Source: an uncultured Chloroflexia bacterium (GTDB lineage: Bacteria > Chloroflexota > Limnocylindria > Limnocylindrales > CSP1-4). From it: a stretch of DNA of 64,000 nt. Within the stretch, counting starts at the first letter, position 1. Every line of letters begins with the position of its first letter. A program made the translations under genes and the position numbers. The notes under the pieces are model-generated. The model did no database searches, had not been told where the DNA came from, and worked only from the letters and a program-made list of their open reading frames with translations. Shown one piece after another: positions 1 through 64,000 of this stretch. Location of the stretch: positions 673,030-737,029 of the forward strand of contig CAVSKY010000006.1 in NCBI GenBank assembly GCA_963728745.1. The letters run 5' to 3'.

Positions 1-90
1 GAGGCGCTTCGGCGGCTCGGTGACGCCGCCGGTACGCAGCTCGAGGAGCGCCTCGTAGCGGCGTTCATCGATGGCATCGAGACCGCACAC
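1..90 (-). CDS. hypothetical protein, 5' end only (gene runs off left edge)
   Basis: GTG at 90-88 opens a frame that stays open to position 1 (VCGLDAIDERRYEALLELRTGGVTEPPKRL). Third positions are G/C-rich. Too short to identify. Confidence 0.25.
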   Translation of the reverse strand, partial: MCGLDAIDERRYEALLELRTGGVTEPPKRL

Positions 91-155
91 GACGCGCCGT
101 TGCCGGGCGTGGAGACCGGGACGCCTATCTGGGTTCCCAGCGTCCAAGTCGCCTG

Positions 156-3143
156 ATGGCTCGCCGTCGCGCACGGCGCCAGGAGGCGGCCCGGCAGACG
201 GGGCTACTTGTCATCGGGGCGATCCTCGCACTCGGCCTGCCGGCCGTCGTGGCCGCCGCCCAGTCGTGGACGATCAGCACCGCACCGGCGCAGGTCGAGA
301 CGGGGGTCGCCACCGATGTCACGGTCACCGTTACGAACACGTCCGGCAACGACGGCGGCGGCGAAAGCATCGGTTGCGTCCGGATCTCGATCCCGTCCGA
401 GTTCGCTGTCGGTAGTGCCTCGGTGACCTCCGTTACGAACGGGCTGTCATGGTCCGTGTCGACGTCGTCGAGCGGCTCCACGCTCGTCGAGGCCAAGGCT
501 GGAGGCGACGGCGACCGCCTCCGTGGCGACCCCGACTTCGATGTCCTCGTGCTGACCGTGACCGTGACCGGAACGTCGCCCGGGAGTCACGTCTGGACGG
601 CTGACGAATACGAGAAGCCCGACTGCTCGCAGAATCACGACCAGCCGGTCTCGCTGCCGATGGACATCGGTACCGGCGCCAACGATCCCCCGATCGCCGC
701 CGACGATGCGTCCAGCGGGCTCCACGACCGAGTCCTGACCGTTGGGGCGCCCGGCATCCTCGGCAACGATAGCGACGCGGATTTCGACACGCTGACCGCG
801 GTGGTGGACAGCACAACGTCGAACGGAACGCTCGTTCTCGCTCCCGACGGTTCGTTCGACTACACGCCCGACCCGGGCTTCGTCGGCAGCGACAGCTTCA
901 CCTACTTCGCCGACGACGGAACCGCACCGTCCGCCATCGCGACCGTGACGATCGACGTGACGGATGCCGCTCCGGTCGCGAACGACGACGCCTACACCGT
1001 CGACAAGAACGCCTCGCTGTCGGTGGGCGCCGGTTCGGGCGTCATGGCCAACGACAGCGACCCGGACCCAGGTGAGTCGCTCGCGGCATCCGTCGTGAGC
1101 GGCCCCACCGACGGCACGCTGTCGCTCAACGGCGATGGATCATTCGATTATTCGCCGGATACCGGTTTCAGCGGGCCCGATACGTTCACGTACCGCGTGT
1201 CCGACGGCGCCCTCACGAGCACGGCCACGGTGACCATCGACGTGGTCAACCATGCGCCGAGCGCGGCGGACGACCTGTATGCCGGACCGAAGAATCTGCC
1301 GCTAAGCGTGAACGCGGCATCAGGCGTGCTCTCGAACGATCTCGATCCTGACGGCGATCCGCTCACGGCGACCGTCACGAGCGGTCCGTCGTCGGGGATC
1401 CTGTTGCTGGCCGGGGACGGTGGCTTCACGTACACGCCGCTCGTGGGCTTCGACGGCACCGACCAGTTCACGTACGAGGCGACCGACGGATCGGTGGCGG
1501 TGACCGCGACCGTCACGATCGGCATCGCGAACACCGCTCCGGTAGCGACGGATGACACCGCAAGCGCGATCCACGACCGCGACCTGGTCCTCGCGGCACC
1601 GGGCGTGCTGGCCAACGACAGCGACGGCAACGGTGATGCTCTCACGGTCACGCTGGTGACCGGCCCGGCATCGGGCACGGTGACGCTCGATCCCGATGGC
1701 GGCTACACCTATTCGCCTGCCACCGGTTTCACGGGCACCGACACCTTCACGTATCGCGCCGACGACGGAGCCGCGACGTCGGGTCTGGCCACCGTCACGA
1801 TCGACGTCACGAACGCCTCGCCCACCGCCGTCGACGACGGCTACGCCGGCCCGAAGGGACAGCCGCTCGTCGTCGATGCCGCGTCCGGCGTCCTCGGCAA
1901 CGACGCTGACCCCGACAACGACACGCTCCTCGCCGCCGTAACGACTCCACCGGTGAACGGCACGCTCGCCCTATCCGCCGACGGATCTTTCACCTACACG
2001 CCAGCGCCAGGGTTCATCGGCACCGACACCTTCGACTACACGGCGTCCGACGGCATCGCGACGGCGACGGCCACCGTCTCGATCACGATCTCGAACGCCG
2101 CCCCCGTCAGCGCCGACGACAGCTACAGCGTGTTCCGGAACCAGGCGCTGACCGTCGCACCGACCGGCGTTCTGGCCGACGATACCGACTCGGACGGCGA
2201 CCCCCTTACCGCCATCCTCCTGGTCTCCCCGGCACACGGCACCTTGGCCCTGGGCGCCGGTGGCGGTTTCACGTTCACGCCGGATGCGGGCTATGTCGGA
2301 CCGGACGCTTTCGCCTATCGGGCGTCGGATGGGGCGGACACTTCGGGACCGGCCACCGTCCAGATCGACGTCAAGGACCGGAAGCCAGCAGCCGCCGACG
2401 ACACGGCGACCGTCGTCGCGAACGGGCTCATCGTCAAGCCTGCGCCGGGTCTCCTTGGGAACGACGTCGATCCGGACGGCGACTCGCTCGTCGCCCTGCT
2501 CGGGACGGGCGCCGCGCACGGGACGGCCATCGTCCAGGCCGACGGCGGCTGGTCGTACGCACCAGATCCGGGCTACAGCGGGAGCGACACCTTCACCTAT
2601 GTCGCGTTCGATGGCCTGATGTCATCGTCCCCCGCCACCGTCCACCTCACGATCCACGCACCCGCACCCACGTCGACGGCGACGCCGGAGCCGACGGCCC
2701 AACCGACCCCGACGCCTGTGGTCGCACCCGTGGCGAGCGCCCCACCGGTGAGCCCATCGCCGAGCGTGGCACCGGCGTCGGCATCCCCGTCGCCAGCGGC
2801 GTCACCCATCCCGAGCGACCCGCCCTCGCCGACCACGTCTCCGATCCCCGTGGCATCGCCGCCGGATGGCTCGTTCGGCGAGGCGGCGTTCTCGATCCCC
2901 GACCCGGTCGGCGGGGCGGGCGGGTCGGACGACATAAGCCTGGCTGCCGCCGCGCTCGGTGGGTTCGGCTCGATCCTGTGGGCCGTGCCGAGCCTGATCC
3001 TGTCAGTACCGGGTCTTCTCCTGGTGCTGGCCATCCTCGCCCAGGCCGCCGGCGGCCTGGCTTGGCTGCCGATCGTCCGCCGCAAGCTCGGCGCGTTCGG
3101 TCTGCGTGCCGCTCGTCAGGCGAATGTGCCGACGCGCTCGTAG
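156..3143 (+). CDS. large secreted, membrane-anchored adhesin-like protein of the tandem-95-repeat (cadherin/Ig-like) type
   Basis: 995-aa ORF. N-terminal basic plus hydrophobic signal (MARRRARRQ...LGLPAVVAAAQS). Seven ~94-aa repeats (DD...GVL-x-ND-x-D-x-DGD-x-L...DG-x-F-x-Y-x-P...D-x-F-x-Y...ATVTIDV). Pro/Ser-rich spacer. C-terminal hydrophobic helices followed by RRK. Confidence 0.9.
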   Translation: MARRRARRQEAARQTGLLVIGAILALGLPAVVAAAQSWTISTAPAQVETGVATDVTVTVTNTSGNDGGGESIGCVRISIPSEFAVGSASVTSVTNGLSWSVSTSSSGSTLVEAKAGGDGDRLRGDPDFDVLVLTVTVTGTSPGSHVWTADEYEKPDCSQNHDQPVSLPMDIGTGANDPPIAADDASSGLHDRVLTVGAPGILGNDSDADFDTLTAVVDSTTSNGTLVLAPDGSFDYTPDPGFVGSDSFTYFADDGTAPSAIATVTIDVTDAAPVANDDAYTVDKNASLSVGAGSGVMANDSDPDPGESLAASVVSGPTDGTLSLNGDGSFDYSPDTGFSGPDTFTYRVSDGALTSTATVTIDVVNHAPSAADDLYAGPKNLPLSVNAASGVLSNDLDPDGDPLTATVTSGPSSGILLLAGDGGFTYTPLVGFDGTDQFTYEATDGSVAVTATVTIGIANTAPVATDDTASAIHDRDLVLAAPGVLANDSDGNGDALTVTLVTGPASGTVTLDPDGGYTYSPATGFTGTDTFTYRADDGAATSGLATVTIDVTNASPTAVDDGYAGPKGQPLVVDAASGVLGNDADPDNDTLLAAVTTPPVNGTLALSADGSFTYTPAPGFIGTDTFDYTASDGIATATATVSITISNAAPVSADDSYSVFRNQALTVAPTGVLADDTDSDGDPLTAILLVSPAHGTLALGAGGGFTFTPDAGYVGPDAFAYRASDGADTSGPATVQIDVKDRKPAAADDTATVVANGLIVKPAPGLLGNDVDPDGDSLVALLGTGAAHGTAIVQADGGWSYAPDPGYSGSDTFTYVAFDGLMSSSPATVHLTIHAPAPTSTATPEPTAQPTPTPVVAPVASAPPVSPSPSVAPASASPSPAASPIPSDPPSPTTSPIPVASPPDGSFGEAAFSIPDPVGGAGGSDDISLAAAALGGFGSILWAVPSLILSVPGLLLVLAILAQAAGGLAWLPIVRRKLGAFGLRAARQANVPTRS
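687..2657 (+). repeat. seven in-frame tandem ~285-bp (~94-aa) coding repeats inside the adhesin gene
   Basis: Repeat units start at PIAADD, PVANDD, PSAADD, PVATDD, PTAVDD, PVSADD and PAAADD. Each ends in a TV-x-I-x-[VI] strand. Confidence 0.9.
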
Positions 3144-3769
3144 AGCACGACCCGCCACACGAACGTCGTTCGCTCGTCCCGCGGGCGGAGGCCGGCCTCC
3201 GCCGCGAGCGCATCCACACCCGCGTTGGGGTGGGCATAGCTGCGGTACCGCCAGCCCCGCAGCCTGAACCAGACGTTCAGGAGCCGGGCACCCCAGCGCA
3301 TCAAGGCACGATCACGCGGCAGGACGAGGCCGTACAACCGCGTGGCGTGGGCTGCCGACAGCCAGACGAGCAATTCCATGTCCGGGTAGCAGCAGATGAC
3401 CCGATCGAGGGTCACGATGTCGGCCGCCTCGACGGCCTCGGCACGGGACACGAAGTCGCCCTCCACGAATTCGATGCGCTCGAGCGAGGCGCGTCGGCCG
3501 GCTTCATCGCGAGCGGCGTCGAGGGACGGCGCCGACGCATCGACCAGGACGGCGCGGCGCGCGCCGTCCTGCAGCAGCTCGTGGTCGATGACGCCGATCC
3601 CACCGCCGATGTCGAGCACGGTCGCCCCGACGACGCCCCGCTCGCGGATCATGTCCACCAGCATCCGTGTCGTGGCGTCTGGCCCATGCTCGCGGTACCG
3701 GGCAAGGTCCTCCGCCGCGGACTTGTCGTCGAAGATCTCGAAGCCTCTGGCGCAGCCGCAGTCATTCAT
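3116..3769 (-). CDS. class I SAM-dependent methyltransferase
   Basis: SAM motif I VLDIGGGIGVIDHE. The ATG at 3769 overlaps the ligase stop (ATGA). The longest ORF (to 3949) would run into the ligase gene, so the shorter start is preferred. The 3' end overlaps the convergent adhesin gene by 28 nt. Confidence 0.8.
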   Translation of the reverse strand: MNDCGCARGFEIFDDKSAAEDLARYREHGPDATTRMLVDMIRERGVVGATVLDIGGGIGVIDHELLQDGARRAVLVDASAPSLDAARDEAGRRASLERIEFVEGDFVSRAEAVEAADIVTLDRVICCYPDMELLVWLSAAHATRLYGLVLPRDRALMRWGARLLNVWFRLRGWRYRSYAHPNAGVDALAAEAGLRPRDERTTFVWRVVLYERVGTFA

Positions 3770-4863
3770 CAGTCGCCGAAGATAGCCTCCAGCTCGAACG
3801 GCGCAGTCGTCTCGAGCTGGTCGTATCGGCACGACGCCGGCGGCTTGTCCGGGCGCCAGCGCTTGAACGTGGTCGCGTGCCGGAAGCGGCTCCCCTGGAG
3901 GTGGTCGTAGGCGACCTCGACCACACGTTCGACCCGCAGCGGCTCCCACGACAGATCCTTGCCGCGGTTCCAGCGAGACGTCGCGCCGGGAAGGCGCTGC
4001 CCTGAGGCCTCGGCATCACCCCAGCCGGCCCACTCGGCCCATTCCTGCCACGGGTGACCCTCGACCGCCTTCTCCCGGAGCGGTGCGAGCTCCTCGGCAA
4101 GGGCTGCGCGGCGGTCCCATGAGAACGACGACGTGATGCCCACGTGGTTCAGCTTGCCGGCATCGTCGAACAGTCCGAGCAACAGTGACCCCACGTGGGT
4201 GCCAGGCCCGTTCTTGTGCCAGCGGAACCCGGCCACCACGCAGTCGGCGGTCCGCTGGTGCTTGATCTTGAGCATCGCGCGCTTGCCTGGCTGGTACGGC
4301 GCATCGAGCCGTTTGGCGATGACGCCGTCGAGCCCGGCCCCCTCGAATCGATCGAACCAGTCGGCGGCGAGGGCCCGGTCCGACGTAGCCGGGGTCAAGT
4401 GGACCGGTGGCTGGACGCCGGCGAGCGCCCCCTCCAGCCGAGTTCGCCGCTCGCTCTGCGGGACGTCGCGCAGGTCCTCGTCGCCGATCGCGAGCAGGTC
4501 CCACGCGACGAAGCTAGCCGGCGACTCCGCAGCGAGCATGTTGACCCGTGATGCCGCCGGGTGGATGCGGAGCAGCAACGCTTCGAAATCGAGGACGCCG
4601 TCGCGCGCGATGACCACCTCGCCATCGACCACACAGCGCTCCGGCAGGACAGCCCGGAGCGGCTCGGCCAGCTCGGGAAAGTAGCGATCGAGCGGCTTGA
4701 GGTCGCGCGATTGCGTGTAGATCTCGTCGCCGTCGCGGAAGACGATCGCGCGGAATCCGTCCCATTTCGGCTCGAACAGCCAGCCGTCATCGTTCGGCAG
4801 GCCCTCGACGGCCTTGGCGAGCATCGGCGCGATGGGCGGGCTCACGGGCAGGTCGGAGGTCAT
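3769..4863 (-). CDS. ligC: ATP-dependent DNA ligase, single-module LigC type
   Basis: 364 aa from the ATG at 4863. Adenylation motif I EPKWDGFR (KxDG). N-terminus PPIAPMLAK and downstream blocks (RYFPEL, DGEVV, DFEALLLRIHPA, ASFVAWDLL) closely resemble mycobacterial LigC as I recall it. The upstream part of the 499-aa ORF is low-complexity and was rejected. Confidence 0.9.
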   Translation of the reverse strand: MTSDLPVSPPIAPMLAKAVEGLPNDDGWLFEPKWDGFRAIVFRDGDEIYTQSRDLKPLDRYFPELAEPLRAVLPERCVVDGEVVIARDGVLDFEALLLRIHPAASRVNMLAAESPASFVAWDLLAIGDEDLRDVPQSERRTRLEGALAGVQPPVHLTPATSDRALAADWFDRFEGAGLDGVIAKRLDAPYQPGKRAMLKIKHQRTADCVVAGFRWHKNGPGTHVGSLLLGLFDDAGKLNHVGITSSFSWDRRAALAEELAPLREKAVEGHPWQEWAEWAGWGDAEASGQRLPGATSRWNRGKDLSWEPLRVERVVEVAYDHLQGSRFRHATTFKRWRPDKPPASCRYDQLETTAPFELEAIFGD

Positions 4864-4960
4864 GCGCGGAGTGTAGGCCCCGGAACCGCCGACCCCGATC
4901 CTGCGTCCGCACGATGCCGTCCGCGACCCCTCTCGGCCGCCGGCGATAGGAGGTCTCGCG

Positions 4961-5902
4961 ATGCATGCGAACCGAGTTTCGATCAAGCAGCTCACGCTGC
5001 TGCTCGTCGCCATGGCGGTCATCGTCGGCTGCGGCGGCGCCAGCCAGCAGCTGTCTACGGTGGGCAACGCCATCCCTGCCGGCGGCGATGAAGGTGGCGG
5101 CCTCCCGGCGGCGAGCGCCGCGCCAGCCGCGCCGAATGAACCAGGCACGCCCGACCAGGTCGGCAATCTCGTCGATGACGCCAGGATCGTGCGGACAGGC
5201 TCCATGGAGCTGGAGGTCACGGACGTGGCGGCCGCGCTGCTCACCGCCCGTGACGGGATCCGAGGCATGGGCGGTTACATCGGCGCCTCGGAGACCCAGA
5301 CCGTCGACGACCAGCAGGTGGCGAGGAACACGTACCGCATCCCCGTCGACCGTTGGGAGGACGCCCTCGACCTGATGCGCGGCATCGCCGGTGAAGCGAA
5401 GCGGGTGCTGAACGAGCGCACGCAGGCCGTCGAGGTGACGGGTGCCATCGTCGATCTCGAGGCGCGGATCAGGAACCTGCGCGCGAGCGAGGTCGCCCTC
5501 CAGGAGATCTCCTCGAGGGCAGCACGCGTGACCGACGTGCTCGAGGTGCAGGCACAGCTGACGGCGGTCCGCGGGCAGATCGAGCAGCTCACGGCGCAAC
5601 TGACCCAACTCGATGACCAGGCGTCGTACGCGACGCTGGATGTGACATTCAGCATGCCGATCGTCGCGGTCGAGGTCGCGGCCAAGGGCTGGGAGCCGGG
5701 GGTCGTCGTCGATGAGGCCAGCGCGAGTCTCGTGAACATCCTGCAGGCGCTCACGACTGCGGGCATCTGGTTCGCGATCGTCTGGCTTCCCCTGCTCGTC
5801 GTGTTCGCAGTCCTGGCCATCGTCGTGATCGCGATCCTGCGTCGCTTCGGCTACACGGGACCCGGCCGCCGGCGCCCGAGCGACGTCGCGACGACCGGAT
5901 AG
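4961..5902 (+). CDS. DUF4349-like lipoprotein / membrane protein
   Basis: Lipobox AVIVGC after a hydrophobic signal. Central coiled-coil-like segment (LEARIRNLRASEVALQEI...QLTAVRGQIEQLTAQLTQLDDQASYATLDVTF). Two C-terminal TM helices. Confidence 0.8.
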   Translation: MHANRVSIKQLTLLLVAMAVIVGCGGASQQLSTVGNAIPAGGDEGGGLPAASAAPAAPNEPGTPDQVGNLVDDARIVRTGSMELEVTDVAAALLTARDGIRGMGGYIGASETQTVDDQQVARNTYRIPVDRWEDALDLMRGIAGEAKRVLNERTQAVEVTGAIVDLEARIRNLRASEVALQEISSRAARVTDVLEVQAQLTAVRGQIEQLTAQLTQLDDQASYATLDVTFSMPIVAVEVAAKGWEPGVVVDEASASLVNILQALTTAGIWFAIVWLPLLVVFAVLAIVVIAILRRFGYTGPGRRRPSDVATTG

Positions 5903-5933
5903 GCCCAGGGGTCGGCATGGCACGATTGAGGCC

Positions 5934-6755
5934 ATGACCGATGCGTCCGAGCGTTACGACCGCATGGCCGCGGGCTACGAGCGCTGGTGGGCGCCGGTGC
6001 TCGCCCCGAGCGTGGTCGCGGTGCTGGACCGGCTCGAACCGGCGGTGGAGGCTGGGGCGCGAGAGCTGCTCGACGTCGGGGTCGGCACCGGCAACCTGAG
6101 CCGCCCGGCGCTGGCGCGCTGGTCGGACGTGCAGGTGACCGGGATCGACGCATCCCGCGAGATGGTGGCGACGACCGAGGCGCTACTCGCCGACGCCGGC
6201 GACGATCGGCGCGCCCGGTTCACCGGCCAGGTCGCCTTCGCGGCAGAGCTGCCGTTCGAGGATGGGACCTTCGATGCGGCGATGTCGTCGTTCGTGCTGC
6301 AGCTCGTCCCGAGCCGGGCCAAGGCGTTGCGCGAGATCCGCCGTGTCCTTCGACCGGGCGGCTGGCTCGCATACGTGACGTGGCTCGTCGACAGGCGGCC
6401 GTTCGCGCCGGATCGGATCTTCGATGCGGTGCTCGACGAATTCGGCTTCGACGACGAGGAGGACCGTCCGAGGACGGGTGACGTGCCGTCGGTCGATCGA
6501 GCCGCGGCCGAGATGCGGCGGGCCGGCTTCCGCGACGTCGAGGCGTCAGGCGCCATGCTCGATCATGCGTTCACGGTCGACGGCTACATCTCGTTCCTGA
6601 CGGAGTACGACGAGGAGACCCTGTTCGAGGACATGGGCCGTGCCGAGCGTCGCCGATTCCTCATCCGCTTCCGCGAGCGCTTGATGGAGCTCGACCCCGA
6701 TGAGCTTCATTTCCGGGCCGCCATCGTGTATGCGGCAGGGGTCAGGTCGGGCTAG
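5934..6755 (+). CDS. class I SAM-dependent methyltransferase
   Basis: Motif I LLDVGVGTGNLS. Later motif LRPGGWLAYVTW. 273 aa. Confidence 0.85.
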   Translation: MTDASERYDRMAAGYERWWAPVLAPSVVAVLDRLEPAVEAGARELLDVGVGTGNLSRPALARWSDVQVTGIDASREMVATTEALLADAGDDRRARFTGQVAFAAELPFEDGTFDAAMSSFVLQLVPSRAKALREIRRVLRPGGWLAYVTWLVDRRPFAPDRIFDAVLDEFGFDDEEDRPRTGDVPSVDRAAAEMRRAGFRDVEASGAMLDHAFTVDGYISFLTEYDEETLFEDMGRAERRRFLIRFRERLMELDPDELHFRAAIVYAAGVRSG

Positions 6756-6759
6756 GTCG

Positions 6760-9075
6760 TCAGCTTCCGGCTCGCACCGGAACGGCGCCGGTCGGACGGT
6801 CCGCCCGCCGGATCAACTCCTCCACCGCAGTGCCATCGACTGCGACCAGCTCGGCGACCCTGGGGCGATCCACCTGTCCGACGATGATCTGTCCGATCTC
6901 GGTTTGGACGTCGGCGAAGATGCCGAGCTCGCGCATCCCCGCGGTCTGCGCGGCGTTGTCGTCCGTGGGCGTCAGATAGTGGATCGAGGCTGCTCGGTAG
7001 CGATGAACGAGGAACAGCTGGACAAGGGTCATCAGGCGTCGGCGACGCACGGCGGGGTCCGTGTTCTGGTCGCGCACCGACAGGATCGTCCGGCCACGGC
7101 GATCGACGATGCTTGTGAACACGACGTTCGCGAGGCTCGTCCCATCCTCATCCACGACGCGGATCTCCAGGAGGTCGGAGCCCGCGATGTGCGGTCGAAG
7201 CTCCACCCGGAGAGTGGTGGGATGGCCCCAGTGCTCGCCCCACGTCGCGAGCCACGACTCCAGCACGGCGGTGGGCACCTCGGTCTGGACGAGGTGCTGC
7301 TGCTGGGTGGAACCCTTGCCCATCGCCTTGGTTGCGGCAGTCCGTCCGGATGCGGCCATCAACGCTGCGTCGAGCCGGTCGCCGCCCACGAGTGACTGTG
7401 GCGTCCGGTACGGGGATTCCAGCAGGCGGAAGCGTCGCTGGAGGCGGGCCAGCGCGAGCATCCCGTCCTCCTTGAGCGCCCGCGCGAACTCCTCGGCTGC
7501 CAGCCCATCGATCTGGTGGCCGCCGTATGTGATGAAGTCGAACACGTAGCCGAGCTCGCCGAGCCGCGCGGGGAAGTCGCGCATGTCCTCATCGCTCATC
7601 CCGGTCGTGTCCCAGTTGAACGACGGGGAAAGGTTGTAGGCGAGCATCTTGTCCGGATACACCGCGTGGATCGCATTTGCGAACCGACGGGCATCCTCGA
7701 GGTCGGCCGTCTTGGTCTCCATCCATAGGATGTCGGCGAACGGGGCGGCGGCGAGCGACTTCACGATGGCGTACTCGATGCCGCCCTGGACCTGGTAGTA
7801 GCCGTCGGGTGTCTTGGGCAGTTCGGGATCCCACGCAGCCCGCAGGCCTAGCCCGTCGGCGGCCGCTCTGATCTCGCTGAACGACGCCGTCCGGGCGACA
7901 GCGCGCCAAGCCTCGACGCTTGTCTCGAAACGCTCGCCCTCCGCGATGCGGGCCGCCAGCGCGTCCGCGACGGCCTCGCCGTATGTCCGCAAGCCTGCCT
8001 GCGCCTGCCATGTGACGGCGTAGTCCTCGTCGAGTGCGTCGAGGGTCATGTGCAGGTCGTCCGCACCGGCCCGTCGGACGTCCGCCGCGGCCCGGCGGAA
8101 GCGGTCGAGCAGACCCGCTGCCTCGAGCCACGCCATCGCGACTTCGTGTTCGCCCTCCGGCACGGCGAAGAGCAGGTGGCCGCGCACCTCCTCGAGTCCC
8201 GCCTCGTGGAGCGTCCGCCTGATTGCGACCAGCCCCGCGCGGTAGCTGGGCACGTCGAGGTTCGTCGCGCCCAGGATGAACGGCTGGTCGCGCTCGTCGC
8301 TGCGACCCTCGAGGAATGTGGCGGCCTCCGCGTCCGTCCGCGCCACGATGATCCCGGGCACGCCCATGATGTCGAGCTGCAGACGGGCGGCGTTGAGGCG
8401 CTTGATCTGCTCCTCGGACGAAACGAGGACCTTGCCGGCCTGGTGACCGCACTTCTTGGCGCCCGGCTTCTGGTCCTCGATGTGGTAGCCCGGTACGCCC
8501 ACCTCGACGAACCGACGGATCAGGTTGCGAACATGAGCGTCACCGCCGTGTCCTGTGTCGGCGTCGGCGATGATGAACGGCCGGAAGTCGACAGCCGGGC
8601 TGGCTGCGCGCTGCTCCTCGGTCAACCGGCTGCGGAGGAACTGCTGGTTGCGGTCCGCCGCGAGCAACGCGCGGACCAGCCCGGCAGCTTCATCGGGCAC
8701 CTGGCTCAGCGGGTAGCTCGCGAGATCCGGACCCGGGTCCTCCGTCGCGGAGCCCTTGGCCGACGTCGCCCAGCCGCCGAGATAGATGCCCTCGATCCCG
8801 AGCCGCTTCATCACGACTGCCTGACCCGGCGAGTACGGTCCGAACGTCGTGATCTGCCGGCGGGCGTCGAACAACTCGCGGAGACGCGCGTGGAAATCTT
8901 CGGCGGCTACGCGCGCGACAGTGTGATCCTGCAGGATCGTGCCCTGCTGCTCGGCGACCTCCCGAGCGGTATGCAATCGGACGATCCCGGCGAAGCGCGG
9001 CGAGTCGAACCAGGCGCGCAGGTGCGCGACGCGGGCCTCGAGGGCGTCGGCTGTGGTGGGCTGAAGTCCCATCAA
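6760..9075 (-). CDS. aceA: isocitrate lyase, long form (ICL2/AceAb-like)
   Basis: 771 aa. Catalytic signature [12 protein letters not shown] (K-[KR]-C-G-H). Block [33 protein letters not shown] matches mycobacterial ICL2. Has the extra C-terminal domain typical of the long form. Confidence 0.95.
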
Positions 9076-9108
9076 TGTTCCGTCGAGCCGAAGTGGTTGG
9101 CGCTGAGC

Positions 9109-9411
9109 CTACTCGTTCGCGTGATCCAGCTCGCAGAAGTCGGGGCAGGCGCACTCGATATAGCGCGGCGCGATCGCGCGGCTTCGGGGTGCGGGACCGG
9201 CAACTGCCCTGTCACGGCCCTCGAGGGCGATCAGCTCGAGGCGGTCGTGAGCCCCATCGTCCACACCAAGGATCCAGGTGCGCGAGGGCATCGCCAAATC
9301 TCGAAAGTCGATCGTGATGCGGGTCGGGACGGGAGTGGGGCTCACGGCGGTCTCCTCGGTAGGCGCTGCGGCTGACGAGCGAGACGACAAGGCTAGCTCT
9401 CTACCTCCCAT
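9109..9411 (-). CDS. hypothetical small Cys-containing protein (start uncertain)
   Basis: 100-codon ORF just upstream of aceA on the same strand. Third positions are G/C-rich. C-terminus is RYIECACPDFCELDHANE. No recognisable family, and it could be a spurious high-GC ORF. Confidence 0.3.
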   Translation of the reverse strand: MGGRELALSSRSSAAAPTEETAVSPTPVPTRITIDFRDLAMPSRTWILGVDDGAHDRLELIALEGRDRAVAGPAPRSRAIAPRYIECACPDFCELDHANE

Positions 9412-9440
9412 CAGTCCAATCGAATGACGTGATGTTTTGC

Positions 9441-9455
9441 ATCAATCTCGTTGAT
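9441..9455. promoter_or_regulatory. candidate LysR-type binding site (T-N11-A palindrome)
   Basis: ATCAA-TCTCG-TTGAT is a perfect 5-bp inverted repeat with T-N11-A geometry. It sits in a locally AT-rich patch between the LysR gene and the aceA side. Confidence 0.45.
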
Positions 9456-9468
9456 ATCTGGGCGTACG

Positions 9469-10377
9469 ATGGACGACGTGCTGCTCAGCCAGGTCGAGGG
9501 ATTCCTCGAGACCGCCCGCCATCGCAACCTCAGCCGGGCGGCCGACGCCCTCCACGTATCGCAACCGGCACTCACGGCGCGCATCCATGCACTCGAGGCC
9601 GAGGTGGGCACGCCGCTCTTCGTTCGGGGCCGGCACGGCATGGAGCTGACCGATGCGGGCCGAGCGTTCGTTCCCTACGCCGAGCGAGCGATCGGCGCGC
9701 TCGACGCAGGCACCAGCCTGTTGTCCGAGCTTCGGCGGGGCGGGGCCGGGGAACTCGTCCTGGGTGCCGCGCCGGCAGTCAGCACGTACGTCCTGCCGGC
9801 GCTCCTCGTCAGATACACGCGGCGCTACCCCAAGGTTCGTCTCGTGGTGCGCACCGGTCACTCCGAGGAGATCCTCGATCTGGCGCTCCGTCGGGAGATC
9901 GACCTCGGCCTGGTTCGGGAACTGCGTCATCCCGACGTCGAGATGCGACCGTTGTACGACGACGAGCTGGTGCTCGTCGCGGCGGGCAGCCACCGCTTCG
10001 GGGATCGGACGACGGTCGGGATCCACGAGCTGGAGGGCGCCCGCCTGATCCTGTTCGACCGGACATCGAGTTACTACGACCTGACCAACGCGTTCTTCCG
10101 GCAGGCCGGCGTGGCGCCCGGCGGCGTGATGGAGCTCGACAACATCGACTCGGCCAAGCAGATGGTCGGCCAGGGCCTGGGGGTCGCGCTGCTCCCGCAC
10201 ACGTCGGTCGCGGCGGAACTGGCGGACGGTCGACTGCGAGCGATCGACATCGAGGGCGCGGCCCCGATCCGGCGGCGGATCGTGGCGATCCGCAGGCACG
10301 ACATCGGCCCGCCGCCCGGTCCCGTGGCGGGGTTCCTGGAGGTGCTCAAAGAGGTCGACCAGGTCCTCCCGCAGTAG
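9469..10377 (+). CDS. LysR family transcriptional regulator
   Basis: N-terminal wHTH LSRAADALHVSQPALTARIHALE. About 300 aa with a typical LysR substrate-binding domain. ATG 9469 is preferred over TTG 9451, which lies inside the palindrome. Divergent from aceA. Confidence 0.9.
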   Translation: MDDVLLSQVEGFLETARHRNLSRAADALHVSQPALTARIHALEAEVGTPLFVRGRHGMELTDAGRAFVPYAERAIGALDAGTSLLSELRRGGAGELVLGAAPAVSTYVLPALLVRYTRRYPKVRLVVRTGHSEEILDLALRREIDLGLVRELRHPDVEMRPLYDDELVLVAAGSHRFGDRTTVGIHELEGARLILFDRTSSYYDLTNAFFRQAGVAPGGVMELDNIDSAKQMVGQGLGVALLPHTSVAAELADGRLRAIDIEGAAPIRRRIVAIRRHDIGPPPGPVAGFLEVLKEVDQVLPQ

Positions 10378-10413
10378 CAAGGAGGGTCCGGCGACCGGTG
10401 GGGCCTGCGGGCG

Positions 10414-11106
10414 TCAGCCCTCGTCGGTGGCGTCCGCAGGCGATTCGCCGCTCGGGGCCTCGCCCTCGGCAGCCTCGCCCTCGGCGCCCTCCTCGCCTTC
10501 GAGCTCTTCGCCCTCGGCGACGACCGGCTCTTCCTCGATCTCGATCCTCGGCGCCTGGACCTTGGCGATGATCTCGTCGGGATCGGTCAAGAGTGTGACG
10601 TCGGATGGGATATCGAGGTCGCGAACGTGGATCGAGGCGTCGAAGTCGACGAGCGAGTCGACCGCGTACTCGATCGACTGCGGCAGGTGATCCGGTAGCG
10701 CCTTCACGCGCACGGTCTCCGTCGGGTGGAGGAGGGTCCCGTTCAGCTGCTCGACGGCATGGGAGATGCCGGTCGCGACGAGCGGCACGTCGACGGTCAG
10801 CTCCTCGGTCATACGCACCAGGAAGAGATCCGCATGAAGCGGACGCCGATGAACGGGATGGACCTGGACCGCCTGGACGAGCACCGGGTTGGAAGCCTTG
10901 CCGTCGACCGACAGGTCGATCAGCGCGTTCGGGCCGGCATGCTTGCGCAGCTGGTCGAACTCGTGCGCGTCGACCGAGACGTTCGTCGACTCGAGGCCGT
11001 GCCCGTACACGACCGCCGGAAGGCGGCCTGCCGTGCGGAGGTGCTTGACGGCCTTGCCGGTGACCTCGCGGGGTTCGGCGGCCAGCGTCGGGCGGGCGGT
11101 TGCCAT
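10414..11106 (-). CDS. rplY: 50S ribosomal protein L25 / general stress protein Ctc
   Basis: Block REVTGKAVKHLRTAGRLPAVVYGHGLESTNVSVDAHEF, followed by the beta-barrel domain and an acidic E/G-rich C-terminal tail. Confidence 0.9.
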   Translation of the reverse strand: MATARPTLAAEPREVTGKAVKHLRTAGRLPAVVYGHGLESTNVSVDAHEFDQLRKHAGPNALIDLSVDGKASNPVLVQAVQVHPVHRRPLHADLFLVRMTEELTVDVPLVATGISHAVEQLNGTLLHPTETVRVKALPDHLPQSIEYAVDSLVDFDASIHVRDLDIPSDVTLLTDPDEIIAKVQAPRIEIEEEPVVAEGEELEGEEGAEGEAAEGEAPSGESPADATDEG

Positions 11107-11302
11107 CGATTGAGACCTCGGGTGTTCGTTCGATCGTCAGTGTTGCGGGCTGCGGCTCGCCGGCGGGGCCGGTTTGGCGAGGCGCCCGGAGCGCCCCGCA
11201 GGATACCACGAGGCCTGCCGCATTAGGTGCGCCGGCGTTCGACACCGCCGGCGCCCACCATGCGCCGGGCCCATTTGGCTGCCGAGGTATAGCATCGCGA
11301 AC

Positions 11303-12001
11303 GTGGCTGCAACGATCCTGATCGTCGAGGACGAGCACGCCGTCGCGCGCGGCATCCAATACGCCCTCCAGCAGGAGGGCTATGACGTCGGCGTCGCTCG
11401 GTCGGGCGAGGAGGGACTCGAGATCGCGACCCGCGAGGCGCCCGATCTCGTCGTGCTCGACGTCCGGCTTCCGGGCATCGACGGCCTCGAGGTCCTACGC
11501 CGCGTCCGCGCAGCGGGCGCCAAGATGCCGATCCTCGTCCTGACGGCTCGCGACGATGAGGTCGACAAGGTCATCGGCCTCGAGCTGGGTGCCGACGACT
11601 ATCTGACCAAGCCGTTCGGGCTGCGCGAGCTGCTGAGCCGTATCAAGGCATTGTTGCGCCGCTCATACGGCGATCTCGCCGATGCGGCCGGCGGACGCGT
11701 CCTTCGCCACCGGGACCTTGTCATCGACCTGGAACGCCGACGCGTCCAGCGCGGGGAGCGGCGCATCAGCCTGACCCCGACGGAATTCGAGATCCTGCGC
11801 CACCTGGCGGCGCGACCCGGCCGCGTCTATACGAGGGGTGAGTTGCTCGAGCTGCTGCGCGATTACGAGGCCCTCGACCAGGACGAGAAGACGATCAACG
11901 TCCACGTCAGCCATCTCCGGGAGAAGATCGAGGACGATCCGGCGGCGCCTGCGTTCGTCCTGACCGTCCGCGGCGTCGGTTACGCCTTCGCGGAACGCTG
12001 A
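11303..12001 (+). CDS. OmpR/PhoB-family response regulator (MprA-like)
   Basis: GTG 11303 gives VAATILIVEDEH. Receiver motifs DLVVLDVRLPGIDG and LTARDD. Winged-helix C-terminus LTVRGVGYAF. The longer TTG-initiated ORF has an implausible Arg/Pro-rich N-terminus. Confidence 0.9.
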   Translation: MAATILIVEDEHAVARGIQYALQQEGYDVGVARSGEEGLEIATREAPDLVVLDVRLPGIDGLEVLRRVRAAGAKMPILVLTARDDEVDKVIGLELGADDYLTKPFGLRELLSRIKALLRRSYGDLADAAGGRVLRHRDLVIDLERRRVQRGERRISLTPTEFEILRHLAARPGRVYTRGELLELLRDYEALDQDEKTINVHVSHLREKIEDDPAAPAFVLTVRGVGYAFAER

Positions 12002-12008
12002 GCCGAAG

Positions 12009-13720
12009 GTGCCCAGGCGTTTCCACTGGCTGCGCCGGCTCCGGCGACTGAAGCCGCGCACCTTCCAGGCCCGGCTGAGCGTGGCCTTCGTCACGGTCAT
12101 CGCCGTGACGCTGGGCATCGTGTCGATCTTCGTGGTCAACCGGCTCGATGACTACTTCACCCGTCAGCAGAACACCGACCTTGACGAGCGCGTGACCACG
12201 GTCAGTGCGTTGGTCCGGCAGATCACCACGAACGCGTCGCGAGGATCGCCGGTCATCACCAGCGACGGCCTCGTCGCTCGGCGTGTCCGCGACGAGCTGG
12301 AAGATCCCGCAGGTCCGCAACCTGATCGCCGACCAGTTCGCGCAGGCCGATGTCATCGTCCGGATCGGGATCACGGTCGGGGTCGAGGGCGAACTGCCAC
12401 AGTTCCTCCCGGCGTCGAACGGCATGGTCTTCATGCAACGCCAGGCGCCACCCGACCCTGGTCAGTCGCGAGAACGCACGTCGCGCACCCGCTACGTCGC
12501 CGGCGGCCCCGTCACGTCAGCGGTACACCATCGAGATCACGCTGGCCGATCCCTACACGTATCGTGCGACCGCCATCAACAACGTGACCGGACTGCTCGC
12601 CGCGATCGGGCTGTTCGCGCTCGGCCTGGCGGTCGTCGTATCGGCGACGCTGGCTCGCCGGTTCACGACGCCGCTCCGCCAGCTGACCGATGCTTCGCGT
12701 GCGCTCGCCGAAGGCGACCTCACTCGCCGGGTACCGGCCGCCCAGCTCCGAGCCGGCTCGTCGGAGCTCGGGGAGCTCGCGGTCCAGTTCAACACCATGG
12801 CCGATCGACTGGCCGAGAGCGTCGAGCTGATCCGGCGCGATCGCGATCGGAGCCGCGACTTCCTGGCCGATGTGTCGCACGAGCTACGGACGCCGCTGGC
12901 CGCCCTGCGCACCTTCAACCAGCTGCTGATGGAGGGTGCCGGAAACGACCCGGAGGCCCGGGCCGAGTTCCTCGAATCGAGCGCTGGGCAGATCGAGCGG
13001 CTCGACTGGCTCGCCCAGAACCTGCTCGAGCTGTCCAAGCTGGACTCGGGGCTGGTGTTGCTCGACCTGCGCCCCGATGACCTCCGATCTGCCATCGAGT
13101 CGGCGACCCACCAGCACGATGCGCTGGCCGAGCGTCGGGGAGTGACCGTGCGTCTGGACCTGCCCGATGTCCCGATCCGGATCCGGCATGACCCACCGCG
13201 GATCGGCCAGGTCGTCGGCAACCTGGTGGGCAACGCCGTCAAGTTCACGCCGCGAGGCGGCATCGTATCCGTGTCGGTCGAGCCGACCGACGACGGCGCC
13301 CGGATCGACGTCACCGACACCGGCGTCGGCATCGACTCGAGTGAGCTGCCCCGCATCTTCGAGCGGTTCTACCGCGGCTCGCGCGCGAACGAGGCCCGCG
13401 GAGCGGGCAGCGGCCTGGGGCTCGCCATCGTCCGCTCGATCGTCGACATGCACGGTGGGAGCGTGACCGTCGAGAGTGGGCCGGGCGCCGGCAGTCGCTT
13501 CACCGTCCACCTGCCGCGCGACCCGCGCAGCGTGGCTGGCTCGCCGGCCGCGGAGCAGGCCGCCGTTGCGACTGCGGCCGAGGGCAGCGAACGGATCGCG
13601 GCTGCGGCGGCGAGCGGGTCGGTGGCGGCGTCCTCAGACGCCTCTCACGATGGCTTGCCCAACATGACGGAAACTTCACCGTCCGACGCGCCGCATGTGA
13701 ATCCGGCTCCGGCACCGTAG
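12009..13720 (+). pseudogene. sensor histidine kinase (MprB-like), disrupted by two +1 frame changes in the extracytoplasmic sensor region
   Basis: Frame 0 (12009 to ~12300) carries TM1 ARLSVAFVTVIAVTLGIVSIFVV. Frame +1 (~12301 to ~12508) reads KIPQVRNLIADQFAQADVIVRIGITVGVEGELPQFLPASNGMVFMQRQ. Frame +2 (~12509 to 13720) carries TM2, HAMP, the H-box DVSHELRTPLAAL, and N/G boxes (GNAVKFTP, DTGVGI, GSGLGLAIV). Each abandoned frame turns into Arg/Pro-rich nonsense. Confidence 0.85.
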
Positions 13721-13787
13721 ACACCGACGGATGCCCCCAGATCGCCGCTCACCGGCCGGGGCACCGAGAAAAAGGACCAGCACCACG

Positions 13788-15170
13788 ATGAGCGACTCCC
13801 GACCCGACGACGCCGATATGACGCAGCGCCATCAGCTGCCGACGGAACCGACGCGACCACCAGTGGTCCGCGCATCCGGCGATGCCGACGACGTCGGCGT
13901 GCCGCCCCCGACGGCTCGGCCCGAATGGACCCGCCACGATGAACCCGCCCAGTCGCCCACGCCGGAACGCTGGTACGAACCGGCCGCCGCAGTGCCGCCG
14001 ACGCCGGTGACCCACGGCGCGGTCACGGGCACGAAGGCTGGCCGTAGCGGTCTGGGCACGGTCCTTGGCGCCGCGCTCCTGTCGGCGGTGCTCGCCTCCG
14101 GCGGCACGCTCGTCGCCCTCAACGCGACCGGTGCGCTCGATCGGCCGGCTGCCGTGGCGACCACCCCGACCACGACCACCGTCGGGGCCAACAACCAGCC
14201 GGTCACGATCGACGAGTCGTCCGCCACGATCAACGTCGCCGCGAAGGCCAGCCCCGCGGTCGTCCGCATCACCGTCAACGGCAGCGTCGACACCTCGAGC
14301 GGGATCATCCCTGACACGGGCGTCGGCTCGGGCGTCATCTACGATGCCGGCGGCTGGATCCTGACCAACCGCCACGTCGTCGAGGGCAGCGACACGCTGT
14401 CGGTCGAGCTCAATGACGGGCGCGTCATGCGCGGCACCGTCTACGGCATCGATACCCTGACGGACCTCGCGATCGTGCGGGTCAGCGGCAGCGATCTGCC
14501 GGTGGCGCAGCTGGGCGACTCCAGCACGCTCAAGGTCGGCCAGCTCGTGGTCGCGATCGGCAGCCCGCTGGGGACGTACTCGAATTCAGTGACCAGCGGC
14601 ATCGTGTCGGCCAAGGGCCGGACCATCCAGACAGACGGCAACCAGAACCTCAACAACCTGATCCAGACCGACGCCGCGATCAATCCCGGCAACTCCGGCG
14701 GACCGCTGCTCGATGCGGGCGCCAACGTCGTCGGTATCAATACCGCGATCGCTGCGGACTCCAACGGCATCGGGTTCGCGATCCCGATCGACATCGCCCG
14801 ACCGATCATGGAGCAGGCTTTGGCCGGCCGGCCGCTGGCACGCCCGTACATGGGTGTCGTCTACCGGCCGATCGATCGCCAGTTCGCCGATGCCAACAGC
14901 CTGCCGGTCAGTGACGGCGCGCTCGTCCAGCCGGGCGGCACGCAGAACTCGCCGAGCCCAGCGGTCGTCGCCGGCAGCCCGGCGGACCGGGCGGGCATCC
15001 GCGAGGGCGACATCATCGTCAAGGTCAACGACCAGGCCATCGACGGCGACCATCCGCTCGATGCGACGCTCAGCGAGTACGCGCCGGGTGACACCGTCAC
15101 GCTGGCGCTGTTGCGCGATGGACAGACCACCACGGTGGAGCTGACGCTGGGGACGCGCCCGGATCGTTGA
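13788..15170 (+). CDS. HtrA/DegP-family trypsin-like serine protease with PDZ domain (PepD-like)
   Basis: TM anchor GTVLGAALLSAVLASGG. Catalytic contexts ILTNRHVV (His), TDLAIV (Asp) and GNSGGPLL (Ser). C-terminal PDZ (GIREGDIIVKVNDQAI). The start could also be ATG 13731. Confidence 0.88.
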   Translation: MSDSRPDDADMTQRHQLPTEPTRPPVVRASGDADDVGVPPPTARPEWTRHDEPAQSPTPERWYEPAAAVPPTPVTHGAVTGTKAGRSGLGTVLGAALLSAVLASGGTLVALNATGALDRPAAVATTPTTTTVGANNQPVTIDESSATINVAAKASPAVVRITVNGSVDTSSGIIPDTGVGSGVIYDAGGWILTNRHVVEGSDTLSVELNDGRVMRGTVYGIDTLTDLAIVRVSGSDLPVAQLGDSSTLKVGQLVVAIGSPLGTYSNSVTSGIVSAKGRTIQTDGNQNLNNLIQTDAAINPGNSGGPLLDAGANVVGINTAIAADSNGIGFAIPIDIARPIMEQALAGRPLARPYMGVVYRPIDRQFADANSLPVSDGALVQPGGTQNSPSPAVVAGSPADRAGIREGDIIVKVNDQAIDGDHPLDATLSEYAPGDTVTLALLRDGQTTTVELTLGTRPDR

Positions 15171-15554
15171 TCAGCGATCCTGGCGATCACCGGCTGATCG
15201 GCGGCGCCAGATCTCGACCGAAGCGTGGTCGAGCGGCCCGCCGAGCTTGACCTTCGGTTTGCGTACGCGGACGCCGACCTCCTGGACGTCGAAGGCGACC
15301 AGCACCTCGTGGCTGATCGCCTCGGCGATGGCCTCGAGCAACCGGAACGAGGTCGCCTCCACGACCTGGCGGGCGATCTCGTACACCCTGCCGTAGTCGA
15401 CGGTCTTCGTGAGATCGTCGTCGACGCCGGCCGGCTGGAGATTCATCACGAGCTCGACGTCGATCTCGAACGGCTGGGGCGTCTGCAGCTCCCAGTCGTG
15501 ATAGCCGTGGCGGCCATCGAAGCGCATGTTGGTCAGGACGATCCGGTCGCTCAG
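15171..15554 (-). CDS. folB: dihydroneopterin aldolase
   Basis: FolB-like sequence SDRIVLTNMRFDGRHGYHDWELQTPQPFEIDVEL...DYGRVY. Family-like residues extend upstream of the first ATG (15527). The only plausible initiator is CTG 15554-15552, 6 nt after GGAGGGAGG, overlapping the folP stop as CTGA. Confidence 0.8.
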   Translation of the reverse strand: MSDRIVLTNMRFDGRHGYHDWELQTPQPFEIDVELVMNLQPAGVDDDLTKTVDYGRVYEIARQVVEATSFRLLEAIAEAISHEVLVAFDVQEVGVRVRKPKVKLGGPLDHASVEIWRRRSAGDRQDR

Positions 15555-16450
15555 GCTGGGCCTCCCTCCGGGTCGCTCCGCCAGCGGCCACGGACGATGG
15601 CATCGCTGACGCGCGCGACGCGCACGTTCGCCTGGACATCGTGGACCCGCACGAGATCCGCGGCGGCCGCGATCGCGAGGGCGGTCGTGGCCAGCGTCCC
15701 CTCGAGCCGCCCCTCGGGCGGCAGGCCGAGGATGCGCCCGATCGTCGACTTGCGCGACGTACCGACCAGGATCGGCCGGCCGAGCGATCGCAGTGCCTCG
15801 AGGTGGCGCAGCAGAGTGACGTTGTGGTCGGCGGTCTTGCCGAACCCGATCCCGGGGTCGATCAGGAGGTCCGCTGGCGCGACACCGGCCTCCTCGGCGC
15901 GCGCGACGGCTGCCGCCAGGTCGTCCACCACCTCGCGGACGACGTCGTCGTAGTGGGCCTCCGCCCGGTTGTGCATGATGAGGAGCGGTACACCGGCACT
16001 CGCCGCCAGGTCCGCCATCCCGGCATCCTGTCCCGTGCCCCAGATGTCGTTGAGCAGGTGCGCGCCCGCCGCGAGGGCCGCCTCGGCGACGACCACCTTG
16101 GTCGTGTCGATGCTCAGCGGGACGTCGGGCAGGGCGTCCGTGACCGCGGCCACGACGGGGATCACGCGCCCGATCTCGTCCGCGGCATCGACCGGCGCGT
16201 GACCCGGGCGGGTCGACTCGCCACCGATATCGAGCAGATCGGCGCCCTCCTCGACCATGCGCCGCGCCTGCTCGACCGCTGCACCGACCGGGTCGGTGGC
16301 TCGCAGCAGGCCATCACCCGAGAACGAGTCGGGCGTCACGTTGAGGATGCCCATCACGAACGTCCGTTCGCCCCAGCGGAATGTCACGGGTCCGATCCGG
16401 GTGGGCGGCGGGGACGGCAGGGTGGCCGGGTCGTTGCGTTGGGTGGTCAT
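15551..16450 (-). CDS. folP: dihydropteroate synthase
   Basis: Pterin-binding signature GILNVTPDSFSGDG and later DIGGESTRPG. ATG 16450 overlaps the folC stop (ATGA). The longer ORF upstream is Arg/Pro-rich junk. Confidence 0.92.
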   Translation of the reverse strand: MTTQRNDPATLPSPPPTRIGPVTFRWGERTFVMGILNVTPDSFSGDGLLRATDPVGAAVEQARRMVEEGADLLDIGGESTRPGHAPVDAADEIGRVIPVVAAVTDALPDVPLSIDTTKVVVAEAALAAGAHLLNDIWGTGQDAGMADLAASAGVPLLIMHNRAEAHYDDVVREVVDDLAAAVARAEEAGVAPADLLIDPGIGFGKTADHNVTLLRHLEALRSLGRPILVGTSRKSTIGRILGLPPEGRLEGTLATTALAIAAAADLVRVHDVQANVRVARVSDAIVRGRWRSDPEGGPA

Positions 16451-17787
16451 GGTGCGGGCGGGTCGCGCAGCTCCGGATCGTCGACGAGGTGTGCGCGCAC
16501 GGCACCGACAAGATAGAGCGAGCCCGCCACGACCGTCGGTCCGCCACCGCGTCGCGCGACCGCGAGCGCGTCGAGTGGATCGGGGTGCGACTCGACCTGG
16601 GCGCGCCCGCCGAGGCGAGTCCGCCAACGCTCCGCCAGCACACCGGCGGGCATGGCGCGAGTCGCATCGACCGTGGTCGCGATGACCGTCGCGCCGTCGA
16701 GCGCCGGGCTTCGGGCGATCGCCTCGATGATCCCGTCGACGTCCTTGTCGGCCATCGATGCGACCACCAGGGCCAGCGGCCCAGGGGCGAGATACGGGCG
16801 GAGATCGTCGATGGCCTGGGCGAGCGCTGCCGCGCCCGCTGGGTTGTGCGCCCCGTCGAGCAGGATCTCGTCGCCGTCGACCGTGAGCAGCTCGAGCCGG
16901 CCCGGCCATGAGGCGGCGGCGTACCCGGCCCGACGGGCGTCCGCATCGGTGGTCGCGATGCCGGCCTCGTCGAGGGCGTCAAGCAGCGCGTCGGCGACGG
17001 CGACGTTGGCCGCCTGGTGCCGCCCGCGGAGCCCGACTCGAACCGCGCCGAGGCGGGGCAGCTCCACTCGCAGCCCGTCGCGGTCCCAGCCGAGGAGCGG
17101 GGCCGGCCGGACCTCGGTGAGCGGCACGCCGAGCCGCCGGGCCCGCCGCCGGATGATCGGCAGGGCCTCGCCGTCCGCGCCCGTCACCGCCAGGTCGCCG
17201 CGCTCGATGATGGCGGCCTTCTCGCGGGCGATGGCAGCGACGGTCGGACCGAGTCGATCGGTGTGGTCCAGCGCCACGTTCGTCACGACCGCGACGCCAC
17301 CGTCCCAGGCGTGGGTCGCGTCCAGCCGACCACCCAACCCGACCTCCACCAGCGCGACATCGAGGTCGGACTCGGCGAAATGCCGAAACACGACGGCCGT
17401 CAGCAGCTCGAACTCGGTCGGCTCCCCGTGCCGCCGGGCGACCCGGTCGGCCACGGCCAGGACGGCCCCGACGTGCCGCGCGAAGTCGGCCGGGCTGATG
17501 GGCTGGCCGTCGACCGTCACGCGCTCGCGATAGGACACGAGATGCGGCTTCGGTGTCTCGCCGATACGCAGGCCGGCGGCGCGCAAGGCACTGCCCGCGA
17601 TTGCCAGGACGCTGCCCTTGCCGTTGGTCCCTGCCACGAGCGCGCCGCGGACCTCGTGCTGGGGATCGCCCAGCGCCGCGAGGAGGGCGCGCGTCCGGCC
17701 CAACCCGAGCCGGATCCCGAATCGCCCTCGCGCGGCGAGTGCGGCGAGTGCCTCGTGGTAGTCGGGGGCTGCCGCGCTGGCCGTCAC
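16447..17787 (-). CDS. folC: bifunctional folylpolyglutamate synthase / dihydrofolate synthase
   Basis: Mur-ligase P-loop VAGTNGKGSV and blocks GETPKPHLVSYRERV, EVGLGGRLDATH. GTG 17787 overlaps the upstream stop (GTGA). Confidence 0.9.
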   Translation of the reverse strand: MTASAAAPDYHEALAALAARGRFGIRLGLGRTRALLAALGDPQHEVRGALVAGTNGKGSVLAIAGSALRAAGLRIGETPKPHLVSYRERVTVDGQPISPADFARHVGAVLAVADRVARRHGEPTEFELLTAVVFRHFAESDLDVALVEVGLGGRLDATHAWDGGVAVVTNVALDHTDRLGPTVAAIAREKAAIIERGDLAVTGADGEALPIIRRRARRLGVPLTEVRPAPLLGWDRDGLRVELPRLGAVRVGLRGRHQAANVAVADALLDALDEAGIATTDADARRAGYAAASWPGRLELLTVDGDEILLDGAHNPAGAAALAQAIDDLRPYLAPGPLALVVASMADKDVDGIIEAIARSPALDGATVIATTVDATRAMPAGVLAERWRTRLGGRAQVESHPDPLDALAVARRGGGPTVVAGSLYLVGAVRAHLVDDPELRDPPAP

Positions 17788-18248
17788 TCGCGGGTGAGCT
17801 CGTCCTCGTAGAAGACGCACTGGTTGAAGCGCGGCGTCAGGCACACGTCGTTGACGTAGCCCTGGTCGAGGTGCACGCCGCCGCGCAGCTGACAGCGCGA
17901 GACGTTCGTGTCCTGACGGATGAGTGCCTTGAGCAGATGGGGCGCCTGGATCGGGATCGCCCCGCGGGACCCCGTCATGTAGAAGTGGGGACAGACGTTG
18001 CGTCGCAAGTTCGGCAGGCCGAAGCCCGGCCGCACGCCCATCGGCATGGTGGCAGCCGTCGCCGGACGCGCCGCGAGCGGCGATGGGGTGACGCGTGCGA
18101 TCGGCCCCAGGCCGAAGGCCGGGCGCCCGGGAGCGTTCGAGCCGGTACCCGGGCGACCCGATGGCGCGCCGGGGCGACCCGAGCCGGGGCCTGTGCGGTT
18201 GACCGGCAGTCCGGTCCGTGGATCGCGGGCCTGCAAGCGTCCTCCCAT
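17784..18248 (-). CDS. hypothetical protein: Gly/Pro-rich N-terminus and four-Cys C-terminal domain
   Basis: ORF is translationally coupled to folC (GTGA). C-terminus is NVCPHFYMTGSRGAIPIQAPHLLKALIRQDTNVSRCQLRGGVHLDQGYVNDVCLTPRFNQCVFYEDELTRE. The start is uncertain, with an internal ATG at MPMGVRPG possible. Confidence 0.55.
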   Translation of the reverse strand: MGGRLQARDPRTGLPVNRTGPGSGRPGAPSGRPGTGSNAPGRPAFGLGPIARVTPSPLAARPATAATMPMGVRPGFGLPNLRRNVCPHFYMTGSRGAIPIQAPHLLKALIRQDTNVSRCQLRGGVHLDQGYVNDVCLTPRFNQCVFYEDELTRE

Positions 18249-18367
18249 GCTGCGGGCGCGCCGCGTCGTTCGGCACGCGCGACCGCGCCAGAGTACAACG
18301 CACCGTCGCGCTCCGACATGACCGCAGCCATCCGCTAGGGGCGTCCGGCTGCCGGGCTGGCATCGGC

Positions 18368-19585
18368 ATGCGACAATCGCGCCCGATGACGACTCGGCGC
18401 GGTACGCGCCCCAGCCATGTCAGGCCCCGTCCCCCGTCCGGCGGGCGCCCCACCCCCGTCAAGGTCAGGCCGCGAGCCCCTGCGCCGGGGCGCCTGTCCG
18501 TCCACGCCCCTGTCCGCCGGAGTCGGGGCATCCCGCTCGTCGGCCGGCTCGTGCTCGCCGCCGGCGTCCTGGCCGTCGCCGTCCTCGTGCTGTACATCGG
18601 GGCGGGCGGCCTGAGCGTGGTCGCAGGCGCGCTCGGGAGCACGCTGACGAACTTCGTCCAGGGGGTGACCGCGACACCAGTACCGTCGGAGCTGGCACCG
18701 ACCGCGCCCGAGGCGCCGACGATCGAATCGCCCGCCGAGCCCTATACGAACGAGAGCGAGGTCGACCTCGCGATCACGGTCCCGTCCCGGCTCGCGGGCG
18801 ATCCCGACTACGTGGTGAAGGTATATCTCGCCCTGAAGGACCAGGCGCCGACTGCGATCGACGAGCGGCCGCTCGCCCCGACGCCGCGGATGATCATCCC
18901 GGTGACACTGACCAAGGGGATCAACGACTTCTCGGTGACCCTGGTGGGACCGGGCGGCGAGTCCGAATCCTCACCGCTCGCGCGCTGGGTGCTCGACACG
19001 AACCCGCCCGCCATCCGGCTCATCTCGCCCAAGGACGGCGCGTTGATCAACCGCAAGGCGGTCACGCTGGAAGGCCGGACCCAAGGGCGCTCCACGCTGC
19101 AGATACGGAACGTCAAGACGGGCGAATCGATCGGCGGCACGGCGGCCAGCGACGGGACCTTCCTGCTCACGCTGCCGCTGACCAGCGGTTCCAATCCGAT
19201 CAAGATCACCGCGACCGATCCGGCCGGCAACACCAAGGCGCTCGAGGTGACGGTGCGCCGCGGCTCCGGGCGTCTGCGCGCGTCGTTGAGCGCTTCCTTC
19301 TACTCGGTCAGCCAGAAGCGTCTTCCATTCGAGATCCGACTGATCGTGCTCGTGGACGACCCGGACGGGAAGCCCCTGGAAGGCGCACGCGTGACTTTCA
19401 CCCTCAGCGTTCCCGGCGTGAAGACGGTGACCGGCGACGCCGTGACCGATGCCAACGGCCAGGCGTCCTACACGACGCGGATCCCCAAGGGGACGGATCG
19501 GGGTGGCGGCACGGCCGGGGTGCTCGTACGCACGGCCGACTTTGGGCGCACGACCGACGAGATGGTCGTCAACATCACAAAGTAG
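18368..19585 (+). CDS. membrane-anchored protein with Ig-like extracellular domains
   Basis: Arg-rich cytoplasmic N-terminus and one TM (LVGRLVLAAGVLAVAVLVLYIGAGG). Beta-rich segments resemble bacterial Ig-like folds (NPIKITATDPAGNTKALEVTV; ARVTFTLSVPGVKTVTGDAVTDANGQASY). An alternative start is at 18386. Confidence 0.7.
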   Translation: MRQSRPMTTRRGTRPSHVRPRPPSGGRPTPVKVRPRAPAPGRLSVHAPVRRSRGIPLVGRLVLAAGVLAVAVLVLYIGAGGLSVVAGALGSTLTNFVQGVTATPVPSELAPTAPEAPTIESPAEPYTNESEVDLAITVPSRLAGDPDYVVKVYLALKDQAPTAIDERPLAPTPRMIIPVTLTKGINDFSVTLVGPGGESESSPLARWVLDTNPPAIRLISPKDGALINRKAVTLEGRTQGRSTLQIRNVKTGESIGGTAASDGTFLLTLPLTSGSNPIKITATDPAGNTKALEVTVRRGSGRLRASLSASFYSVSQKRLPFEIRLIVLVDDPDGKPLEGARVTFTLSVPGVKTVTGDAVTDANGQASYTTRIPKGTDRGGGTAGVLVRTADFGRTTDEMVVNITK

Positions 19586-19642
19586 ATAGCGGCAGTCGTC
19601 GACGGTCGACAGCGACGCGCGTCGCAGCTACCATCCGCATCG

Positions 19643-20071
19643 ATGCCGATGTGGCGATGTCCGCATTGCGGGACTCCCCAGGCCGAGACGGCGCGGTGCT
19701 GGGTCTGTCGGCGGTCCTCCACCTCCTGCGCCACCTGCCGGCACTACCGGCGCTCGGTCGCGGGGCAGCTCGGCTACTGCGGACTCGATGTTCGACGTCA
19801 GCCGCTCAACGGCGACGAGATCCGTGGCTGTTGGGAAGGCTGGCCGGCGGGGTCCCCGACGGGCGCCACTCCGCTGACGATCTCCCACGCGAAGGCCTCG
19901 GATGTCGACCGCCGGCCGCTCGCCTTCGTGGAGGTGACCCAGCCGACGGACGCGTCCGCGTCCCGCGACGAGGCGGACACGCCGGTCGCTGGCACCGTGC
20001 CGAATGGCAGCGGGGCGCTACCGCCCGGCAGTGAGCCGCGCTGGGATCTGTGGGGAGACGTCGAGCGCTGA
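19643..20071 (+). CDS. hypothetical multi-CxxC zinc-ribbon protein
   Basis: WRCPHCG...RCWVCR...SCATCR...YCG...GCW in the first 65 aa. Low-complexity acidic C-terminus. Confidence 0.55.
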   Translation: MPMWRCPHCGTPQAETARCWVCRRSSTSCATCRHYRRSVAGQLGYCGLDVRRQPLNGDEIRGCWEGWPAGSPTGATPLTISHAKASDVDRRPLAFVEVTQPTDASASRDEADTPVAGTVPNGSGALPPGSEPRWDLWGDVER

Positions 20072-20085
20072 CGCGGGACCGTTGA

Positions 20086-21861
20086 TCAGGTCGGGGCGGC
20101 GGTCGGCGGTGGCTCGGGCGTCGGCGTCGGCGGTGGCTCCGGCGTCGGCGTCGGTGGCGGCGTGGGCGTCGGTGTCGGGACCGGGGTGGGCGTCGGTGTC
20201 GGGACCGGGGTGGGCGTCGGGCTGGGGGTCGGCTCGGGTCCCAACGAGATGACGTAGTCGACCATCGTGCCCTTCGCGACGACGACGCCCGGCGCCGGCA
20301 CCTGGGTCACGACGAGACCGATCGGGACGACCGGATCGAACGCCTCGGTCTTGGCCCCTGGCAGGAGCCCGGCCGTCACGATCTCCTGTACGGCCAGCGC
20401 CTCGGTCTTGTTGCGGAGGTCCGGCATCGGCACCTGTTCGAGGCCTGACGCGACGGCCACGCGTACGGTCGACCCGACCGCGACGAGCGTGCCTGCCGGG
20501 AGGTCCTGGGCGGTGATCGTGCCGACCGGCTGCTCGGACGGTTGCTCGGTCACCTCGAGCTTGATACCGAGCGCGTCGGCTTCCTCTGTCGCGTCGGCGA
20601 GGAGCTTGCCGACCAGCTCGGGGACCGCCACCTGTTGGGGTGCGGTCGGCTGGCTGGGCCCGGACAGGAGCTGGAAGGTGATGAAGGCGACCGCGATCAG
20701 CAAGGCGATCGCCGCGAGGCCGGCGACCCAGACGAGCGGACTCGTGCCCTCCTGGACGTCCTCGTCGTCGATGCTGCTCCGACGCGCCGGGCGCTCCGCT
20801 GGCCGTCGTCTGGCGGGCGCGTCGTCGGCTCCCGTGTACGCGTCCTGTGGGTAGGACATCACCGTCGGGTTGGAGCGCGCGACCCCGGCGGATGCCGCCA
20901 CTCGTCCGGCGGCAGCCGCCCCGACGGCAGCGCCGGCCGCGCCGGCAGCCCCTGCCGCCGCCGCTCCGCCGCCGGTGCGGGACATCTCGAGCGCGTCGGC
21001 CATCGACGCTGCCGATGCGAATCGGTCGACCGGCAACGGGGCCAGCGCCTTCCGTGTGATGGCTGCGACGTCGGGCGGCACCGAGGGCCTGACCAGGGCC
21101 GGATCGGGTGTCGAGCCGCTGAGCCGGGCGAGCGCGACTCCGGCGGCGCTGTCCCCTTCCCACGGCCGCGTGCCGGTGAGCATCTCGTACAGGACGATGC
21201 CGAGCGCGTAGATATCGGATTCGTTGGTCGCCGTCTCGCCGCGGGCCTGCTCGGGGCTGAAGTAGTGGACCGATCCGAGCGTCGTGCCTGGCAGCGTCAT
21301 CTGCGCCTCGGCGACGGCCCGGGCGATGCCGAAGTCGACGACCTTCACGCGTCCATCGCGACCGATCAGCACGTTGCCGGGTTTGACGTCGCGATGGACG
21401 ATGCCGCGCGCGTGGGCGGCGGCCAGGGCGCGGGCCACGGCACCTGCGATGCGCGCCGCTTGCGATGGCGGCAACGAGCCGTTCCGTCGCAGGATCGTCG
21501 CCAGGTCCTCGCCGTCGACGAACTCCATCACGATGTACGGACCCGAGGGATCCTCGCCGTAGTCGAACACGCTGACGACGTTGGGATGGTTCAGCGAGGC
21601 GGCGTTCTGCGCCTCCTGGCGGAAGCGCGATGAGAAGTCGGGATCACGCAGGTATTCCGGACGCAGCAGCTTGACCGCAACATCGCGACCGAGTTGGGTG
21701 TCCACCGACCTGAAGATCGTCGCCATACCACCCTGGCCGAGCTCTTCCACGAGCCGGTACCGGCCACCCAGGATCGTCCCGATCTCCGCCAAACGTGCCC
21801 CTCGACATGGTTCGGCGCGCCGCCGACGTTCGCGACGCGCTCGGTCGGCATCGTACCCCAT
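20086..21861 (-). CDS. Ser/Thr protein kinase with extracellular PASTA-like repeats (PknB-like)
   Basis: Kinase motifs LGQGGMATIF, VAVKLL, HRDVKPGNVLI, DFGIA and SPEQ. One TM (LVWVAGLAAIALLIAVAFITF). Repeated ~65-aa extracellular modules and a Pro/Thr tail. The start may be TTG 21792 instead. Confidence 0.92.
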   Translation of the reverse strand: MGYDADRARRERRRRAEPCRGARLAEIGTILGGRYRLVEELGQGGMATIFRSVDTQLGRDVAVKLLRPEYLRDPDFSSRFRQEAQNAASLNHPNVVSVFDYGEDPSGPYIVMEFVDGEDLATILRRNGSLPPSQAARIAGAVARALAAAHARGIVHRDVKPGNVLIGRDGRVKVVDFGIARAVAEAQMTLPGTTLGSVHYFSPEQARGETATNESDIYALGIVLYEMLTGTRPWEGDSAAGVALARLSGSTPDPALVRPSVPPDVAAITRKALAPLPVDRFASAASMADALEMSRTGGGAAAAGAAGAAGAAVGAAAAGRVAASAGVARSNPTVMSYPQDAYTGADDAPARRRPAERPARRSSIDDEDVQEGTSPLVWVAGLAAIALLIAVAFITFQLLSGPSQPTAPQQVAVPELVGKLLADATEEADALGIKLEVTEQPSEQPVGTITAQDLPAGTLVAVGSTVRVAVASGLEQVPMPDLRNKTEALAVQEIVTAGLLPGAKTEAFDPVVPIGLVVTQVPAPGVVVAKGTMVDYVISLGPEPTPSPTPTPVPTPTPTPVPTPTPTPPPTPTPEPPPTPTPEPPPTAAPT

Positions 21862-21905
21862 GCCTCACCGATCGACCGTCCGTCGCCCGGGGGCGACGGA
21901 CGACG

Positions 21906-22443
21906 TCAGCCGCCCGTCAGCCGCCGCGCGATGAGGTTGATGAACTCCAACGAGCTGATCCCGTCGAACAGGCGGGCGCCGTGGATCGCCCATTCCTGGA
22001 CCTCCTTGACCACCGTCAGGATGACCAGCGAGAGGACATATCGAGGCGTCGACCAGCCGGCGATCCGTGCGGGCCCGGCCGCCGCGACGAGCAGGAACCA
22101 CAGCTCGAAGACGTTGGGGAACAGGAGCAGGAGCCCACGGTCGCCCGTCAGCTCGAACGCCACGAAGCCAACGAGCCGGAAGACGTAGAGCGCGACGGCG
22201 ATCCGGCGCGGCCAGCCTGCCCAGCGCAGCGCGACGATGAGGAACGGTCGCGAGGTAGACCTGGTCGAGCCACTTGTCGAGGGACTGGTAGTCGCCGACA
22301 CCGCCGAGGTCGAGGACGTCGCGCAGCAACAGGTCGGACAGATCGACGAGCACCGCCAGGATCCCGCCGGCCAGCGGCCAGCGCAGGACGGGCACTGAGC
22401 CTGCGATGCGGATCGCGGCGATGACCAGGATCTCGGCGGTCAC
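21906..22443 (-). pseudogene. hypothetical polytopic membrane protein, +1 frame disruption
   Basis: N-terminal part MTAEILVIAAIRIAGSVPVLRWPLAGGILAVLVDLSDLLLRDVLDLGGVGDYQSLDKWLDQVYLA continues sensibly only in the +1 frame (RPFLIVALRWAGWPRRIAVALYVFRLVGFVAFEL...). The junction is at about 22245-22260. Confidence 0.6.
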
Positions 22444-22455
22444 CGCGCGATCGGG

Positions 22456-23334
22456 TCAGAGCTGCAGGCCGGCGAGATAGCTCCGGAATTCACGGGCGAG
22501 CTCGGGGCGCTGGAGTGCCAGCTCGACGGACGCCTTGAGCCAGCCCATCGTGGTCCCGGCGTCGTAGCGCGTGCCCTCGAATTCGTAGGCCCAGACGCCC
22601 TGTTCTTCCATCATCGCCTGGATCGCATCGGTCAATTGGATCTCGCCCCCGGCGCCGCGCTGGGTCTGCTCGAGCTTGTCGAAGATCTTGGGCGTCAGGA
22701 CATAGCGACCGATGATGGCCAGGTTCGACGGCGCCTCCTCGGGCTTGGGCTTCTCGACGAGCCGCGTGACCTTGTGCAACCGACCGTGGTCCAGCGGGTT
22801 CTCGGAGCGCTCCGCGGCGATGATGCCGTAGCGGCTGGTCTCCTCGCGCGGGATCTCCATGACCGCCACGACCGAACCGTGCGTTTGCTGGTAGGCGTGG
22901 ATGAGCTGGCCGATGCACGGCCGGTCGCCGACGACGACGTCATCGGGCAGCAGCACGGCGAATGGCTCATGACCGATGAGATCCTTGGCCATCAGGACGG
23001 CGTGGCCGAGCCCCAGCTGCTCCTTCTGGCGGACGTACGCCACTTGAGCGAGATCGCTGATGTGCCGCACCTGGCGGAGCATCTCGATGTCGCCCTTCTC
23101 CTCGAGCAGATGCTCGAGCTCGTACGACAGGTCGAAGTGGTCCTCGATCGCGCGTTTCTGGCTCGAGGTGACGATGATGACTTGCTCGATCCCCGCGGCG
23201 ACGGCTTCTTCGACCGCGTATTGGATGATCGGCTTGTCGACCAGCGGCAGCATCTCCTTGGGCTGCGCCTTGGTGGCGGGGAGGAAGCGAGTCCCCCACC
23301 CGGCGGCAGGGAAGACGGCCTTTCGAACGCGCAT
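22456..23334 (-). CDS. galU: UTP--glucose-1-phosphate uridylyltransferase
   Basis: N-terminal signature AVFPAAGWGTRFLPATKAQPKEMLPLVDKP and VEKP motif (LVEKPKPEEAPSNLAIIGRYVL). Confidence 0.93.
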   Translation of the reverse strand: MRVRKAVFPAAGWGTRFLPATKAQPKEMLPLVDKPIIQYAVEEAVAAGIEQVIIVTSSQKRAIEDHFDLSYELEHLLEEKGDIEMLRQVRHISDLAQVAYVRQKEQLGLGHAVLMAKDLIGHEPFAVLLPDDVVVGDRPCIGQLIHAYQQTHGSVVAVMEIPREETSRYGIIAAERSENPLDHGRLHKVTRLVEKPKPEEAPSNLAIIGRYVLTPKIFDKLEQTQRGAGGEIQLTDAIQAMMEEQGVWAYEFEGTRYDAGTTMGWLKASVELALQRPELAREFRSYLAGLQL

Positions 23335-23388
23335 GAAACCTCAACGAGGGGCTTGGGGTGGGTCGGCCCAGTCTAGCACCGGGCCCCG

Positions 23389-24156
23389 TCAGGGCCGGTC
23401 GGCGAGCCCCTCGGCGAACCGTCGGACGGCCATGCTGAAGGCGGCCGGTCGGTCGAGATTGGCGAGATGCGTCGCGCCCGCGAGGCGCACGCGACGGACG
23501 TCACGGGCCTCGCGCGCGAAGCCGCCGGCCCCGAGCCGGAACAGCGGGTCGAGCTCGCCGTTGAGGAGCAGCACCGGCCCCGGGTAGGCGGCCAGCCGCG
23601 GACGGAAGCGCTCGCCGACGAGCGCCCGCAGCGCGCTGGAGCCGCCGAGCGAATAGAACCCGGCGGCGATGATCGGGTCGGCGATCGCGGGCGGGTAGCG
23701 GGTGCGGAAGAACCAGCGGTTGAGGCGGTCCATCCCGCGCGCTCCGAGCCGGTCGATCGCCCAGGCAAGAGCGAGGTAGGGCCCGGCCCGCAGCCCGACC
23801 GGCTCCTGCGTCGCGCCGGACAACACGAGCCCGCGCACCGACTGCGGTCGCTGGGCGCCCAGATCCATCGCGACATATCCGCCGAGCGACAGTCCCACGA
23901 CGATCGCCCGACCGTCCGCAGCCCGCTCGATGACGCGACCCAGCTCGGAAGTCGCTGCCGCCATGGTGAACGGCTGATCAGCCAACACGCCGTGCCCGGG
24001 CAGGTCCATCGTGACCACGCGGTAGGTGTCGCGGAGTGCCTCGACCTGCGCGGTCCAGGCCGATCGCGTCAGCCGTGTGCCGTGCACGAAGACGATGGCC
24101 GGGGCGTCGGAAGGACCGGCCACGTCGAAGCTGCTGCGCGCCCGGCCGGCGGTCAT
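23389..24156 (-). CDS. alpha/beta hydrolase
   Basis: HG oxyanion motif IVFVHG and nucleophile elbow GLSLGG. The C-terminal His region is GATHLANLD. The ATG overlaps the upstream stop (ATGA). Confidence 0.85.
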   Translation of the reverse strand: MTAGRARSSFDVAGPSDAPAIVFVHGTRLTRSAWTAQVEALRDTYRVVTMDLPGHGVLADQPFTMAAATSELGRVIERAADGRAIVVGLSLGGYVAMDLGAQRPQSVRGLVLSGATQEPVGLRAGPYLALAWAIDRLGARGMDRLNRWFFRTRYPPAIADPIIAAGFYSLGGSSALRALVGERFRPRLAAYPGPVLLLNGELDPLFRLGAGGFAREARDVRRVRLAGATHLANLDRPAAFSMAVRRFAEGLADRP

Positions 24157-24824
24157 GCCTCCCGGTCCAGGCCGCGCTGGACGGCCAGCAGCGCCGCCTG
24201 GGTCCGGCTGGCCAAGCCGAGCTTCGCCAGGATGTTCGACACGTGGGTGCGCGCGGTCCGCTCGGTGATCCCAAGGTCCTGGGCGATCTGCCGGTTCGGG
24301 AGACCGCGTGCCACCCGCGCCAGGACGTCTCGCTCGCGTGCCGTCAACGATGCGATGCCCTCGCCGCCGTCGCCACCATCGACGCCGCCTCCACCGTCCC
24401 GCAACCGCCGCGCCACGATGCCGGCGATGGCCGGATCGAGGTGGACCTCCCCGGCCGCTGCCGAGCGGATCGCTGCCGCAAGCTCATCGGCCTCCGCATC
24501 CTTGAGGAGGAAGCCCGACGCGCCGGCCTCGATCGCGGCCACGACCCGCGCTTCCTCGATGAAGCTGGTGAGGGCGATGACCTCGATGTCCGGGGCCTCG
24601 GCCTTGATCCGCGCGGTCGCCTCGATGCCGTCGATGCCGGGCATCATCAGGTCCATGACCACGATGTGCGGCCGCAGCGCGAGTGCTTGCTCGATCGCCC
24701 CAGCGCCGTCGCTCGCCTCGCCCACGATCTCGATGTCCCCGTGCAACCCCAGGAAGTCGCGCATCCCGCGGCGGACCATGGCGTGATCGTCGACGAGCAG
24801 GACGCGGATGGGCGGATCGGGCAT
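24153..24824 (-). CDS. NarL/LuxR-family response regulator
   Basis: Receiver IRVLLVDDH...VVMDLMMPGIDG. C-terminal LuxR HTH LTARERDVLARVARGLPNRQIAQDLGITERTARTHVSNILAKLG. No kinase gene is adjacent. Confidence 0.9.
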   Translation of the reverse strand: MPDPPIRVLLVDDHAMVRRGMRDFLGLHGDIEIVGEASDGAGAIEQALALRPHIVVMDLMMPGIDGIEATARIKAEAPDIEVIALTSFIEEARVVAAIEAGASGFLLKDAEADELAAAIRSAAAGEVHLDPAIAGIVARRLRDGGGGVDGGDGGEGIASLTARERDVLARVARGLPNRQIAQDLGITERTARTHVSNILAKLGLASRTQAALLAVQRGLDREA

Positions 24825-24845
24825 CGTCGGACGCGCCGGTGGCAG

Positions 24846-25862
24846 CTAGGGCCCGCCCGGGACGATGACCGGTGCCGTGCTGTCGTCGCCCGCGGTGACG
24901 AGCGCAGTCGGCCGCGTCGACCGCTGGAGCAGCAGGGCCGCTCCGAGGATGGCGATCGCGCCGAGCACCTGGACCCACTCGAGGCCCTCGGACAGCAGCC
25001 ACGCCGCCAGCGCGACCCCGACCACCGGCTCGAACAGCATCAGGATCCCTGCTCGTGTCCCGCCGATGAGCCGAATGCCGGTCAGGAACCCGAGCGATGG
25101 GATGGCGGCCGCGGCGATCCCGGTGAACGCCAGGATCGGGAGGACACCCGGGCTCGTCAGCGGCTGGGCGAGCGAGGCGACACCTCCGGCCAACAGCGCC
25201 ACGACGAGCGCCCCGATCCCTGACACCAGGAGGACCGTGGTCATCGCCTGTTCCGTCGGCACCTCGGGGTAGCCGTCCCGGGCCAGGATCACGAAGATCG
25301 TCTGGCTGACCGCGGCACCGAGCGCCAGTCCCACGCCGATGGCATCGAGGCGGACGCCGGCTCCCGCTTCGAGCTCCCCGGCGACGACTGCGACCATCCC
25401 GACGATCGCGAGCGCGAGCGCCGCGATGCGCGTGCCGTCGAGGCGCTCGCGCCCGAGTCCGACGTTGGCGAACGCCACGAGCGCCGGGTATGTGTAGAAC
25501 CCGAGGAGCGCCAGGGCGATCGTGATCCGATCGAATGCGATGAACATGCACAGGTTGAGGACGGTCCCGGCAAGCGCCGCCGCGACCATGGCCAGCCGAG
25601 CGCGGGTGGGCAGGTCGCCGAGCCGGATCAGGCGCGTGGCGCCACGCCGCACCCGCCAGCCGACAAAGGCGGCGAGGGCGAGGAAACCGATCATCGCCCT
25701 CCAGGCGACGAAGGCCGGCGGCTCCATCCCCGCCTCGTAGGCGAACCGCGAGAGCGGGCCGAGCATGCCGAACAGCGTCGCCGAGCCGATCACGATCAGG
25801 AAGCCGCGCAAGGGCACGGCCGCGTCGATCCCGCCGCCCGCCGACGGTCCGGGCGCGGTCAT
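24846..25862 (-). CDS. EamA/DMT-family transporter
   Basis: About ten hydrophobic helices in a duplicated 5+5 arrangement. The start is uncertain: ATG 25862, or TTG 25922, which abuts the upstream stop. Confidence 0.8.
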   Translation of the reverse strand: MTAPGPSAGGGIDAAVPLRGFLIVIGSATLFGMLGPLSRFAYEAGMEPPAFVAWRAMIGFLALAAFVGWRVRRGATRLIRLGDLPTRARLAMVAAALAGTVLNLCMFIAFDRITIALALLGFYTYPALVAFANVGLGRERLDGTRIAALALAIVGMVAVVAGELEAGAGVRLDAIGVGLALGAAVSQTIFVILARDGYPEVPTEQAMTTVLLVSGIGALVVALLAGGVASLAQPLTSPGVLPILAFTGIAAAAIPSLGFLTGIRLIGGTRAGILMLFEPVVGVALAAWLLSEGLEWVQVLGAIAILGAALLLQRSTRPTALVTAGDDSTAPVIVPGGP

Positions 25863-25923
25863 ATTCGGGCTGGACACCCGCGCATGGTAGAGCCCGGGAC
25901 TCGCGTTCGCCGGGGCGGCCAAT

Positions 25924-27000
25924 TCAACCCGCGCCGGCTCCTTCCGCGGAGCGGTCAGGCGTCGTCGATTCGCGCCGCGCCGGCATCAGGCGGATCGACG
26001 TGAACGGGACCCGGATCTCGCGGAAGACCTCGATCGAGACGAGGAAGCCGGCAAAGAGGAACAGGACCCCGAGGAACTTCCCGAGCTGGAACAGGTCCGT
26101 CGAGCCAAAGCGGTTCAGCGAGTCGGTAAGCGTCGGGATGAACGCTCCGATGGCGATGAGGATCGTCGCCGGCACGCGGCTGTGGATGCGGCCGGCGCCG
26201 ATGGCCCGGATCGTGCCCGGCACCGACGCGAGGAAGTTCACGAGGATCGCGACCGGCGCGATGAGCAGGTTGAACAGGAACTGGTCGCCGGGCTGGCGCG
26301 GGTCGAGCGAGTACGGCAGCACGCGACGCTTGGGCATGAACACGTACGTGCTGAACACCGCCCCGAGGATCAACGCGAAGGCGCCGGTCACGTTCAGGAA
26401 CGGCGTCAGCAACCTGAGCTGCGGCGGCAAGAGCGTCGCGACCGGCATGCCGGTGGCAGCATCGACGGCGTACCCCGGCGGCGCGATCGTCGTGGTCGCC
26501 ATGAGGACCAGGCTCAGGATCGTCGCCCCGACCACCGCCCCGGCGGCCAGGGACGGCCAACGCTCGTTCTGGAAGTACGTCTCGACGGCGACCGCGAGTG
26601 CCAGCACACCGGCGGCGATGAAATACAGCAACGGGAGCGCACCTGCGCCGTCGTACTCGGGGCGGTTACGGACCAGGAACGTGAACAGCCCGGCCAGGAA
26701 CAGGCACAGCGCGACGCTGTAGCCGAAGCGCGTCCGTCCCAGCAGGAACGCCGTCCCGAGACCGAGCCAGCCGGCGGTCCAGACGGCGCCTGTCAGGTAC
26801 CAGGTCCGATACAGCGCCTCGTTCCAGCCGCCGAAGCCAGCGAGCGCCTCACACCCCGCGGCGACTCCGAAGAACAGCATGCCGATCGCCCAGATCAGCT
26901 GGAACCCGCCACGCCGCTCGCGCCACTGATCGAACAGCGCGACGCTGAAGACGAGGGCAAGGATCGCGGTCAGTGCCGGCAGCATGATCTCGAGGCGCAT
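25924..27000 (-). CDS. hypothetical polytopic integral membrane protein
   Basis: 358 aa with about 10 predicted hydrophobic helices and no family recognised. ATG 27000 lies 2 nt after the upstream stop. Confidence 0.7.
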   Translation of the reverse strand: MRLEIMLPALTAILALVFSVALFDQWRERRGGFQLIWAIGMLFFGVAAGCEALAGFGGWNEALYRTWYLTGAVWTAGWLGLGTAFLLGRTRFGYSVALCLFLAGLFTFLVRNRPEYDGAGALPLLYFIAAGVLALAVAVETYFQNERWPSLAAGAVVGATILSLVLMATTTIAPPGYAVDAATGMPVATLLPPQLRLLTPFLNVTGAFALILGAVFSTYVFMPKRRVLPYSLDPRQPGDQFLFNLLIAPVAILVNFLASVPGTIRAIGAGRIHSRVPATILIAIGAFIPTLTDSLNRFGSTDLFQLGKFLGVLFLFAGFLVSIEVFREIRVPFTSIRLMPARRESTTPDRSAEGAGAG

Positions 27001-27002
27001 CG

Positions 27003-27677
27003 TCAGCCGCCGAGACGCTGATGAGTCTCGATGAAGCGCAGCAGCAATCGATCCAGCAGGGCGGAGGCGTCACCGTACAGGCCGGCCAGCCGAGTCGGAT
27101 CCAGCGACCGGCGTCGGGCGATCCGAGCGAGTTCCGCGAAGAAGGGCTGGCGCGCGAGGACGAAACGGGAGACCGCCTCGGTCAGGCTGGTGCCGCTGCG
27201 CGCGAGCCGTGCCGCCTGATCGTCGACGACCGCACAGGCCTCGGCCTCAAGCCGAGCACGCGTCCGCGTGTCACTCGGTCTGGCGTCGAGGAAGGCGATC
27301 AACCCGGCGATCAGCTGGCGCCCATCGCGTCGATACGCGTCGCGGTCAGCGTCGACGGCCGCGACTCCGGCGGCGGTCTGCTGCGGGCGCCGCGACGGGT
27401 CGGCCGCGTAGTGCCGGCGGTAGACCTCCGTCAGTCGGGCGGGCGACGCCCCCATCGTTGACAAGGGCCGGATCGCGCGCCCGCCGCGGTCGGCGGCCAG
27501 CTGCTCGAGGGCCGCGCGGTCGAAGCGTCGATGGCCGCCCGGCGTCGTCCAAGCGGCGACCCGGCCGTCATCCGCCCAGCGACGGAGCGTGTCCGGGTCC
27601 ACCCCGAGGAGCTGGCTCGCCGGACCGAGTGACAGCCAGCGGCCGGAGCGGATCGAGGAAGTGTCGGGGTATGCCAT
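27003..27677 (-). CDS. MerR/excisionase-type HTH transcriptional regulator
   Basis: N-terminal HTH LSLGPASQLLGVDPDTLRRWADDGRVAAWTTPGGHRRF, with a helical C-terminal domain. First gene of a tightly packed minus-strand string (27677 down to 23389). Confidence 0.75.
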   Translation of the reverse strand: MAYPDTSSIRSGRWLSLGPASQLLGVDPDTLRRWADDGRVAAWTTPGGHRRFDRAALEQLAADRGGRAIRPLSTMGASPARLTEVYRRHYAADPSRRPQQTAAGVAAVDADRDAYRRDGRQLIAGLIAFLDARPSDTRTRARLEAEACAVVDDQAARLARSGTSLTEAVSRFVLARQPFFAELARIARRRSLDPTRLAGLYGDASALLDRLLLRFIETHQRLGG

Positions 27678-27783
27678 CGGGGTCTCGCAAAGGTCGTGAA
27701 CGTGCCGTATGGGGCGGGCGCCGACGGGTCACGGCCGTGGGGGGAGACGGCCGGGGCGACCCGTCGGCACGGAAACCTGGGTA

Positions 27784-27800
27784 AATCTGGGTACCAGATT
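27784..27800. promoter_or_regulatory. AT-rich perfect inverted repeat upstream of the HTH regulator (candidate operator or weak hairpin)
   Basis: AATCTGG-GTA-CCAGATT, inside the only AT-rich patch of this intergenic region, 107-123 nt upstream of the regulator start. Confidence 0.3.
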
Positions 27801-27858
27801 CCGCCCGGGCGAGCGAAGGATAGGCCTCCGCTGAACGGGGCGTCAACCGAACGCGCGA

Positions 27859-28227
27859 TCAGGCCGGAACGAACTCGTGATCGTCGCGGTGGATGCCGTC
27901 ACAGAGGCCCCAGCGACCGGCGTCGGGAGCCTCATCGGGATCGGGGATCGGGATCGGCCGCATGATCTCGCGGACCTCGCCCTTGCGGCAGAACAGGTAC
28001 CCACGATCGGCCATCCAGCGGCGGACGCACACGGCCTCACCGTGGAACTGGAACGGGCCTGGGTTGATCACCGGGCGTGTGGCCCAACTGACCGGCGTCT
28101 CGGCCGCGACGATGTCAAGGATGTTGACGCGCCACGGCGTCCCCTCGATCACCTGGCCACACCCAGCGCAGCGCTTGGCGATGTTGTCGCTGATGATCGT
28201 CCGGATCTGGATGCCCATGATCTCCAT
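27859..28227 (-). CDS. hypothetical protein
   Basis: 122-aa ORF with coding-like composition, a CxxC motif (KRCAGCG) and further Cys residues. No family recognised. Confidence 0.5.
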   Translation of the reverse strand: MEIMGIQIRTIISDNIAKRCAGCGQVIEGTPWRVNILDIVAAETPVSWATRPVINPGPFQFHGEAVCVRRWMADRGYLFCRKGEVREIMRPIPIPDPDEAPDAGRWGLCDGIHRDDHEFVPA

Positions 28228-28263
28228 CGCCGAGCGATGGTAGCAGCGGCAAGCAGTCGGCCG

Positions 28264-28512
28264 TTACACCTCGACCGGGACTGGATAGACCTCGGTCGCT
28301 GGGTGGCCGGCTCGCTCGTGGATCTTCTGCACCGCTTCGGCGTTGGGCGCTTCCGACACGCACCAGACCATGCCCGAATCCGGGTCGCCCCATGCGCGCT
28401 GGAAGTCCACGCCTTCATCGTCCTGGATATCCAGATCAGCCTGGTGCGCCGCCTTGAGCGCTTCCGGTGTGATGCCATGCATCCCGTGATGGACGTCCAT
28501 GTACTTCGGCAT
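28264..28512 (-). CDS. DUF4242-like small protein (SCO4226-like fold)
   Basis: 82 aa. MPKYMDVHHG...WCVSEAPNAEAVQKIHERAGHPATEVYPV matches my recollection of the DUF4242 pattern (MP-x-[FY]MDVH ... C-x-x-EAP-x-AE ... H). Confidence 0.7.
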   Translation of the reverse strand: MPKYMDVHHGMHGITPEALKAAHQADLDIQDDEGVDFQRAWGDPDSGMVWCVSEAPNAEAVQKIHERAGHPATEVYPVPVEV

Positions 28513-28633
28513 CGCGACTCCTCCTGAGCTACCCCGTACTGCGAAATCGTATACCCGAGACCGCCTGCCGATCGACTCGAGGCGCCGTCGTGACGATCAG
28601 GCCGGCTGAGCGTCTCCACAACGGGACACCGTC

Positions 28634-29455
28634 ATGATCCTCCTGGAGACGCGAGTGGACACCAACGAATCGCTTGGCTACGACGACCTGTGGCGACGGG
28701 TCCTGGCAGGAACGCAATCGCAGATGCGCTCCGGTCGTCGTTTGCTTGCTCGCATCCCAGGCGAACCACGCTGCAAGCTGTGCGCCGCTCCGCTCCGCGG
28801 TATCGCGAGCCCGGTGATGCGCCTGATCGGGAAGGCTCCCTGGCCCAAGAACCCGAAGTACTGCAGCTCGTGCTTCAGGCAGTTGACCGATCACCACGGG
28901 GGTGCCGAGATCGACTGCAGCCTGTTGTTCGCGGACGTTCGCGCATCGACTTCGTTGGCCGAGGAGATGCGACCGTCCGAGGTGTACGAGCTCATGGACG
29001 GGTTCTTCGGCACGGCGGCGCGCGTCCTGGTCGCGCATGACGCGATCGTCGATCGGTTCGTCGGCGACCAAGCCATCGGGATCTTCGTTCCCGCACTCGC
29101 CGGCTCCCACCACGCCGCGCGTGCGGTCGAGGCTGCGCAAGCCTTGATCGCCGCGACAGCTGGCGACGGAGAGGAACCGTCCGCCCCGATCGGCGTGGGC
29201 GTTCACACCGGGATCGCCTTCGTGGGATCCGTCGGCTCGGAATCGCACGTCGATCTGACCGCTCTTGGCGACACGGTGAATATCGCTGCGCGCCTCGCGT
29301 CAGCAGCAGGCCCTGGCGAGATCCTCGTGACGGTCGATGCTGCGAAGGATGGTGGCGTGGATGCGAACGACCTCGAGCGGCGCGAGCTCTCGCTCAAAGG
29401 CAAGAGCGTGTCGACGTCGGTCCTCGTGCTGCACGGCAACGATGCTCGCCAGTGA
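28634..29455 (+). CDS. class III adenylate/guanylate cyclase with N-terminal zinc-ribbon
   Basis: CKLCAAPL...CSSCF N-terminus. Cyclase core LLFADVRASTSL, RFVGDQAIGIF, GVHTGIAFVG and GDTVNIAARL. Confidence 0.88.
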   Translation: MILLETRVDTNESLGYDDLWRRVLAGTQSQMRSGRRLLARIPGEPRCKLCAAPLRGIASPVMRLIGKAPWPKNPKYCSSCFRQLTDHHGGAEIDCSLLFADVRASTSLAEEMRPSEVYELMDGFFGTAARVLVAHDAIVDRFVGDQAIGIFVPALAGSHHAARAVEAAQALIAATAGDGEEPSAPIGVGVHTGIAFVGSVGSESHVDLTALGDTVNIAARLASAAGPGEILVTVDAAKDGGVDANDLERRELSLKGKSVSTSVLVLHGNDARQ

Positions 29456-29463
29456 GGACGACC

Positions 29464-29955
29464 TCACTCCAGTGGCTGCGCGCTCTCACCCTCTCCGGGC
29501 TTCCAGATCGTGATGGCCAGCTGGCCATCCTTGAACTCGACTGACGACGCACCGGCGATGTCGGCGACGTAGAACGGGTCGAACGCCTGCCCCCGCAAGT
29601 CGAACCCCGATTCCGCCATGAGGTGGTCGGCGAACCGCTTGTGCAGGTCCTTGTCCTGCACGTTCCGGGCGTCGCCCCACAGCTTGGCATCGCCATCGCC
29701 GACGTAGGTGTCGACCGTAGCTGTGTGCAGACTGAACCGCGGGTCGCGGGCCAGGTCCCGGAACTTCGAGGTGTTCGGCATTCCGATGAGCAGGAGTCGA
29801 CCCTCGAAGATGCGTGGCTCCATCGGGCTGATCCGCGGATAGCCGTCCGACCGAAGCGTTGCCAGCATGCACAGGTTGCCGGTGGCAGCGTGCCGACGGG
29901 TGAAGACCTCGGCGATCCGCGGGGCTTGTTCCGCGAAATCCTTCCACTCGACCAT
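29464..29955 (-). CDS. pyridoxamine 5'-phosphate oxidase-family (FMN/F420-binding split-barrel) protein
   Basis: MVEWKDFAEQAPRIAEVFTRRHAATGNLCMLATLRSDGYPRISPMEP... is a typical PPOX-like N-terminus. ATG at 29955. Confidence 0.75.
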   Translation of the reverse strand: MVEWKDFAEQAPRIAEVFTRRHAATGNLCMLATLRSDGYPRISPMEPRIFEGRLLLIGMPNTSKFRDLARDPRFSLHTATVDTYVGDGDAKLWGDARNVQDKDLHKRFADHLMAESGFDLRGQAFDPFYVADIAGASSVEFKDGQLAITIWKPGEGESAQPLE

Positions 29956-29996
29956 CGACGTCCATCCTAGCCTCGGGCTCGTGTATACATGCACCG

Positions 29997-30380
29997 ATGC
30001 CGCGCGACCCGAACGTCCCGGATGCCTTCGACGTGTTCACGATGGTGCTCCTGCGCCGCCCGCCGGACGCGCCACAGCTGTCCGAGGACGCGCTCGAGGA
30101 GCTCCAGGCCCGCCACCTCGCCTACCGCGCCGAGCTTCGCCGCGCCGGCACCATCGTCGTCAACGGTCCGCTGGACGAGCAGTCGGACGTCGCGCTGCGC
30201 GGCCTTTCGATCTTCGCCTGCGACCTCGCTGAGGCGCGCCGACTGACCGAGGCCGACCCATCGGTGCAGGCCGGCCGGCTGTCCTACGACGTCTTCGAAT
30301 GGTGGGTGGCGGCCGGCACGATCGCCTTCCCCGAGGCGAACGGCCGGGTCGGCGAGCGTCGGTCGATGGCCGACGATTAG
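29997..30380 (+). CDS. YciI-family protein
   Basis: 127 aa. Pattern F-x-x-x-LLRRPP...HLAYRAELRRAGTIVVNGPL...EADPSVQAGRL is typical of YCII-related domain proteins. Confidence 0.75.
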   Translation: MPRDPNVPDAFDVFTMVLLRRPPDAPQLSEDALEELQARHLAYRAELRRAGTIVVNGPLDEQSDVALRGLSIFACDLAEARRLTEADPSVQAGRLSYDVFEWWVAAGTIAFPEANGRVGERRSMADD

Positions 30381-30392
30381 AACGCCAGCGGA

Positions 30393-30469
30393 TGGTGCCC
30401 CCAAGGGGATTCGAACCCCTGATCTCCACCTTGAAAGGGTGGCGTCCTAGGCCTCTAGACGATGGGGGC
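30393..30469 (-). tRNA. tRNA-Glu (anticodon TTC), CCA encoded
   Basis: The reverse complement GCCCCCATCGTCTAGAGGCCTAGGACGCCACCCTTTCAAGGTGGAGATCAGGGGTTCGAATCCCCTTGGGGGCACCA folds as a cloverleaf. It has a 7-bp acceptor stem, anticodon stem CCACC/GGTGG with loop CTTTCAA, and T-arm GGGGTTCGAATCCCC. Confidence 0.95.
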
Positions 30470-30513
30470 GTGCGGGCGGCGCACCGATGGCCGAGTCTAG
30501 CAGAGGGTCCCGC

Positions 30514-30943
30514 TCAGGCCGGACGGGCGGCCAACTGGAAGAGGATGATCGCGCCTGCCGCGAAGCCCGACGCGGCCATCGCCGCGCCACCGCCGACGAG
30601 GGCGGTCAGGATCGTGCGTCCGCCGCTGCCGCGCTCCAGGCCGGCGCGCCAGACCGTGCGCAGACAGAACGCGGCAAGCGCCCCGAACACGATGGCGAGG
30701 ACCACCGCGCCCGACGCGAGCAAGTGGGATCTGCGTCGCCTCGCGGACCGTGACCACGTACGCCATGTACGCGATGGAGCCGACGATCGCGATGACCAGG
30801 AAGATGGCGACCGGCGAGATACCTCGCCTGCGCTCCTCGGGCTCGTAGCCGGGATCGTCGTCGTAGTCCACGTAGTCATCGGTCTCCAGATCTCCGCCGC
30901 GGGGATCGGCATATGGATCCCGGCGGATGCGGCGCTCGGTCAT
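30514..30943 (-). pseudogene. small membrane protein, +1 frame disruption
   Basis: ATG 30943 overlaps the upstream stop (ATGA). MTERRIRRDPYADPRGGDLETDDYVDYDDDPGYEPEERRRGISPVAIFLVIAIVGSIAYMAYVVTVREATQI continues sensibly only in the +1 frame (HLLASGAVVLAIVFGALAAFCLRTVW...ILFQLAARPA). The junction is at about 30722-30732, at a CCC/GGG run. Confidence 0.55.
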
Positions 30944-31554
30944 GCGGGCTCCTTTCCCAGGGTCCGATGGTAGACCGCGACGTTGTATGACAGGCGCGGT
31001 CGGGTCAACCGACCGGCGAGCCGCCGCCCGTCCTCGCCGAAGGCCGCGTCGAGGAACGTCTGCGCGTCTTCGAGCGAGGGGAAGGTCCACCAGCAATGGA
31101 CGACGCGGATCTTGAAGCCCGCCGCGAGGAACGGGCCGTCGCGACGCGTCCACGGGCCGTACTCCGGTCGCTCACCGCGAAGCTCCGCCACGTCGTCGCG
31201 GCCGTAGTCGTGGATGACCAGCAGCCGACCACCCGGCCGGAGCAGTCTGCCCGCTTGCTCGATCGCATCCGAGTCGCCGCCGCGGAACGCGGACCACAGC
31301 CCGACGACGACATCGGCCGATCCGTCGGGCGCGTCGAACGGCGCCGGACCGCTCGAGTCGACGAGCGTGACCCGAGCGCCGCGTTCCGTCAGCTGTCGAG
31401 CGCGAAGACCGGCGGATCCATCGACGACGACGACGTCTCGCCCCTCCACCGGACCCAGCGTCTCGATCGCCCGCGGGATCTTGCCCTCGACATCCAGGAT
31501 CCGGGCCAGATGCTCTGACAGCCCGGTCTCCAGGTCGATGGGGAGATCAGCCAC
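30940..31554 (-). CDS. class I SAM-dependent methyltransferase
   Basis: Motif I VVVVDGSAGLRARQL and LLRPGGRLLVIHDY. GTG start at 31554. Confidence 0.8.
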   Translation of the reverse strand: MADLPIDLETGLSEHLARILDVEGKIPRAIETLGPVEGRDVVVVDGSAGLRARQLTERGARVTLVDSSGPAPFDAPDGSADVVVGLWSAFRGGDSDAIEQAGRLLRPGGRLLVIHDYGRDDVAELRGERPEYGPWTRRDGPFLAAGFKIRVVHCWWTFPSLEDAQTFLDAAFGEDGRRLAGRLTRPRLSYNVAVYHRTLGKEPA

Positions 31555-31593
31555 AGGGCGCGAAGTATAGGGCGGGGTCGAGCCGGGAGCGGC

Positions 31594-33108
31594 TCAGGTG
31601 GCGTCGACCGCGACGCGAAATGCGATGGCGCTGCGCCCCGGGATGGCGACGCGTGCCCGGCTATCGGCGAACACCGTCGGACTCGGTGCCGCACCGTCGG
31701 GCTCGGTCGAGAGCACCGGCTCCAATCGGCCGGTCGCGACGCCCTCGAGCGTGACCTCGAGCTCGGTCGGCCCATCGCCCGGGTTCAACGCCAGGATCAG
31801 CCTCTCGCCGTCGAGACGCCGTTCGATCGCCATGGCTGGGCCGGCAGCACCGATCGAGGTCGTGGCACCGTGGCGGAGCGCAGGCTCTGCGGCGCGGAGC
31901 ACGAGCACGTCCCGGACGAACGCGCGCAGGTCGCCGTCCCATCGGTCTGCCTCCCACGGGAATGCGCGTCGATTGTCCGGGTCGTTGCCGCCCGTGAGCC
32001 CGATCTCGTCGCCGTAGTAGATGCACGGAGCGCCGGGCAACATGCACTGGAGCAGGATCGCCATGCGCAGACCGGCGGTATCGCCGCCCAGGACCGTCAG
32101 TGCTCGCGGCGCGTCGTGCGAGGAGATGAGATTGAGCTGGACGGCGACGACGTCCGGGTCGTACACGCCGAGCAGCTCGACGAGGCGGTTCGCGAACCCG
32201 GGCCCATCCAGCGGTCGCAGGTGCTTCCGGTATTCGTGGTGGGCGTTGACCGCCGCCATGTCGAGCCGCGAACCGCCGACGTACCCCAGGATCGCCTCGG
32301 CCAGCGGATAGTTCATCAACGCATCGAACCGATCGCCTGCCACCCAGTCGGGCGCCGTCTCCCAGATCTCGCCGACCAGGTAGGCGTCCGGCCGCACGGC
32401 TCGGCAGCGCTGGCGGAATGCGGCCCAGAACGGCGGATCGTCGATCTCGCTGGGCACGTCAAGCCGCCAGCCGTCGATGCCGAATCGGAGCCAGTGCTCA
32501 CCCACCGACAACAGGTACTCGCGGACGTCGTGGTGGCTCGTGTTCAGCTTCGGCAGGGCGGGCAGGCTCCACCACGCCTCATAGCCCAGCCACGTCCCGC
32601 GCGGCGCGTCTCGCGGCGGGTACGGCAGCGGGTCGCGCCGTCCGGCGAGGACCTCCGGGTCGAGGTGGAACCAGTCACGGTACGGCGACGCGGGGCCGTT
32701 CTCGAGGATGTGGTGGAACGGCCAGAAGCCGCGCCCCGTGTGGTTGAAGACGCCATCGAGGATGACCCGCATGCCGCGCTCGTGGGCAAGGTCCAGCAGC
32801 TCGCGAAGCGCGCCATCCCCGCCCAGCAACGGATCGACGTGGAAGTAGTCGTACGTGTGGTAGCGGTGGTTCGACGCCGACTGGAAGATCGGCGTGAGAT
32901 AGATCGCCGTCACCCCGAGCTCGTCGAGGTAGTCGAGGTGCTCGGTCACGCCGAGCAGGTCGCCACCCTTGAAGCCATGGTTCGATGGCGGTGCATCCCA
33001 CGGCTCGAGCGGGCCCGGCTCGGGCACGCGTGGGCTCGACGCGAATCGATCGGGGAAGATCTGGTAGAAGACGGCGTCGCGGACCCAACCGGGCGTCTCG
33101 ACGGTCAC
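31594..33108 (-). CDS. glycoside hydrolase family 13 (maltodextrin glucosidase / neopullulanase-like alpha-amylase)
   Basis: N-terminus WVRDAVFYQIFPDRFA. GH13 conserved regions DGVFNHTG, GWRLDVPSEI, GEIWE and LISSHDAPR. The GTG start overlaps the LacI stop (GTGA). Confidence 0.92.
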   Translation of the reverse strand: MTVETPGWVRDAVFYQIFPDRFASSPRVPEPGPLEPWDAPPSNHGFKGGDLLGVTEHLDYLDELGVTAIYLTPIFQSASNHRYHTYDYFHVDPLLGGDGALRELLDLAHERGMRVILDGVFNHTGRGFWPFHHILENGPASPYRDWFHLDPEVLAGRRDPLPYPPRDAPRGTWLGYEAWWSLPALPKLNTSHHDVREYLLSVGEHWLRFGIDGWRLDVPSEIDDPPFWAAFRQRCRAVRPDAYLVGEIWETAPDWVAGDRFDALMNYPLAEAILGYVGGSRLDMAAVNAHHEYRKHLRPLDGPGFANRLVELLGVYDPDVVAVQLNLISSHDAPRALTVLGGDTAGLRMAILLQCMLPGAPCIYYGDEIGLTGGNDPDNRRAFPWEADRWDGDLRAFVRDVLVLRAAEPALRHGATTSIGAAGPAMAIERRLDGERLILALNPGDGPTELEVTLEGVATGRLEPVLSTEPDGAAPSPTVFADSRARVAIPGRSAIAFRVAVDAT

Positions 33109-34160
33109 GGCCGCCGGTGCGGTGGCACCGGCCCGGTGGAGCCACGGATGATCAACCGTGTCTCCAGCCGTCGATGCTCGGGCTGTGCTGGACCCCGTCG
33201 TTCGACGACGGTCAGAAGGGCACGGACCGCTTCCTCGCCCTTGCGACGGATCGGCTGATGGACCGTCGTGAGCGGGGGGTCGACGTGCGGGGCGAGATCG
33301 ATGTCATCGAAGCCGACGACGCTGACGTCGCCAGGGACATCGAGACGCAGGTCGCGTAAGGCGCGCATCGCGCCGATCGCCATCGCGTCGGACATCGCCA
33401 GGATCGCGGTCGGACGGAGGCCATCCTCGAAGGCGCCGGTCGTGGCGGCGATGCCGCCATCGATGCTCGCCGGCCCGACCACGACATGCTCGTCGGTGAG
33501 CTCGACACCGACGGCCGCGAAGGCTTCGCGATAGCCGCGCAGGCGGCGGCTGGTCACCCCCTCGGGATCCGGCCCGCCCGGCGCCGGCGGTTCGACGCCC
33601 AGGATCAGGACGTCGCGATGCCCCAGGCTGGCGATGTACGCGCCAGCCGCCTGTGCGCCGCCGACATCGTCGATCTCGACCGAGCCGTGCTCGGGCAGGG
33701 CGACCGAATCGACCAGCACGATCGGGATGCCTGCCCGCCTGATCTGCTCGACCTCCGGGTGGCCGTCGGACAAGCCGATGGCCACGACGCCGTCGACGGT
33801 CGCGCGGGTCATCGCGAGCGCCAGGCTCCCGTGCAGCGGCGAGATGAAGTGGAGGCCGTAGCCGTGCTCTTCGGCTGCGAGCGCCACGCCTTCGCTGAAC
33901 GCACCGAAGAACGGATTGCTGAAGATGACGCTCAGCGCCTGGGGTGTCAGCACGCCGATCGTCATCGTCTGCCGCTGGGTGAGCATCCGGGCGACGGGAT
34001 GCGGCGTATAGCCCAGTTGCTCGGCGACCTCACGGATCCGGATCGCCGTCTCTGGCGCGAGTCGGTCGGGCGCGTTGAAAGCGAACGACACGGCGGTCTT
34101 GCTGACGCCGGCCTCGCGGGCGACGTCGGCGATGCGCGCGCGCTGGGTCCGGGGTTCCAC
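33105..34160 (-). CDS. LacI-family transcriptional regulator
   Basis: HTH ARIADVAREAGVSKTAVSFAFN plus a periplasmic-binding-protein-like sugar-binding domain. GTG 34160 was chosen so the HTH sits near the N-terminus; the ORF stays open to 34262. Confidence 0.88.
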   Translation of the reverse strand: MEPRTQRARIADVAREAGVSKTAVSFAFNAPDRLAPETAIRIREVAEQLGYTPHPVARMLTQRQTMTIGVLTPQALSVIFSNPFFGAFSEGVALAAEEHGYGLHFISPLHGSLALAMTRATVDGVVAIGLSDGHPEVEQIRRAGIPIVLVDSVALPEHGSVEIDDVGGAQAAGAYIASLGHRDVLILGVEPPAPGGPDPEGVTSRRLRGYREAFAAVGVELTDEHVVVGPASIDGGIAATTGAFEDGLRPTAILAMSDAMAIGAMRALRDLRLDVPGDVSVVGFDDIDLAPHVDPPLTTVHQPIRRKGEEAVRALLTVVERRGPAQPEHRRLETRLIIRGSTGPVPPHRRP

Positions 34161-34342
34161 CAGGCTCGACTCCGCTTCACGGACGTGTCCGTCGCTCGCG
34201 ATGCGGGGCCGTCGCAGGAGGGGGTGGCGCGACGGCCGGCATCGTGCAAACCGGTTTAGCAAACCGGTTTAGGCGACTCTACGCAGCGCGTTCTTCGGTG
34301 TCAAGCCGCAAATTCGTGGCCGGCCCGCAGCCGGCCGTGGAG

Positions 34343-35461
<1,119 letters not shown>

Positions 35462-35633
35462 CGACGCACTCCTCCATCCCCAGCTCCATCGCGGGTCCAT
35501 GCATCCCAGTCGCCGAAGCGATGTCCCGCACGAAGGCGGAACGCGGACGGACCCCGTACGTGCAGCGTCGGGTCAGTGCATCGTAGGGGCGACCGCCGAC
35601 TGCTTCAAGCCCGGACTGGTCTACGATCGGCCG

Positions 35634-36008
35634 ATGGTCGCCACGATCCGCGGCATGCCGGCGGGCATCCGCCTCTTCATGCTGTACGCCCTCGTGATCC
35701 TCGCTGGGATCGGGCTGAGCCTGCGCTACGTGGTCGACCAGGCGATCGCGGCACCGGTCAGCCTGCCGGGGATCGTGGTGATGGTCCTGCTCGCGTACAC
35801 GATCTTCACCACCACCCTGGTCTTGCAGCGGAAGCAGGCCGCATTCGGCCTGGCGGTCGGTCTGGCCAGCCTCACGATCCCGCTGGTCCTGCTGCTGGCC
35901 ATCAGCCCGGTCCATCCGGCTCTGCCAGTCTTCACGGCCGCAGTCGCCCTGCTGCTCTTCCGCGGCCTGCTGCGACCCGAGGTTCGCGCCTACCTGTCCG
36001 AGACCTGA
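35634..36008 (+). CDS. hypothetical small membrane protein (4 TM)
   Basis: From ATG 35634: MVATIRGMPAGIRLFMLYALVILAGIGLS..., with four hydrophobic helices. The upstream part of the ORF overlaps the ATPase gene start region. Confidence 0.6.
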   Translation: MVATIRGMPAGIRLFMLYALVILAGIGLSLRYVVDQAIAAPVSLPGIVVMVLLAYTIFTTTLVLQRKQAAFGLAVGLASLTIPLVLLLAISPVHPALPVFTAAVALLLFRGLLRPEVRAYLSET

Positions 36009-36123
36009 GGGCTGTCGCGCGCGAGAACAGGACGGGCCGGGTACGCTCTGGGCGCGCGGCCTTCGTCGCCGCCGGATCCGATCCCGATCCGGCGACCCCT
36101 TCGACCGCACCGAGGCAGCACCA

Positions 36124-37059
36124 TTGAGCAAGGAATCACGCCGGCGTCAGCGCATGGCCGGCCAACCGCCCGGAGCGCGCCCCGGCAGCGGCGATGACCG
36201 CTCCGCCGCGCCGATCCCATCGGGCACCCGTCCCGGCGCGAGCCGGCCGTCGACCGCCCAGCGCAGCCCTGAACGTGCGGGCCGGCGCGAACGCGCTCGC
36301 CCGGCGCCGCGCGGTTCCTTCGTCCAGCGCTATCGGTCCTGGCTGCTCGCGGCAGCCGTCGTTGCCGTCGTCGCGATCGTCGGCGCGGGCGTCTTCTCGG
36401 CCGCGACGCAGCCGGCCTTCGCCTGCTCGATGGAATGGGTGCCGGACCCGACGTCCAGTCCGGCTACTGGCGCCTCGCCCCAGCCTGGCTACGTCCAGCC
36501 CGATATGGGCAACGCGCACGTCGCGACCGGCACGGTCATCCGGTACACCTACTGTCCACCCGCGTCAGGCCGGCATTTCAACCAATCAGGTGTCGGACCG
36601 ATCCCCGCCCGACCCTATGGTCCGAACGACGGCGTGATCCCACAGGGCTGGGTCCACAACCTCGAGCATGGCGGTCTCGTGATCCTGTACCGCGGCGCCG
36701 AGGCCGATCAGGCCGCGCTCCGCGCGCTCTTCGACGCAGTCCCGGTGAGCCCGGTCTGCGGGTTCGAGCCAGGCGGATCGGCGCCCGGTCCTGTGATCGC
36801 TCGATTCGACCAGATGGCCTGGCCGTTCGCAGCCATCGTGTGGGATCGCGTGCTGCCACTCGAGACGCTCGACCAGGCGGCGATCTTCGACTTCTACGCG
36901 CGCTATGCCGAGCGGGCGAACCCGGAGAAGCTCTGCCCGGTGCCCGAACCCAGCGCTGGGCCGAGCGCGAGTGGCTCGGTCGCGCCATCGGCGAGCCCGT
37001 CAGCAGCGCCGAGTGTGTCAGCGGCGCCGAGCGCCTCGCCGGCCGCCTCGCCGAGCTGA
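36124..37059 (+). CDS. DUF3105-like membrane-anchored protein
   Basis: Basic N-terminus, one TM (WLLAAAVVAVVAIVGAGVF), a conserved core (YTYCPPASGRH...GWVHNLEHGGLVILYRG) and a Pro/Ala/Ser tail. The start is TTG 36124 or ATG 36154. Confidence 0.75.
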   Translation: MSKESRRRQRMAGQPPGARPGSGDDRSAAPIPSGTRPGASRPSTAQRSPERAGRRERARPAPRGSFVQRYRSWLLAAAVVAVVAIVGAGVFSAATQPAFACSMEWVPDPTSSPATGASPQPGYVQPDMGNAHVATGTVIRYTYCPPASGRHFNQSGVGPIPARPYGPNDGVIPQGWVHNLEHGGLVILYRGAEADQAALRALFDAVPVSPVCGFEPGGSAPGPVIARFDQMAWPFAAIVWDRVLPLETLDQAAIFDFYARYAERANPEKLCPVPEPSAGPSASGSVAPSASPSAAPSVSAAPSASPAASPS

Positions 37060-37070
37060 TCCCCGCCAGG

Positions 37071-37970
37071 ATGCGTCTCTGCCTATTCGAGGACCCATCG
37101 GACGGACAGACGGTCGGCCTCATCACGGCCGACGATCGAGTGATACCGATGCCCTTCTGGGGGATTACGTCAGCACTCATCGAAGAGGATGACCTCTCCC
37201 TGATCCGACGGATGGCCGACACCCTTCGAGGTGCACGTGGCCTGGAGCGGGAAGGTCTGAAGCTTGTCGCGCCGATCCACCCGGGCAAGATCGTCTGCGT
37301 GGGATTGAACTACGGCGACCATGTCGCCGAGGGCGGTCGTCCGGCCCCCGACCGTCCACTGCTCTTCTCGAAGTTCGCCAACACCGTCATCGGTGATGGG
37401 GAACCCATCGTCCGTCCCGAGGGAACGCATGCGCTCGACCTCGAGGTCGAACTCGGGGTCGTCATCGGTCGGACGGCCCGCCGTGTCCGCCGGGCCGACG
37501 CGATGTCGCACGTCGCGGGTTACGTCGTGGTGAACGACGTCAGTGCCCGCGACTGGCAGGGCGTGCCGGCCGCGCTCCGCGAGGGGGAGAAGGGCGACGG
37601 CCAGTGGCTGCGCGCGAAGGGCAGCGACACGTTCCTGCCGATGGGACCGGTCTTCGTGACGGCCGACGAGCTCGATCCGGCCGACGGCCTCCGCCTCCGG
37701 AGCTGGCGCATCACCCCGGACGGGACCGAGCACCTCATGCAGGACGGCACGACCGCCGACATGATCTGGGACGTGCCGGCGCTGATCGAGTACATCACGG
37801 CCGCCGTTACCCTCGAACCCGGCGACGTCATCGCGACCGGCACCCCGGCCGGTGTCGGCGTCTTCCGCGACCCGCCGGTGTTCCTGGAGCCCGGCGACCG
37901 AGTGCGCTGCGAGATCGACGGGATCGGCTCGGTCGAGAACCCGATCATCGACTGGTCGGAGGCGAGCTAG
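37071..37970 (+). CDS. fumarylacetoacetate hydrolase (FAH) family protein
   Basis: PGKIVCVGLNYGDHVAE, LFSKFANTVIG, LDLEVELGVVIG, NDVSARDWQ and GDVIATGTPAGVG. ATG at 37071. Confidence 0.88.
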   Translation: MRLCLFEDPSDGQTVGLITADDRVIPMPFWGITSALIEEDDLSLIRRMADTLRGARGLEREGLKLVAPIHPGKIVCVGLNYGDHVAEGGRPAPDRPLLFSKFANTVIGDGEPIVRPEGTHALDLEVELGVVIGRTARRVRRADAMSHVAGYVVVNDVSARDWQGVPAALREGEKGDGQWLRAKGSDTFLPMGPVFVTADELDPADGLRLRSWRITPDGTEHLMQDGTTADMIWDVPALIEYITAAVTLEPGDVIATGTPAGVGVFRDPPVFLEPGDRVRCEIDGIGSVENPIIDWSEAS

Positions 37971-38219
37971 CGCGAGGCACCTTCGCGTTCAGTCATACGC
38001 GGACCAGCGACGCTCGGATCGACGCGGGAAGCGGCTGATCTGCTGCGCGCTCAGTCTCGGGGTGACTAGACGCGCAGGAAACCGGCCGGGCCGCCCGAGC
38101 CCTAGTCGTGGAAGGACTGAACGAGAAGTTCCGCCGGGCGGCGCGTGCCCGTGGTGAATGCGCACCACTACCGCAAACCGCTCCGCGCAACACCGAGCGC
38201 CCCACGGTACGCTCCGGAC

Positions 38220-39248
38220 GTGAAGGCACTGGTCAAGACCACACCGGGACCCGGCCTCGAGCTGGTCGATGTCCCCGCGCCGCCGATGACGATCAACGAC
38301 GTGCGCATCCGCGTTCGAAAGACCGGCATCTGTGGGACCGACCTGCACATCGCGGACTGGGATCCCTGGGCACAGAAGACGATCAAGCCACCGCTCATCG
38401 TCGGCCATGAGTTCGTCGGCGAGATCCTCGAGATCGGCAGCAACGTCCATGACCTCGCGCCCGGTGACATCGTCAGCGGCGAGGGTCACGTGGTGTGCGG
38501 GCGGTGCCGCCATTGCCGTGCCGGCCGCTGGCATCTGTGCGCCAACACGGTCGGGCTGGGCGTCCAGCGCGACGGGGCCTTCGCGGAGCAGGTCGTCCTG
38601 CCCGTGACGAACGTCTGGCATCACTGGCCGGGCATCGACGAGGACGTGGCGGCGATCTTCGACCCGTTCGGCAACGCGGTCCACACCGCGCTCGCGTTCC
38701 CCGTCCTCGGCGAGGACGTCCTCGTGGTCGGCGCCGGCCCGATCGGCCTGATGGCGACCGCCGTGGCCCGTCATGCCGGTGCCCGGTTCATCGTTGTCAG
38801 CGAACCGAGCGCGACGCGTCGCGATTTGGCGACCACGATGGGCGCAACCCTCGTCGTCGACCCGCGCGAACGCGAGCTCAAGGACGCTCAGCGTGAGCTC
38901 GGCATGGTCGAGGGCTTCGATGTCGTCTTCGAGATGTCGGGCAACCCGGGTGCCCTCCGGGACGCCCTGGCGAACATGGCGCACGGCGCCGGGATGGCGA
39001 TCCTGGGCATCCCGACCGAGGAGGTCCCGATCGACGTGAGCCGGATCGTCTTCGATCAGCTGCGGCTGCAGGGCATCTACGGCCGGGAGATGTACGAGAC
39101 CTGGTACAAGATGTCGGTCATGCTCAAGTCGGGCCTCGACATCGCACCCGTGATCACCCACCGGTTCGGCTATCGCGACCACGAGAAGGCCTTCGCCGCC
39201 GCACGTACCGGCGATTCCGGCAAAGTGGTGATGGACTGGACGACATGA
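38220..39248 (+). CDS. tdh: L-threonine 3-dehydrogenase
   Basis: Collinear with E. coli Tdh as I recall it: VKALVK..., [70 protein letters not shown] and ITHRF. GTG at 38220. Confidence 0.95.
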
Positions 39249-39269
39249 GATGACGACGATGCCCGTCCC

Positions 39270-40521
39270 ATGCACGACCGAGCGACCTACGCGATGACCA
39301 CGACGCCGCGCCGGGAGCCGCTTGCGTTCCTCGACGACGAGGTCGCCGCGCTCCGCGAGCGTCACCTCTATCGCGCGCTGCGAGTCATGACGTCCGCGCA
39401 GGGCCCGCTCGTCTCCATCGATGACCAGCGCCTGATCAGCCTCGCATCGAATGACTACCTCGGGCTGACCCATCACCCGCGCCTACGCGAGGCGGCCCTG
39501 GCCGCCGTGCGCGACTTCGGCGTCGGCTCCGGCGCCGTGCGTACGATCGCCGGGACGATGTCGATGCACGAGGCGCTCGAGGCCGAGCTGGCCGAGTTCA
39601 AGGGGACACCGGCCGTCCTGACGTTCCAGTCCGGGTTCTCCGCAAATACCGGCGTCATCCCGACCATCACCGGCGAGACCGACCTGATCGTCAGCGACAG
39701 CCTCAATCACGCCTCGATCATCGACGGCATGCGCCTCTCGAAGGCACCGCGCAAGATCTACCCACACGCCGACGTAGCCGCCCTCGCCGCCGATCCTCGA
39801 CGAGGCGATCGAACATGGCCGCGAGGGAACCGGCGAGCCCTACCGACTCATCCTCGTCGTGACCGACGGTGTCTTCTCGATGGACGGCGACATCGCGCCG
39901 CTCCCTGGGATCGTCGAGGCCGCCGAAGCCGCCGGCGCGGCCGTGTTCGTCGATGACGCGCATGCCTCTGGTGTCCTCGGCCGCGATGGGCGCGGCAGCG
40001 TCGACCACTTCGGGCTGCACGGTCGCGTGGCGATCCAGGTGGGCACGCTGAGCAAAGCCGTGGGCTCGCTCGGGGGCTACGTCGCGGGGTCGACCGCCCT
40101 CCGCGAGATCCTGACCCAACGCGCGCGGCCGTTCCTGTTCTCGACATCCCATCCGCCGGCGGTGGTGGCCGCGTGTCGCGAGGCGATCCGGGTGATGCAG
40201 GAGGAGCCCGAGCTGCTCGAGCGGCTGTGGAGGAACACCCGACGATTCAAGGCGGAGCTCGATCGCCTGGGCTTCGACACGGGCCGGTCCGAGACGCCGA
40301 TCACGCCCGTCATGGTGGGCGATCCCGAGGTCGCGATGCGCTTCAGCGACCGCCTCATGGGTGAGAGTGTGTTCGCACAGCCGGTGGTGTTCCCGACGGT
40401 AGCGCTCGACCAGGCCCGCATCCGGACGATCGTGACCGCGGCGCACGACGATGCGCAACTCGACCAGGCGCTCGAGGCGTTCGCGACCGTCGGGCGTGAA
40501 CTCGGCGTGATCGGGGGCTGA
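39270..40521 (+). pseudogene. kbl: glycine C-acetyltransferase (2-amino-3-ketobutyrate CoA ligase), +1 frame disruption
   Basis: The first part ends at ...RKIYPHADVAALAA. Reading one base later gives ILDEAIEHGREGTGEPYRLILVVTDGVFSMDGDIAPL...VDDAHASG...TLSKAVGSLGGY (PLP lysine), collinear with Kbl. The junction is at about 39788-39794 (gccgccGatcctc). Confidence 0.9.
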
Positions 40522-40542
40522 GGGGATGACGGGGGACGGGGG

Positions 40543-41409
40543 ATGATCGACCGCCAGGCGCGCGATCTGCCGCTCGACGCGCATCTGCACACCGACCTGT
40601 CGCCGGATAGCGACGTACCCATCGACGTTTTTGCCGAGGCCGCAGCAGAGCGCGGCGTCGCCGAGATCGCGATCACCGACCACGTCGACTTCGTGCCCGA
40701 CACGCCGGCCTACGGGTACACGACGTTCGAGCAACGGGAGCGCGTGGTCCGTGATGCAGCCGGGCGATGGGCCGAGCGGGGCGTCGCGATCCGGTTCGGC
40801 GTCGAGATCACCTGGGACAGTCGCCATGCCGCCGACATCCGCGAGCACCTCGCCACGCACGCGTACGACTTCGTGATCGGCTCGGTCCACATCTACCGCG
40901 GATCGCCATTCGCGGCGGGCAATATCGTCGGCTGGATCGCCGGGCGGTCCCTGGGCGAGGTCGTGGCGCCGTACTTCGACGAAGTGACCGCCGCGGCTCG
41001 CTCCGGTCTGTTCGACGCGCTCGGCCACATCGATTTCGTGAAGCGCTGGCTGACACCGCACATCACGCCGGCCGACCTCGCTGCCGCTCCGGAGCTGTAC
41101 GAGCCGATCCTCGCTGCGCTGGTCGAGACGGGGACCGCCCTCGAGATCAACACGAGTGGCCTGCGCCAGGCTCCCAACGAGACCTACCCAGCCCCGCCGA
41201 TCGTGGCGCGCTTCCAGGAACTCGGTGGCCGAGGCGTGACGGTCGGCTCCGACGCCCATCGCGCGGATGCGTTCGCGTGGGGACTTGACGACGGCTACCT
41301 GGCGGCTTCGCTCGCCGGTTTCGACGCCCTCGCCTTCCGGCGCGGTGGCGCGTCCGTGGCGGTGCCGCTGAGCGCCGGACCTAACGCGATCGCGGGACGT
41401 TCGTTGTGA
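40543..41409 (+). CDS. PHP-domain phosphoesterase (HisJ-family histidinol-phosphatase-like)
   Basis: Metal-binding motifs DAHLHTDLSPDS, ITDHVDF, GSVH, LGHIDF and GSDAH. Confidence 0.82.
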   Translation: MIDRQARDLPLDAHLHTDLSPDSDVPIDVFAEAAAERGVAEIAITDHVDFVPDTPAYGYTTFEQRERVVRDAAGRWAERGVAIRFGVEITWDSRHAADIREHLATHAYDFVIGSVHIYRGSPFAAGNIVGWIAGRSLGEVVAPYFDEVTAAARSGLFDALGHIDFVKRWLTPHITPADLAAAPELYEPILAALVETGTALEINTSGLRQAPNETYPAPPIVARFQELGGRGVTVGSDAHRADAFAWGLDDGYLAASLAGFDALAFRRGGASVAVPLSAGPNAIAGRSL

Positions 41410-42005
41410 CCCTCGACGACTCCGCGATCGAGCGGTTGGTACAGGAAGCCCGCGCGGGGGACGCCTGGGCGTTCGGCCTCCTGTTCGACCACTATCACCT
41501 GCCGGTCTATCGCTACATCGCCAGCCGCGTCCACCGCCCGTCGGACGCGGAGGACCTGACGCAGCTCGTCTTCGTCAAGGCCCTGGAAGCGCTCCCGCGC
41601 TATGAAGTGCGGGGCATCCCGTTCGGGGGCTGGCTCTTCAGGCTGGCCAGGAATTGCGTCATCGACCACGTGCGCACGCGCCACGACCATCTCGATCTGG
41701 ACACCGCGAGTGGCCAGGCCGGCAGGGACGCGGGACCCGATGAGGTCACCGTGGCCAGGCAGCAGCTGGACGAGGTCGCGGTCGCATTGGCCGCACTCAC
41801 TGACGAACAACGAGACGCCATCGCATTGCGGTTCTTCGCGGGCCTGTCGGCGCGTGAGGCAGCAGCGGTGATGGGTAAGCAGGAAGGGACGATCCGCGGG
41901 CTCCAGTTCCGAGGCATCGCCGCGTTGCGGCGCCAGCTCCGGATCGACGAGCCGGCCAGCGACGGCGACGACCAGGTCGCCGACGCGAACGGGCGGATCG
42001 GTTGA
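41406..42005 (+). CDS. ECF-type RNA polymerase sigma-70 family factor
   Basis: Region 2 (VYRYIASRV...DAEDLTQLVFVKALE, WLFRLARNCVIDHVR) and region 4 (LRFFAGLSAREAAAVMGKQEGTIRGLQFRGIAALR). The GTG overlaps the upstream stop (GTGA). Confidence 0.9.
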   Translation: MTLDDSAIERLVQEARAGDAWAFGLLFDHYHLPVYRYIASRVHRPSDAEDLTQLVFVKALEALPRYEVRGIPFGGWLFRLARNCVIDHVRTRHDHLDLDTASGQAGRDAGPDEVTVARQQLDEVAVALAALTDEQRDAIALRFFAGLSAREAAAVMGKQEGTIRGLQFRGIAALRRQLRIDEPASDGDDQVADANGRIG

Positions 42006-42988
42006 TGGACGAGCAGATGATCGATCTCGTGGCCGGGGACGCACGTATGCGGCGGCGCCTTGAGGCGTACGCCGACGCGCGGCTGTCTCCGGACCTCGGG
42101 GCGTCGTCGCGGATGCGCGCGCGCGTCCTGGCCGTTGCCCATCGCCAGGCAAACCTCGCCCGGGCCGATGCGGCGCTGAGCGTCGTACATGGACGCGGCA
42201 TGCCATTCAGCACGCCGGCCGCTGATCGGATGGCGAGGCGTGCGGGATCCGCCGGCGCTCGGCTGCGGCGGCCACTGGCCGCGACGCTGGCCGCGGCCCT
42301 CGTCCTCGGCGGCGCTGCGGGCACAGCACTCGCGGCTCAAGCGGGTGGGGCCCTCTACGAGCCGCGGGTGTGGATCGAGACACTGACCCTGCCGAGCGAT
42401 CCGTCGACCCGCGCGGTCGCTGAGCTCGAGCGCCTCGAGTCGCGACTCCGGGAAGCGGACCAAGCCACGCGCAACGGCGACGCGGCCGGGGCAGCCGCAG
42501 CGCTGGCGGCCTATGAGCGGATCATGGAGTCGGCCTCCGAGGCAGCCATCGTCACCAACGACGAGGTCGCCGTGGCGATCCTCGAGGCAGGCGTCGGTCG
42601 CAATGTCGACGTGTTGCAGGCGTTGATCCTGGAGGTGCCGCCGGGTGCCGCCGAGGCGATCTCGCGCGTCGTCGAGCGGGCCGTCGCCCGCGCGGTGGAG
42701 CGCAGCGAGACCGCGATCGAGCGGATCGATACTGCCGGACCGTCCGACAACGGCGGCGGCAACGGCGGGAGTCCCGGTGGCCCAGGTGGTGGCGCTGGTG
42801 AAGCTGGTGGCGCGGACAAGCCGACCAAGCCACCGACCCCGGCGCCAACGCCCAAACCGACCAAGGAGCCCAACGCTGGGCCGACCGACCCAGGTGGCCA
42901 GGGCGGCCAGGGTGGCGGGCAGGGCAACCCGAACGAACCGAAGAAGACGCCGAAGCCCGACCCGACGCCGCGGCGAACGCCTCGCTGA
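42005..42988 (+). CDS. putative anti-sigma factor / membrane protein (DUF5667-like), with Gly/Pro/Lys-rich tail
   Basis: Starts 1 nt into the sigma stop. Cytoplasmic N-terminus and one TM (LAATLAAALVLGGAAGTALAA). Helical extracytoplasmic domain, then a low-complexity GGNGGSPGGPGG...KPTKPPTPAPTPKPTKEP tail. The family assignment is tentative. Confidence 0.6.
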   Translation: MDEQMIDLVAGDARMRRRLEAYADARLSPDLGASSRMRARVLAVAHRQANLARADAALSVVHGRGMPFSTPAADRMARRAGSAGARLRRPLAATLAAALVLGGAAGTALAAQAGGALYEPRVWIETLTLPSDPSTRAVAELERLESRLREADQATRNGDAAGAAAALAAYERIMESASEAAIVTNDEVAVAILEAGVGRNVDVLQALILEVPPGAAEAISRVVERAVARAVERSETAIERIDTAGPSDNGGGNGGSPGGPGGGAGEAGGADKPTKPPTPAPTPKPTKEPNAGPTDPGGQGGQGGGQGNPNEPKKTPKPDPTPRRTPR

Positions 42989-43030
42989 GCAGTCCCTCGC
43001 CGGCGGGCGGCGTCGGCTAGGCTGCGGGGC

Positions 43031-43795
43031 ATGCCGGCCGCAGGTTCGCTCCAGCTCGACGTCCTGGGCGCCGGACCGGCGTATACCGACCGGCCAGGGG
43101 CGGCCGGTGCGGCCTACCTGGTACGGGCCGGTACGACCGCGATCGTGCTCGATCTCGGGCAGGGCGTCTTCCCGCGTCTGGCCGCCCAGATCGAGCCGAG
43201 CACGCTCGACGCGATCGTGATCAGCCACCTCCACCCCGATCACTTCATCGATCTCGTCGCGCTTCGCCACTACCTGCGCTGGCAGTTCCACCCGACGCGC
43301 CATGTCCGGGTCATCGCCCCCGCGGGGCTCGAGACGCGCATCGACGCGCTCCACGACGAACCGGGGTTCACGGCGGCGTCGCTGGCCGTCGAGGAGATCG
43401 TGATCGGTACGACAGACATCGGCGATATTCGACTCGAGGCCAAGCGGGTGACCCACACACCCGACAGCCACGCCTTCCGGGTGTCAGCGGGTCGCGAGGG
43501 TATCGGCCTTGTCTATTCCGGGGATTGCGGCCGCGCTGAGGATCTCGATGCCCTCGTGCGCGAAGGCGACGTCATCATGAGCGAGGTGTCATTCGGACCC
43601 GGGCCTGTCGTGCACGACGCGGTCCATCTGGACGGGCCCGCGGTCGGTGCCCTCGCGTCGAGGACCGGAGCCGGGCGCGTCCTGCTCACGCATCTCCAGA
43701 TGGGGTTCGATCAGGCCGCGACGGTCGCCTCGGTGGCGTCCAGCTACGTCGGGCCGATCGAGTTCGTCGAGCCGGGGGCGCGCCTCACCATCTGA
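43031..43795 (+). CDS. MBL-fold metallo-hydrolase
   Basis: ISHLHPDHFIDL (HxHxDH) and later SGDCG and THL motifs. Confidence 0.85.
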   Translation: MPAAGSLQLDVLGAGPAYTDRPGAAGAAYLVRAGTTAIVLDLGQGVFPRLAAQIEPSTLDAIVISHLHPDHFIDLVALRHYLRWQFHPTRHVRVIAPAGLETRIDALHDEPGFTAASLAVEEIVIGTTDIGDIRLEAKRVTHTPDSHAFRVSAGREGIGLVYSGDCGRAEDLDALVREGDVIMSEVSFGPGPVVHDAVHLDGPAVGALASRTGAGRVLLTHLQMGFDQAATVASVASSYVGPIEFVEPGARLTI

Positions 43796-43863
43796 TGCCG
43801 GTCCGGACAGACGTCGACCGGGCTGCCGTGATGGCTGCCCGGTCGCTCAGGACTCGAGACGAT

Positions 43864-43900
43864 GGGCGGAGCGCCGCACGGACAGCGCGTCGCTCCGCCC
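43864..43900 (-). terminator. conserved 10-bp GC hairpin 3' of paralog 1 (no U-tract)
   Basis: GGGCGGAGCG-N17-CGCTCCGCCC, 33 nt after the stop. A near-identical copy lies at 44849-44885. Confidence 0.45.
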
Positions 43901-43932
43901 GGGTCTCGGGGACCCCGGAGTAGGGCTGCGTC

Positions 43933-44604
43933 CTAGCGGACGTCGTCCTTGCGGATGACGGCGCGCGCGGGCGTCAGCAAGAGCGCGGCGGCGAGCAGGC
44001 CCGCCATCGCGAGGAGCACGATCCGCCAGCCATCGCCGGTCGGCCCTGTGCCGGTCCCGTCGATCGTGCTGGTCGAAGGCAGTGTCGGGTCGGCCGTGGC
44101 GTCAGGCGGCGGTGTGCCGGTCGCACCACCCACACCACCGGTCGGTGCCGGGGTCGGTGATGGCGTCGCGCCAGGCAGCGTCGGCGTCGGTGCCAGGGTC
44201 GGCGTGGGCGTCGGAGCCAAGGTCGGGGTCGGTGACGGCGTCGCCTGGGCCGGGAGATTGCAGGCGTTGTTGTAGAAGGCCTGGCCTGCGGTCGTCCAGT
44301 TCAAACCCGGGAAGCTTCCACCCGTGAAGTCGAACGGCGGGATGATGTCACCCCATTCGACCGTGATGCCGTCGAACCAGACAGGACCCGTGTGATCGGC
44401 ATGCCCACTGACGTCGCCGCTCTTCGACGGGTTATGGACGACATACGGATTGCTGTGGGAGCCGGTGCTGTGGCAGATCGTGACGGTGTCCGGTCCGGCC
44501 GCGATCACGGTCGAGGACGGCACGAACAGGGCGGCGGCCGTGAGGCCGGCCACGGAGAGCCAGGCCAGCCGCCGACCGAGGCGAGAACGCGTTTGGGCAA
44601 TCAT
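43933..44604 (-). CDS. secreted Pro/Thr-linker surface protein, paralog 1 (ICH-x-TGS-x-x-NPY domain), conserved C-terminal module
   Basis: ATG 44604, preceded by GGGGACC with 7 nt spacing. Signal MIAQTRSRLGRRLAWLSVAGLTAAALFVPSSTVIAAG. Core TICHSTGSHSNPYVVHNPSKSGDVSGHADHTGPVWF. PT linker. Tail PTGGVGGATGTP...TLPSTSTIDGTGTGPTGDGWRIVLLAMAGLLAAALLLTPARAVIRKDDVR. Confidence 0.85.
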   Translation of the reverse strand: MIAQTRSRLGRRLAWLSVAGLTAAALFVPSSTVIAAGPDTVTICHSTGSHSNPYVVHNPSKSGDVSGHADHTGPVWFDGITVEWGDIIPPFDFTGGSFPGLNWTTAGQAFYNNACNLPAQATPSPTPTLAPTPTPTLAPTPTLPGATPSPTPAPTGGVGGATGTPPPDATADPTLPSTSTIDGTGTGPTGDGWRIVLLAMAGLLAAALLLTPARAVIRKDDVR

Positions 44605-44752
44605 TCGATACGGTCCCCAAGGTTGGATGAGGCAGACGCCTCGAAGCGATGACGGTCTCGGCACAGCGGCCCCCGCGCACAGGTCCGAGGCCGCGGATAG
44701 TCCCATGGTCCGGGAGCGGCGTCTAGTACTTTCGGCGACACGCGAGCGTCAA
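44605..44752 (-). promoter_or_regulatory. conserved 5' leader/promoter region, copy 1
   Basis: In mRNA sense it contains TTGACG-N18-TACTAG, GTACTAGAC, CCATGGGACTATCC, the hairpin GAGGC-GTCT-GCCTC (44629-44642) and the RBS-like GGGGACC. The blocks are shared in order with copies at 45794-45940 and 48179-48304. Confidence 0.5.
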
Positions 44753-44848
44753 ATTCCCGACACCGGTGCGATCGGACACCAGGGGGCATCGGACATGACG
44801 ACGACCGGGCGCCGGTGAGGCCACCCGGTCGATCAGGAGTCGAGACGG

Positions 44849-44885
44849 TGGGCGGAGCGGCGCACGGACAGCGCGTCGCTCCGCC
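44849..44885 (-). terminator. conserved 10-bp GC hairpin 3' of paralog 2
   Basis: GGGCGGAGCG-N17-CGCTCCGCCC, with stem and loop almost identical to 43864-43900. Confidence 0.45.
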
Positions 44886-44917
44886 CGGGTCTCGGGGACC
44901 CCAGGGTTAGGCTGCCG

Positions 44918-45793
44918 CTAGCGCGTGTCGTCGTCCTTGCGGATGACGGCCCGTGCGGGCGTCAGCAGGAGTGCGGTGGCGAGCAGGCCCGCCAGCGCAA
45001 GGAGGATCAGCCGCCAACCGTCGCTGGTCGGCCCAGTCCCGGTGGCGTCAAGCGTGCTGGTCGATGGCAGTGTCGGCGCCGAGGTCGCACCGCCGGCGCC
45101 GCCGGCAGGCGTGCCCGTCGCGCCACCGACGCCGCCGGTCGGGGCTTCGGTCGGCGCTGGCGAGCCGGTAGGCGCCTCGGTCGGCGCCGGCGTCCCGGTC
45201 GGCGCAGGCGTGCCGGTCGGCGCGGGCGTGCCGGTGGGGGCCTCGGTCGGCGCGGGCGTGCCGGTCGGCACGGCGGTCGCTGTCGGTGCGGTCGTCGGCG
45301 TCGGAGTCGGTGCCAGGGTCGGCAGTGCGGTGCACGTGTTGCCGTTTTGCTTCTGGGTGACGACGAACGGCGTGCCGCCGTCGACCGATCCAGCGAACGT
45401 CACGGCGCCCGGGCACGGGTTCTCATCCATCTCGAACAATGTCCAAGGGAAGAGCTCGATCCCGTCGTTGGTGTCGTTCTGGCTCCACGCGCCCTGCGCT
45501 TCGCCATCTTCGATGACGCACGCGCGGACGACCACGGTCCCGTCCGTGCCGAAGCCGTTGGGCGGTTCGGCCCGGCTCCACGTGACGGTCAGTCCGGCAG
45601 CCGAGATCGATAGCGCGACGAGCGGACTATCGGCGCCCGTGGTGGTGTTATTGCAGGCGACATCGTGCGGCACTGGATCCACGAGTGAGGCTGCGACCGG
45701 CGCCGCCGGGATGAACAGGGCCGACAGGGCCATCGCGGTGACGATCAGCCAGGCGAATCGGCGTGAGCGACGGGTGCGTTTCGATCCACTCAT
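44918..45793 (-). CDS. secreted Pro/Thr-linker surface protein, paralog 2, conserved C-terminal module
   Basis: ATG 45793 after GGGGACC with 7 nt spacing. Signal MSGSKRTRRSRRFAWLIVTAMALSALFIPAAPVAAS. Unique Cys-containing core. Long PT(A)[13 protein letters not shown] linker. Tail PTGGVGGATGTP...TLPSTSTLDATGTGPTSDGWRLILLALAGLLATALLLTPARAVIRKDDDTR. Confidence 0.85.
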   Translation of the reverse strand: MSGSKRTRRSRRFAWLIVTAMALSALFIPAAPVAASLVDPVPHDVACNNTTTGADSPLVALSISAAGLTVTWSRAEPPNGFGTDGTVVVRACVIEDGEAQGAWSQNDTNDGIELFPWTLFEMDENPCPGAVTFAGSVDGGTPFVVTQKQNGNTCTALPTLAPTPTPTTAPTATAVPTGTPAPTEAPTGTPAPTGTPAPTGTPAPTEAPTGSPAPTEAPTGGVGGATGTPAGGAGGATSAPTLPSTSTLDATGTGPTSDGWRLILLALAGLLATALLLTPARAVIRKDDDTR

Positions 45794-45940
45794 TCGATAG
45801 GGTCCCCAAGAAGGTCGAGGCATACGCCTCATTGCGATGAAGACCCTCGGCGCTGCGCCCCCGCGCACCAATCCGAGGTTCGGGGATAGTCCCATGGTCC
45901 TGGACCATCGTCTAGTACTTTCGGCCCAGTTCGTTGCGAC
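45794..45940 (-). promoter_or_regulatory. conserved 5' leader/promoter region, copy 2
   Basis: GTACTAGAC (45910-45918), CCATGGGACTATCC (45884-45897), hairpin GAGGC-GTAT-GCCTC (45817-45830) and GGGGACC (45801-45807). The upstream block CGTCGCAACGAA is shared with copy 3. Confidence 0.5.
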
Positions 45941-45960
45941 GTGGCACCGAACCCTCCGGG

Positions 45961-46000
45961 AAAAATGAAGGATCGCCGCCCATCGCGGACGACGATCCTT
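45961..46000 (-). terminator. intrinsic terminator of paralog 3
   Basis: mRNA sense: AAGGAUCGUCG-loop11-CGGCGAUCCUU (11 bp including one G-U) followed by CAUUUUU, 21 nt after the stop. Confidence 0.75.
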
Positions 46001-46020
46001 GGTGCGTGGACGGGTTGGGA

Positions 46021-46758
46021 TCAGCGATCGCTGGCCTGTCGGCGTGAAGGGGTGAGCACGATGAGGGCGGCCAGGGTGCCGGCAAGGGCGAGGATCGCCA
46101 GCCGCCAGAGCTCGATCGGCGTCGATGTGTTCGTGCTGGCCAACGTGTCGGTGGCCGGGAGTGTGGGACGGGGCGTCCCAGTCACGCCGCCGACCTCACC
46201 GGTGGGTGCTTCTGTCGGCGCGGGCGTCGACGTTGGCGTGGATTCCGGCGCAGGCGTTGGCGTGGGCGTCGCATCCGGCTCCGGCGTGGGCGTGGGCTCT
46301 GGTGTCGGCGTCGGGGTCGGCTCCGGCGTGGGCGTCGGCGTCGGCTCCGGCGTGGGCGTCGGGGTCGGCTCGGGCGTCGGCGTGGGCGTCGGCTGGACGC
46401 ATGCGCCGATGCTCAGGTTGAAGGTCTTGGTCCACCCCCGGGTGCCCGTCGGATCGTCCCAGGCCGTCACTGCGACCTTGGCGGTGTGCGCCTGGGTAGC
46501 TGGCTGGACCGCGAACGTGTTCGAGTACGACGACGTGAAGGAGAACGGCGAGCCCGCGACATCGGTGCCGTCGATCTCGACGTCGACCGAGTTCGAGCCG
46601 CCGGCGTTGTACTGGGTGAGGGTGACCTTGAGGCCGTTTTGGCAGGTCAGCGAAACGTTCGGTGTGTGGGCTGACACTGCGGTCGGCGCGGCGAGTGCCA
46701 GTGCCGCCAGGGCGGCGACGCCGATCCAGGAGAGTCTGCGCGTCGTTCGTGTGGACAT
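46021..46758 (-). CDS. secreted Pro/Thr-linker surface protein, paralog 3, conserved C-terminal module
   Basis: ATG 46758. Signal [30 protein letters not shown]. Beta-rich core of about 115 aa bounded by two Cys. (PTPTPEPT)n linker. Tail [61 protein letters not shown]. It has its own unrelated 5' region. Confidence 0.85.
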
Positions 46759-46807
46759 GTCGTTGGTTCCCCCCGGAACTAATGAGGCCAAAGCCTCGGC
46801 TGGTGGA

Positions 46808-46846
46808 TGAAGAACGGCCGCCACCCAAAGGTGGGCGGCGGCCGTC
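46808..46846 (-). terminator. intrinsic terminator of paralog 4
   Basis: mRNA sense: GC-rich imperfect hairpin ACGGCCGCCGCCCACC-UUU-GGGUGGCGGCCGU followed by UCUUC, about 40 nt after the stop at 46886. Confidence 0.6.
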
Positions 46847-46885
46847 TTGCTGCTCAGGGCCGGGTGCGCTCGGGGCACCTCGGGG

Positions 46886-48178
46886 TCAGCGGGCGCTGTC
46901 GTCCCTGCGGACCACGGCACGCGCCGGGGTCAGCATGAGGACGGCGGTCAGCACGCCGGCCATGGCCAGGAGGATGAGCCGCCAGCTGTCGCCGGCGGGG
47001 GCCGTCGGGCCCGCCACGTCCAGGGTGTCGGTGGCCGGCAGGGTCGCACGCGGCGTCCCGGTCACACCCCCGACGCCACCCGTGGGCGTGGGCTGGCTTT
47101 CAGGCGAGTTATCGACGATCACGATGGTCCAGCTGAGCTGCGAGACGTCACCCTCGTTGGGTTCGCACTCGATGAGCCCGCCGAAGTCCCAGATACAGGT
47201 CACTGATAGATCGATGTTGAGCTCGACGAGGATCGGGTCCGTGCCGACGAAGCCGGCCGGGACGACGGTCTCGACGATCCAGTACATGCCGCCATCGAGC
47301 AGATCGGTGTCGAGCATCCCGCCCGGCGCAGCCGCCGGACCGAAGACGAGCTCGTCCTGGTCGGTCTCGAAGACCTCGTCACCGTCATCGGCCCACACCT
47401 CGAACGTAGCGCCATCGAGCGCGTCGTCGTCGGCGGGATCGGCGGTGCCCTTGTTGTCGACCTTGGCGATCAGGATGCTGGCCTGGCGCGGCTCCTCGGT
47501 CGGGGCCGGCGTTGGGGTCGGCGTCGCACCCGGCGGGGTCGGCGTCGGCGTGGGCGTGGGCTCAGGCGTGGGCGTGGGCTCAGGCGTGGGCGTGGGCTCA
47601 GGCGTAGGCGTGGGCTCAGGCGTAGGCGTGGGCTCAGGCGTAGGCGTGGGCGTGGGATCAGGGGTCGGCGTCGGCGTCGCCTGGATCGGCGCATCGAAGC
47701 AGAACGAGATGTGGCTGATGCCGTTGCCGCTGCCGTCCTGGGGCTCGAGTTCGGTATCGCCCATGGACTCGGTGGCGCCGGCAGTCGCCGCATACACGTA
47801 TAGCTGATGCTTGGACGATCCGGCCTTCACGAAGACCGCGTCGATGCCGAAGGTCGACGACCAGTCGAAGCTGCCGGGCTCACCGGAGTCCGACTGCTCG
47901 AAGTTCGACACTGTGATGGTCCCGAAGCCGGCCACGTTGATCGTGCCGTTCTTGGGCGGATCCGACTTGACTTCCTGCCACGGCTGGCCACCGCCATGCG
48001 TCGCGGCGAAGGTCGCGCAGGTCGGGTTGCCGCTGTTGATGGCGATCGGGTTGACCGATGCAGCCAGCACAGGCGCGGCCGATGGCGCCAGCAGCGCCGC
48101 CGTCGTGAGGGAGAGCACGGCCAGCCACGACAAGCGGCGGGCCAGGCGCGGTCGCGCGCCAAAACAAGCAGACGTCAT
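46886..48178 (-). CDS. secreted two-domain surface protein, paralog 4 (N-terminal beta domain + SpaA/Cna-B-like prealbumin-fold domain), conserved C-terminal module
   Basis: ATG 48178 after GGGGACC. Signal [40 protein letters not shown]. Domain 1 ends in [11 protein letters not shown] linker. Domain 2 ([10 protein letters not shown]...[13 protein letters not shown]...[14 protein letters not shown]) resembles Gram-positive SpaA/Cna-B-type domains. Tail [66 protein letters not shown]. Confidence 0.85.
47547..47660 (-). repeat. near-perfect 18-bp tandem repeat (about 6 units) encoding the (PTPTPE)n linker of paralog 4
   Basis: Plus-strand unit ggcgt[g/a]ggcgtgggctca is repeated head to tail from 47547. 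Similar but less regular repeats lie in paralog 3 (about 46255-46390) and in the kinase tail (about 20140-20225). Confidence 0.85.
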
Positions 48179-48304
48179 GTGACGGTCCCCGAGCGGAGGC
48201 AAGTGCCTCGATTGAGTGGTCCCCCGTCGGTGGCTTTCCCGAAGGTCGTCCGTGCACCGACTGAGGCCGGGATATTCCCATGGCAGTCCTAGCCGGTCTA
48301 GTAC
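48179..48304 (-). promoter_or_regulatory. conserved 5' leader region, copy 3 (paralog 4)
   Basis: GTACTAGAC (48296-48304), CCATGGGAATATCC (48270-48283), hairpin GAGGC-ACTT-GCCTC (48196-48209) and GGGGACC (48184-48190). The block CGTCGCAACGAA lies further upstream at about 48361-48372. Confidence 0.5.
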
Positions 48305-48475
48305 CTGTGGCGACCGGCAACCGCACCGTTCCGTCATCAACCGCCCACGAGACGCCGATTTCGTTGCGACGCGGCAACGATGGGTACTCCCAGTACCCCA
48401 GGACGCACGGGCCAGGACCCGCACCGGTACGATGGGCGCCCCTCCAAACGTCCACATCGGAGGTCCGACGCCGCC

Positions 48476-50194
48476 GTGATCCCGCCGCCACTGCGCACGC
48501 AAGTCCGCGACGCGGTCCGGCGCGCCTGGGACAAGGCCATCGACGACGGAGCGTTCGCCAAGCCCGCGGACGACGACAGCAGACCGGACGTCGAGGTCGA
48601 GCATCCAGCGGATCCGGAGCATGGGGATCTGGCGAGCAACCTGGCACTCAAGCTCGCCCGCCCCTACCGCAAGCCGCCGCTCGAGATCGCGACGTTGCTG
48701 GCGGCCAAGCTCGTGCGCGAAGGGAGCGCCGATGGGTCGTCCTCGCCTGTCGAGGCGGTCGAGGTCGCACCGCCGGGCTTCCTGAACATCCGGATCAAGC
48801 CAGAAGCGCTCGAGACGATCGTGGACGGGATCCTGGCTTCGCCCGATGCCTGGGGGCGGGTCGATCCGGTCGAACCCCGCGCGGTCAACGTGGAGTTCGT
48901 GTCAGCCAACCCGACGGGACCGCTCACGGTCGGCAACGCCAGGGGGGCCTTCATCGGCGACCTGCTGAGCCGCGTGCTCGAGGCAGGCGGACAGCGCGTC
49001 ACGCGCGAGTACTACTTCAACGACGTCGGCGGCCAGATCCCGAACCTCGGCGCATCGATCGTGGCGATCCGACGCGGCGAGGCTATCCCGGACGATGGCT
49101 ACCACGGCGGGTACGTGGAGGAGCTCGCGACGAGCGTGCCCGACGACGTGTGGGCGGAGGCGATGTCCGGCGAGGCTGATCCCGCGGCGATCGTCGGCCA
49201 CTGGGCTGCGGGTCTCGTCCGCGAAGGGATCGAGGCGAGCCTCGAGCGCCTCGGCGTCCACTTCGACGTCTGGACGACCGAAGCGTCACTGCACGACGGT
49301 GGCTGGGTCGAGCGCGCCGTCGAGCGACTCCGGGAGCGAGGCCACGTCTACGAGGACGACGGCGCTGTGTGGTTCCGCTCGACCGACTTCGGCGACGACA
49401 AGGATCGGGTGATCTATCGGTCCAACGGCCAGCCGACCTACTTCGCTGCGGACATCGGCTACGTGACCGAGAAGTTCAGCCGCGGGTTCGATCATCTGAT
49501 CTACATCTGGGGCGCCGACCACCACGGGACGGTCGCCCGAGTACGCAACGCGGCGCGGGCGATGGGCTACGACCCAGCCCGAGTGCAGATGCACCTGTAC
49601 TCGTGGGTGCGCTTCGTGCGCGATGGCGTCGAGGTGTCGATGTCCAAGCGCGCCGGCGAGTTCGTGACGCTCGACGAGGTCCTGTCCGAGGTCGGGGTCG
49701 ATGCTGCGCGCTGGTTCTTCGCCTCCCGCGGCGCGACATCCGCCATCGACTTCGACATCGAGCAGATGCGCGGTCATCGAGAAGCGCTCGAACAGGGTCA
49801 CTACGAGGAGGCCAGCAAGAACCCGGTCTACTACGTCCAGTACGCCCATGCACGCATCGCATCGATCCTGCGAAAGGCGAGCGACAGCGGTCTTGTGCCC
49901 GCAGAAACGGTCGCCGGCACGCTGGCGGCCGGACCGGAGGCGGCGCTCGCCCGCGCCATCGTGCGATTCCCGGAGGTCGTGGAGGACGCGGTGACGGCCG
50001 AGGAGACACAGGGCATCACCGGCTACGCGACGGAGCTGGCGACGGCGTTCCACGCCTTCTACCGCGACGCACGCGTGGTCGATCCTGCCGAGCCGCAGCG
50101 GTCGGCCGCACGCCTCGCGCTCGCGCGCACGGCCCAGATCACGCTCGCCCGGACGCTCGATCTGCTCGGGATCTCGGCGCCCGAGTCGATGTAG
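48476..50194 (+). CDS. argS: arginine--tRNA ligase
   Basis: Class I signatures [15 protein letters not shown] (HIGH-like) and [10 protein letters not shown] (KMSK-like), with a DALR anticodon-binding C-terminus. GTG 48476 (GGAGG 12 nt upstream) is preferred over ATG 48380, which adds an Arg/Pro-rich extension. Confidence 0.92.
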
Positions 50195-50226
50195 GGCGGG
50201 CGCCCGGCGGGGGCCGGGGGCGCGGG

Positions 50227-51505
50227 CTAGCCGGCCAGGCCGAGCACGTTCGCGACCTTGGTCAGCGTGGGGTCGTCGCTGCCGATCACGACCCAGCGGG
50301 TCGTGCCGCCTTCGCCGGGGAGCACCGAGCCGGGACCCCCAGCCGTGCCGACGGCGGTCTCGGCTGTGACCGCGAACTCCTCGGCATCACCATCGGTGTC
50401 CCACGCGGTCCGCCAGGCGATGGCCCACGCGTCACTCGGCCCAGCGAGGACCGCGATCCGGTCGCCGCCCCAACCGGCGGCCGCGTCGGCCGCCGCGGCG
50501 ATCGACGGCGCGCCGAGCCAGATCCCGATCTGGTGCTCGCCCATCGTGTTCTCCTGCACCAGGGACCAGCCGGTCCCCATGCTGGTCGCGAGGTCGTCCG
50601 GCAGATCGACCTCGACCGGTGCCTCGCCGCTTTCGTACTTCTGGGGATGGAGGATCTGCTCGGTCGATTCGGGCATGTCGCCGAAGGCGGTGTCGATGGC
50701 CGCCCAACCGCCTGACAGTTGGAGCTGCTGCACGAAGAGCGTGCCCTGGATCGCCGAGAACAGGATCTGCGACTGGACGATCGGCGGAATGCGATCCAGG
50801 GCCGCCTGCAGCTCGGGGTCGCTCGACGCCTGGAGGACCTGCGCGAACTCCTCGCTGGTCAGGTGCTGCTGGAGCCAGAGCGTCATGAGGATGTAGGCGT
50901 CACCTTCGACGAGCGACTGGCGGGCGAGGAGTCGATCGGACTGGTCCTCGAGCCCATCGGTGACGGCCTCCAGGTCGAAGTGCTGATCCTGCAGGGCGTG
51001 GTCGTACTCGTGCGAGTAGTAGACCCGCTCGACCGGCGCCGACGCCACCCTCCTTCGAGACGACGTACAGCTTCTCCGCGGCCGGGTCGTAGAGGCCGGC
51101 CACCTGGCTCTCGAGGAGGTCGACGAAGATGGCCTCCAGATCGGCGTCCTGGGTGATGAGCCCGAGTCCCTTGTAGAGCATCTCGTCGGCGGCCACCTGC
51201 GCGGGCGGGTAGTCCTGGTCGAAGGTCGTGCGGATGACCTCCGAGAGCTCTTCCGTCGACAGGATGGTCGGTGTGACCGGCTTCTTCTCTTCCAGCCCGC
51301 GGATGGCCCGCACTTGCTGATTGACCTCGGCGTAGACCGCGTCGAAGCCCGCGGATCCCGACGTCGTCGGAGCTGGCGAAGCCGACGCGGTGGGGCCCGA
51401 GCTGGGACTCGGGCTCGGCGACGAGGGCGCGTTGCCGCACGCGGTCGCGATGAGCACCGAGATGGCGATCAGGGTGATCGATCGGTGACGGGATGGTCGA
51501 GTCAT
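50227..51505 (-). pseudogene. secreted lipoprotein Zn-metalloprotease (HExxH), +1 frame disruption
   Basis: The N-terminal part (signal plus lipobox LIATAC, ...AAEKLYVVSKEG) continues one base later as VASAPVERVYYSHEYDHALQDQHF... (HEYDH). The junction is at about 51043-51052, at a GGG/CCC run. Confidence 0.8.
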
Positions 51506-51650
51506 GGCGCGATTGTCACACGCGCTCGATATCGAGCCCGGTCGGGCCCCGATGTCGCTTTCTTAACCGGTTGACGGCTCGATCATGAATCAGGGACCCC
51601 TAGCGTAGCGATCGGACGAACCCTCAGGGTTCCATCCTCCCTCCCTCCGA

Positions 51651-51694
51651 CCGGGGGCGCCGATTGGGCAGGCGCTCCCGGTCTTTCTGTGTGT
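51651..51694 (+). terminator. plus-strand intrinsic-terminator-like hairpin in the intergenic region
   Basis: CCGGGGGCGCC-loop9-GGCGCTCCCGG (11 bp including one G-U) followed by TCTTTCTGTGTGT. It is preceded by hairpin GAACCC-TCA-GGGTTC (51618-51632) and a CCTCCCTCCCTCC tract. Confidence 0.5.
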
Positions 51695-51739
51695 CCGCGG
51701 TGAGCGCCCGTGCATCGCGCTATGTCAGAATCGCGACCG

Positions 51740-52420
51740 ATGGAGATGACCTGGTACGGCCGGACGTGCGTCCGGTTGCGCGGCAAGGATGCCGTCGTGG
51801 TGGCCGACCCCTACCAGTCGGTCGTGGGGCCGACGGGACGAGGGATCACCGGCGATGTCGTCACGTTCAGCCACGCGGACGACGCGCCGGTCGCTCGCGG
51901 AAAGCCCAAGGGCAAGGTGTCGCGCGATGGGGCGACACTCGTGCCATCGAGCCTCGATGAGGCATTCGTGCTCGATGGCCCCGGCGAGTACGAGGTCAAG
52001 GAAGTCCTCGTCACCGGCGTGCGGACGTACCGCGATGACGCTCGCGGCGCGGAGCACGGCAAGGGCGTCTCATTCGTGGTCGAGGTCGACGGCATCCACA
52101 CCATCCATCTCGGCGAGATCGGCCATCTGCTGTCGGAGGAGAAGCTGGGGGATATCGGCCCGGTCGACATCGCCTGCGTACCGCTCGGCGGGGTCCTCAG
52201 CCCGACCAAGGCTGCGGCGCTCATGGCGCAGCTCGACCCCAAGATCGTCGTTCCGATGCCGATCTGCGAGGACGAGCGTGACTGCGCCGAGGCGCTCGCC
52301 AAGTTCTTCCACGAGATGGGCGCGGAGCCTGTCACGCAGCCGAAGCTGTCGGTCACCGCGTCAAGCCTCCCCGCCGAGACCATGACCGTCCTCTTGGAGT
52401 CCCGCGGCAAGCAGGCGTAG
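51740..52420 (+). CDS. MBL-fold metal-dependent hydrolase (UlaG-like small family)
   Basis: MEMTWYGRTCVRLRGKDAVVVADPY...VVTFSHAD...IHTIHLGEIGH... The start could be 51710, 51722 or 51740. Confidence 0.78.
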   Translation: MEMTWYGRTCVRLRGKDAVVVADPYQSVVGPTGRGITGDVVTFSHADDAPVARGKPKGKVSRDGATLVPSSLDEAFVLDGPGEYEVKEVLVTGVRTYRDDARGAEHGKGVSFVVEVDGIHTIHLGEIGHLLSEEKLGDIGPVDIACVPLGGVLSPTKAAALMAQLDPKIVVPMPICEDERDCAEALAKFFHEMGAEPVTQPKLSVTASSLPAETMTVLLESRGKQA

Positions 52421-52427
52421 GGAACCC

Positions 52428-53792
52428 TCAGGGTCGATCAAGCACCACGCGGCCGCGCTTGATGACGGTCCGCACCAGGTCGGCGCCCGGGTGATACGGG
52501 ATGCGCGCGGTGGTCGGGACCCGCCAGATCACGACGTCGGCCGCCTTGCCGACTTCGATCGAGCCGATCTCGTCCTCGAGCCCGAGGGCACGCGCGGCGT
52601 TGATGGTCACCGCGGCGAGGACCTCGTCGGGTGACATCGCGAGATTGATGCAGGCGAACGACATCGCGAGCGTCAGGTTGGGCGTCGGCGACGTACCCGG
52701 ATTGAAGTCCGTGCCGATGGCGACCGGGACGCCGGCCTGGATGAACGCTCGCGCCGGGGCATGGTGGTCCTTGAGCAGGAACCAGGTGGTCACCGGTAGC
52801 AGGGTGGCGACCACAGGTTCGCCGCCGTCGGCCGCGGCTCCCATCGCGGCGATGCCGTCGATGGACGGCGTGGCGAGGTGATCGGCGGACGCCGCACCCA
52901 GCTCGGCCGCCAGCTCGGCTCCGCCCGACGGCGCGAGCTCGTCCGCATGGAGCCGCGGGGCGAGCCCGAACGCCCGCGCCGCCTCGAGGATGCGGCGCGA
53001 CTGGTCGGCGCTGAACACGCCCTCCTCGCAGAAGACGTCGGCGAACCGTGCTCGACCGTGCGCGGCGATCCCGGGGAGCTGTTCGTCGAGCAGGTGGCGG
53101 ACGTAGGCCTCGGTCCCGTCCGGTCGCGAGCGGAACTCGGGTGGGACGGCGTGCGCCCCGAGCCACGTGGGCACGACGTCGATCGGGCCTTCGCGTCCGA
53201 GTCGGTGCGCGACGTCGACGAGACGGAGCTCCGTCTCGAGGTCGAGGCCGTAGCCGGATTTCGCCTCGATCGTGGTGACGCCGTGGGTGAGCATCTCGTC
53301 GAGCCAGCGCCGGCCGTGGGTGAGCAGCCCCGCCTCCGATGTCGCCCGGGTCGCGGCCACCGTCGAGAGGATCCCGCCACCGGCCGCGAGGATGTCGAGA
53401 TACGACGCGCCCCCCTGGCGAAGCACGAGCTCGCCCTCGCGCGAGCCCGCGAACAGCAGGTGGGTGTGCGGGTCGATCAGGCCGGGGGTGACTGCCCCGC
53501 CGGCCGCATCGAGCCTGGCGAATCGCGCGAGCGGAAGACCGTCTGCGGTGAGCGATGCCTCGACCGCCGCTCGCGGCCCGACCGCGGCGATTCGCCCCTC
53601 CCAGATGGCGACGGCCGGCGCCTCCGCGCTCGCCGGATCCTCTGCGATGAGCCGCGCCAGCTCGCCCTGCTCGGCACCGCGGCGGACACCGCCGGCGAGC
53701 GTCGCGATCTCCTGGGCGCCGACGATGAGGAGGCCCGGGGTCGGCTCGCCGGTCCGGCCGCCCTCGATGACCCGGAACGGCCCGCCGCTCAC
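52428..53792 (-). CDS. hutI: imidazolonepropionase
   Basis: Amidohydrolase motifs GLIDPHTHLLFAG, EAKSGYGL, LHADEL and GTDFNPG. GTG 53792 overlaps the upstream stop (GTGA). Confidence 0.92.
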   Translation of the reverse strand: MSGGPFRVIEGGRTGEPTPGLLIVGAQEIATLAGGVRRGAEQGELARLIAEDPASAEAPAVAIWEGRIAAVGPRAAVEASLTADGLPLARFARLDAAGGAVTPGLIDPHTHLLFAGSREGELVLRQGGASYLDILAAGGGILSTVAATRATSEAGLLTHGRRWLDEMLTHGVTTIEAKSGYGLDLETELRLVDVAHRLGREGPIDVVPTWLGAHAVPPEFRSRPDGTEAYVRHLLDEQLPGIAAHGRARFADVFCEEGVFSADQSRRILEAARAFGLAPRLHADELAPSGGAELAAELGAASADHLATPSIDGIAAMGAAADGGEPVVATLLPVTTWFLLKDHHAPARAFIQAGVPVAIGTDFNPGTSPTPNLTLAMSFACINLAMSPDEVLAAVTINAARALGLEDEIGSIEVGKAADVVIWRVPTTARIPYHPGADLVRTVIKRGRVVLDRP

Positions 53793-54799
53793 GACGTCGC
53801 CGGTCCGTCGCCTCGAGCGGCTCCGACGGAACCTGCCCGCACGGCGTCGAGCCGCGATTCGAGGATCTGCATCGGCGAGTAGTCGCGCAGCCGGATGTAG
53901 TCGGCCGCGGCGGCCAGCCGCGCCTCGCGGGGTTCGCCGCCCGGGATGCCCGCGTGGTCGGCCACGGCAAGGAACGACGCCTCTGGCGCCAGCCCGATCA
54001 ACTCCGACTCGGCCAGCCGCACGCCGTCCTCCGCTGCGAGATCCCGCACGGCGTCCCAGACGAGCCACAGCGGCGTGACCTGGAAGTCCAGCAGGTTCAT
54101 CGACACCTGCGCCCGGAGGGGATGGCCACGCTCGGGTTCGCGGACCTCGAACCCATTGGCCTGCAGCTTGGGCAACCCGCCGCCGGACTCACGTACGCGG
54201 CGGGCGATGCGCTTGGCGAGGTCGATATCGTCGGACTCGAGGTTGATGTTGTAGGCGATGAGGAACGGCCGGGCGCCGACCGCGACGGCACCGGCGGATG
54301 GGTGGAGCTGGGCCGGGCCGAAGTCGGGTTCACGGCCGCGCTGCTCGATCTCGGCCTTCAGCCCCTCATATTGACCGCGCCTGACGTCCGCCAGACGCTC
54401 GCGGTCCGGCCGAACGGCCGCCTGGGCGTACAGATAGACCGGCAGCGCGAATCGGTTCGCGATCCGCTCACCGAACCCGCGGGCGAGGTCGACGACTGCG
54501 TCCATCGTGGTCGTTCCCAACGGGATGAAGGGGATGACGTCGACCGCGCCGATCCGGGGATGCTCGCCCTCGTGGACGTCCATGTCGATCTCGTGGATCG
54601 CGGCAGCAACGAGCCGCTCGAGCGCATCGGTGACCGCGCCATCCTCACCGGCCATCGTGAAGACCGAGCGGTTGTGGCTCGCATCGCTCGTCCGATCGAG
54701 CAAGGCGACGCCGGGCGCGGCGGCGATGGCCTCGGCGAGCCGGTCGACGACGTCGAGGCGACGGCCCTCGGAGACGTTCGGGACCGATTCGACCAACAC
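53789..54799 (-). CDS. ftcD: glutamate formimidoyltransferase (formiminotransferase domain only)
   Basis: N-terminus MLVESVPNVSEGRRLDVV is typical of the formiminotransferase family. 336 aa, with no cyclodeaminase domain. Lies between hutU and hutI. Confidence 0.88.
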   Translation of the reverse strand: MLVESVPNVSEGRRLDVVDRLAEAIAAAPGVALLDRTSDASHNRSVFTMAGEDGAVTDALERLVAAAIHEIDMDVHEGEHPRIGAVDVIPFIPLGTTTMDAVVDLARGFGERIANRFALPVYLYAQAAVRPDRERLADVRRGQYEGLKAEIEQRGREPDFGPAQLHPSAGAVAVGARPFLIAYNINLESDDIDLAKRIARRVRESGGGLPKLQANGFEVREPERGHPLRAQVSMNLLDFQVTPLWLVWDAVRDLAAEDGVRLAESELIGLAPEASFLAVADHAGIPGGEPREARLAAAADYIRLRDYSPMQILESRLDAVRAGSVGAARGDGPATS

Positions 54800-54865
54800 G
54801 GGATGATGCTACTCGGGGCTGGTCGACCCCGAGCAGCATCCCCGACCGGTGTGCCCGGTCAGGGG

Positions 54866-56536
54866 TCAACCCTCCGGGAGCATGGGCACCCGGACGCCGC
54901 GCTCGCGAGCGACGTCGATCGCCCGCTCGTAGCCAGCGTCGACGTGGCGAAGGACGCCCATCGCGGGGTCCGTCGTCAGGACGCGCTCCAGTTTCTGGGC
55001 GGCGAGTGGCGTGCCATCGGCGACGACCACCATGCCGGCGTGTTGCGAGTAGCCGATCCCGACGCCGCCACCATGGTGGATCGATACCCACGACGCGCCT
55101 GCTGCCGTGTTGACCAGGGCGTTGAGCAGCGGCCAGTCGGCGACCGCGTCGGTGCCGTCGGCCATCGCCTCGGTCTCCCGGTTGGGTGATGCGACCGAAC
55201 CCGCGTCGAGATGATCGCGCCCGATGACGATGGGCGCCGAGACCTCGCCACTGGCGACGAGCTCGTTGAATGCCAGCCCGGCCTTCGACCGCTCACCGTA
55301 GCCAAGCCAGCAGATGCGCGCCGGCAGACCCTGGAAGGGCACCCGCTCCTGTGCCATCTCGATCCAGCGACGGAGCCCGGCATCATCCGGGAAGAGCTCG
55401 AGGACCGCCTGATCCGTTCGGGCGATATCGGCCGGGTCACCCGACAACGCAGCCCAGCGGAACGGGCCGCGTCCCTCGCAGAACTGGGGCCGGATGAAGG
55501 CGGGCACGAAGCCCGGGTAGTCGAAGGCGTCGGCGACGCCGGCCTCCTGCGCCTGGGCGCGCAGGTTGTTGCCGTAGTCGAAGACAACCGCACCCGCGCG
55601 CTTGAAGGCGAGCATCGCGCGGACGTGGGAAGCCATGGCGGCCCGCGCGCGCCGCTGGTACTCGTCCGGCTGCGTGTCCCGGAGTGTCATCGCATCGGCG
55701 AGCGAGATCTCGGCCGGGACATAGCCGCCCAGCGCGTCGTGGGCGCTCGTCTGGTCGGTGACGAGATCGAAGCGCTCCCCTGCGGCAGCCCATGCCGGCT
55801 CGATCTCCGCGGCGTTGCCCACCAGCGCGATCGAGAGGGCCTCACCAGTGCCCGCAGCGGCGCGTGCCCAGGCCAGGCTCTCGGCGGGATCTTGGGTCAG
55901 TCGATCGACGTAGCCGATCTCGACCCGCCGGCGCGCCCTCGCCTCGTCGACCTCGATCGCGAGACAGACGCCTTCGTTCATCGTCACCGCGAGCGGCTGG
56001 GCACCGCCCATACCGCCCAGCCCGGCGGTCAGCGTGACCGTCCCCCGCAGCGTGCCGCCGAAGTGCTGGCGAGCCGCCTCCGCGAATGTCTCGTAGGTGC
56101 CCTGCAGGATGCCTTGCGTCCCGATGTAGATCCAGGAGCCGGCCGTCATCTGGCCGTACATCATCAGCCCGGCCCGCTCCAGCTCGCGGAAGTGATCCCA
56201 GGTGGCCCACTTGCCGACCAGGTTCGAGTTGGCGATGAGGACGCGCGGCGCCCACTCGTGGGTTCGCAGCACGCCGACCGGCTTGCCGCTCTGGATGAGC
56301 AGCGTCTCGTCGTCGGCAAGGGCGCGCAGCTCCCGGACGATGGCGTCGAACGCGTCCCAGCTCCGCGCAGCGCGCCCGGTCCCGCCGTAGACGACGAGCT
56401 GGTCTGGGTCCTCGGCCACGTCGGGGTCGAGGTTGTTCATCAGCATCCGAAGCGCCGCTTCCTGCGCCCAGCCGCGGCAGGACAGCTCCGAGCCGCGCGG
56501 GGCTCGAACGAGCCGCGGGCCGCTCGTCGTCGTCAT
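54866..56536 (-). CDS. hutU: urocanate hydratase
   Basis: 556 aa. [63 protein letters not shown] and [14 protein letters not shown]. Confidence 0.95.
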
Positions 56537-56547
56537 CGACGGGAAGG

Positions 56548-57180
56548 CTACTCCGTCAAGCCGGCCACCACGAGCTCCGGGTAGCGGCTCTCGCCGACGC
56601 CCTGCATCGACACGATCACGTCACGCGCCGGCAGATGGACGTGGTAGGTATGGACCCCGCCGGCGCATGTCGCGATGAATGTCTGATGGCCACCAATGTC
56701 GGCCTCGGCGTGACCGTCGACGCCGCCGGCCAGCTCGCATACGGCGCCATCGAAGGTGTCCCGCCAGCCGCGGTAGAACAGGTCGCCGAACGTGCCCGGT
56801 CGGAGACGCGCGACCGTCACCACGACGTAGTCGCCCGGTGTGTCGGTCGCCAATGGCCCGAAGGCCGTCGCCAGTGCGATCGCGGAGACGAATGGAGCGA
56901 TCGACCCATCCGCAGCGATCCCGGCAGCCGAGTCAGGGTCGGCTGTAAGTGGCACGCCATCGACCTCGCGCGGAAGCAGACGGAGCAATGCGGGGTCGAC
57001 GACCACGCCGCTCGAGCCACCGCTGCTGGTCGGCGACGGGGCTGTCGTCTGGGCCGGCGGTGCCGGCGTGATCGGCGCAGAGGTCGGCGACGGGCGTGGC
57101 GGGATGCATGCCCCCGCGGCGAGCATCGCGAGCGCCGCGATCGAGAGGACCATGGCGATGCGGCGCCGGCCCGACGTCAC
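56548..57180 (-). CDS. hypothetical secreted protein / putative lipoprotein
   Basis: Signal [25 protein letters not shown] followed by a Pro/Thr/Ser-rich spacer. The GTG start overlaps the GNAT stop (GTGA). Confidence 0.65.
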
Positions 57181-57965
57181 GCCAGCTCGCGGCGCATGAC
57201 GGGGAAGCGCTCGTCGGGCGCGGCGACGCTGAACCCGACCGACTCCCAGAACGCCGGCGTCGCCGCACTGGTCGCGTCCGGGCGCGCGCCGATCTCTGGG
57301 TACGTCTCAACGGCCGCGAAACCGCGCGCCTCGAGGTCGTCGCAGACGGCCCTGACCAGCTCCTTTGCCAGCCCCATACCCCGCACCTCTGCCGTGGTCG
57401 CGATACAGGTGATGACCGCCGGGAGCGGCGAATCCGGCAGGGCCGGGTACAGGTCGCGGGTCCGCTGGGCCCGCGGATAGGCGGTCAGCGGCCCGAACTG
57501 CGAGTAGGCCGCCGGAGCCTCGTCGAGCAACAGCACCTTGGCGTAGCTCCCGGCGACACCCAGCCCTCGCCCGAGCAGGCGGAGCTTGGGAGGCGCGCCC
57601 TCTCCGACGGTCGGCATCGGGGCTCGGCGCGGCGCGAACGGATTGTCGGTGGCCGCGTCATCGTCGGACGCGAACGGGTTGGACGACCCGCCATCGCGAC
57701 CCGGCGGGGCGAACGGGTTCGCGATCCGCTCCTCCAGGTCGGCCAGGAATGGGTTGGCCGGCTTCGGTCGATACGCTGGCGTTGGCCCAGAAGCGAGCGG
57801 CTCGAGCCAGTCGAGGCGGATCGCCTTCGAGCCCCGATCAGCATTCTCCCAGTAGTCGCACGACCGGTGATCGAAGGTCGGATCGGCACAGGGCGGGAGC
57901 AACGCGAACGTCCGCTCGTCCGTGACATCCACGATGGCGATGGAACGCGGATGGGAGGTCGTCAT
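57177..57965 (-). CDS. GNAT-family N-acetyltransferase with internal NPF-repeat insert
   Basis: C-terminal acetyl-CoA-binding-like block TAEVRGMGLAKELVRAVCDDLEARGFAAVETYP. N-terminal block FDHRSCDYWE. The middle carries four NPF motifs (NPFLAD, NPFAPP, NPFASD, NPFAPR). ATG at 57965. Confidence 0.72.
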   Translation of the reverse strand: MTTSHPRSIAIVDVTDERTFALLPPCADPTFDHRSCDYWENADRGSKAIRLDWLEPLASGPTPAYRPKPANPFLADLEERIANPFAPPGRDGGSSNPFASDDDAATDNPFAPRRAPMPTVGEGAPPKLRLLGRGLGVAGSYAKVLLLDEAPAAYSQFGPLTAYPRAQRTRDLYPALPDSPLPAVITCIATTAEVRGMGLAKELVRAVCDDLEARGFAAVETYPEIGARPDATSAATPAFWESVGFSVAAPDERFPVMRRELA

Positions 57966-58083
57966 GACTTCGCTGCAGTCTACGGTGCACCGACGCCCCG
58001 AGCCCCCTAGCGGACCCTGATCGCGGGCGCTAGAGTCCCGACAAGGCAGTGCTCGGGGCGCTGCCACCTCGGGGGTCCATGAC

Positions 58084-58566
58084 ATGATCGATCGTGTCGA
58101 GGGCGACGCATATGTCGTCCTGGGCATCTCGCGCGACGCCGATGATCGGACGATCGCCGTCGCCCATCGACGCTTGGCGAGGCGCCATCATCCCGATCGC
58201 GCCGGAGAAACCTCGACGCGGCGGATGATGCGCATCAACGCCGCATTCGATGCGATCCGGACGGCCGAGCGGCGCGCCGAGTACGACAAGGCCCGCGGCC
58301 ATGTCGGCAGCCGCGACGGCACCGGGGCCGCCGGTCGCCCACCCGGTCGACCGTCGGGCAGCGTCCTCGACTTCGGGCGGCACGTCGGCTGGTCCATCGG
58401 CGAAATCGCGCGCGTCGATCCCGGCTACCTCGTGTGGCTGGCCGAGCGGCGCGAAGGTGAGCAGTACCGCGAGGAGATCGATACGGTCCTCGACCGGCTG
58501 GGTGTCCACCGCAGTCCGACCAACGATCTGGCGGGGCGCCGCTGGCGCCGCGGCTTCGCGAGCTGA
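58084..58566 (+). CDS. J-domain protein with DUF3820-like C-terminal domain, copy 1
   Basis: J-domain DAYVVLGISRDADDRTIAVAHRRLARRHHPDRAG...INAAFDAI (HPD present). The C-terminus GSVLDFGRHVGWSIGEIARVDPGYLVWLAE resembles the FGK-x-KG...YL-x-WL motif of DUF3820. Confidence 0.8.
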   Translation: MIDRVEGDAYVVLGISRDADDRTIAVAHRRLARRHHPDRAGETSTRRMMRINAAFDAIRTAERRAEYDKARGHVGSRDGTGAAGRPPGRPSGSVLDFGRHVGWSIGEIARVDPGYLVWLAERREGEQYREEIDTVLDRLGVHRSPTNDLAGRRWRRGFAS

Positions 58567-58710
58567 CGCGCAGGCCTTTCCAAACCCTCTCGACGATCCG
58601 CCTGCGCCGCCACGGTTCGCGGCATCGTCCCAGGTTCGGTACAGTGCACTCCAGCGTAGTCCGGTGCGGTCGAAGCCGCGAAGGGCTCGCTGAAAGGGTG
58701 TGCGAACCGC

Positions 58711-59190
58711 GTGTCAGGTCCAGGCGAAGCGGAGGCGTATGTCGTGCTCGGCGTCACCAAGGACGCCGACGACGAGACGATCGTCAAAGAGCATCGGCGA
58801 TTGGCGCGCCGGTATCACCCGGATCTTGCCGGCGAGAGTGCGACTCGCTGGATGATGCGGATCAACGCAGCCTTCGACGAGATCCGCACGGCTCGGGCGC
58901 AGCGCGGTCACTCCGTCCGGAGGTCGCCAGGAGCGCGCGACGGCGCAGGTGGCGCCGGACCGGCACCCGGCCGGCCGTCCGGCAGCGTGCTGGATTTCGG
59001 GCGGCACGTCGGCTGGTCACTCGGCGAGATCGCCCGCGTGGATCCGGGCTACCTGATCTGGTTGGCTGAGCGCCCGGATGGCGCGCCCTACCGCGAGGAG
59101 ATCGACGCGCTCCTGGCAACGACAGGGTTCCAGCGAAACCGGGAGCACGACCTCGCGAGGCAACCGTGGAGACGTCGCTCCGCGTTCTGA
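58711..59190 (+). CDS. J-domain protein with DUF3820-like C-terminal domain, copy 2
   Basis: GTG start. EAYVVLGVTKDADDETIVKEHRRLARRYHPDLAG...GSVLDFGRHVGWSLGEIARVDPGYLIWLAE. A clear paralog of 58084-58566. Confidence 0.8.
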   Translation: MSGPGEAEAYVVLGVTKDADDETIVKEHRRLARRYHPDLAGESATRWMMRINAAFDEIRTARAQRGHSVRRSPGARDGAGGAGPAPGRPSGSVLDFGRHVGWSLGEIARVDPGYLIWLAERPDGAPYREEIDALLATTGFQRNREHDLARQPWRRRSAF

Positions 59191-59212
59191 AGCCGCACAG
59201 GCCCGGGGCTTG

Positions 59213-60799
59213 TCAGCCAGGGCCCACGAGGTCCACCAAAGCGCCGTCATGGACGAGCGCCGTCGCAGCGGCCAGGTCCGGCCCGGGCTCGCGATCTCGA
59301 TCGAGGTGGGTGATGCGTGACCTGATCCGTTCGTGCGCTGCGGCAACCCCCTGGCCCGGCAGCGGGCCCGCGTCGCCGTCGCCGTCCATGGCGGCGACCC
59401 GCAGGTCGAGGGCCTGCGCGCCGACGAGCAGCTCGATCGCCACGATCCGTTCGACACCCTCGAGGACCGCGCGCGCGTGGCGCGCCGAGATCGAGCCCAT
59501 CGAGACGTGGTCCTCCTGGTTTGCCGACGTTGGGATCGAATCGGCGGATGCGGGGTGGGCCAGGACCTTGTGCTCCGACGCGAGGGCGGCGGCCGTGTAC
59601 TGGTAGATCATCATCCCGGACTCGACCCCTGACGTCGCCGCAAGGAATGGGGGCAGCCCGCCGTTGAGCCGCGCGTCGACCAAGGTCGCGGTGCGGCGTT
59701 CGCTGATGGACCCCAACTCCGCGATCGCGAGCTTGGCGTAGTCGAGGACGAGCGCGAGCGGCTCGCCGTGGAAGTTGCCACCGCTGATCACGCGCCCGCC
59801 ACCGGTCGCGATCGCGTCGACATCGGCGACACCGCCGCCGGCGAAGACGAGGGGGTTGTCGGTCGCCGAGTTGAGCTCGATGTCGAGGACGCGCCGCAGG
59901 TGGTCGAGCGCATCGCGGACCGCGCCATGGACCTGCGGCACGCAACGCAGAGAATACGGATCCTGGACCTTGTGGGTCGAGCCATGGTGGGCGCGCTGGA
60001 GACCGCTGTCGCGGAGCAGGTGGCGGAGCTCGCCCGCTACGGCGATCTGCCCGGGATGCGGCCGGGCCAGCTGGTACGCGGCCGCGTAGGCGACATCAGT
60101 CCCGAGCAGGGCTTCGAGCGACTGTGCGGCCGCAACGCTCGCCGTGCGGACCAGCCGGTCCGCGTCGGCCAGGAACAGGGCCGCGAGCGCACCCATCATC
60201 TGGGTCCCGTTGAGCAGGGCGAGGCCCTCCTTCGCCCCGAGTTGGAGCGGTTCGAGCCCCACCTGGACGAGCGCCTCGGCCGCAGGTAGCACGCGGCCGC
60301 CGACCTCGGCCTCGCCCCGGCCGATCAACGGGAGGGCGAGATGCGCTAGGGGCGCGAGGTCGCCGGATGCGCCGAGGCTCCCCTGCTCCGGCACGACGGG
60401 ATGGATGCCACGCTCCAGCAGTGCAAGCAACCGGTCGACGACCAGCGGCCGACAGCCGCTATGACCGAGTGCCAGTGTGTTCGCCCGTAGCAGCAGCATC
60501 GCGCGGACGACCTCGGTCGGGAACGGCGTGCCGACACCGGCGGCGTGGCTCATCAGGAGGTTCTCCTGGAGCTGCCCCGCCTGGCCCGGCTCGATGAATG
60601 TGGTCGCCAGGTCGCCGAACCCGGTCGTCACCCCGTAGACGACCGCGCCATCGGCGACGAGGGCGTCGATGACGTCGCGCGCCTCCTGCATCCGGCCGCG
60701 CGCCGCCTCGTCGAGCTCGACCCGGACCCCACCGCGAGCGACGGCCTCGACGTCAGCGATCGAAAGGTCCGCGCCCGTCAGGACGATAGGGTCGGTCAC
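59213..60799 (-). CDS. hutH: histidine ammonia-lyase
   Basis: MIO-forming motif GSLGASGDLAPLAHL. 528 aa. Collinear with the HAL/PAL family. Confidence 0.95.
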   Translation of the reverse strand: MTDPIVLTGADLSIADVEAVARGGVRVELDEAARGRMQEARDVIDALVADGAVVYGVTTGFGDLATTFIEPGQAGQLQENLLMSHAAGVGTPFPTEVVRAMLLLRANTLALGHSGCRPLVVDRLLALLERGIHPVVPEQGSLGASGDLAPLAHLALPLIGRGEAEVGGRVLPAAEALVQVGLEPLQLGAKEGLALLNGTQMMGALAALFLADADRLVRTASVAAAQSLEALLGTDVAYAAAYQLARPHPGQIAVAGELRHLLRDSGLQRAHHGSTHKVQDPYSLRCVPQVHGAVRDALDHLRRVLDIELNSATDNPLVFAGGGVADVDAIATGGGRVISGGNFHGEPLALVLDYAKLAIAELGSISERRTATLVDARLNGGLPPFLAATSGVESGMMIYQYTAAALASEHKVLAHPASADSIPTSANQEDHVSMGSISARHARAVLEGVERIVAIELLVGAQALDLRVAAMDGDGDAGPLPGQGVAAAHERIRSRITHLDRDREPGPDLAAATALVHDGALVDLVGPG

Positions 60800-60819
60800 G
60801 ACGCCGAGGATAGTCCGCT

Positions 60820-61494
60820 ATGCTCCCGGCCGTGTTCGACTTCCTGAACGGGCCGGTGCGAGACCTGGTGACCCAGATCTACGAGGCGGTCGGCTACGTC
60901 GGGGTCGCGCTGTGGGTCGCGATCGAGAGCGTGATCATCCCCATCCCCTCGGAGCTGGTGCTGCCGTTCGCGGGGTTCCTCGTCGGCACCGGCGAGGCGG
61001 TCGAGCCGCTCACCGGACAGCCGTGGTCGTACTGGCTGGTCGTCTTGGCCGGGACGATCGGCGCCACCGTCGGCGCGCTCGTTGCCTACGCGATCGGGGC
61101 GTGGGGTGGGCGGCCGTTGATCCAGCGCTGGGGCCGCTTCGTGGGCATCACCGAGACCGATCTCGATCGGGCCGAGACGTTCTTCGCGCGCTACGGCGAG
61201 GCCGCCAGCTTCTTCGGCCGGATGGTGCCGGTGATCCGATCCCTCGTCTCGTTCGCCGCCGGCGTGGCCCGCATGCCGCTCGGCCGCTTCATCGCGTTCT
61301 CGTTCCTCGGCTCGCTGCCGTTCACCGCGCTGCTGGTTTTTGCCGGGGTCCAGCTCGGGGCGAACTGGGAGTCCGTCGGCGCGATCCTCAAGCGGTTCGA
61401 ATACGCCATCGTCGCCGTGCTGGCGATCGTCGTCCTCGCCTGGATCTGGGTGCGCATCATCAAACCGCGCCGCGCGGCCCGGGCGATCACCTAG
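60820..61494 (+). CDS. DedA-family membrane protein
   Basis: Typical DedA pattern ...ESVIIPIPSELVLPFAGFLV...FFGRMVPVIRSLVSFAAGVARMP. Confidence 0.86.
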   Translation: MLPAVFDFLNGPVRDLVTQIYEAVGYVGVALWVAIESVIIPIPSELVLPFAGFLVGTGEAVEPLTGQPWSYWLVVLAGTIGATVGALVAYAIGAWGGRPLIQRWGRFVGITETDLDRAETFFARYGEAASFFGRMVPVIRSLVSFAAGVARMPLGRFIAFSFLGSLPFTALLVFAGVQLGANWESVGAILKRFEYAIVAVLAIVVLAWIWVRIIKPRRAARAIT

Positions 61495-62767
61495 CCCCGG
61501 ACGGCTCCTCCGCCGGTCGCACCGACCGGAAGTCGCGGTAGATCAGCAGGTCATAGACGATCTTCAGGCCACCCGCGAGGAAGAACGGGATGGCGGCCGT
61601 ACCAGCGCTGGCGATGAGGACGCTGGCGATCGACGGCGAGATCGCCGCGCCGACCGTCCGCGCGATGCCGGTCACGCCCGCGGCGGCCGATCGCTCGTCC
61701 GCGTCGACCACCGCCATCACGTATGACTGGCGGGTGGGTACGTCCATCTGGCTGAGCGAGAAGCGGAGCAGCAGGACGGCCACCGCCAGCGGTAGCGTCG
61801 GCATCAATGGCACGAGGAGCAGCAGGATGTTCGACGGTAGGTGGGTGAAGACCATCGTCTCGATCAGCCCGATCCGTGCCGCGATCCGCGCGGCCGACAG
61901 CGATGACACGGCGGCGAGCATGTTCGCCGCGAAGAAGATCCCGCCGAGGACCGCCGGACTGACGCCGAACTGCAGGCTGAACCAGTACGCCATGAGGCTC
62001 TGCGGGATGAACCCGCCGGCAAAGGCGTCGATCGAGAACAACGCGGACAGCCTGAGCACCACCGATCGCGACCGCCCCAGCCCGAGCCGGCGCACCACGC
62101 CGTCGTCCGCGACCTGGGTGCGTGGGACCTCGATCTCGCGTCCCAAACGCGAGGCGATGACGGCCATGCCGAGACCGATGACCGCGTAGAGGGCGACGAT
62201 CGCGCGATACGCATCGAGCGCCGGCCAACCAGCGCCGATGAGCAGCTCGCCGATGAGGCCGGCCGCAAGGGCGCCGGTCGCGGTCGCGACGTAGCCGGCC
62301 AGGTTGTACCAGGCGAACACGGCGGTACGGCGTCGGGCGGGCACCACCTCCGAGAGCGATGCCTGCTCGACGGCCAGGAACGGCCCGACCTCGTTGCCGG
62401 TCGGCGAGATGACCCCGACGATGCCGGCGAGGATCAGCAGTGGCAGCCAGTCAGTGAGGGCGAACACGACGCCGGCGACGACCACCAGCAACGAGCTGAT
62501 GACCAGCACGCGTCGCCGCCCGAGCCGGTCGGCGTGCGTGGTGAGCCACAGCGAGACGACCGTGTCGCCCACGAGCGTCAGCGTCAGGACCGCGCCGATG
62601 GCCAGCGGATCCAGACCCGTGGCATCCAGGTACAGGACCAGGACGACGGCCAGGAAGCCGTACCCGAACATGCGCATCGCGCGCAGCGCGAACAACGCCC
62701 CGCCATCGGCGCCAAGGCCGCGAAGGCTCGCGATCAGGGACGGATCGCTCGTGTCGGGATCGGCCAT
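61487..62767 (-). CDS. MFS transporter
   Basis: 426 aa with about 12 TM helices. MFS loop motif TTHADRLGRRRVL between TM2 and TM3. The 3' end overlaps convergent DedA by 8 nt. Confidence 0.86.
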   Translation of the reverse strand: MADPDTSDPSLIASLRGLGADGGALFALRAMRMFGYGFLAVVLVLYLDATGLDPLAIGAVLTLTLVGDTVVSLWLTTHADRLGRRRVLVISSLLVVVAGVVFALTDWLPLLILAGIVGVISPTGNEVGPFLAVEQASLSEVVPARRRTAVFAWYNLAGYVATATGALAAGLIGELLIGAGWPALDAYRAIVALYAVIGLGMAVIASRLGREIEVPRTQVADDGVVRRLGLGRSRSVVLRLSALFSIDAFAGGFIPQSLMAYWFSLQFGVSPAVLGGIFFAANMLAAVSSLSAARIAARIGLIETMVFTHLPSNILLLLVPLMPTLPLAVAVLLLRFSLSQMDVPTRQSYVMAVVDADERSAAAGVTGIARTVGAAISPSIASVLIASAGTAAIPFFLAGGLKIVYDLLIYRDFRSVRPAEEPSGAR

Positions 62768-62824
62768 GTGCGGTCGAGTCTATGAGCCGTGACCGTCCGT
62801 CGGCTCTGCCACAATGGACCCGAG

Positions 62825-63049
62825 ATGACCGCGCCGACGCACGACACCGATCAGCCAGGGCATGCGGGCGCCGTCGCTCACCACGTGCTCGACGACCACG
62901 GCGAGGAGCACGGGCACGACGATCACGCCCACGACGACACCGATCCGCTCGGCCCCATCGATATCTACGCGTGGGGTGCCGGAGCGCTCGGGGTCGTCCT
63001 TGGACTCGGGATCGTGTGGGCGTTCGTGCGAGCCATCACCCCGGTCTGA
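62825..63049 (+). CDS. small His/Asp-rich single-TM protein
   Basis: MTAPTHDTDQPGHAGAVAHHVLDDHGEEHGHDDHAHDDTDPLGPIDIYAWGAGALGVVLGLGIVWAFV. The start could be 62789. Confidence 0.5.
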   Translation: MTAPTHDTDQPGHAGAVAHHVLDDHGEEHGHDDHAHDDTDPLGPIDIYAWGAGALGVVLGLGIVWAFVRAITPV

Positions 63050-63093
63050 CACCGGGGGTGCAACTTCCCGACGTGCTCCCACGTCATCGGGGC

Positions 63094-63717
63094 ATGCGTC
63101 GACCGAAGTACGTCCCGGTACTCGCCCTCTTCGTCGTCCTCGGACTGACGAGTCTCGCGCTACCGCGAGCGGTCGCTGCCTGCTCGTGCGCGATGATCAC
63201 GATGGAGGAGGCGCGTAACCAGCCCGAAGCGGTCGTCTTCAGCGGCGTGGTCGACCCACGGGATCCGCGTGGCTACCCGGTCACGGTCACGCGCTGGTTC
63301 AAGGGCGGCAGCCCGATCGAGCCGCGGGCATGGTTGCACCCAGGTGGCTTCAGCCTCACCGGCGGAGGGGCCGACTGCACTGTCCCTCCACTCCCGGTCG
63401 GGACGGAGTGGATCTTCATCGCGTACAAGACCGAGGATCTGTACTCGGTCGGCCTGTGCAGCCCGCACGCCGCGGTCGCCACGGCGGAAGGTCAAGCGAT
63501 GCTGGCCGAGGCCTTGCAGGTCTTTGGTGGCGGCCAGCCACCGGTGACCGCGCCGCCTGCCCTACCGAGCCCACCGACGCCCCTACCGTCCGCGGCGCCA
63601 GCGGCTCCGGTGTCCGTCATCGGGACGCTCGGCCCGATCGCAGTCATCGTGTTCATCGTCGGCATCCTGCTCGGCGTCGTCGGTGCGCTCCGACGGATGG
63701 GCGTCGGCCGGAGCTAG
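63094..63717 (+). CDS. secreted, C-terminally anchored protein whose mature N-terminus starts at a CSC motif (TIMP/netrin-like OB-fold candidate)
   Basis: Signal [29 protein letters not shown] followed by [24 protein letters not shown]. Further Cys residues, a Pro-rich spacer and a C-terminal TM ([21 protein letters not shown]). Confidence 0.62.
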
Positions 63718-64000
63718 AACAGCCCGACGACGTTCCCGTCCGCGTCGATATCGATCTTTTCGCCGCCAGGCTTCGACGGCAACCCCGGCATCGTCCGCAT
63801 CTCGCCGCACAGCGGCGTGATGAACCCGGCGCCCGCGGATAGGCGGATCTCGCGGATCGGCACGGTGAAGCCAGCCGGAGCGCCCTTGAGCGCCGCGTCG
63901 TGGCTGATCGAGTACTGGGTCTTGGCCATGCACACAGGCAGATTGCCGAAGCCCATCGACTCGTACAGCTTCAAGGACTTCTGGGCGGCCGGCGTGAGCT
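63714..64000 (-). CDS. fhs: formate--tetrahydrofolate ligase, C-terminal end only (gene runs off right edge)
   Basis: ...[75 protein letters not shown] is the characteristic FTHFS C-terminus. Confidence 0.93.

Follow-up and report, generated by a model that had tools for sequence, protein, structure and literature searches.

Four tandem genes whose products have similar ends and dissimilar middle parts raise the question of how such an array came about: by duplication of one gene followed by divergence, by programmed switching of surface proteins within a clone, or by exchange of parts as cassettes. A preliminary description of the locus proposed that its conserved flanks might reflect shared regulation and sorting, or might serve cassette exchange or gene conversion. 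These readings were weighed by analysing the window (the whole 64-kb stretch of DNA) together with related loci in other genomes.

Organization and genomic setting of the array

Four ORFs on the minus strand, each with an ATG start, were confirmed at positions 43933-44604 (gene 1, 223 aa), 44918-45793 (gene 2, 291 aa), 46021-46758 (gene 3, 245 aa) and 46886-48178 (gene 4, 430 aa); all features given below lie on this strand. Their products have a common layout, consisting of a signal peptide with an RR motif (RRLAWL, RRFAWL, RRLSWI and RRLSWL in genes 1-4), a Cys-bounded head (H1 to H4), a Pro/Thr (PT) linker and a conserved C-terminal tail of about 65 aa, which confirms the order of parts given in the preliminary description. 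Gene 4 additionally contains, at 47093-47482, the SpaA/Cna-B-like stalk that had been claimed for it, which matched Pfam SpaA PF17802 with 30.1 bits (E 5e-7; cut-off, 23.1 bits). Stalk residues E303, N357, C328 and C338 were conserved in at least 95%, and K239 in at least 80%, of 25 relatives, and the stalk presumably forms a Lys-Asn isopeptide bond, as is known for the family.

The host, an uncultured soil bacterium, was placed in Limnocylindria (Chloroflexota) on the basis of the ArgRS neighbourhoods of 80 MAGs. The array occupies a conserved slot, with argS on one side and an MBL-hydrolase/ECF-sigma block on the other, and nearly all independently found arrays are located between the same neighbours. 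Gene 4, which adjoins argS, is found in nearly all related genomes, and in the related loci about 49 tail-bearing ORFs precede argS on the argS strand. No tail-like motifs were found elsewhere in the 64 kb. Two independent assemblies, with 99.7% and 98.3% identity, show a colinear array, so that an assembly artefact can be dismissed. The array represents, in the window, a surface-protein island that is maintained in Limnocylindria between argS and an MBL-hydrolase/anti-sigma/ECF-sigma block.

Promoter-like elements, leaders and terminators

Promoter-like elements were identified upstream of gene 1 (44697-44729; GTAC-TAGACG, 17 nt, TGG-GACTAT), gene 2 (45886-45918; 89% identical to the gene-1 copy) and gene 4 (48272-48304), and the pattern scan found none upstream of gene 3. 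In about 20 relatives the element lies at a fixed distance from the ATG, at -124 to -137. The promoter pattern occurs three times in the 64 kb, and the pattern of the P3 hairpin plus SD occurs four times, every instance being at array genes.

In gene 1 the element is followed by a leader (44605-44690) containing two helices, P1 and P2, and, shortly before the SD (GGGGA), the hairpin P3 (GAGGC-N4-GCCTC). The leader of gene 2 (45794-45879) has the same architecture, and that of gene 4 (48179-48265) has a P1 helix (GTCGGTG/CACCGAC) with compensatory changes in relatives, and then P3 and the SD. In gene 3 these last two elements (46769-46797) are the only ones present. Folding energies of the leaders were no better than those of shuffled sequence (z from -0.9 to +0.5), and covariation across relatives was modest. 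A promoter-like element and an apparently structured leader are common to genes 1, 2 and 4. The specificity of both to this family supports the shared regulation that had been proposed.

A strong hairpin was confirmed after each gene. The 3' UTR of gene 1 (43800-43932), at the end of the array, contains two long hairpins (z -5.1) and is 82-96% conserved across species; that of gene 2 (44785-44917) is a paralogous copy of this element with 90% identity (z -3.95). Gene 3 is followed by an intrinsic terminator with a 15-pair stem and then a T run (45968-46000; z -2.8), and gene 4 by a terminator hairpin (46812-46848; z -4.3), after which comes TTCTTCAT. The preliminary description had called the four genes separately transcribed; we infer as much from these features, with a promoter-like element at genes 1, 2 and 4 only.

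Comparison of genes 1 and 2

Nucleotide identity between genes 1 and 2 was 42% further upstream (noise), 76.6% in the promoter and leader, 63% in the signal peptide, 45% in the head (34 +/- 8 for shuffled sequence), 29% in the PT linker (44146-44229 and 45143-45313), 79% in the tail (43936-44145 and 44921-45142) and 84% in the 3' UTR. Both blastn and a repeat finder identified blocks of 89% (44692-44736 versus 45881-45925), 86% (43941-44088 versus 44929-45076) and 90% identity (43833-43929 versus 44819-44915), and the two copies of the first 3' UTR hairpin share 95% identity over 79 nt. The 3' similarity noted earlier was therefore reproduced, and the 5' similarity, which had been assigned to leader and signal peptide, was found mainly in the untranslated promoter and leader rather than in the signal peptide.

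The four head domains

The heads are encoded at 44230-44496 (H1), 45314-45685 (H2, with four Cys), 46399-46668 (H3) and 47684-48058 (H4). No homology among them was detected by hhalign on family profiles, every pair having a probability of 0.2-2%, while the control comparison of a related pair scored 94.7%; blastp between the four heads gave zero matches. The claim that the cores are unrelated was borne out by this comparison, which places the heads, at the level of sequence profiles, in unrelated families.

The H1 head contains, in order, the motifs ICHxTGSxxNPY, GHxxHxGP and WGDIIPP; in the family of 12 sequences the C, the three H and WGDIIPP are invariant. Gene 1 has orthologs in the related loci L009, L099, L002 and L045, and the AF2 model of its head was poor (pLDDT 61.5). 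Gene 2 has an ortholog in L099, with a head of 84% nucleotide identity. The H3 head was modelled by AF2 as a 7-strand beta sandwich (head pLDDT about 90), with an invariant His at mature position 1; its fold matches were generic Ig/FN3/CopC-like only (best E 0.012), and the model of the whole protein shows a signal helix, this confident head, a disordered linker (46207-46398) and a C-terminal TM helix. In the related loci the H4 family counts 16 members, with or without a stalk, and examples of both kinds occur within every head family.

Head replacement, gain and loss across relatives

The locus is not static, with two genes in L009, three in L099 and four in the window. L009 is without a 2028-bp block (44779-46806), and L099 has, at the position of gene 3, a scar ORF MALMLTPAHTKDDAR and a gene-3-like terminator. 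Compared with its closest ortholog, in L099, gene 1 is 95.7% identical in the leader, 91.7% in the signal peptide, 62.6% in the head, 92.5% in the tail and 92.7% in the 3' UTR, against a background identity of 87-89%, so that flanks at 92-96% enclose a head at 63%. The breakpoints are sharp: one coincides with the signal-peptidase site, and the other, at which recombination joined the swapped head to its 3' flank, is in the PT linker, a period-24 tandem repeat in gene 1. The head cassette between these bounds, a divergent allele relative to both L099 and L009, has 40-75% identity, with 90-100% on both sides.

A similar pattern was found at the argS-proximal gene of L017, L004, L001, L013, L016 and L002, in which the leader, signal peptide and tail have 68-86% nucleotide identity to gene 4, roughly at or around the argS identity of 76-78%. 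All of these but L002 keep the stalk, and none of the six heads aligns with that of gene 4. In L013 the gene-4 frame holds the gene-3 head (77% nucleotide identity), and in L016 the gene-2 head is joined to the SpaA stalk (66% aa identity). Furthermore, in soil metagenomes one leader, one signal peptide (first 22 aa identical) and an identical tail are combined with either H1 or an unrelated head, H9.

Plain tandem duplication of one ancestor followed by fast divergence, the heads being homologous beyond recognition under diversifying selection, would account for the duplicated flanks of genes 1 and 2 (leader 77%, with tail and 3' UTR as above) and for four heads that are all small, with one Cys near each end, the sole confidently modelled one being a beta sandwich. 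This explanation is improbable in view of the profile-profile probabilities and of the fact that each head belongs to a family of its own, whose orthologs in other genomes have 50-96% identity. Identity at the cassette borders, moreover, falls stepwise with no gradient, and H2 and H3 in the stalked gene-4 frame, like H1 or H9 behind the same ends, argue against it.

Tails cluster by ortholog (85-91%, versus 74-77% for paralogs) and not by genome, and therefore have not evolved in concert. Of the two processes proposed for the locus, cassette exchange fits the mosaics and the head swaps between genomes, and gene conversion between paralogs is not supported.

Programmed antigenic or phase variation, in which an expression site and donor cassettes would switch clonally by gene conversion or site-specific inversion, is a very improbable reading. 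It finds some support in the near-identical assemblies, in which PT repeats differ by small indels, as in the gene 4 linker (47483-47683); the heads in those assemblies, however, occupy the same slots in a colinear array. Genes 1, 2 and 4 have their own promoter-like elements, and all four genes their own SD region and terminator, so that none looks like a silent cassette. Inverted repeats of at least 20 nt were not found in 43500-48700, nor was any recombinase or reverse transcriptase annotated within +/-10 kb, and the grouping of tails by ortholog also argues against such switching. What is evident is exchange of heads when species or populations are compared, and not switching inside a single strain.

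The C-terminal tail

The tail has the order GxVGGxTGTP, (L/P)PxT(D/S), 13-16 aa, WR, TM helix, TPxR and a basic end. In gene 1 it reads PTGGVGGATGTP, TLPSTST, 13 aa, WR, TM helix, LTPAR and basic end; those of gene 3 (46024-46206; AF2 TM helix at aa 217-235) and gene 4 (46889-47086) are of the TLPATDT type, with 81% nucleotide identity over 67 nt. Exhaustive HMMER searching matched at least 801 clusters at E<=1e-3, of which 303 reached E<=1e-10, and among the best 150 matches nearly all are no more than a few residues from the C-terminus, in proteins of 50-1817 aa. Among 107 tail representatives the motif is LPPTD in 56, PPPTD in 13, PPSTD in 8 and PPPTS in 8, and the TM helix starts with WR in 79 and with PGF in 9. 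The domains that accompany the tail (DUF11, DUF7507, SpaA, VWA, SdrD_B and GBS104-like Ig) are typical of surface proteins. By its distribution the tail is a lineage-wide C-terminal module, which agrees with the shared sorting proposed earlier, although not by a canonical LPXTG signal. Curated sorting-signal models in Pfam and NCBIfam gave no match; processing of the tail is therefore something that we only infer, and the data fit a simple TM anchor that is never cleaved just as well.

If the tail is processed, it is possible, though doubtful, that it acts as a divergent sortase signal, with cleavage after the Thr of (L/P)PxT(D/S) and linkage to peptidoglycan or polymerisation. The LPxT core, TM helix and basic C-terminus would fit, as would classic sortase-substrate domains among the passengers (SpaA, SdrD_B, VWA and tip-pilin-like Ig). 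Sortases that accept residues other than Gly after Thr exist (NPQTN, LPNTA), and one NCBI record names a fragment 'cell wall anchor protein'. However, neither PF00746 nor TIGR01167 matched even at E<=10; Thr is followed by D, S, N or E and in no case by G among the 101 representatives, out of 107, in which the motif was found; the motif is 13-16 aa from the TM helix; and the segment after it (WR, LLAMAG, TPxR) is strongly conserved, which is unusual for a discarded propeptide. No credible sortase active site was detected by pattern in the 1.27 Mb of related loci, apart from one chance match in L076, and the Pfam labels on the called genes, which cover roughly the window's first 56 kb, include no sortase.

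An exosortase-, archaeosortase-, rhombosortase- or myxosortase-type tag, whose signature at the outer edge of the TM helix (WR, or in giant proteins PGF) would be read by an intramembrane enzyme, with cleavage and possibly lipid linkage, is an unlikely reading as well. In its favour, the tail consists of a signature, TM helix and basic cluster, is specific to one lineage and is present on hundreds of proteins; the boundary residues and TM end are conserved, and in giant island proteins the TM helix starts with N-P-G-F. In haloarchaeal S-layer glycoproteins, PGF-CTERM is preceded by Thr-rich linkers. The matches of the tail to PGF-CTERM and Heimdall-CTERM were weak (E 0.05-2), all below threshold and confined to the hydrophobic helix, annotated neighbourhoods contain no exosortase or rhomboid gene, and the most conserved motif, LPxTD, is located well outside the membrane.

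A probable modular surface-protein island and its relation to known systems

We favour, with a probability of roughly three in four, a modular surface-protein island in which heads are shuffled as cassettes over evolution and not by programmed phase variation. Each gene would be expressed as a unit in its own right and be composed of modules that can be interchanged: a putative sigma-70-like promoter with an extended -10 and a leader of about 90 nt that may be structured (only its final hairpin and SD in gene 3); a signal peptide that carries the family motif R-R-x-[ASG]-W and can be cleaved at an AxA site; a small head with Cys residues at its bounds; a Pro/Thr linker, probably extended and O-glycosylated; an optional SpaA/CnaB stalk; a three-part tail, running from GxVGGxTGTP and (L/P)PxT(D/S) through a spacer to W-R and a TM helix to T-P and a basic cluster; and a hairpin terminator. 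The protein would be exported and arrested in the membrane by its tail, which may remain an anchor or be recognised by a dedicated sorting enzyme, and the linker and stalk would keep the head away from the cell. The mosaic identity profiles show that heads are replaced over evolutionary time through homologous recombination in conserved flanking sequence, which is the leader with the signal peptide before the head and the PT linker, stalk or tail after it. Whole units are gained or deleted between terminators, as in the relatives with smaller arrays.

In its conserved flanks, variable cores and tandem order the array resembles systems of the sap, vls and pilS type, a likeness that counts in favour of programmed variation. 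The tail differs from the canonical LPXTG signal and is similar, in three-part architecture and lineage-specific spread, to MYXO-CTERM (PMC11980579) and GlyGly-CTERM (PMC6219818), which likewise mark many proteins.

Layout of the four genes

All four minus-strand open reading frames proposed in the preliminary description are present, and each begins with ATG: gene 1 at 43933–44604 (223 aa, ATG at 44604), gene 2 at 44918–45793 (291 aa, ATG at 45793), gene 3 at 46021–46758 (245 aa, ATG at 46758) and gene 4 at 46886–48178 (430 aa, ATG at 48178). The four products also have the common layout described there, namely a basic N-terminus, a globular part (the head), a Pro/Thr-rich (PT) linker and a common C-terminal tail, and a strong hairpin lies 3' of every gene (z-scores -2.8 to -5.1), as had been claimed. 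The basic region of the signal peptides carries RRLAWL, RRFAWL, RRLSWI or RRLSWL and precedes a hydrophobic stretch with an AxA-type site after it, the PT linkers are tandem repeats in all four products, and the tails are 60–75 aa long. Genes 3 and 4 both have the TLPATDT tail subtype (81% identity over 67 nt), and their PT repeats are alike. The order of the array is the same in two independent assemblies (99.7% and 98.3% identity), which indicates that the array is not an assembly artefact.

In the PT linker of gene 4 (47610–47640), near-identical assemblies differ by indels of 10–15 nt, and gene 4 is called there as two pieces; these indels are either true variation in repeat length or errors of long-read sequencing in the 18-nt repeat. 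Automatic gene calls in two related loci (L081 and L082) place gene 3 on the opposite strand and split gene 4. Long antisense open reading frames are present in the PT-rich, high-GC sequence of these genes, and together with the wrong-strand and split calls they suggest that the family is probably under-annotated in public data.

Genes 1 and 2 had been described as similar at both ends, and their nucleotide comparison bore this out. Identity is at the noise level (42%) further upstream, 76.6% in the promoter and leader, 63% in the signal peptide, 45% in the head (34 +/- 8 for shuffled sequence), 29% in the PT linker, 79% in the tail and 84% in the 3' UTR, of which the first hairpin is 95% identical over 79 nt. 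The same similar blocks were found by blastn and by a repeat finder.

Heads and stalk

No similarity was detected by blastp among the four heads of the window, and hhalign analysis of the head family profiles (H1 to H4 for genes 1 to 4) gave probabilities of 0.2–2% for every pair of the four, as against 94.7% for a related control pair, H4 and the family H7 from relatives; the cores are thus as unrelated as first described. The four heads fall into four separate families, each of which is represented in other genomes. All four heads contain one Cys 8–14 residues after the mature N-terminus and one at, or at most about 10 residues before, the PT linker, which suggests a disulfide tying the ends of the head together, as would fit an insertable cassette. 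Sequence searches of the PDB with gene 4 and with the H1 and H3 profiles returned only low-complexity or chance matches.

In the gene-1 head (44230–44496; alignment A4), the residues C-H, P-Y, G-H-x-x-H-x-G-P and W-G-D-I-I-P-P are invariant and may form a metal site. Its AF2 model, built from 12 sequences, reached a pLDDT of 61.5 and was left out of the fold search.

In the AF2 model of gene 3, a signal helix (aa 4–23) is followed by a seven-strand sandwich (aa 31–120, pLDDT about 90); the linker and the region of the motif are disordered, and a helix at aa 217–235 lies at the C-terminus. In the gene-3 head (46399–46668; alignment A7), a His directly after the predicted signal-peptidase site (AVSA|HTP) is invariant, as are H61, D71 and the terminal Cys pair, and the N-terminal His could belong to a histidine-brace-type copper site. 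A Foldseek search with the gene-3 model yielded only generic Ig/FN3/CopC-like matches (best E 0.012), CopC being among the weak ones. A CopC/YcnI-type copper site, which the invariant N-terminal His had brought to mind, received no backing from Pfam or PDB profile searches and was set aside.

Gene 4 carries in addition a SpaA/CnaB-like stalk (aa 233–362), which matches PF17802 over aa 249–321 with 30.1 bits (cut-off 23.1, E 5.4e-7). K239 (at least 80% conserved) and E303 and N357 (at least 95% conserved, across 25 relatives) are the candidate residues for a possible Lys-Asn isopeptide bond with a catalytic Glu.

A class-wide C-terminal tail

The tail has the consensus PTGxVGGxTGTP, 1–10 aa, T(L/P)PxT(D/S)T, a spacer of 12–15 aa ending in [DE]xWR, a hydrophobic helix (LxLLAMAGLLAxxLLL), TPxR and a basic end. 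When 1.84 billion representative proteins were searched exhaustively with HMMER, at least 801 clusters were retrieved at E<=1e-3, of which 303 at E<=1e-10, and the match lies a few residues from the C-terminus in nearly all of the best 150 hits listed, in proteins of 50–1817 aa. A word-indexed search with the tail profile gave short fragments only, all but one labelled 'hypothetical'. Among 107 representatives, the motif was LPPTD in 56, PPPTD in 13, PPSTD in 8 and PPPTS in 8, and in none was the motif Thr followed by Gly; the window itself has two LPSTS and two LPATD tails. The helix begins with WR in 79/107 and with PGF in 9/107. The passengers of these 107 relatives include DUF11, DUF7507, SpaA and its variants (a PF17802 match in 13/107), VWA, SdrD_B and GBS104-like Ig domains, which by their profile labels are surface-protein domains of Gram-positive type.

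The hydrophobic helix and the positively charged extreme C-terminus expected of LPXTG signals are both present, as judged from the alignments and from the gene-3 AF2 model. In an LPXTG pentapeptide, moreover, the scissile Thr precedes Gly or some other small residue, which the tail does not provide. With the LPXTG models PF00746 and TIGR01167, the four full proteins gave no match at E<=1 and six isolated tails gave none at E<=10, and no LPXTG model occurs among the 25 families listed, out of 29 found, for the 107 relatives. None of the Pfam and NCBIfam sorting-signal models matched the full proteins or the isolated tails above cut-off. PGF-CTERM reached 8–11 bits on the tails (cut-offs 18.8 and 24.5) and Heimdall-CTERM 13.9 bits (cut-off 24), and this sub-threshold similarity is confined to the hydrophobic helix. 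By these tests the tail appears to lie outside the curated LPXTG and CTERM tags, and it is an uncurated, class-wide C-terminal module.

A partner enzyme was sought near the genes. A scan of the window and 82 loci (1.27 Mb) for a TLxTC-type sortase active site gave no credible candidate and one chance match, in L076. No sortase, exosortase, archaeosortase, rhombosortase or myxosortase label was found in the annotated neighbourhoods (called genes over roughly the first 56 kb of the window, and loci of +/-10 kb), and no sorting enzyme obviously adjoins the tail loci that lie away from argS (L088, L106, L110 and L111). Literature searches on Limnocylindria surface proteins, Chloroflexi sortase signals and LPxTD motifs found nothing relevant.

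Promoter-like element, leader and 3' elements

Genes 1, 2 and 4 are preceded on the minus strand by a promoter-like element (44697–44729, 45886–45918 and 48272–48304, respectively) of the form GTAC-TAGAC(C/G), 17 nt, TGn-nAnTAT; about 20 relatives have it too, at a fixed distance from the ATG (-124 to -137). The 64-kb window contains this pattern three times only. A consensus promoter scan reported no site, the conserved element matching just 3–4 of 6 positions per hexamer. An ECF-sigma-type promoter was considered on account of the neighbouring sigma/anti-sigma pair and rejected, because the element fits a -35, a 17-nt spacer and an extended -10; the upstream GCAACGAA box, which stands at no fixed distance, likewise speaks against it.

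Downstream of the element lies a leader of about 90 nt on the same strand (44605–44690, 45794–45879 and 48179–48265 for genes 1, 2 and 4), and both element and leader are conserved across Limnocylindria species. The leader contains a helix, P1, 96% paired and with compensatory changes at two pairs; its covariation is greater than in 497 of 500 shuffles, which is suggestive only. A hairpin, GAGGC-N3-6-GCCTC, is located just 5' of the SD sequence GGGGA at four sites in the window, one per gene, and compensatory variants (GGGGC/GCCCC and GAAGC/GCTTC) occur in relatives. From a MAFFT alignment, RNAalifold predicted nothing beyond P1 and an alternative CCUC:GGGG pairing, which would mask the SD sequence. 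Folding energies of the leader are no better than those of shuffled sequence, and Rfam 15 covariance models found no match in 43500–48700 at E<=1. The leader is a candidate new motif, possibly an mRNA stabiliser or an SD-masking switch. Genes for S-layer and other major surface proteins typically have a strong promoter and a long structured leader.

In gene 3, the hairpin and SD sequence (46769–46797, minus strand) are present without the promoter element, and the gene lies 127 nt behind the gene-4 terminator. Because of this arrangement, the four separate transcripts proposed in the preliminary description remain unproven.

Two further elements were observed. A 27-nt box containing TCGTTGCGACG occurs in two copies of 85% identity (45924–45950 and 48354–48380), one upstream of the promoter element of gene 2 and one upstream of that of gene 4, at differing distances, and may be a binding site for a regulator. 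A two-hairpin 3' UTR element at 43800–43932 and 44785–44917 recurs in L009, L013, L002, L001, L006, L020, L007 and L003; the copy at the end of the array, which faces the convergent MBL-fold hydrolase gene, is 82–96% identical across species, above the adjoining coding sequence, and may serve as a terminator in both directions or be an RNA with its own role.

A conserved surface-protein island

The stretch has a G+C content of about 70%, and the best relatives of the adjacent arginyl-tRNA synthetase gene (argS), at no more than 89% identity, come from MAGs labelled Chloroflexia/Chloroflexota and Candidatus Limnocylindrales. With an HMM built from the four tails, about 49 open reading frames were identified in 80 argS neighbourhoods, 1–3 per locus and nearly all directly upstream of argS on the same strand. 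A separate DNA-pattern scan for tails in 185,579 species genomes found true tails only on contigs of this lineage, a few of which bear other bin labels with the same synteny. In that scan, same-strand arrays of 2–4 genes almost always lie between argS and a block of MBL-fold hydrolase, anti-sigma and ECF-sigma genes, which in the window occupies 41406–43795. This conserved slot in relatives indicates that the array of the window is one case of a conserved surface-protein island; elsewhere in the 64-kb window, no further tail-like motif was found.

The ECF sigma factor and a putative 328-aa anti-sigma factor (41406–42988, plus strand) are, like the MBL hydrolase, neighbours of the island in almost all related genomes. 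The putative anti-sigma factor has a Gly/Pro/Thr-rich C-terminal region and no Pfam match, and its identity is deduced from position and sequence.

In the same island, giant proteins of about 1660–1905 aa are encoded in L003 (1921–6903), L006 (892–6609), L007 (1790–6772), L020 (2208–7916) and L110 (24–5135); labels of DUF11/DUF7507 (CLIPPER) and SpaA were found on relatives of this type, namely P0163 in L084 and the split genes of L083. The giant proteins end in a variant of the array tail (...TLPPTDT...NPGF-TM-VTPVPxSVRERxRR), in which the helix opens with PGF. A further large protein, encoded at 24–3143 (plus strand) of the window, has cadherin-like and Big_9 repeats by Pfam label and another hydrophobic C-terminal segment, ...LLLVLAILAQAAGGLAWLPIVRRKLG...; this C-terminus is outside the tail motif patterns searched and represents a second type of putative surface anchor in the genome.

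Exchange of heads and gain and loss of units

The possibility of a static locus with no excess of identity in the flanks was checked in related genomes and is at odds with them, since array sizes differ and the flanks of gene 1 are far more similar than its head. L009 has orthologs of genes 4 and 1 only; the block corresponding to 44779–46806 (genes 3 and 2) is missing, and about 21 nt, just after the gene-4 terminator, separate the homologous blocks that flank the missing genes. L099, the closest genome, carries genes 4, 2 and 1. At the place of gene 3 (L099 positions about 5400–5450, minus strand; window 46005–46755), it has a 15-codon open reading frame (16 with the stop), MALMLTPAHTKDDAR, in which a start codon is fused to the last residues of a tail, and the SD region and terminator of gene-3 type are kept. 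This scar marks a recent internal deletion of a whole surface-protein gene.

Between the window and L099, gene 1 is 95.7% identical in the leader, 91.7% in the signal peptide, 62.6% in the head, 76.5% in the PT linker, 92.5% in the tail and 92.7% in the 3' UTR, on a background of 86.8% for argS and 88.6% for the MBL gene. In a sliding window, the identity steps at about 44497, the signal-peptidase site, and at about 44213, in the PT linker, and gene 1 is by this profile a mosaic relative to its closest ortholog. The gene-1 head of the window is 60–70% identical to P0204 and P0206–P0208, proteins whose signal peptide and C-terminus (...VTVSPRFTG) differ from those of gene 1, as against about 57% to its own orthologs in L099 and L009, which suggests that the head allele was imported from outside.

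The argS-proximal gene tells the same story in six further loci (L017, L004, L001, L013, L016 and L002). Its leader, signal peptide and tail are 68–86% identical at the nucleotide level to those of gene 4, roughly level with argS (76–78%), and its stalk is kept in all of these loci except L002, yet its head gave no alignment with the gene-4 head in any of the six. In L013 the head is a gene-3 head (77% nucleotide identity) and in L016 a gene-2 head (66% amino acid identity). Every head family is represented among database proteins in stalked as well as stalkless form. When metagenomes were scanned with the gene-1-type SD-to-ATG string, 32 stretches matched, and about two dozen lead into genes of the family; the leader is common to these genes, and most of them also have identical first 22 aa of the signal peptide and, if complete, an identical tail. 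Their head is either H1 or of the unrelated H9 type, and genes with the two kinds of head are 78–96% identical in the flanks and 26–46% (noise level) in the head.

Cassette exchange and gene conversion had both been proposed for the array. Head exchange between genomes is supported by these comparisons, and gene conversion between genes 1 and 2 was rejected on the basis of the identity matrix, in which tails group by ortholog and not by genome (85–91% between orthologs, 74–77% between paralogs). No inverted repeats of 20 nt or longer were found in 43500–48700, no Pfam label of a recombinase or reverse transcriptase was found among the neighbouring genes, and there are no silent promoterless donor cassettes, genes 1, 2 and 4 having a promoter-like element and all four an SD region, a full signal peptide, a tail and a terminator. 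The assemblies with 99.7% and 98.3% identity, compared as assemblies and not as reads, are colinear and differ by small PT-repeat indels only. Taken together, the absence of inverted repeats and recombinases, the colinear strains and the grouping of tails by ortholog indicate neither programmed switching nor gene conversion that is still going on. It looks as if function preserves the conserved flanks, which would serve occasionally as recombination arms.

Proposed interpretation and significance

We assign a probability of roughly 40% to a joint reading in which the tail is an undescribed, class-wide Limnocylindria sorting tag ('LPxTD-WR-CTERM') with a dedicated enzyme, the promoter and the leader of about 90 nt form a new cis-regulatory or stabilising RNA element for the secretome, and the argS-MBL island is the main cell-surface determinant, diversified by exchange of head cassettes. 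The enzyme may be a sortase with specificity for Asp/Ser after Thr, or an intramembrane sortase-like protease.

Limnocylindria occur widely in soil and freshwater. We know of no cultured, characterised representative, and no description of their cell surface was found in the literature searched. Through the tail profile, which retrieves at least 801 protein clusters, the locus defines their surface secretome at the sequence level, and it offers a handle for finding the sorting enzyme through phylogenetic profiling. It is also a clean natural case of domain-level cassette exchange, with breakpoints at the signal-peptidase site and in the PT linker. Annotation, in which gene callers now split these genes or pick the wrong strand, could benefit from the tail and from the family-specific promoter and leader, which could also inform the design of surface-display or expression tools for Chloroflexota. 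That variable functional domains are combined with conserved anchoring modules is a familiar principle in Gram-positive bacteria; new here are the uncurated class-wide tail, the family-specific promoter and leader, and the well-resolved exchange of single heads. The tail, its partner enzyme and the leader are leads in an uncultured, abundant lineage.

Comparison with known systems

The array resembles LPXTG/sortase substrates (PF00746/TIGR01167; SpaA/CnaB pilin-type) in having a signal peptide, Ig-like, CnaB or SpaA passengers, a C-terminal LPxT motif ahead of a single hydrophobic helix and a basic end, and clustered genes. It differs in that Asp or Ser follows the Thr, the motif is 13–16 aa from the helix, the helix and its borders are conserved (WR ... 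TPxR), an extra GxVGGxTGTP box lies upstream, no HMM matches the tail, and no sortase was found in the DNA examined.

Three-part tags consisting of a signature, a TM helix and a basic cluster have been described for GlyGly-CTERM/rhombosortase (PMC6219818) and MYXO-CTERM/myxosortase (PMC11980579). The tail is like PGF-CTERM, PEP-CTERM, GlyGly-CTERM and MYXO-CTERM in ending on a putative signature, a TM helix and a basic cluster at the extreme C-terminus, and like lineage-specific CTERM tags in being found in one lineage on many unrelated passengers; the PGF at the helix start of the giant island proteins recalls PGF-CTERM in particular. Haloarchaeal S-layer glycoproteins have a Thr/Pro-rich linker before the tag, as do the array proteins. 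Unlike in these tags, the best-conserved motif of the array tail is outside the membrane and no model reaches threshold; moreover, the host class belongs to Chloroflexota, for which no such system was found in the literature searched and no NCBIfam model matched.

The array also shares conserved ends, variable cores and a tandem arrangement at one locus with Campylobacter fetus sap, Neisseria pilE/pilS, Borrelia vlsE and Mycoplasma vsp/vlp. Unlike these classical variation systems, it has no silent cassettes, inversion sites or recombinase, every gene has its own translation start and terminator, genes 1, 2 and 4 have their own promoter-like element, and near-identical strains are unvarying.

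In the cwp/slpA cluster of Clostridioides difficile, an 'S-layer cassette' is exchanged by homologous recombination (PMC7677006). That cluster is likewise a chromosomal group of paralogs with a common anchoring module and differing functional domains, and its variants are exchanged between lineages through recombination in conserved flanks. Its anchor is the non-covalent wall-binding domain CWB2, whereas that of the array is a C-terminal TM-type tail; the exchange unit of the array is a single head of about 270–375 bp within a gene, bounded by the signal peptide and the PT linker, and heads also move between stalked and unstalked frames. By analogy, the array would work like an anchored surface-protein family of Gram-positive type, and the island diversifies like the S-layer cassette of C. 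difficile.

Follow-up and report, generated by a model that had tools for sequence, protein, structure and literature searches.

To our knowledge, a signature motif, a helix and a basic end that are common to unrelated secreted cargo have marked a processed signal in every well-studied case. LPXTG sortase signals follow an N-terminal signal peptide and place a hydrophobic segment and a basic end behind their motif at the extreme C-terminus, and several substrates occur per genome, often in tandem; LPDTS, LPNTA and NPQTN are among the variants of the sortase motif. In the PGF-CTERM/archaeosortase A system of archaeal S-layer glycoproteins, substrates carry a Thr/Pro-rich linker before the C-terminal signal, whose signature lies at the outer edge of a constant-length helix with a basic cluster, while the lineage-restricted PEP-CTERM/exosortase and GlyGly-CTERM/rhombosortase systems combine a motif, a helix and an Arg-rich end on unrelated cargo. 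Staphylococci and streptococci additionally pair a family-specific N-terminal motif with the C-terminal signal, through YSIRK-G/S signal peptides and LPXTG anchors. These features of layout recur in a C-terminal tail from Candidatus Limnocylindria, a group of uncultured soil and lake bacteria, and the tail also shares with LPXTG signals a [LP]-P-x-T core and cargo of the SpaA, SdrD_B and DUF11 types. It is conserved and so far uncatalogued in Pfam and NCBIfam sorting-signal models. We tentatively read it, at somewhat less than even confidence, as a modular, LPXTG-like but distinct cell-surface sorting or anchoring signal, T-[LP]-P-x-T-[DS], specific to Ca. Limnocylindria.

The tails are encoded by four tandem ORFs in the window, the whole 64,000-nucleotide stretch of DNA analysed here. 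For each ORF listed below, the lower coordinate is the end (43933, 44918, 46021 and 46886) and the higher is the likely start (44604, 45793, 46758 and 48178).

41406..43795, plus strand: conserved downstream border of the tail-gene slot, made up of the next three genes
41406-42005, plus strand: ECF sigma factor
42002-42988, plus strand: anti-sigma-like protein with a Pro/Thr-rich end
43031-43795, plus strand: MBL-fold protein
43933-48178, minus strand: the four tandem ORFs, each a signal peptide, cargo domain, Pro/Thr-rich linker and common tail
43933..44604, minus strand: g1 (ORF and start choice), 223-residue secreted protein; signal peptide MIAQTRSRLGRRLAWLSV..., small 'TICHxTGSxSNPYV...WGDIIPPF' cargo domain, Pro/Thr-rich linker, tail
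43933..44145, minus strand: g1 tail, PTGGVGGATGTP; TLPSTST at 44065-44085, WR-helix-LTPAR at 43963-44028, end AVIRKDDVR
44918..45793, minus strand: g2, 291-residue secreted protein; signal peptide (…RRSRRFAWLIV…), unassigned cargo domain, Pro/Thr-rich linker, tail
44918..45142, minus strand: g2 tail, PTGGVGGATGTP; TLPSTST at 45053-45073, WR-helix-LTPAR at 44951-45016, end AVIRKDDDTR
46021..46758, minus strand: g3, 245-residue secreted protein; signal peptide, Ig-like cargo, (PTPE)n linker, tail
46021..46206, minus strand: g3 tail; TLPATDT at 46144-46164, WR-helix-LTPSR at 46042-46107, end RQASDR
46886..48178, minus strand: g4, 430-residue secreted protein; signal peptide, N-terminal domain, Pro/Thr-rich linker, SpaA (prealbumin-like) domain, tail
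46886..47086, minus strand: g4 tail; TLPATDT at 47024-47044, WR-helix-LTPAR at 46919-46984
48380..50194, plus strand: argS (arginyl-tRNA synthetase), conserved upstream border of the tail-gene slot in related genomes; context rather than a functional part

A Shine-Dalgarno-like GGGGA stands 5' of each likely start, all four proteins have a Sec-type signal peptide, and the length of g1 equals that of a 223-residue gene called on a near-identical public contig. At the g3 site on a related public contig, the gene caller chose the opposite strand. The original prediction had placed the four tails correctly to within one codon and had proposed a sorting-signal layout, which holds: signal peptide, cargo, motif, transmembrane helix and basic tail follow in order. 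Its SpaA-like domain was also recovered, in g4 (PF17802, 29.4 bits, above the cut-off of 23.1; E=8.9e-7).

Alignment of the four tails gave 28 invariant columns and the common blocks PTG[GE]VGG[AV]TGTP, TLP[AS]T[SD]T, WR[LI]..LA[LM]AG and LTP[AS]R, in agreement with the claim that all four proteins end in the same module. A six-frame scan of the whole window confined the WR-helix and GGVGG patterns to these ORFs, and LTPxR co-occurs with them only there. Recent tandem duplication of four paralogues, or gene conversion between them, could in principle leave such similarity behind with no signal function; the genes are tandem, and g1 and g2 have 5' leader sequence in common as well as a stretch of about 370 nt with about 81% DNA identity. 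However, over 41 aligned motif codons every pair has more synonymous than non-synonymous differences (13:4 to 20:9), which indicates that the tails are old paralogues under protein-level constraint, and the same module is present on unrelated cargo in hundreds of clusters. These two observations refute the duplication explanation, which we consider extremely improbable.

The wider distribution was apparent from a profile of the four tails, which retrieved 365 protein clusters (50% identity) among 1.84 billion proteins. The matches came from about 40 Limnocylindria or Chloroflexota genome assemblies, and tail-family proteins with an organism name were almost all from Ca. Limnocylindria (Chloroflexota). 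The tail lay no more than 10 residues from the C-terminus in 200 of 209 retrieved proteins, and with varied cargo ahead of it the motif is clearly not peculiar to the four genes; confinement to them would have refuted the original prediction. About 80% of the cargo has no known Pfam or NCBIfam domain. The remainder includes SpaA in 11 members, as well as SpaA_4, SdrD_B, DUF11, DUF5979, DUF7601, DUF7507, Trypsin_2 and one NCBIfam 'choice-of-anchor L' domain; SpaA, SdrD_B and DUF11 are kinds of domain usually borne by sortase substrates. A heuristic detected signal peptides in 77 of 108 relatives, and most members share a family-specific motif in the signal peptide that travels with the C-terminal tail. 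The sequence of this motif is unrelated to YSIRK-G/S, and its RR could indicate Tat export.

In the four proteins, the tail is ~65 residues long: PTGxVGGxTGTP and TLP[AS]T[SD]T come first, and a spacer of ~14 residues leads to WR, a helix of 17 residues, TP and a basic end. Across the family, motif conservation is T94-L75/P19-P100-P71-T100-D85-T71, with Pro replacing Leu in 19% of tails, and the upstream block is conserved as GxVxGxTGTP. The residue after the motif Thr is Asp in 85% and Ser in 12%, with a few Asn or Ala, and never Gly. The predicted departure from LPXTG therefore stands, but not as a novelty in its own right, since LPxTD is already listed as a sortase motif variant (PMC9210967). 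The unusual elements are the spacer of fixed length, the conserved helix and the motifs that flank them. Of 190 tails, 80% have 14-15 residues in the spacer (range mostly 13-16), in keeping with the unusually long spacer of the original prediction; in LPXTG signals it amounts to a few residues. The hydrophobic run is 17 residues in 92% of members, with 3-5 basic residues after it, and helix positions are strongly conserved (A93, L95, L89; A-x-A-G, L and T-P). WR and LTPxR had been described as invariant, which is true within the window but not family-wide, where W reaches 90%, R 91% and T-P 83-92% and the last R varies. An AlphaFold model of a 71-residue tail has one helix (D39-L58), with the motif in coil.

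Neither the four tails nor 105 full-length relatives reached any Pfam or NCBIfam sorting-signal model (LPXTG, PEP-CTERM, PGF-CTERM or other CTERM), in line with the original suggestion that no existing model describes them. TIGR01167 and PF00746 gave no match at E<=10 with the four proteins or their tails alone, and were absent from the families matched by the 105 relatives. PEP-CTERM and GlyGly-CTERM differ further from the tail in that it has no PEP or Gly-Gly motif and its own motif does not adjoin the helix.

In 12 related loci the tail genes are followed by a giant DUF11-repeat protein with a second tail subtype. This subtype retains TGTPxITLPPTD[ST] as well as TP and a basic end but has a different helix and no WR, so TxPxTD is the element common to both subtypes. 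Exactly at the outer helix boundary, where window tails read [GD]xWR, the giant-protein tail has N-P-G-F, reminiscent of PGF-CTERM. The signal might accordingly be read inside the membrane, by a polytopic enzyme of the exosortase, archaeosortase or rhombosortase type that recognises the helix and its outer-edge motif (xxWR in the window tails, NPGF in the giant), removes the helix and attaches a lipid or other anchor; on this view TxPxTD would be an additional site that serves, for instance, glycosylation or later release. The constant helix length, the conserved A-x-A-G, L and T-P, and the W and R at the outer boundary are consistent with this, as are the Thr/Pro-rich linkers ahead of the tail. 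Indeed, the conserved helix, fixed spacer, WR and TP fit intramembrane recognition better than a sortase. Giant-protein tails also matched ArtA-dependent S-layer glycoproteins at the C-terminus (E=0.0015), Heimdall-CTERM (13.6 bits, cut-off 24) and MYXO-CTERM, but none of these matches reaches the threshold, and low complexity contributes to them. PF18204 (PGF-CTERM) likewise fell short on one window tail (9.5 bits, cut-off 18.8), the host is bacterial, and window tails have xxWR rather than PGF. No exosortase- or rhomboid-family Pfam match was seen among the polytopic ORFs of the window or flanks, nor any archaeosortase homologue. Recognition of the helix also leaves unexplained why TxPxTD, an addition to the PGF-CTERM layout that lies 14 residues away, is the most invariant element. 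We therefore regard this explanation as unlikely.

The simplest reading invokes no enzyme at all: the tail would never be cleaved and would serve as a conserved type I membrane anchor with a juxtamembrane stalk, TGTP and TLPPTDT being sites of O-glycosylation or partner contact on proteins that stay membrane-bound. The tail-gene slot lies between argS, found in 31 of 43 related loci, and the ECF sigma and anti-sigma genes, which have a possible regulatory link to the tail genes. No processing enzyme was found near the slot or linked to the locus across the 43 genome loci, as this reading would have it, and a retained anchor would make sense of the conserved helix and cytoplasmic T-P. GT-C glycosyltransferases (PMT_2, GT87, PIG-V-like) directly adjoin the tail gene, but in just two of the 43 loci (L025 and L032). 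An invariant P-x-T at constant spacing would not be required in a permanent anchor, the cargo domains are of types found in wall-anchored proteins, and the combination of motif, helix and basic end on unrelated secreted cargo otherwise marks a processed signal. Permanent retention is thus possible but somewhat doubtful.

A search of the window (TLxTC scan, Pfam at 36.9-57.2 kb and on polytopic ORFs, tblastn with the protein described below; soluble ORFs covered in part) found no sortase, exosortase or rhomboid, in agreement with the initial impression. Nor was a canonical Cys sortase seen in about 0.9 Mb of Limnocylindria DNA, which amounts to repeated sampling of just two or three genomic regions. 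The one candidate enzyme to emerge for the tail is a sortase-fold protein (P0210) conserved in the class. PF04203 aligns over 123 of its 125 positions at 25.6 bits (cut-off 26.6), NCBIfam sortase class models gave no match, and the AlphaFold model (pLDDT 78) retrieved only sortases among its top 50 Foldseek matches in the PDB, with target-normalised TM-scores up to about 0.7. The family has no TLxTC Cys, and 114 of 120 homologues read LW[IVLM]QTSEGP instead. H199, S265 and K274 are invariant, giving His/Ser/Lys where sortases have His/Cys/Arg, and are placed by the model at strand ends matching the His, Cys and Arg sites of sortase A. The Ser-for-Cys change could also mean that the protein is inactive or does something else. 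It co-occurs with tail genes in two assemblies, CAWEHW and JBKKDW, and lies 3.8 kb from a tail gene in locus L031. This proximity may be due to chance, because the protein is unlinked in the other 84 of 85 loci (four further loci, and 80 metagenome loci that add up to 463 kb, have no tail gene nearby).

Our preferred reading, a distinct LPXTG-like signal, would work as follows. The proteins would be exported through the signal peptide bearing the family-specific motif that we observed. The 17-residue helix would then keep them in the membrane, together with a basic end that sequence and the AlphaFold helix suggest is cytoplasmic, and a disordered stalk rich in Pro and Thr would present the cargo. 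At its constant distance of ~14 residues outside the helix, T-[LP]-P-x-T-[DS]-T would be read by a dedicated extracytoplasmic enzyme, most likely a sortase-type transpeptidase that cuts after Thr and links the cargo to the cell wall. A PASTA-domain kinase encoded within the window (Pfam on polytopic ORFs) implies the presence of peptidoglycan. In weighing a sortase, we counted in its favour this implied peptidoglycan, the varied cargo with sortase-substrate domains, the LPxTD variant and the class-wide sortase-fold protein; the long fixed spacer, the conserved helix, WR and TP, which sortase signals do not need, were counted against it.

As a speculative proposal of low probability, the whole may be an undescribed system in which an N-terminal motif is combined with TxPxTD, 14 residues, WR, helix, TP and basic tail, and covalent anchoring is carried out by a non-canonical enzyme, either a His/Ser/Lys 'serine sortase' or a membrane enzyme that reads the helix. 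If true, Ca. Limnocylindria would possess a protein-sorting system of their own, with paired N- and C-terminal signals on a small set of surface proteins.

Four genes in the window (g1-g4) encode secreted proteins that end in a common block of about 65 residues, hereafter the tail, and they are arranged head-to-tail on one strand:

43933-44604, minus strand: g1, 223 aa
44918-45793, minus strand: g2, 291 aa
46021-46758, minus strand: g3, 245 aa
46886-48178, minus strand: g4, 430 aa

Each start is an ATG with a GGGGA-like ribosome-binding site, directly followed by a Sec-type signal peptide, and two of the four lengths match gene calls on the public contig ERZ25039576:contig_85295 (locus L044), which is 98.5% identical to window positions 36852-57196. 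The proteins have a common build in which the signal peptide is followed by a differing cargo domain, a Pro/Thr-rich linker and the tail. Alignment of the four tails gave 28 invariant columns, and a six-frame scan of all 64 kb found the WR-helix and GGVGG patterns, as well as LTPxR together with them, in these ORFs only. The ORFs, alignment and scan bear out the original prediction that all four proteins end in the same module, both in its coordinates and in its description. Across 41 motif codons, synonymous differences outnumbered non-synonymous differences in all six gene pairs. Tail identity is therefore held by protein-level selection rather than by recent copying, which refutes the idea that the similarity is a mere duplication artefact.

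A profile built from the four tails and scored against 1.84 billion representative proteins matched 365 clusters at E ≤ 0.001, of which 80 reached E ≤ 1e-10. In 200 of the 209 retrieved sequences, local re-scoring placed the end of the match no more than 10 residues from the C-terminus. The proposed signal is thus present far beyond g1-g4 and lies at the extreme C-terminus. A one-genome-per-species scan yielded 43 tail loci, nearly all titled Candidatus Limnocylindrales, Chloroflexota or 'uncultured Chloroflexia' (Danish long-read assemblies). Limnocylindrales is an order within the class Ca. Limnocylindria, whose genomes are about 2.4 Mb in size with 69% GC (PMC10608941), and the 70% GC of the window is in line with this. 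From its N-terminal side, the tail has the following anatomy across the family:

Upstream block: G-x-V-x-G-x-T-G-T-P
Motif: T (94%)-L (75%) or P (19%)-P (100%)-P/A/S-T (100%)-D (85%) or S (12%)-T (71%)
Spacer: 14-15 residues in 80% of tails
Helix boundary: W (90%)-R (91%)
Hydrophobic run: length 17 residues in 92% of tails; includes A93, L95 and L89 positions
Post-helix segment: T-P (83-92%) followed by 3-5 basic residues

A Gly after the motif Thr was never seen in the family. AlphaFold, using a 36-sequence tail alignment, predicted a single confident helix (D39-L58 of a 71-residue tail), with the motif in low-confidence coil.

Public gene calls split, truncate or assign to the wrong strand these Pro/Thr-rich tail genes. 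In L044, g4 is broken into calls of 257 and 105 aa, while the place of g3 is taken by an opposite-strand call of 249 aa in which Pro/Thr codons are read as a Gly/Val repeat. Database relatives of the tail proteins are likewise mostly short fragments, so the family is badly under-annotated. Many 'X-CTERM' models have fixed such annotation in other lineages, and a curated tail model would repair the gene calls of tail proteins.

The recognisable cargo of the tail proteins is of the kind borne by sortase substrates. Pfam detected SpaA in 11 of 105 relatives, along with SpaA_4, SdrD_B, DUF11, DUF5979, DUF7601, DUF7507 and trypsin-like protease domains, and NCBIfam identified in one relative a 'choice-of-anchor L' domain, which by definition pairs with different anchors in different lineages. 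The majority of cargo has no known domain. Pfam counts were used in place of BLAST clustering of cargo, which was abandoned because the Pro/Thr-rich linkers confounded it. Homologues of the g1 cargo domain elsewhere were only short fragments lacking C-termini, so that their anchors were not readable. Most tail proteins also have in common an 11-residue signal-peptide motif (window N-termini 48100-48178, 46700-46758, 45720-45793 and 44530-44604 for g4 to g1, respectively). W-L-x-V falls within the signal peptide of 61 of the 105 relatives, many of the others being truncated gene calls, and the signal-peptide motif is essentially confined to tail genes or frameshifted fragments of them across roughly 1 Mb of related DNA. 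This pairing parallels that of YSIRK signal peptides with LPXTG anchors; the twin Arg of the motif could direct Tat export.

A second form of the tail is found on a DUF11-repeat protein of about 1,900 residues encoded directly downstream of tail genes in 12 related loci outside the window (L028:10110-16172, plus strand, and 11 others). This variant consists of ...ATGTPRITLPPTD[ST], 12 residues, NPGF, a different helix, VTPVP and RERxRR. Both subtypes have TGTP..TLPPTD, T-P and a basic end, whereas WR and the helix sequence are not common to them. The variant tails weakly resembled the C-termini of ArtA-dependent archaeal S-layer glycoproteins, Heimdall-CTERM and MYXO-CTERM, with all of these matches below threshold. 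Separately, the window gene at 24-3143 (plus strand) encodes a product exceeding 1,000 aa that has seven Big_9/cadherin-like repeats and terminates in another kind of anchor. This anchor comprises two hydrophobic segments (…LAWLPIVRRKLG…), and the genome therefore does not rely on the tail alone for anchoring.

Pfam and the June 2026 release of NCBIfam were run on the full proteins, the tails alone, the 105 relatives and the giant-protein tails. As suspected from the sequence, no sorting-signal model in either library matched the g1-g4 proteins, their tails alone or any of the 105 full-length relatives, and the matches returned across all of these sets were low-complexity or sub-threshold only. 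Of the CTERM models, only PGF-CTERM gave any match to the window tails, scoring 9.5 bits on one of them versus a cut-off of 18.8. One public record names a family member 'cell wall anchor protein, partial', and no model underlying this name was found. Canonical LPXTG tails were absent from the small sample of Limnocylindria DNA examined, and literature searches on Limnocylindria and sortase, Ser-sortases, and PGF-CTERM in Chloroflexi returned nothing relevant. A C-terminal tripartite sorting signal is of a known kind, and there is precedent for the LPxTD pentapeptide by itself; current libraries lack the extended tail module, its paired signal peptide and the lineage. On sequence grounds, the tail is very probably a dedicated sorting or anchoring signal, because a 65-residue block confined to the C-terminus is common to unrelated exported cargo and combines an invariant motif, fixed motif-helix distance, fixed helix length, basic cluster and paired signal peptide.

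Tail genes number one to four per locus and occupy one conserved slot, with only L031 and L036 of the 43 loci placing them elsewhere. On one side lie hut genes, an MBL-fold gene, a lipoprotein HExxH protease and argS, and on the other an MBL-fold gene, an anti-sigma/ECF sigma pair, a PHP phosphatase, kbl and tdh; in three syntenic loci, Pfam indicated that the neighbours (hut, argS, MBL, ECF sigma, PHP, kbl and tdh) are all housekeeping. The lipoprotein gene, beside argS and one gene from the tail cluster in 22 of the 43 related loci, is frameshift-split in the window (50227-51505, minus strand); its product has a LIATAC lipobox and a HEYDH zinc-protease motif (Pfam DUF8575) and could take part in shedding or processing of surface proteins. 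Just downstream of the cluster, the ECF sigma factor and an anti-sigma-like protein whose C-terminus is rich in Pro and Thr (41406-42988, plus strand) are kept in place in about half of the related loci and could regulate surface-protein genes.

None of the syntenic loci contains a gene for a sortase, exosortase, rhomboid or CPBP protein within 10 kb, and neither a TLxTC motif scan nor phmmer with S. aureus SrtA gave a match in any locus. The earlier observation that the window has no visible sortase, exosortase or rhomboid gene also held, with the TLxTC scan, Pfam (36.9-57.2 kb and polytopic ORFs) and tblastn with the Ser-variant protein described below all negative. It is unlikely that a membrane-embedded, exosortase- or archaeosortase-like enzyme reads the helix boundary. 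Two polytopic membrane proteins of the window (25924-27069, minus strand, and 35427-36008, plus strand), with eight and four predicted helices, matched no Pfam family above threshold. At two loci (L032:10266-12934 and L025:10275-12032, both minus strand), the tail gene is immediately followed by an insertion that encodes polytopic GT-C glycosyltransferases (PMT_2, GT87, PIG-V-like), an arrangement which hints that the Thr/Pro-rich linker or tail is O-glycosylated. That the tail is an unprocessed, glycosylated type I anchor is possible, if somewhat doubtful.

Our tentative preference is that T-[LP]-P-x-T-[DS] is read in the manner of a sortase signal, since no element of the tail is more invariant and the two tail subtypes have it in common, the cargo is of sortase type, LPxTD counts as an accepted variant of the sortase motif (PMC9210967), and the lineage keeps a sortase-fold protein and has a PASTA kinase suggestive of peptidoglycan. 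The failed model tests, long fixed spacer, conserved helix and lack of enzyme linkage count against this reading. The PASTA-domain Ser/Thr kinase, which implies that the organism has peptidoglycan, and an HtrA-type protease are encoded at 20086-21864 (minus strand) and 13701-15170 (plus strand) of the window, respectively.

The candidate sortase-fold protein, of the P0210 family, was found at one related locus:

L031:13973-14887, minus strand: P0210-family protein, 302 residues, 3.8 kb from a tail gene

This protein matches the Pfam sortase domain end-to-end at 25.6 bits versus a cut-off of 26.6, and no NCBIfam sortase class model recognises its family. A search gave 1,435 matches, the best 120 of which are at least 64% identical, with one named Ca. 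Limnocylindrales. The family (homologues P0210-P0329; loci L047-L130) comprises secreted proteins of about 302 aa on high-GC (65-77%) contigs, some assigned to Limnocylindria. H199, S265, K274 and Cys176 are invariant, and 114 of 120 homologues carry L-W-[IVLM]-Q-T-S-E-G-P at the position of the sortase TLxTC, with Ser in place of Cys. Sequence-level alignment with solved sortases covers the first strand only, and a fold comparison was therefore required. The AlphaFold model (pLDDT 78) features an N-terminal beta-sandwich and a C-terminal domain, and its best 50 PDB matches are all sortases. By strand order in the model, His199, Ser265 and Lys274 would occupy the places of His120, Cys184 and Arg197 in S. 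aureus sortase A; more speculatively, the nucleophile could instead be Cys176 in Y-P-x-C-N-V-A-M-Y. The family co-occurs with tail genes in two assemblies, CAWEHW (L025/L031) and JBKKDW (L022/L049), and lies in a separate conserved neighbourhood, together with carAB and a LiaF-like gene. No tail gene was found near the Ser-variant protein in four further loci (L047-L050) or in 80 metagenome loci (463 kb), so the proximity in L031 may be due to chance and the link to the tail is only suggestive.

Should the tail prove to be no more than a glycosylated anchor, it would be an ordinary lineage-specific domain. If the Ser-for-Cys sortase-fold protein is the enzyme, sortase chemistry would extend beyond cysteine, which would be relevant to protein-ligation technology. 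The tail offers a precise query for phylogenetic profiling toward its cognate enzyme. The uncultured class Ca. Limnocylindria (Ellin6529) is abundant in soils and lakes, and the defined tail provides a sequence-based entry point to its entire surface proteome.
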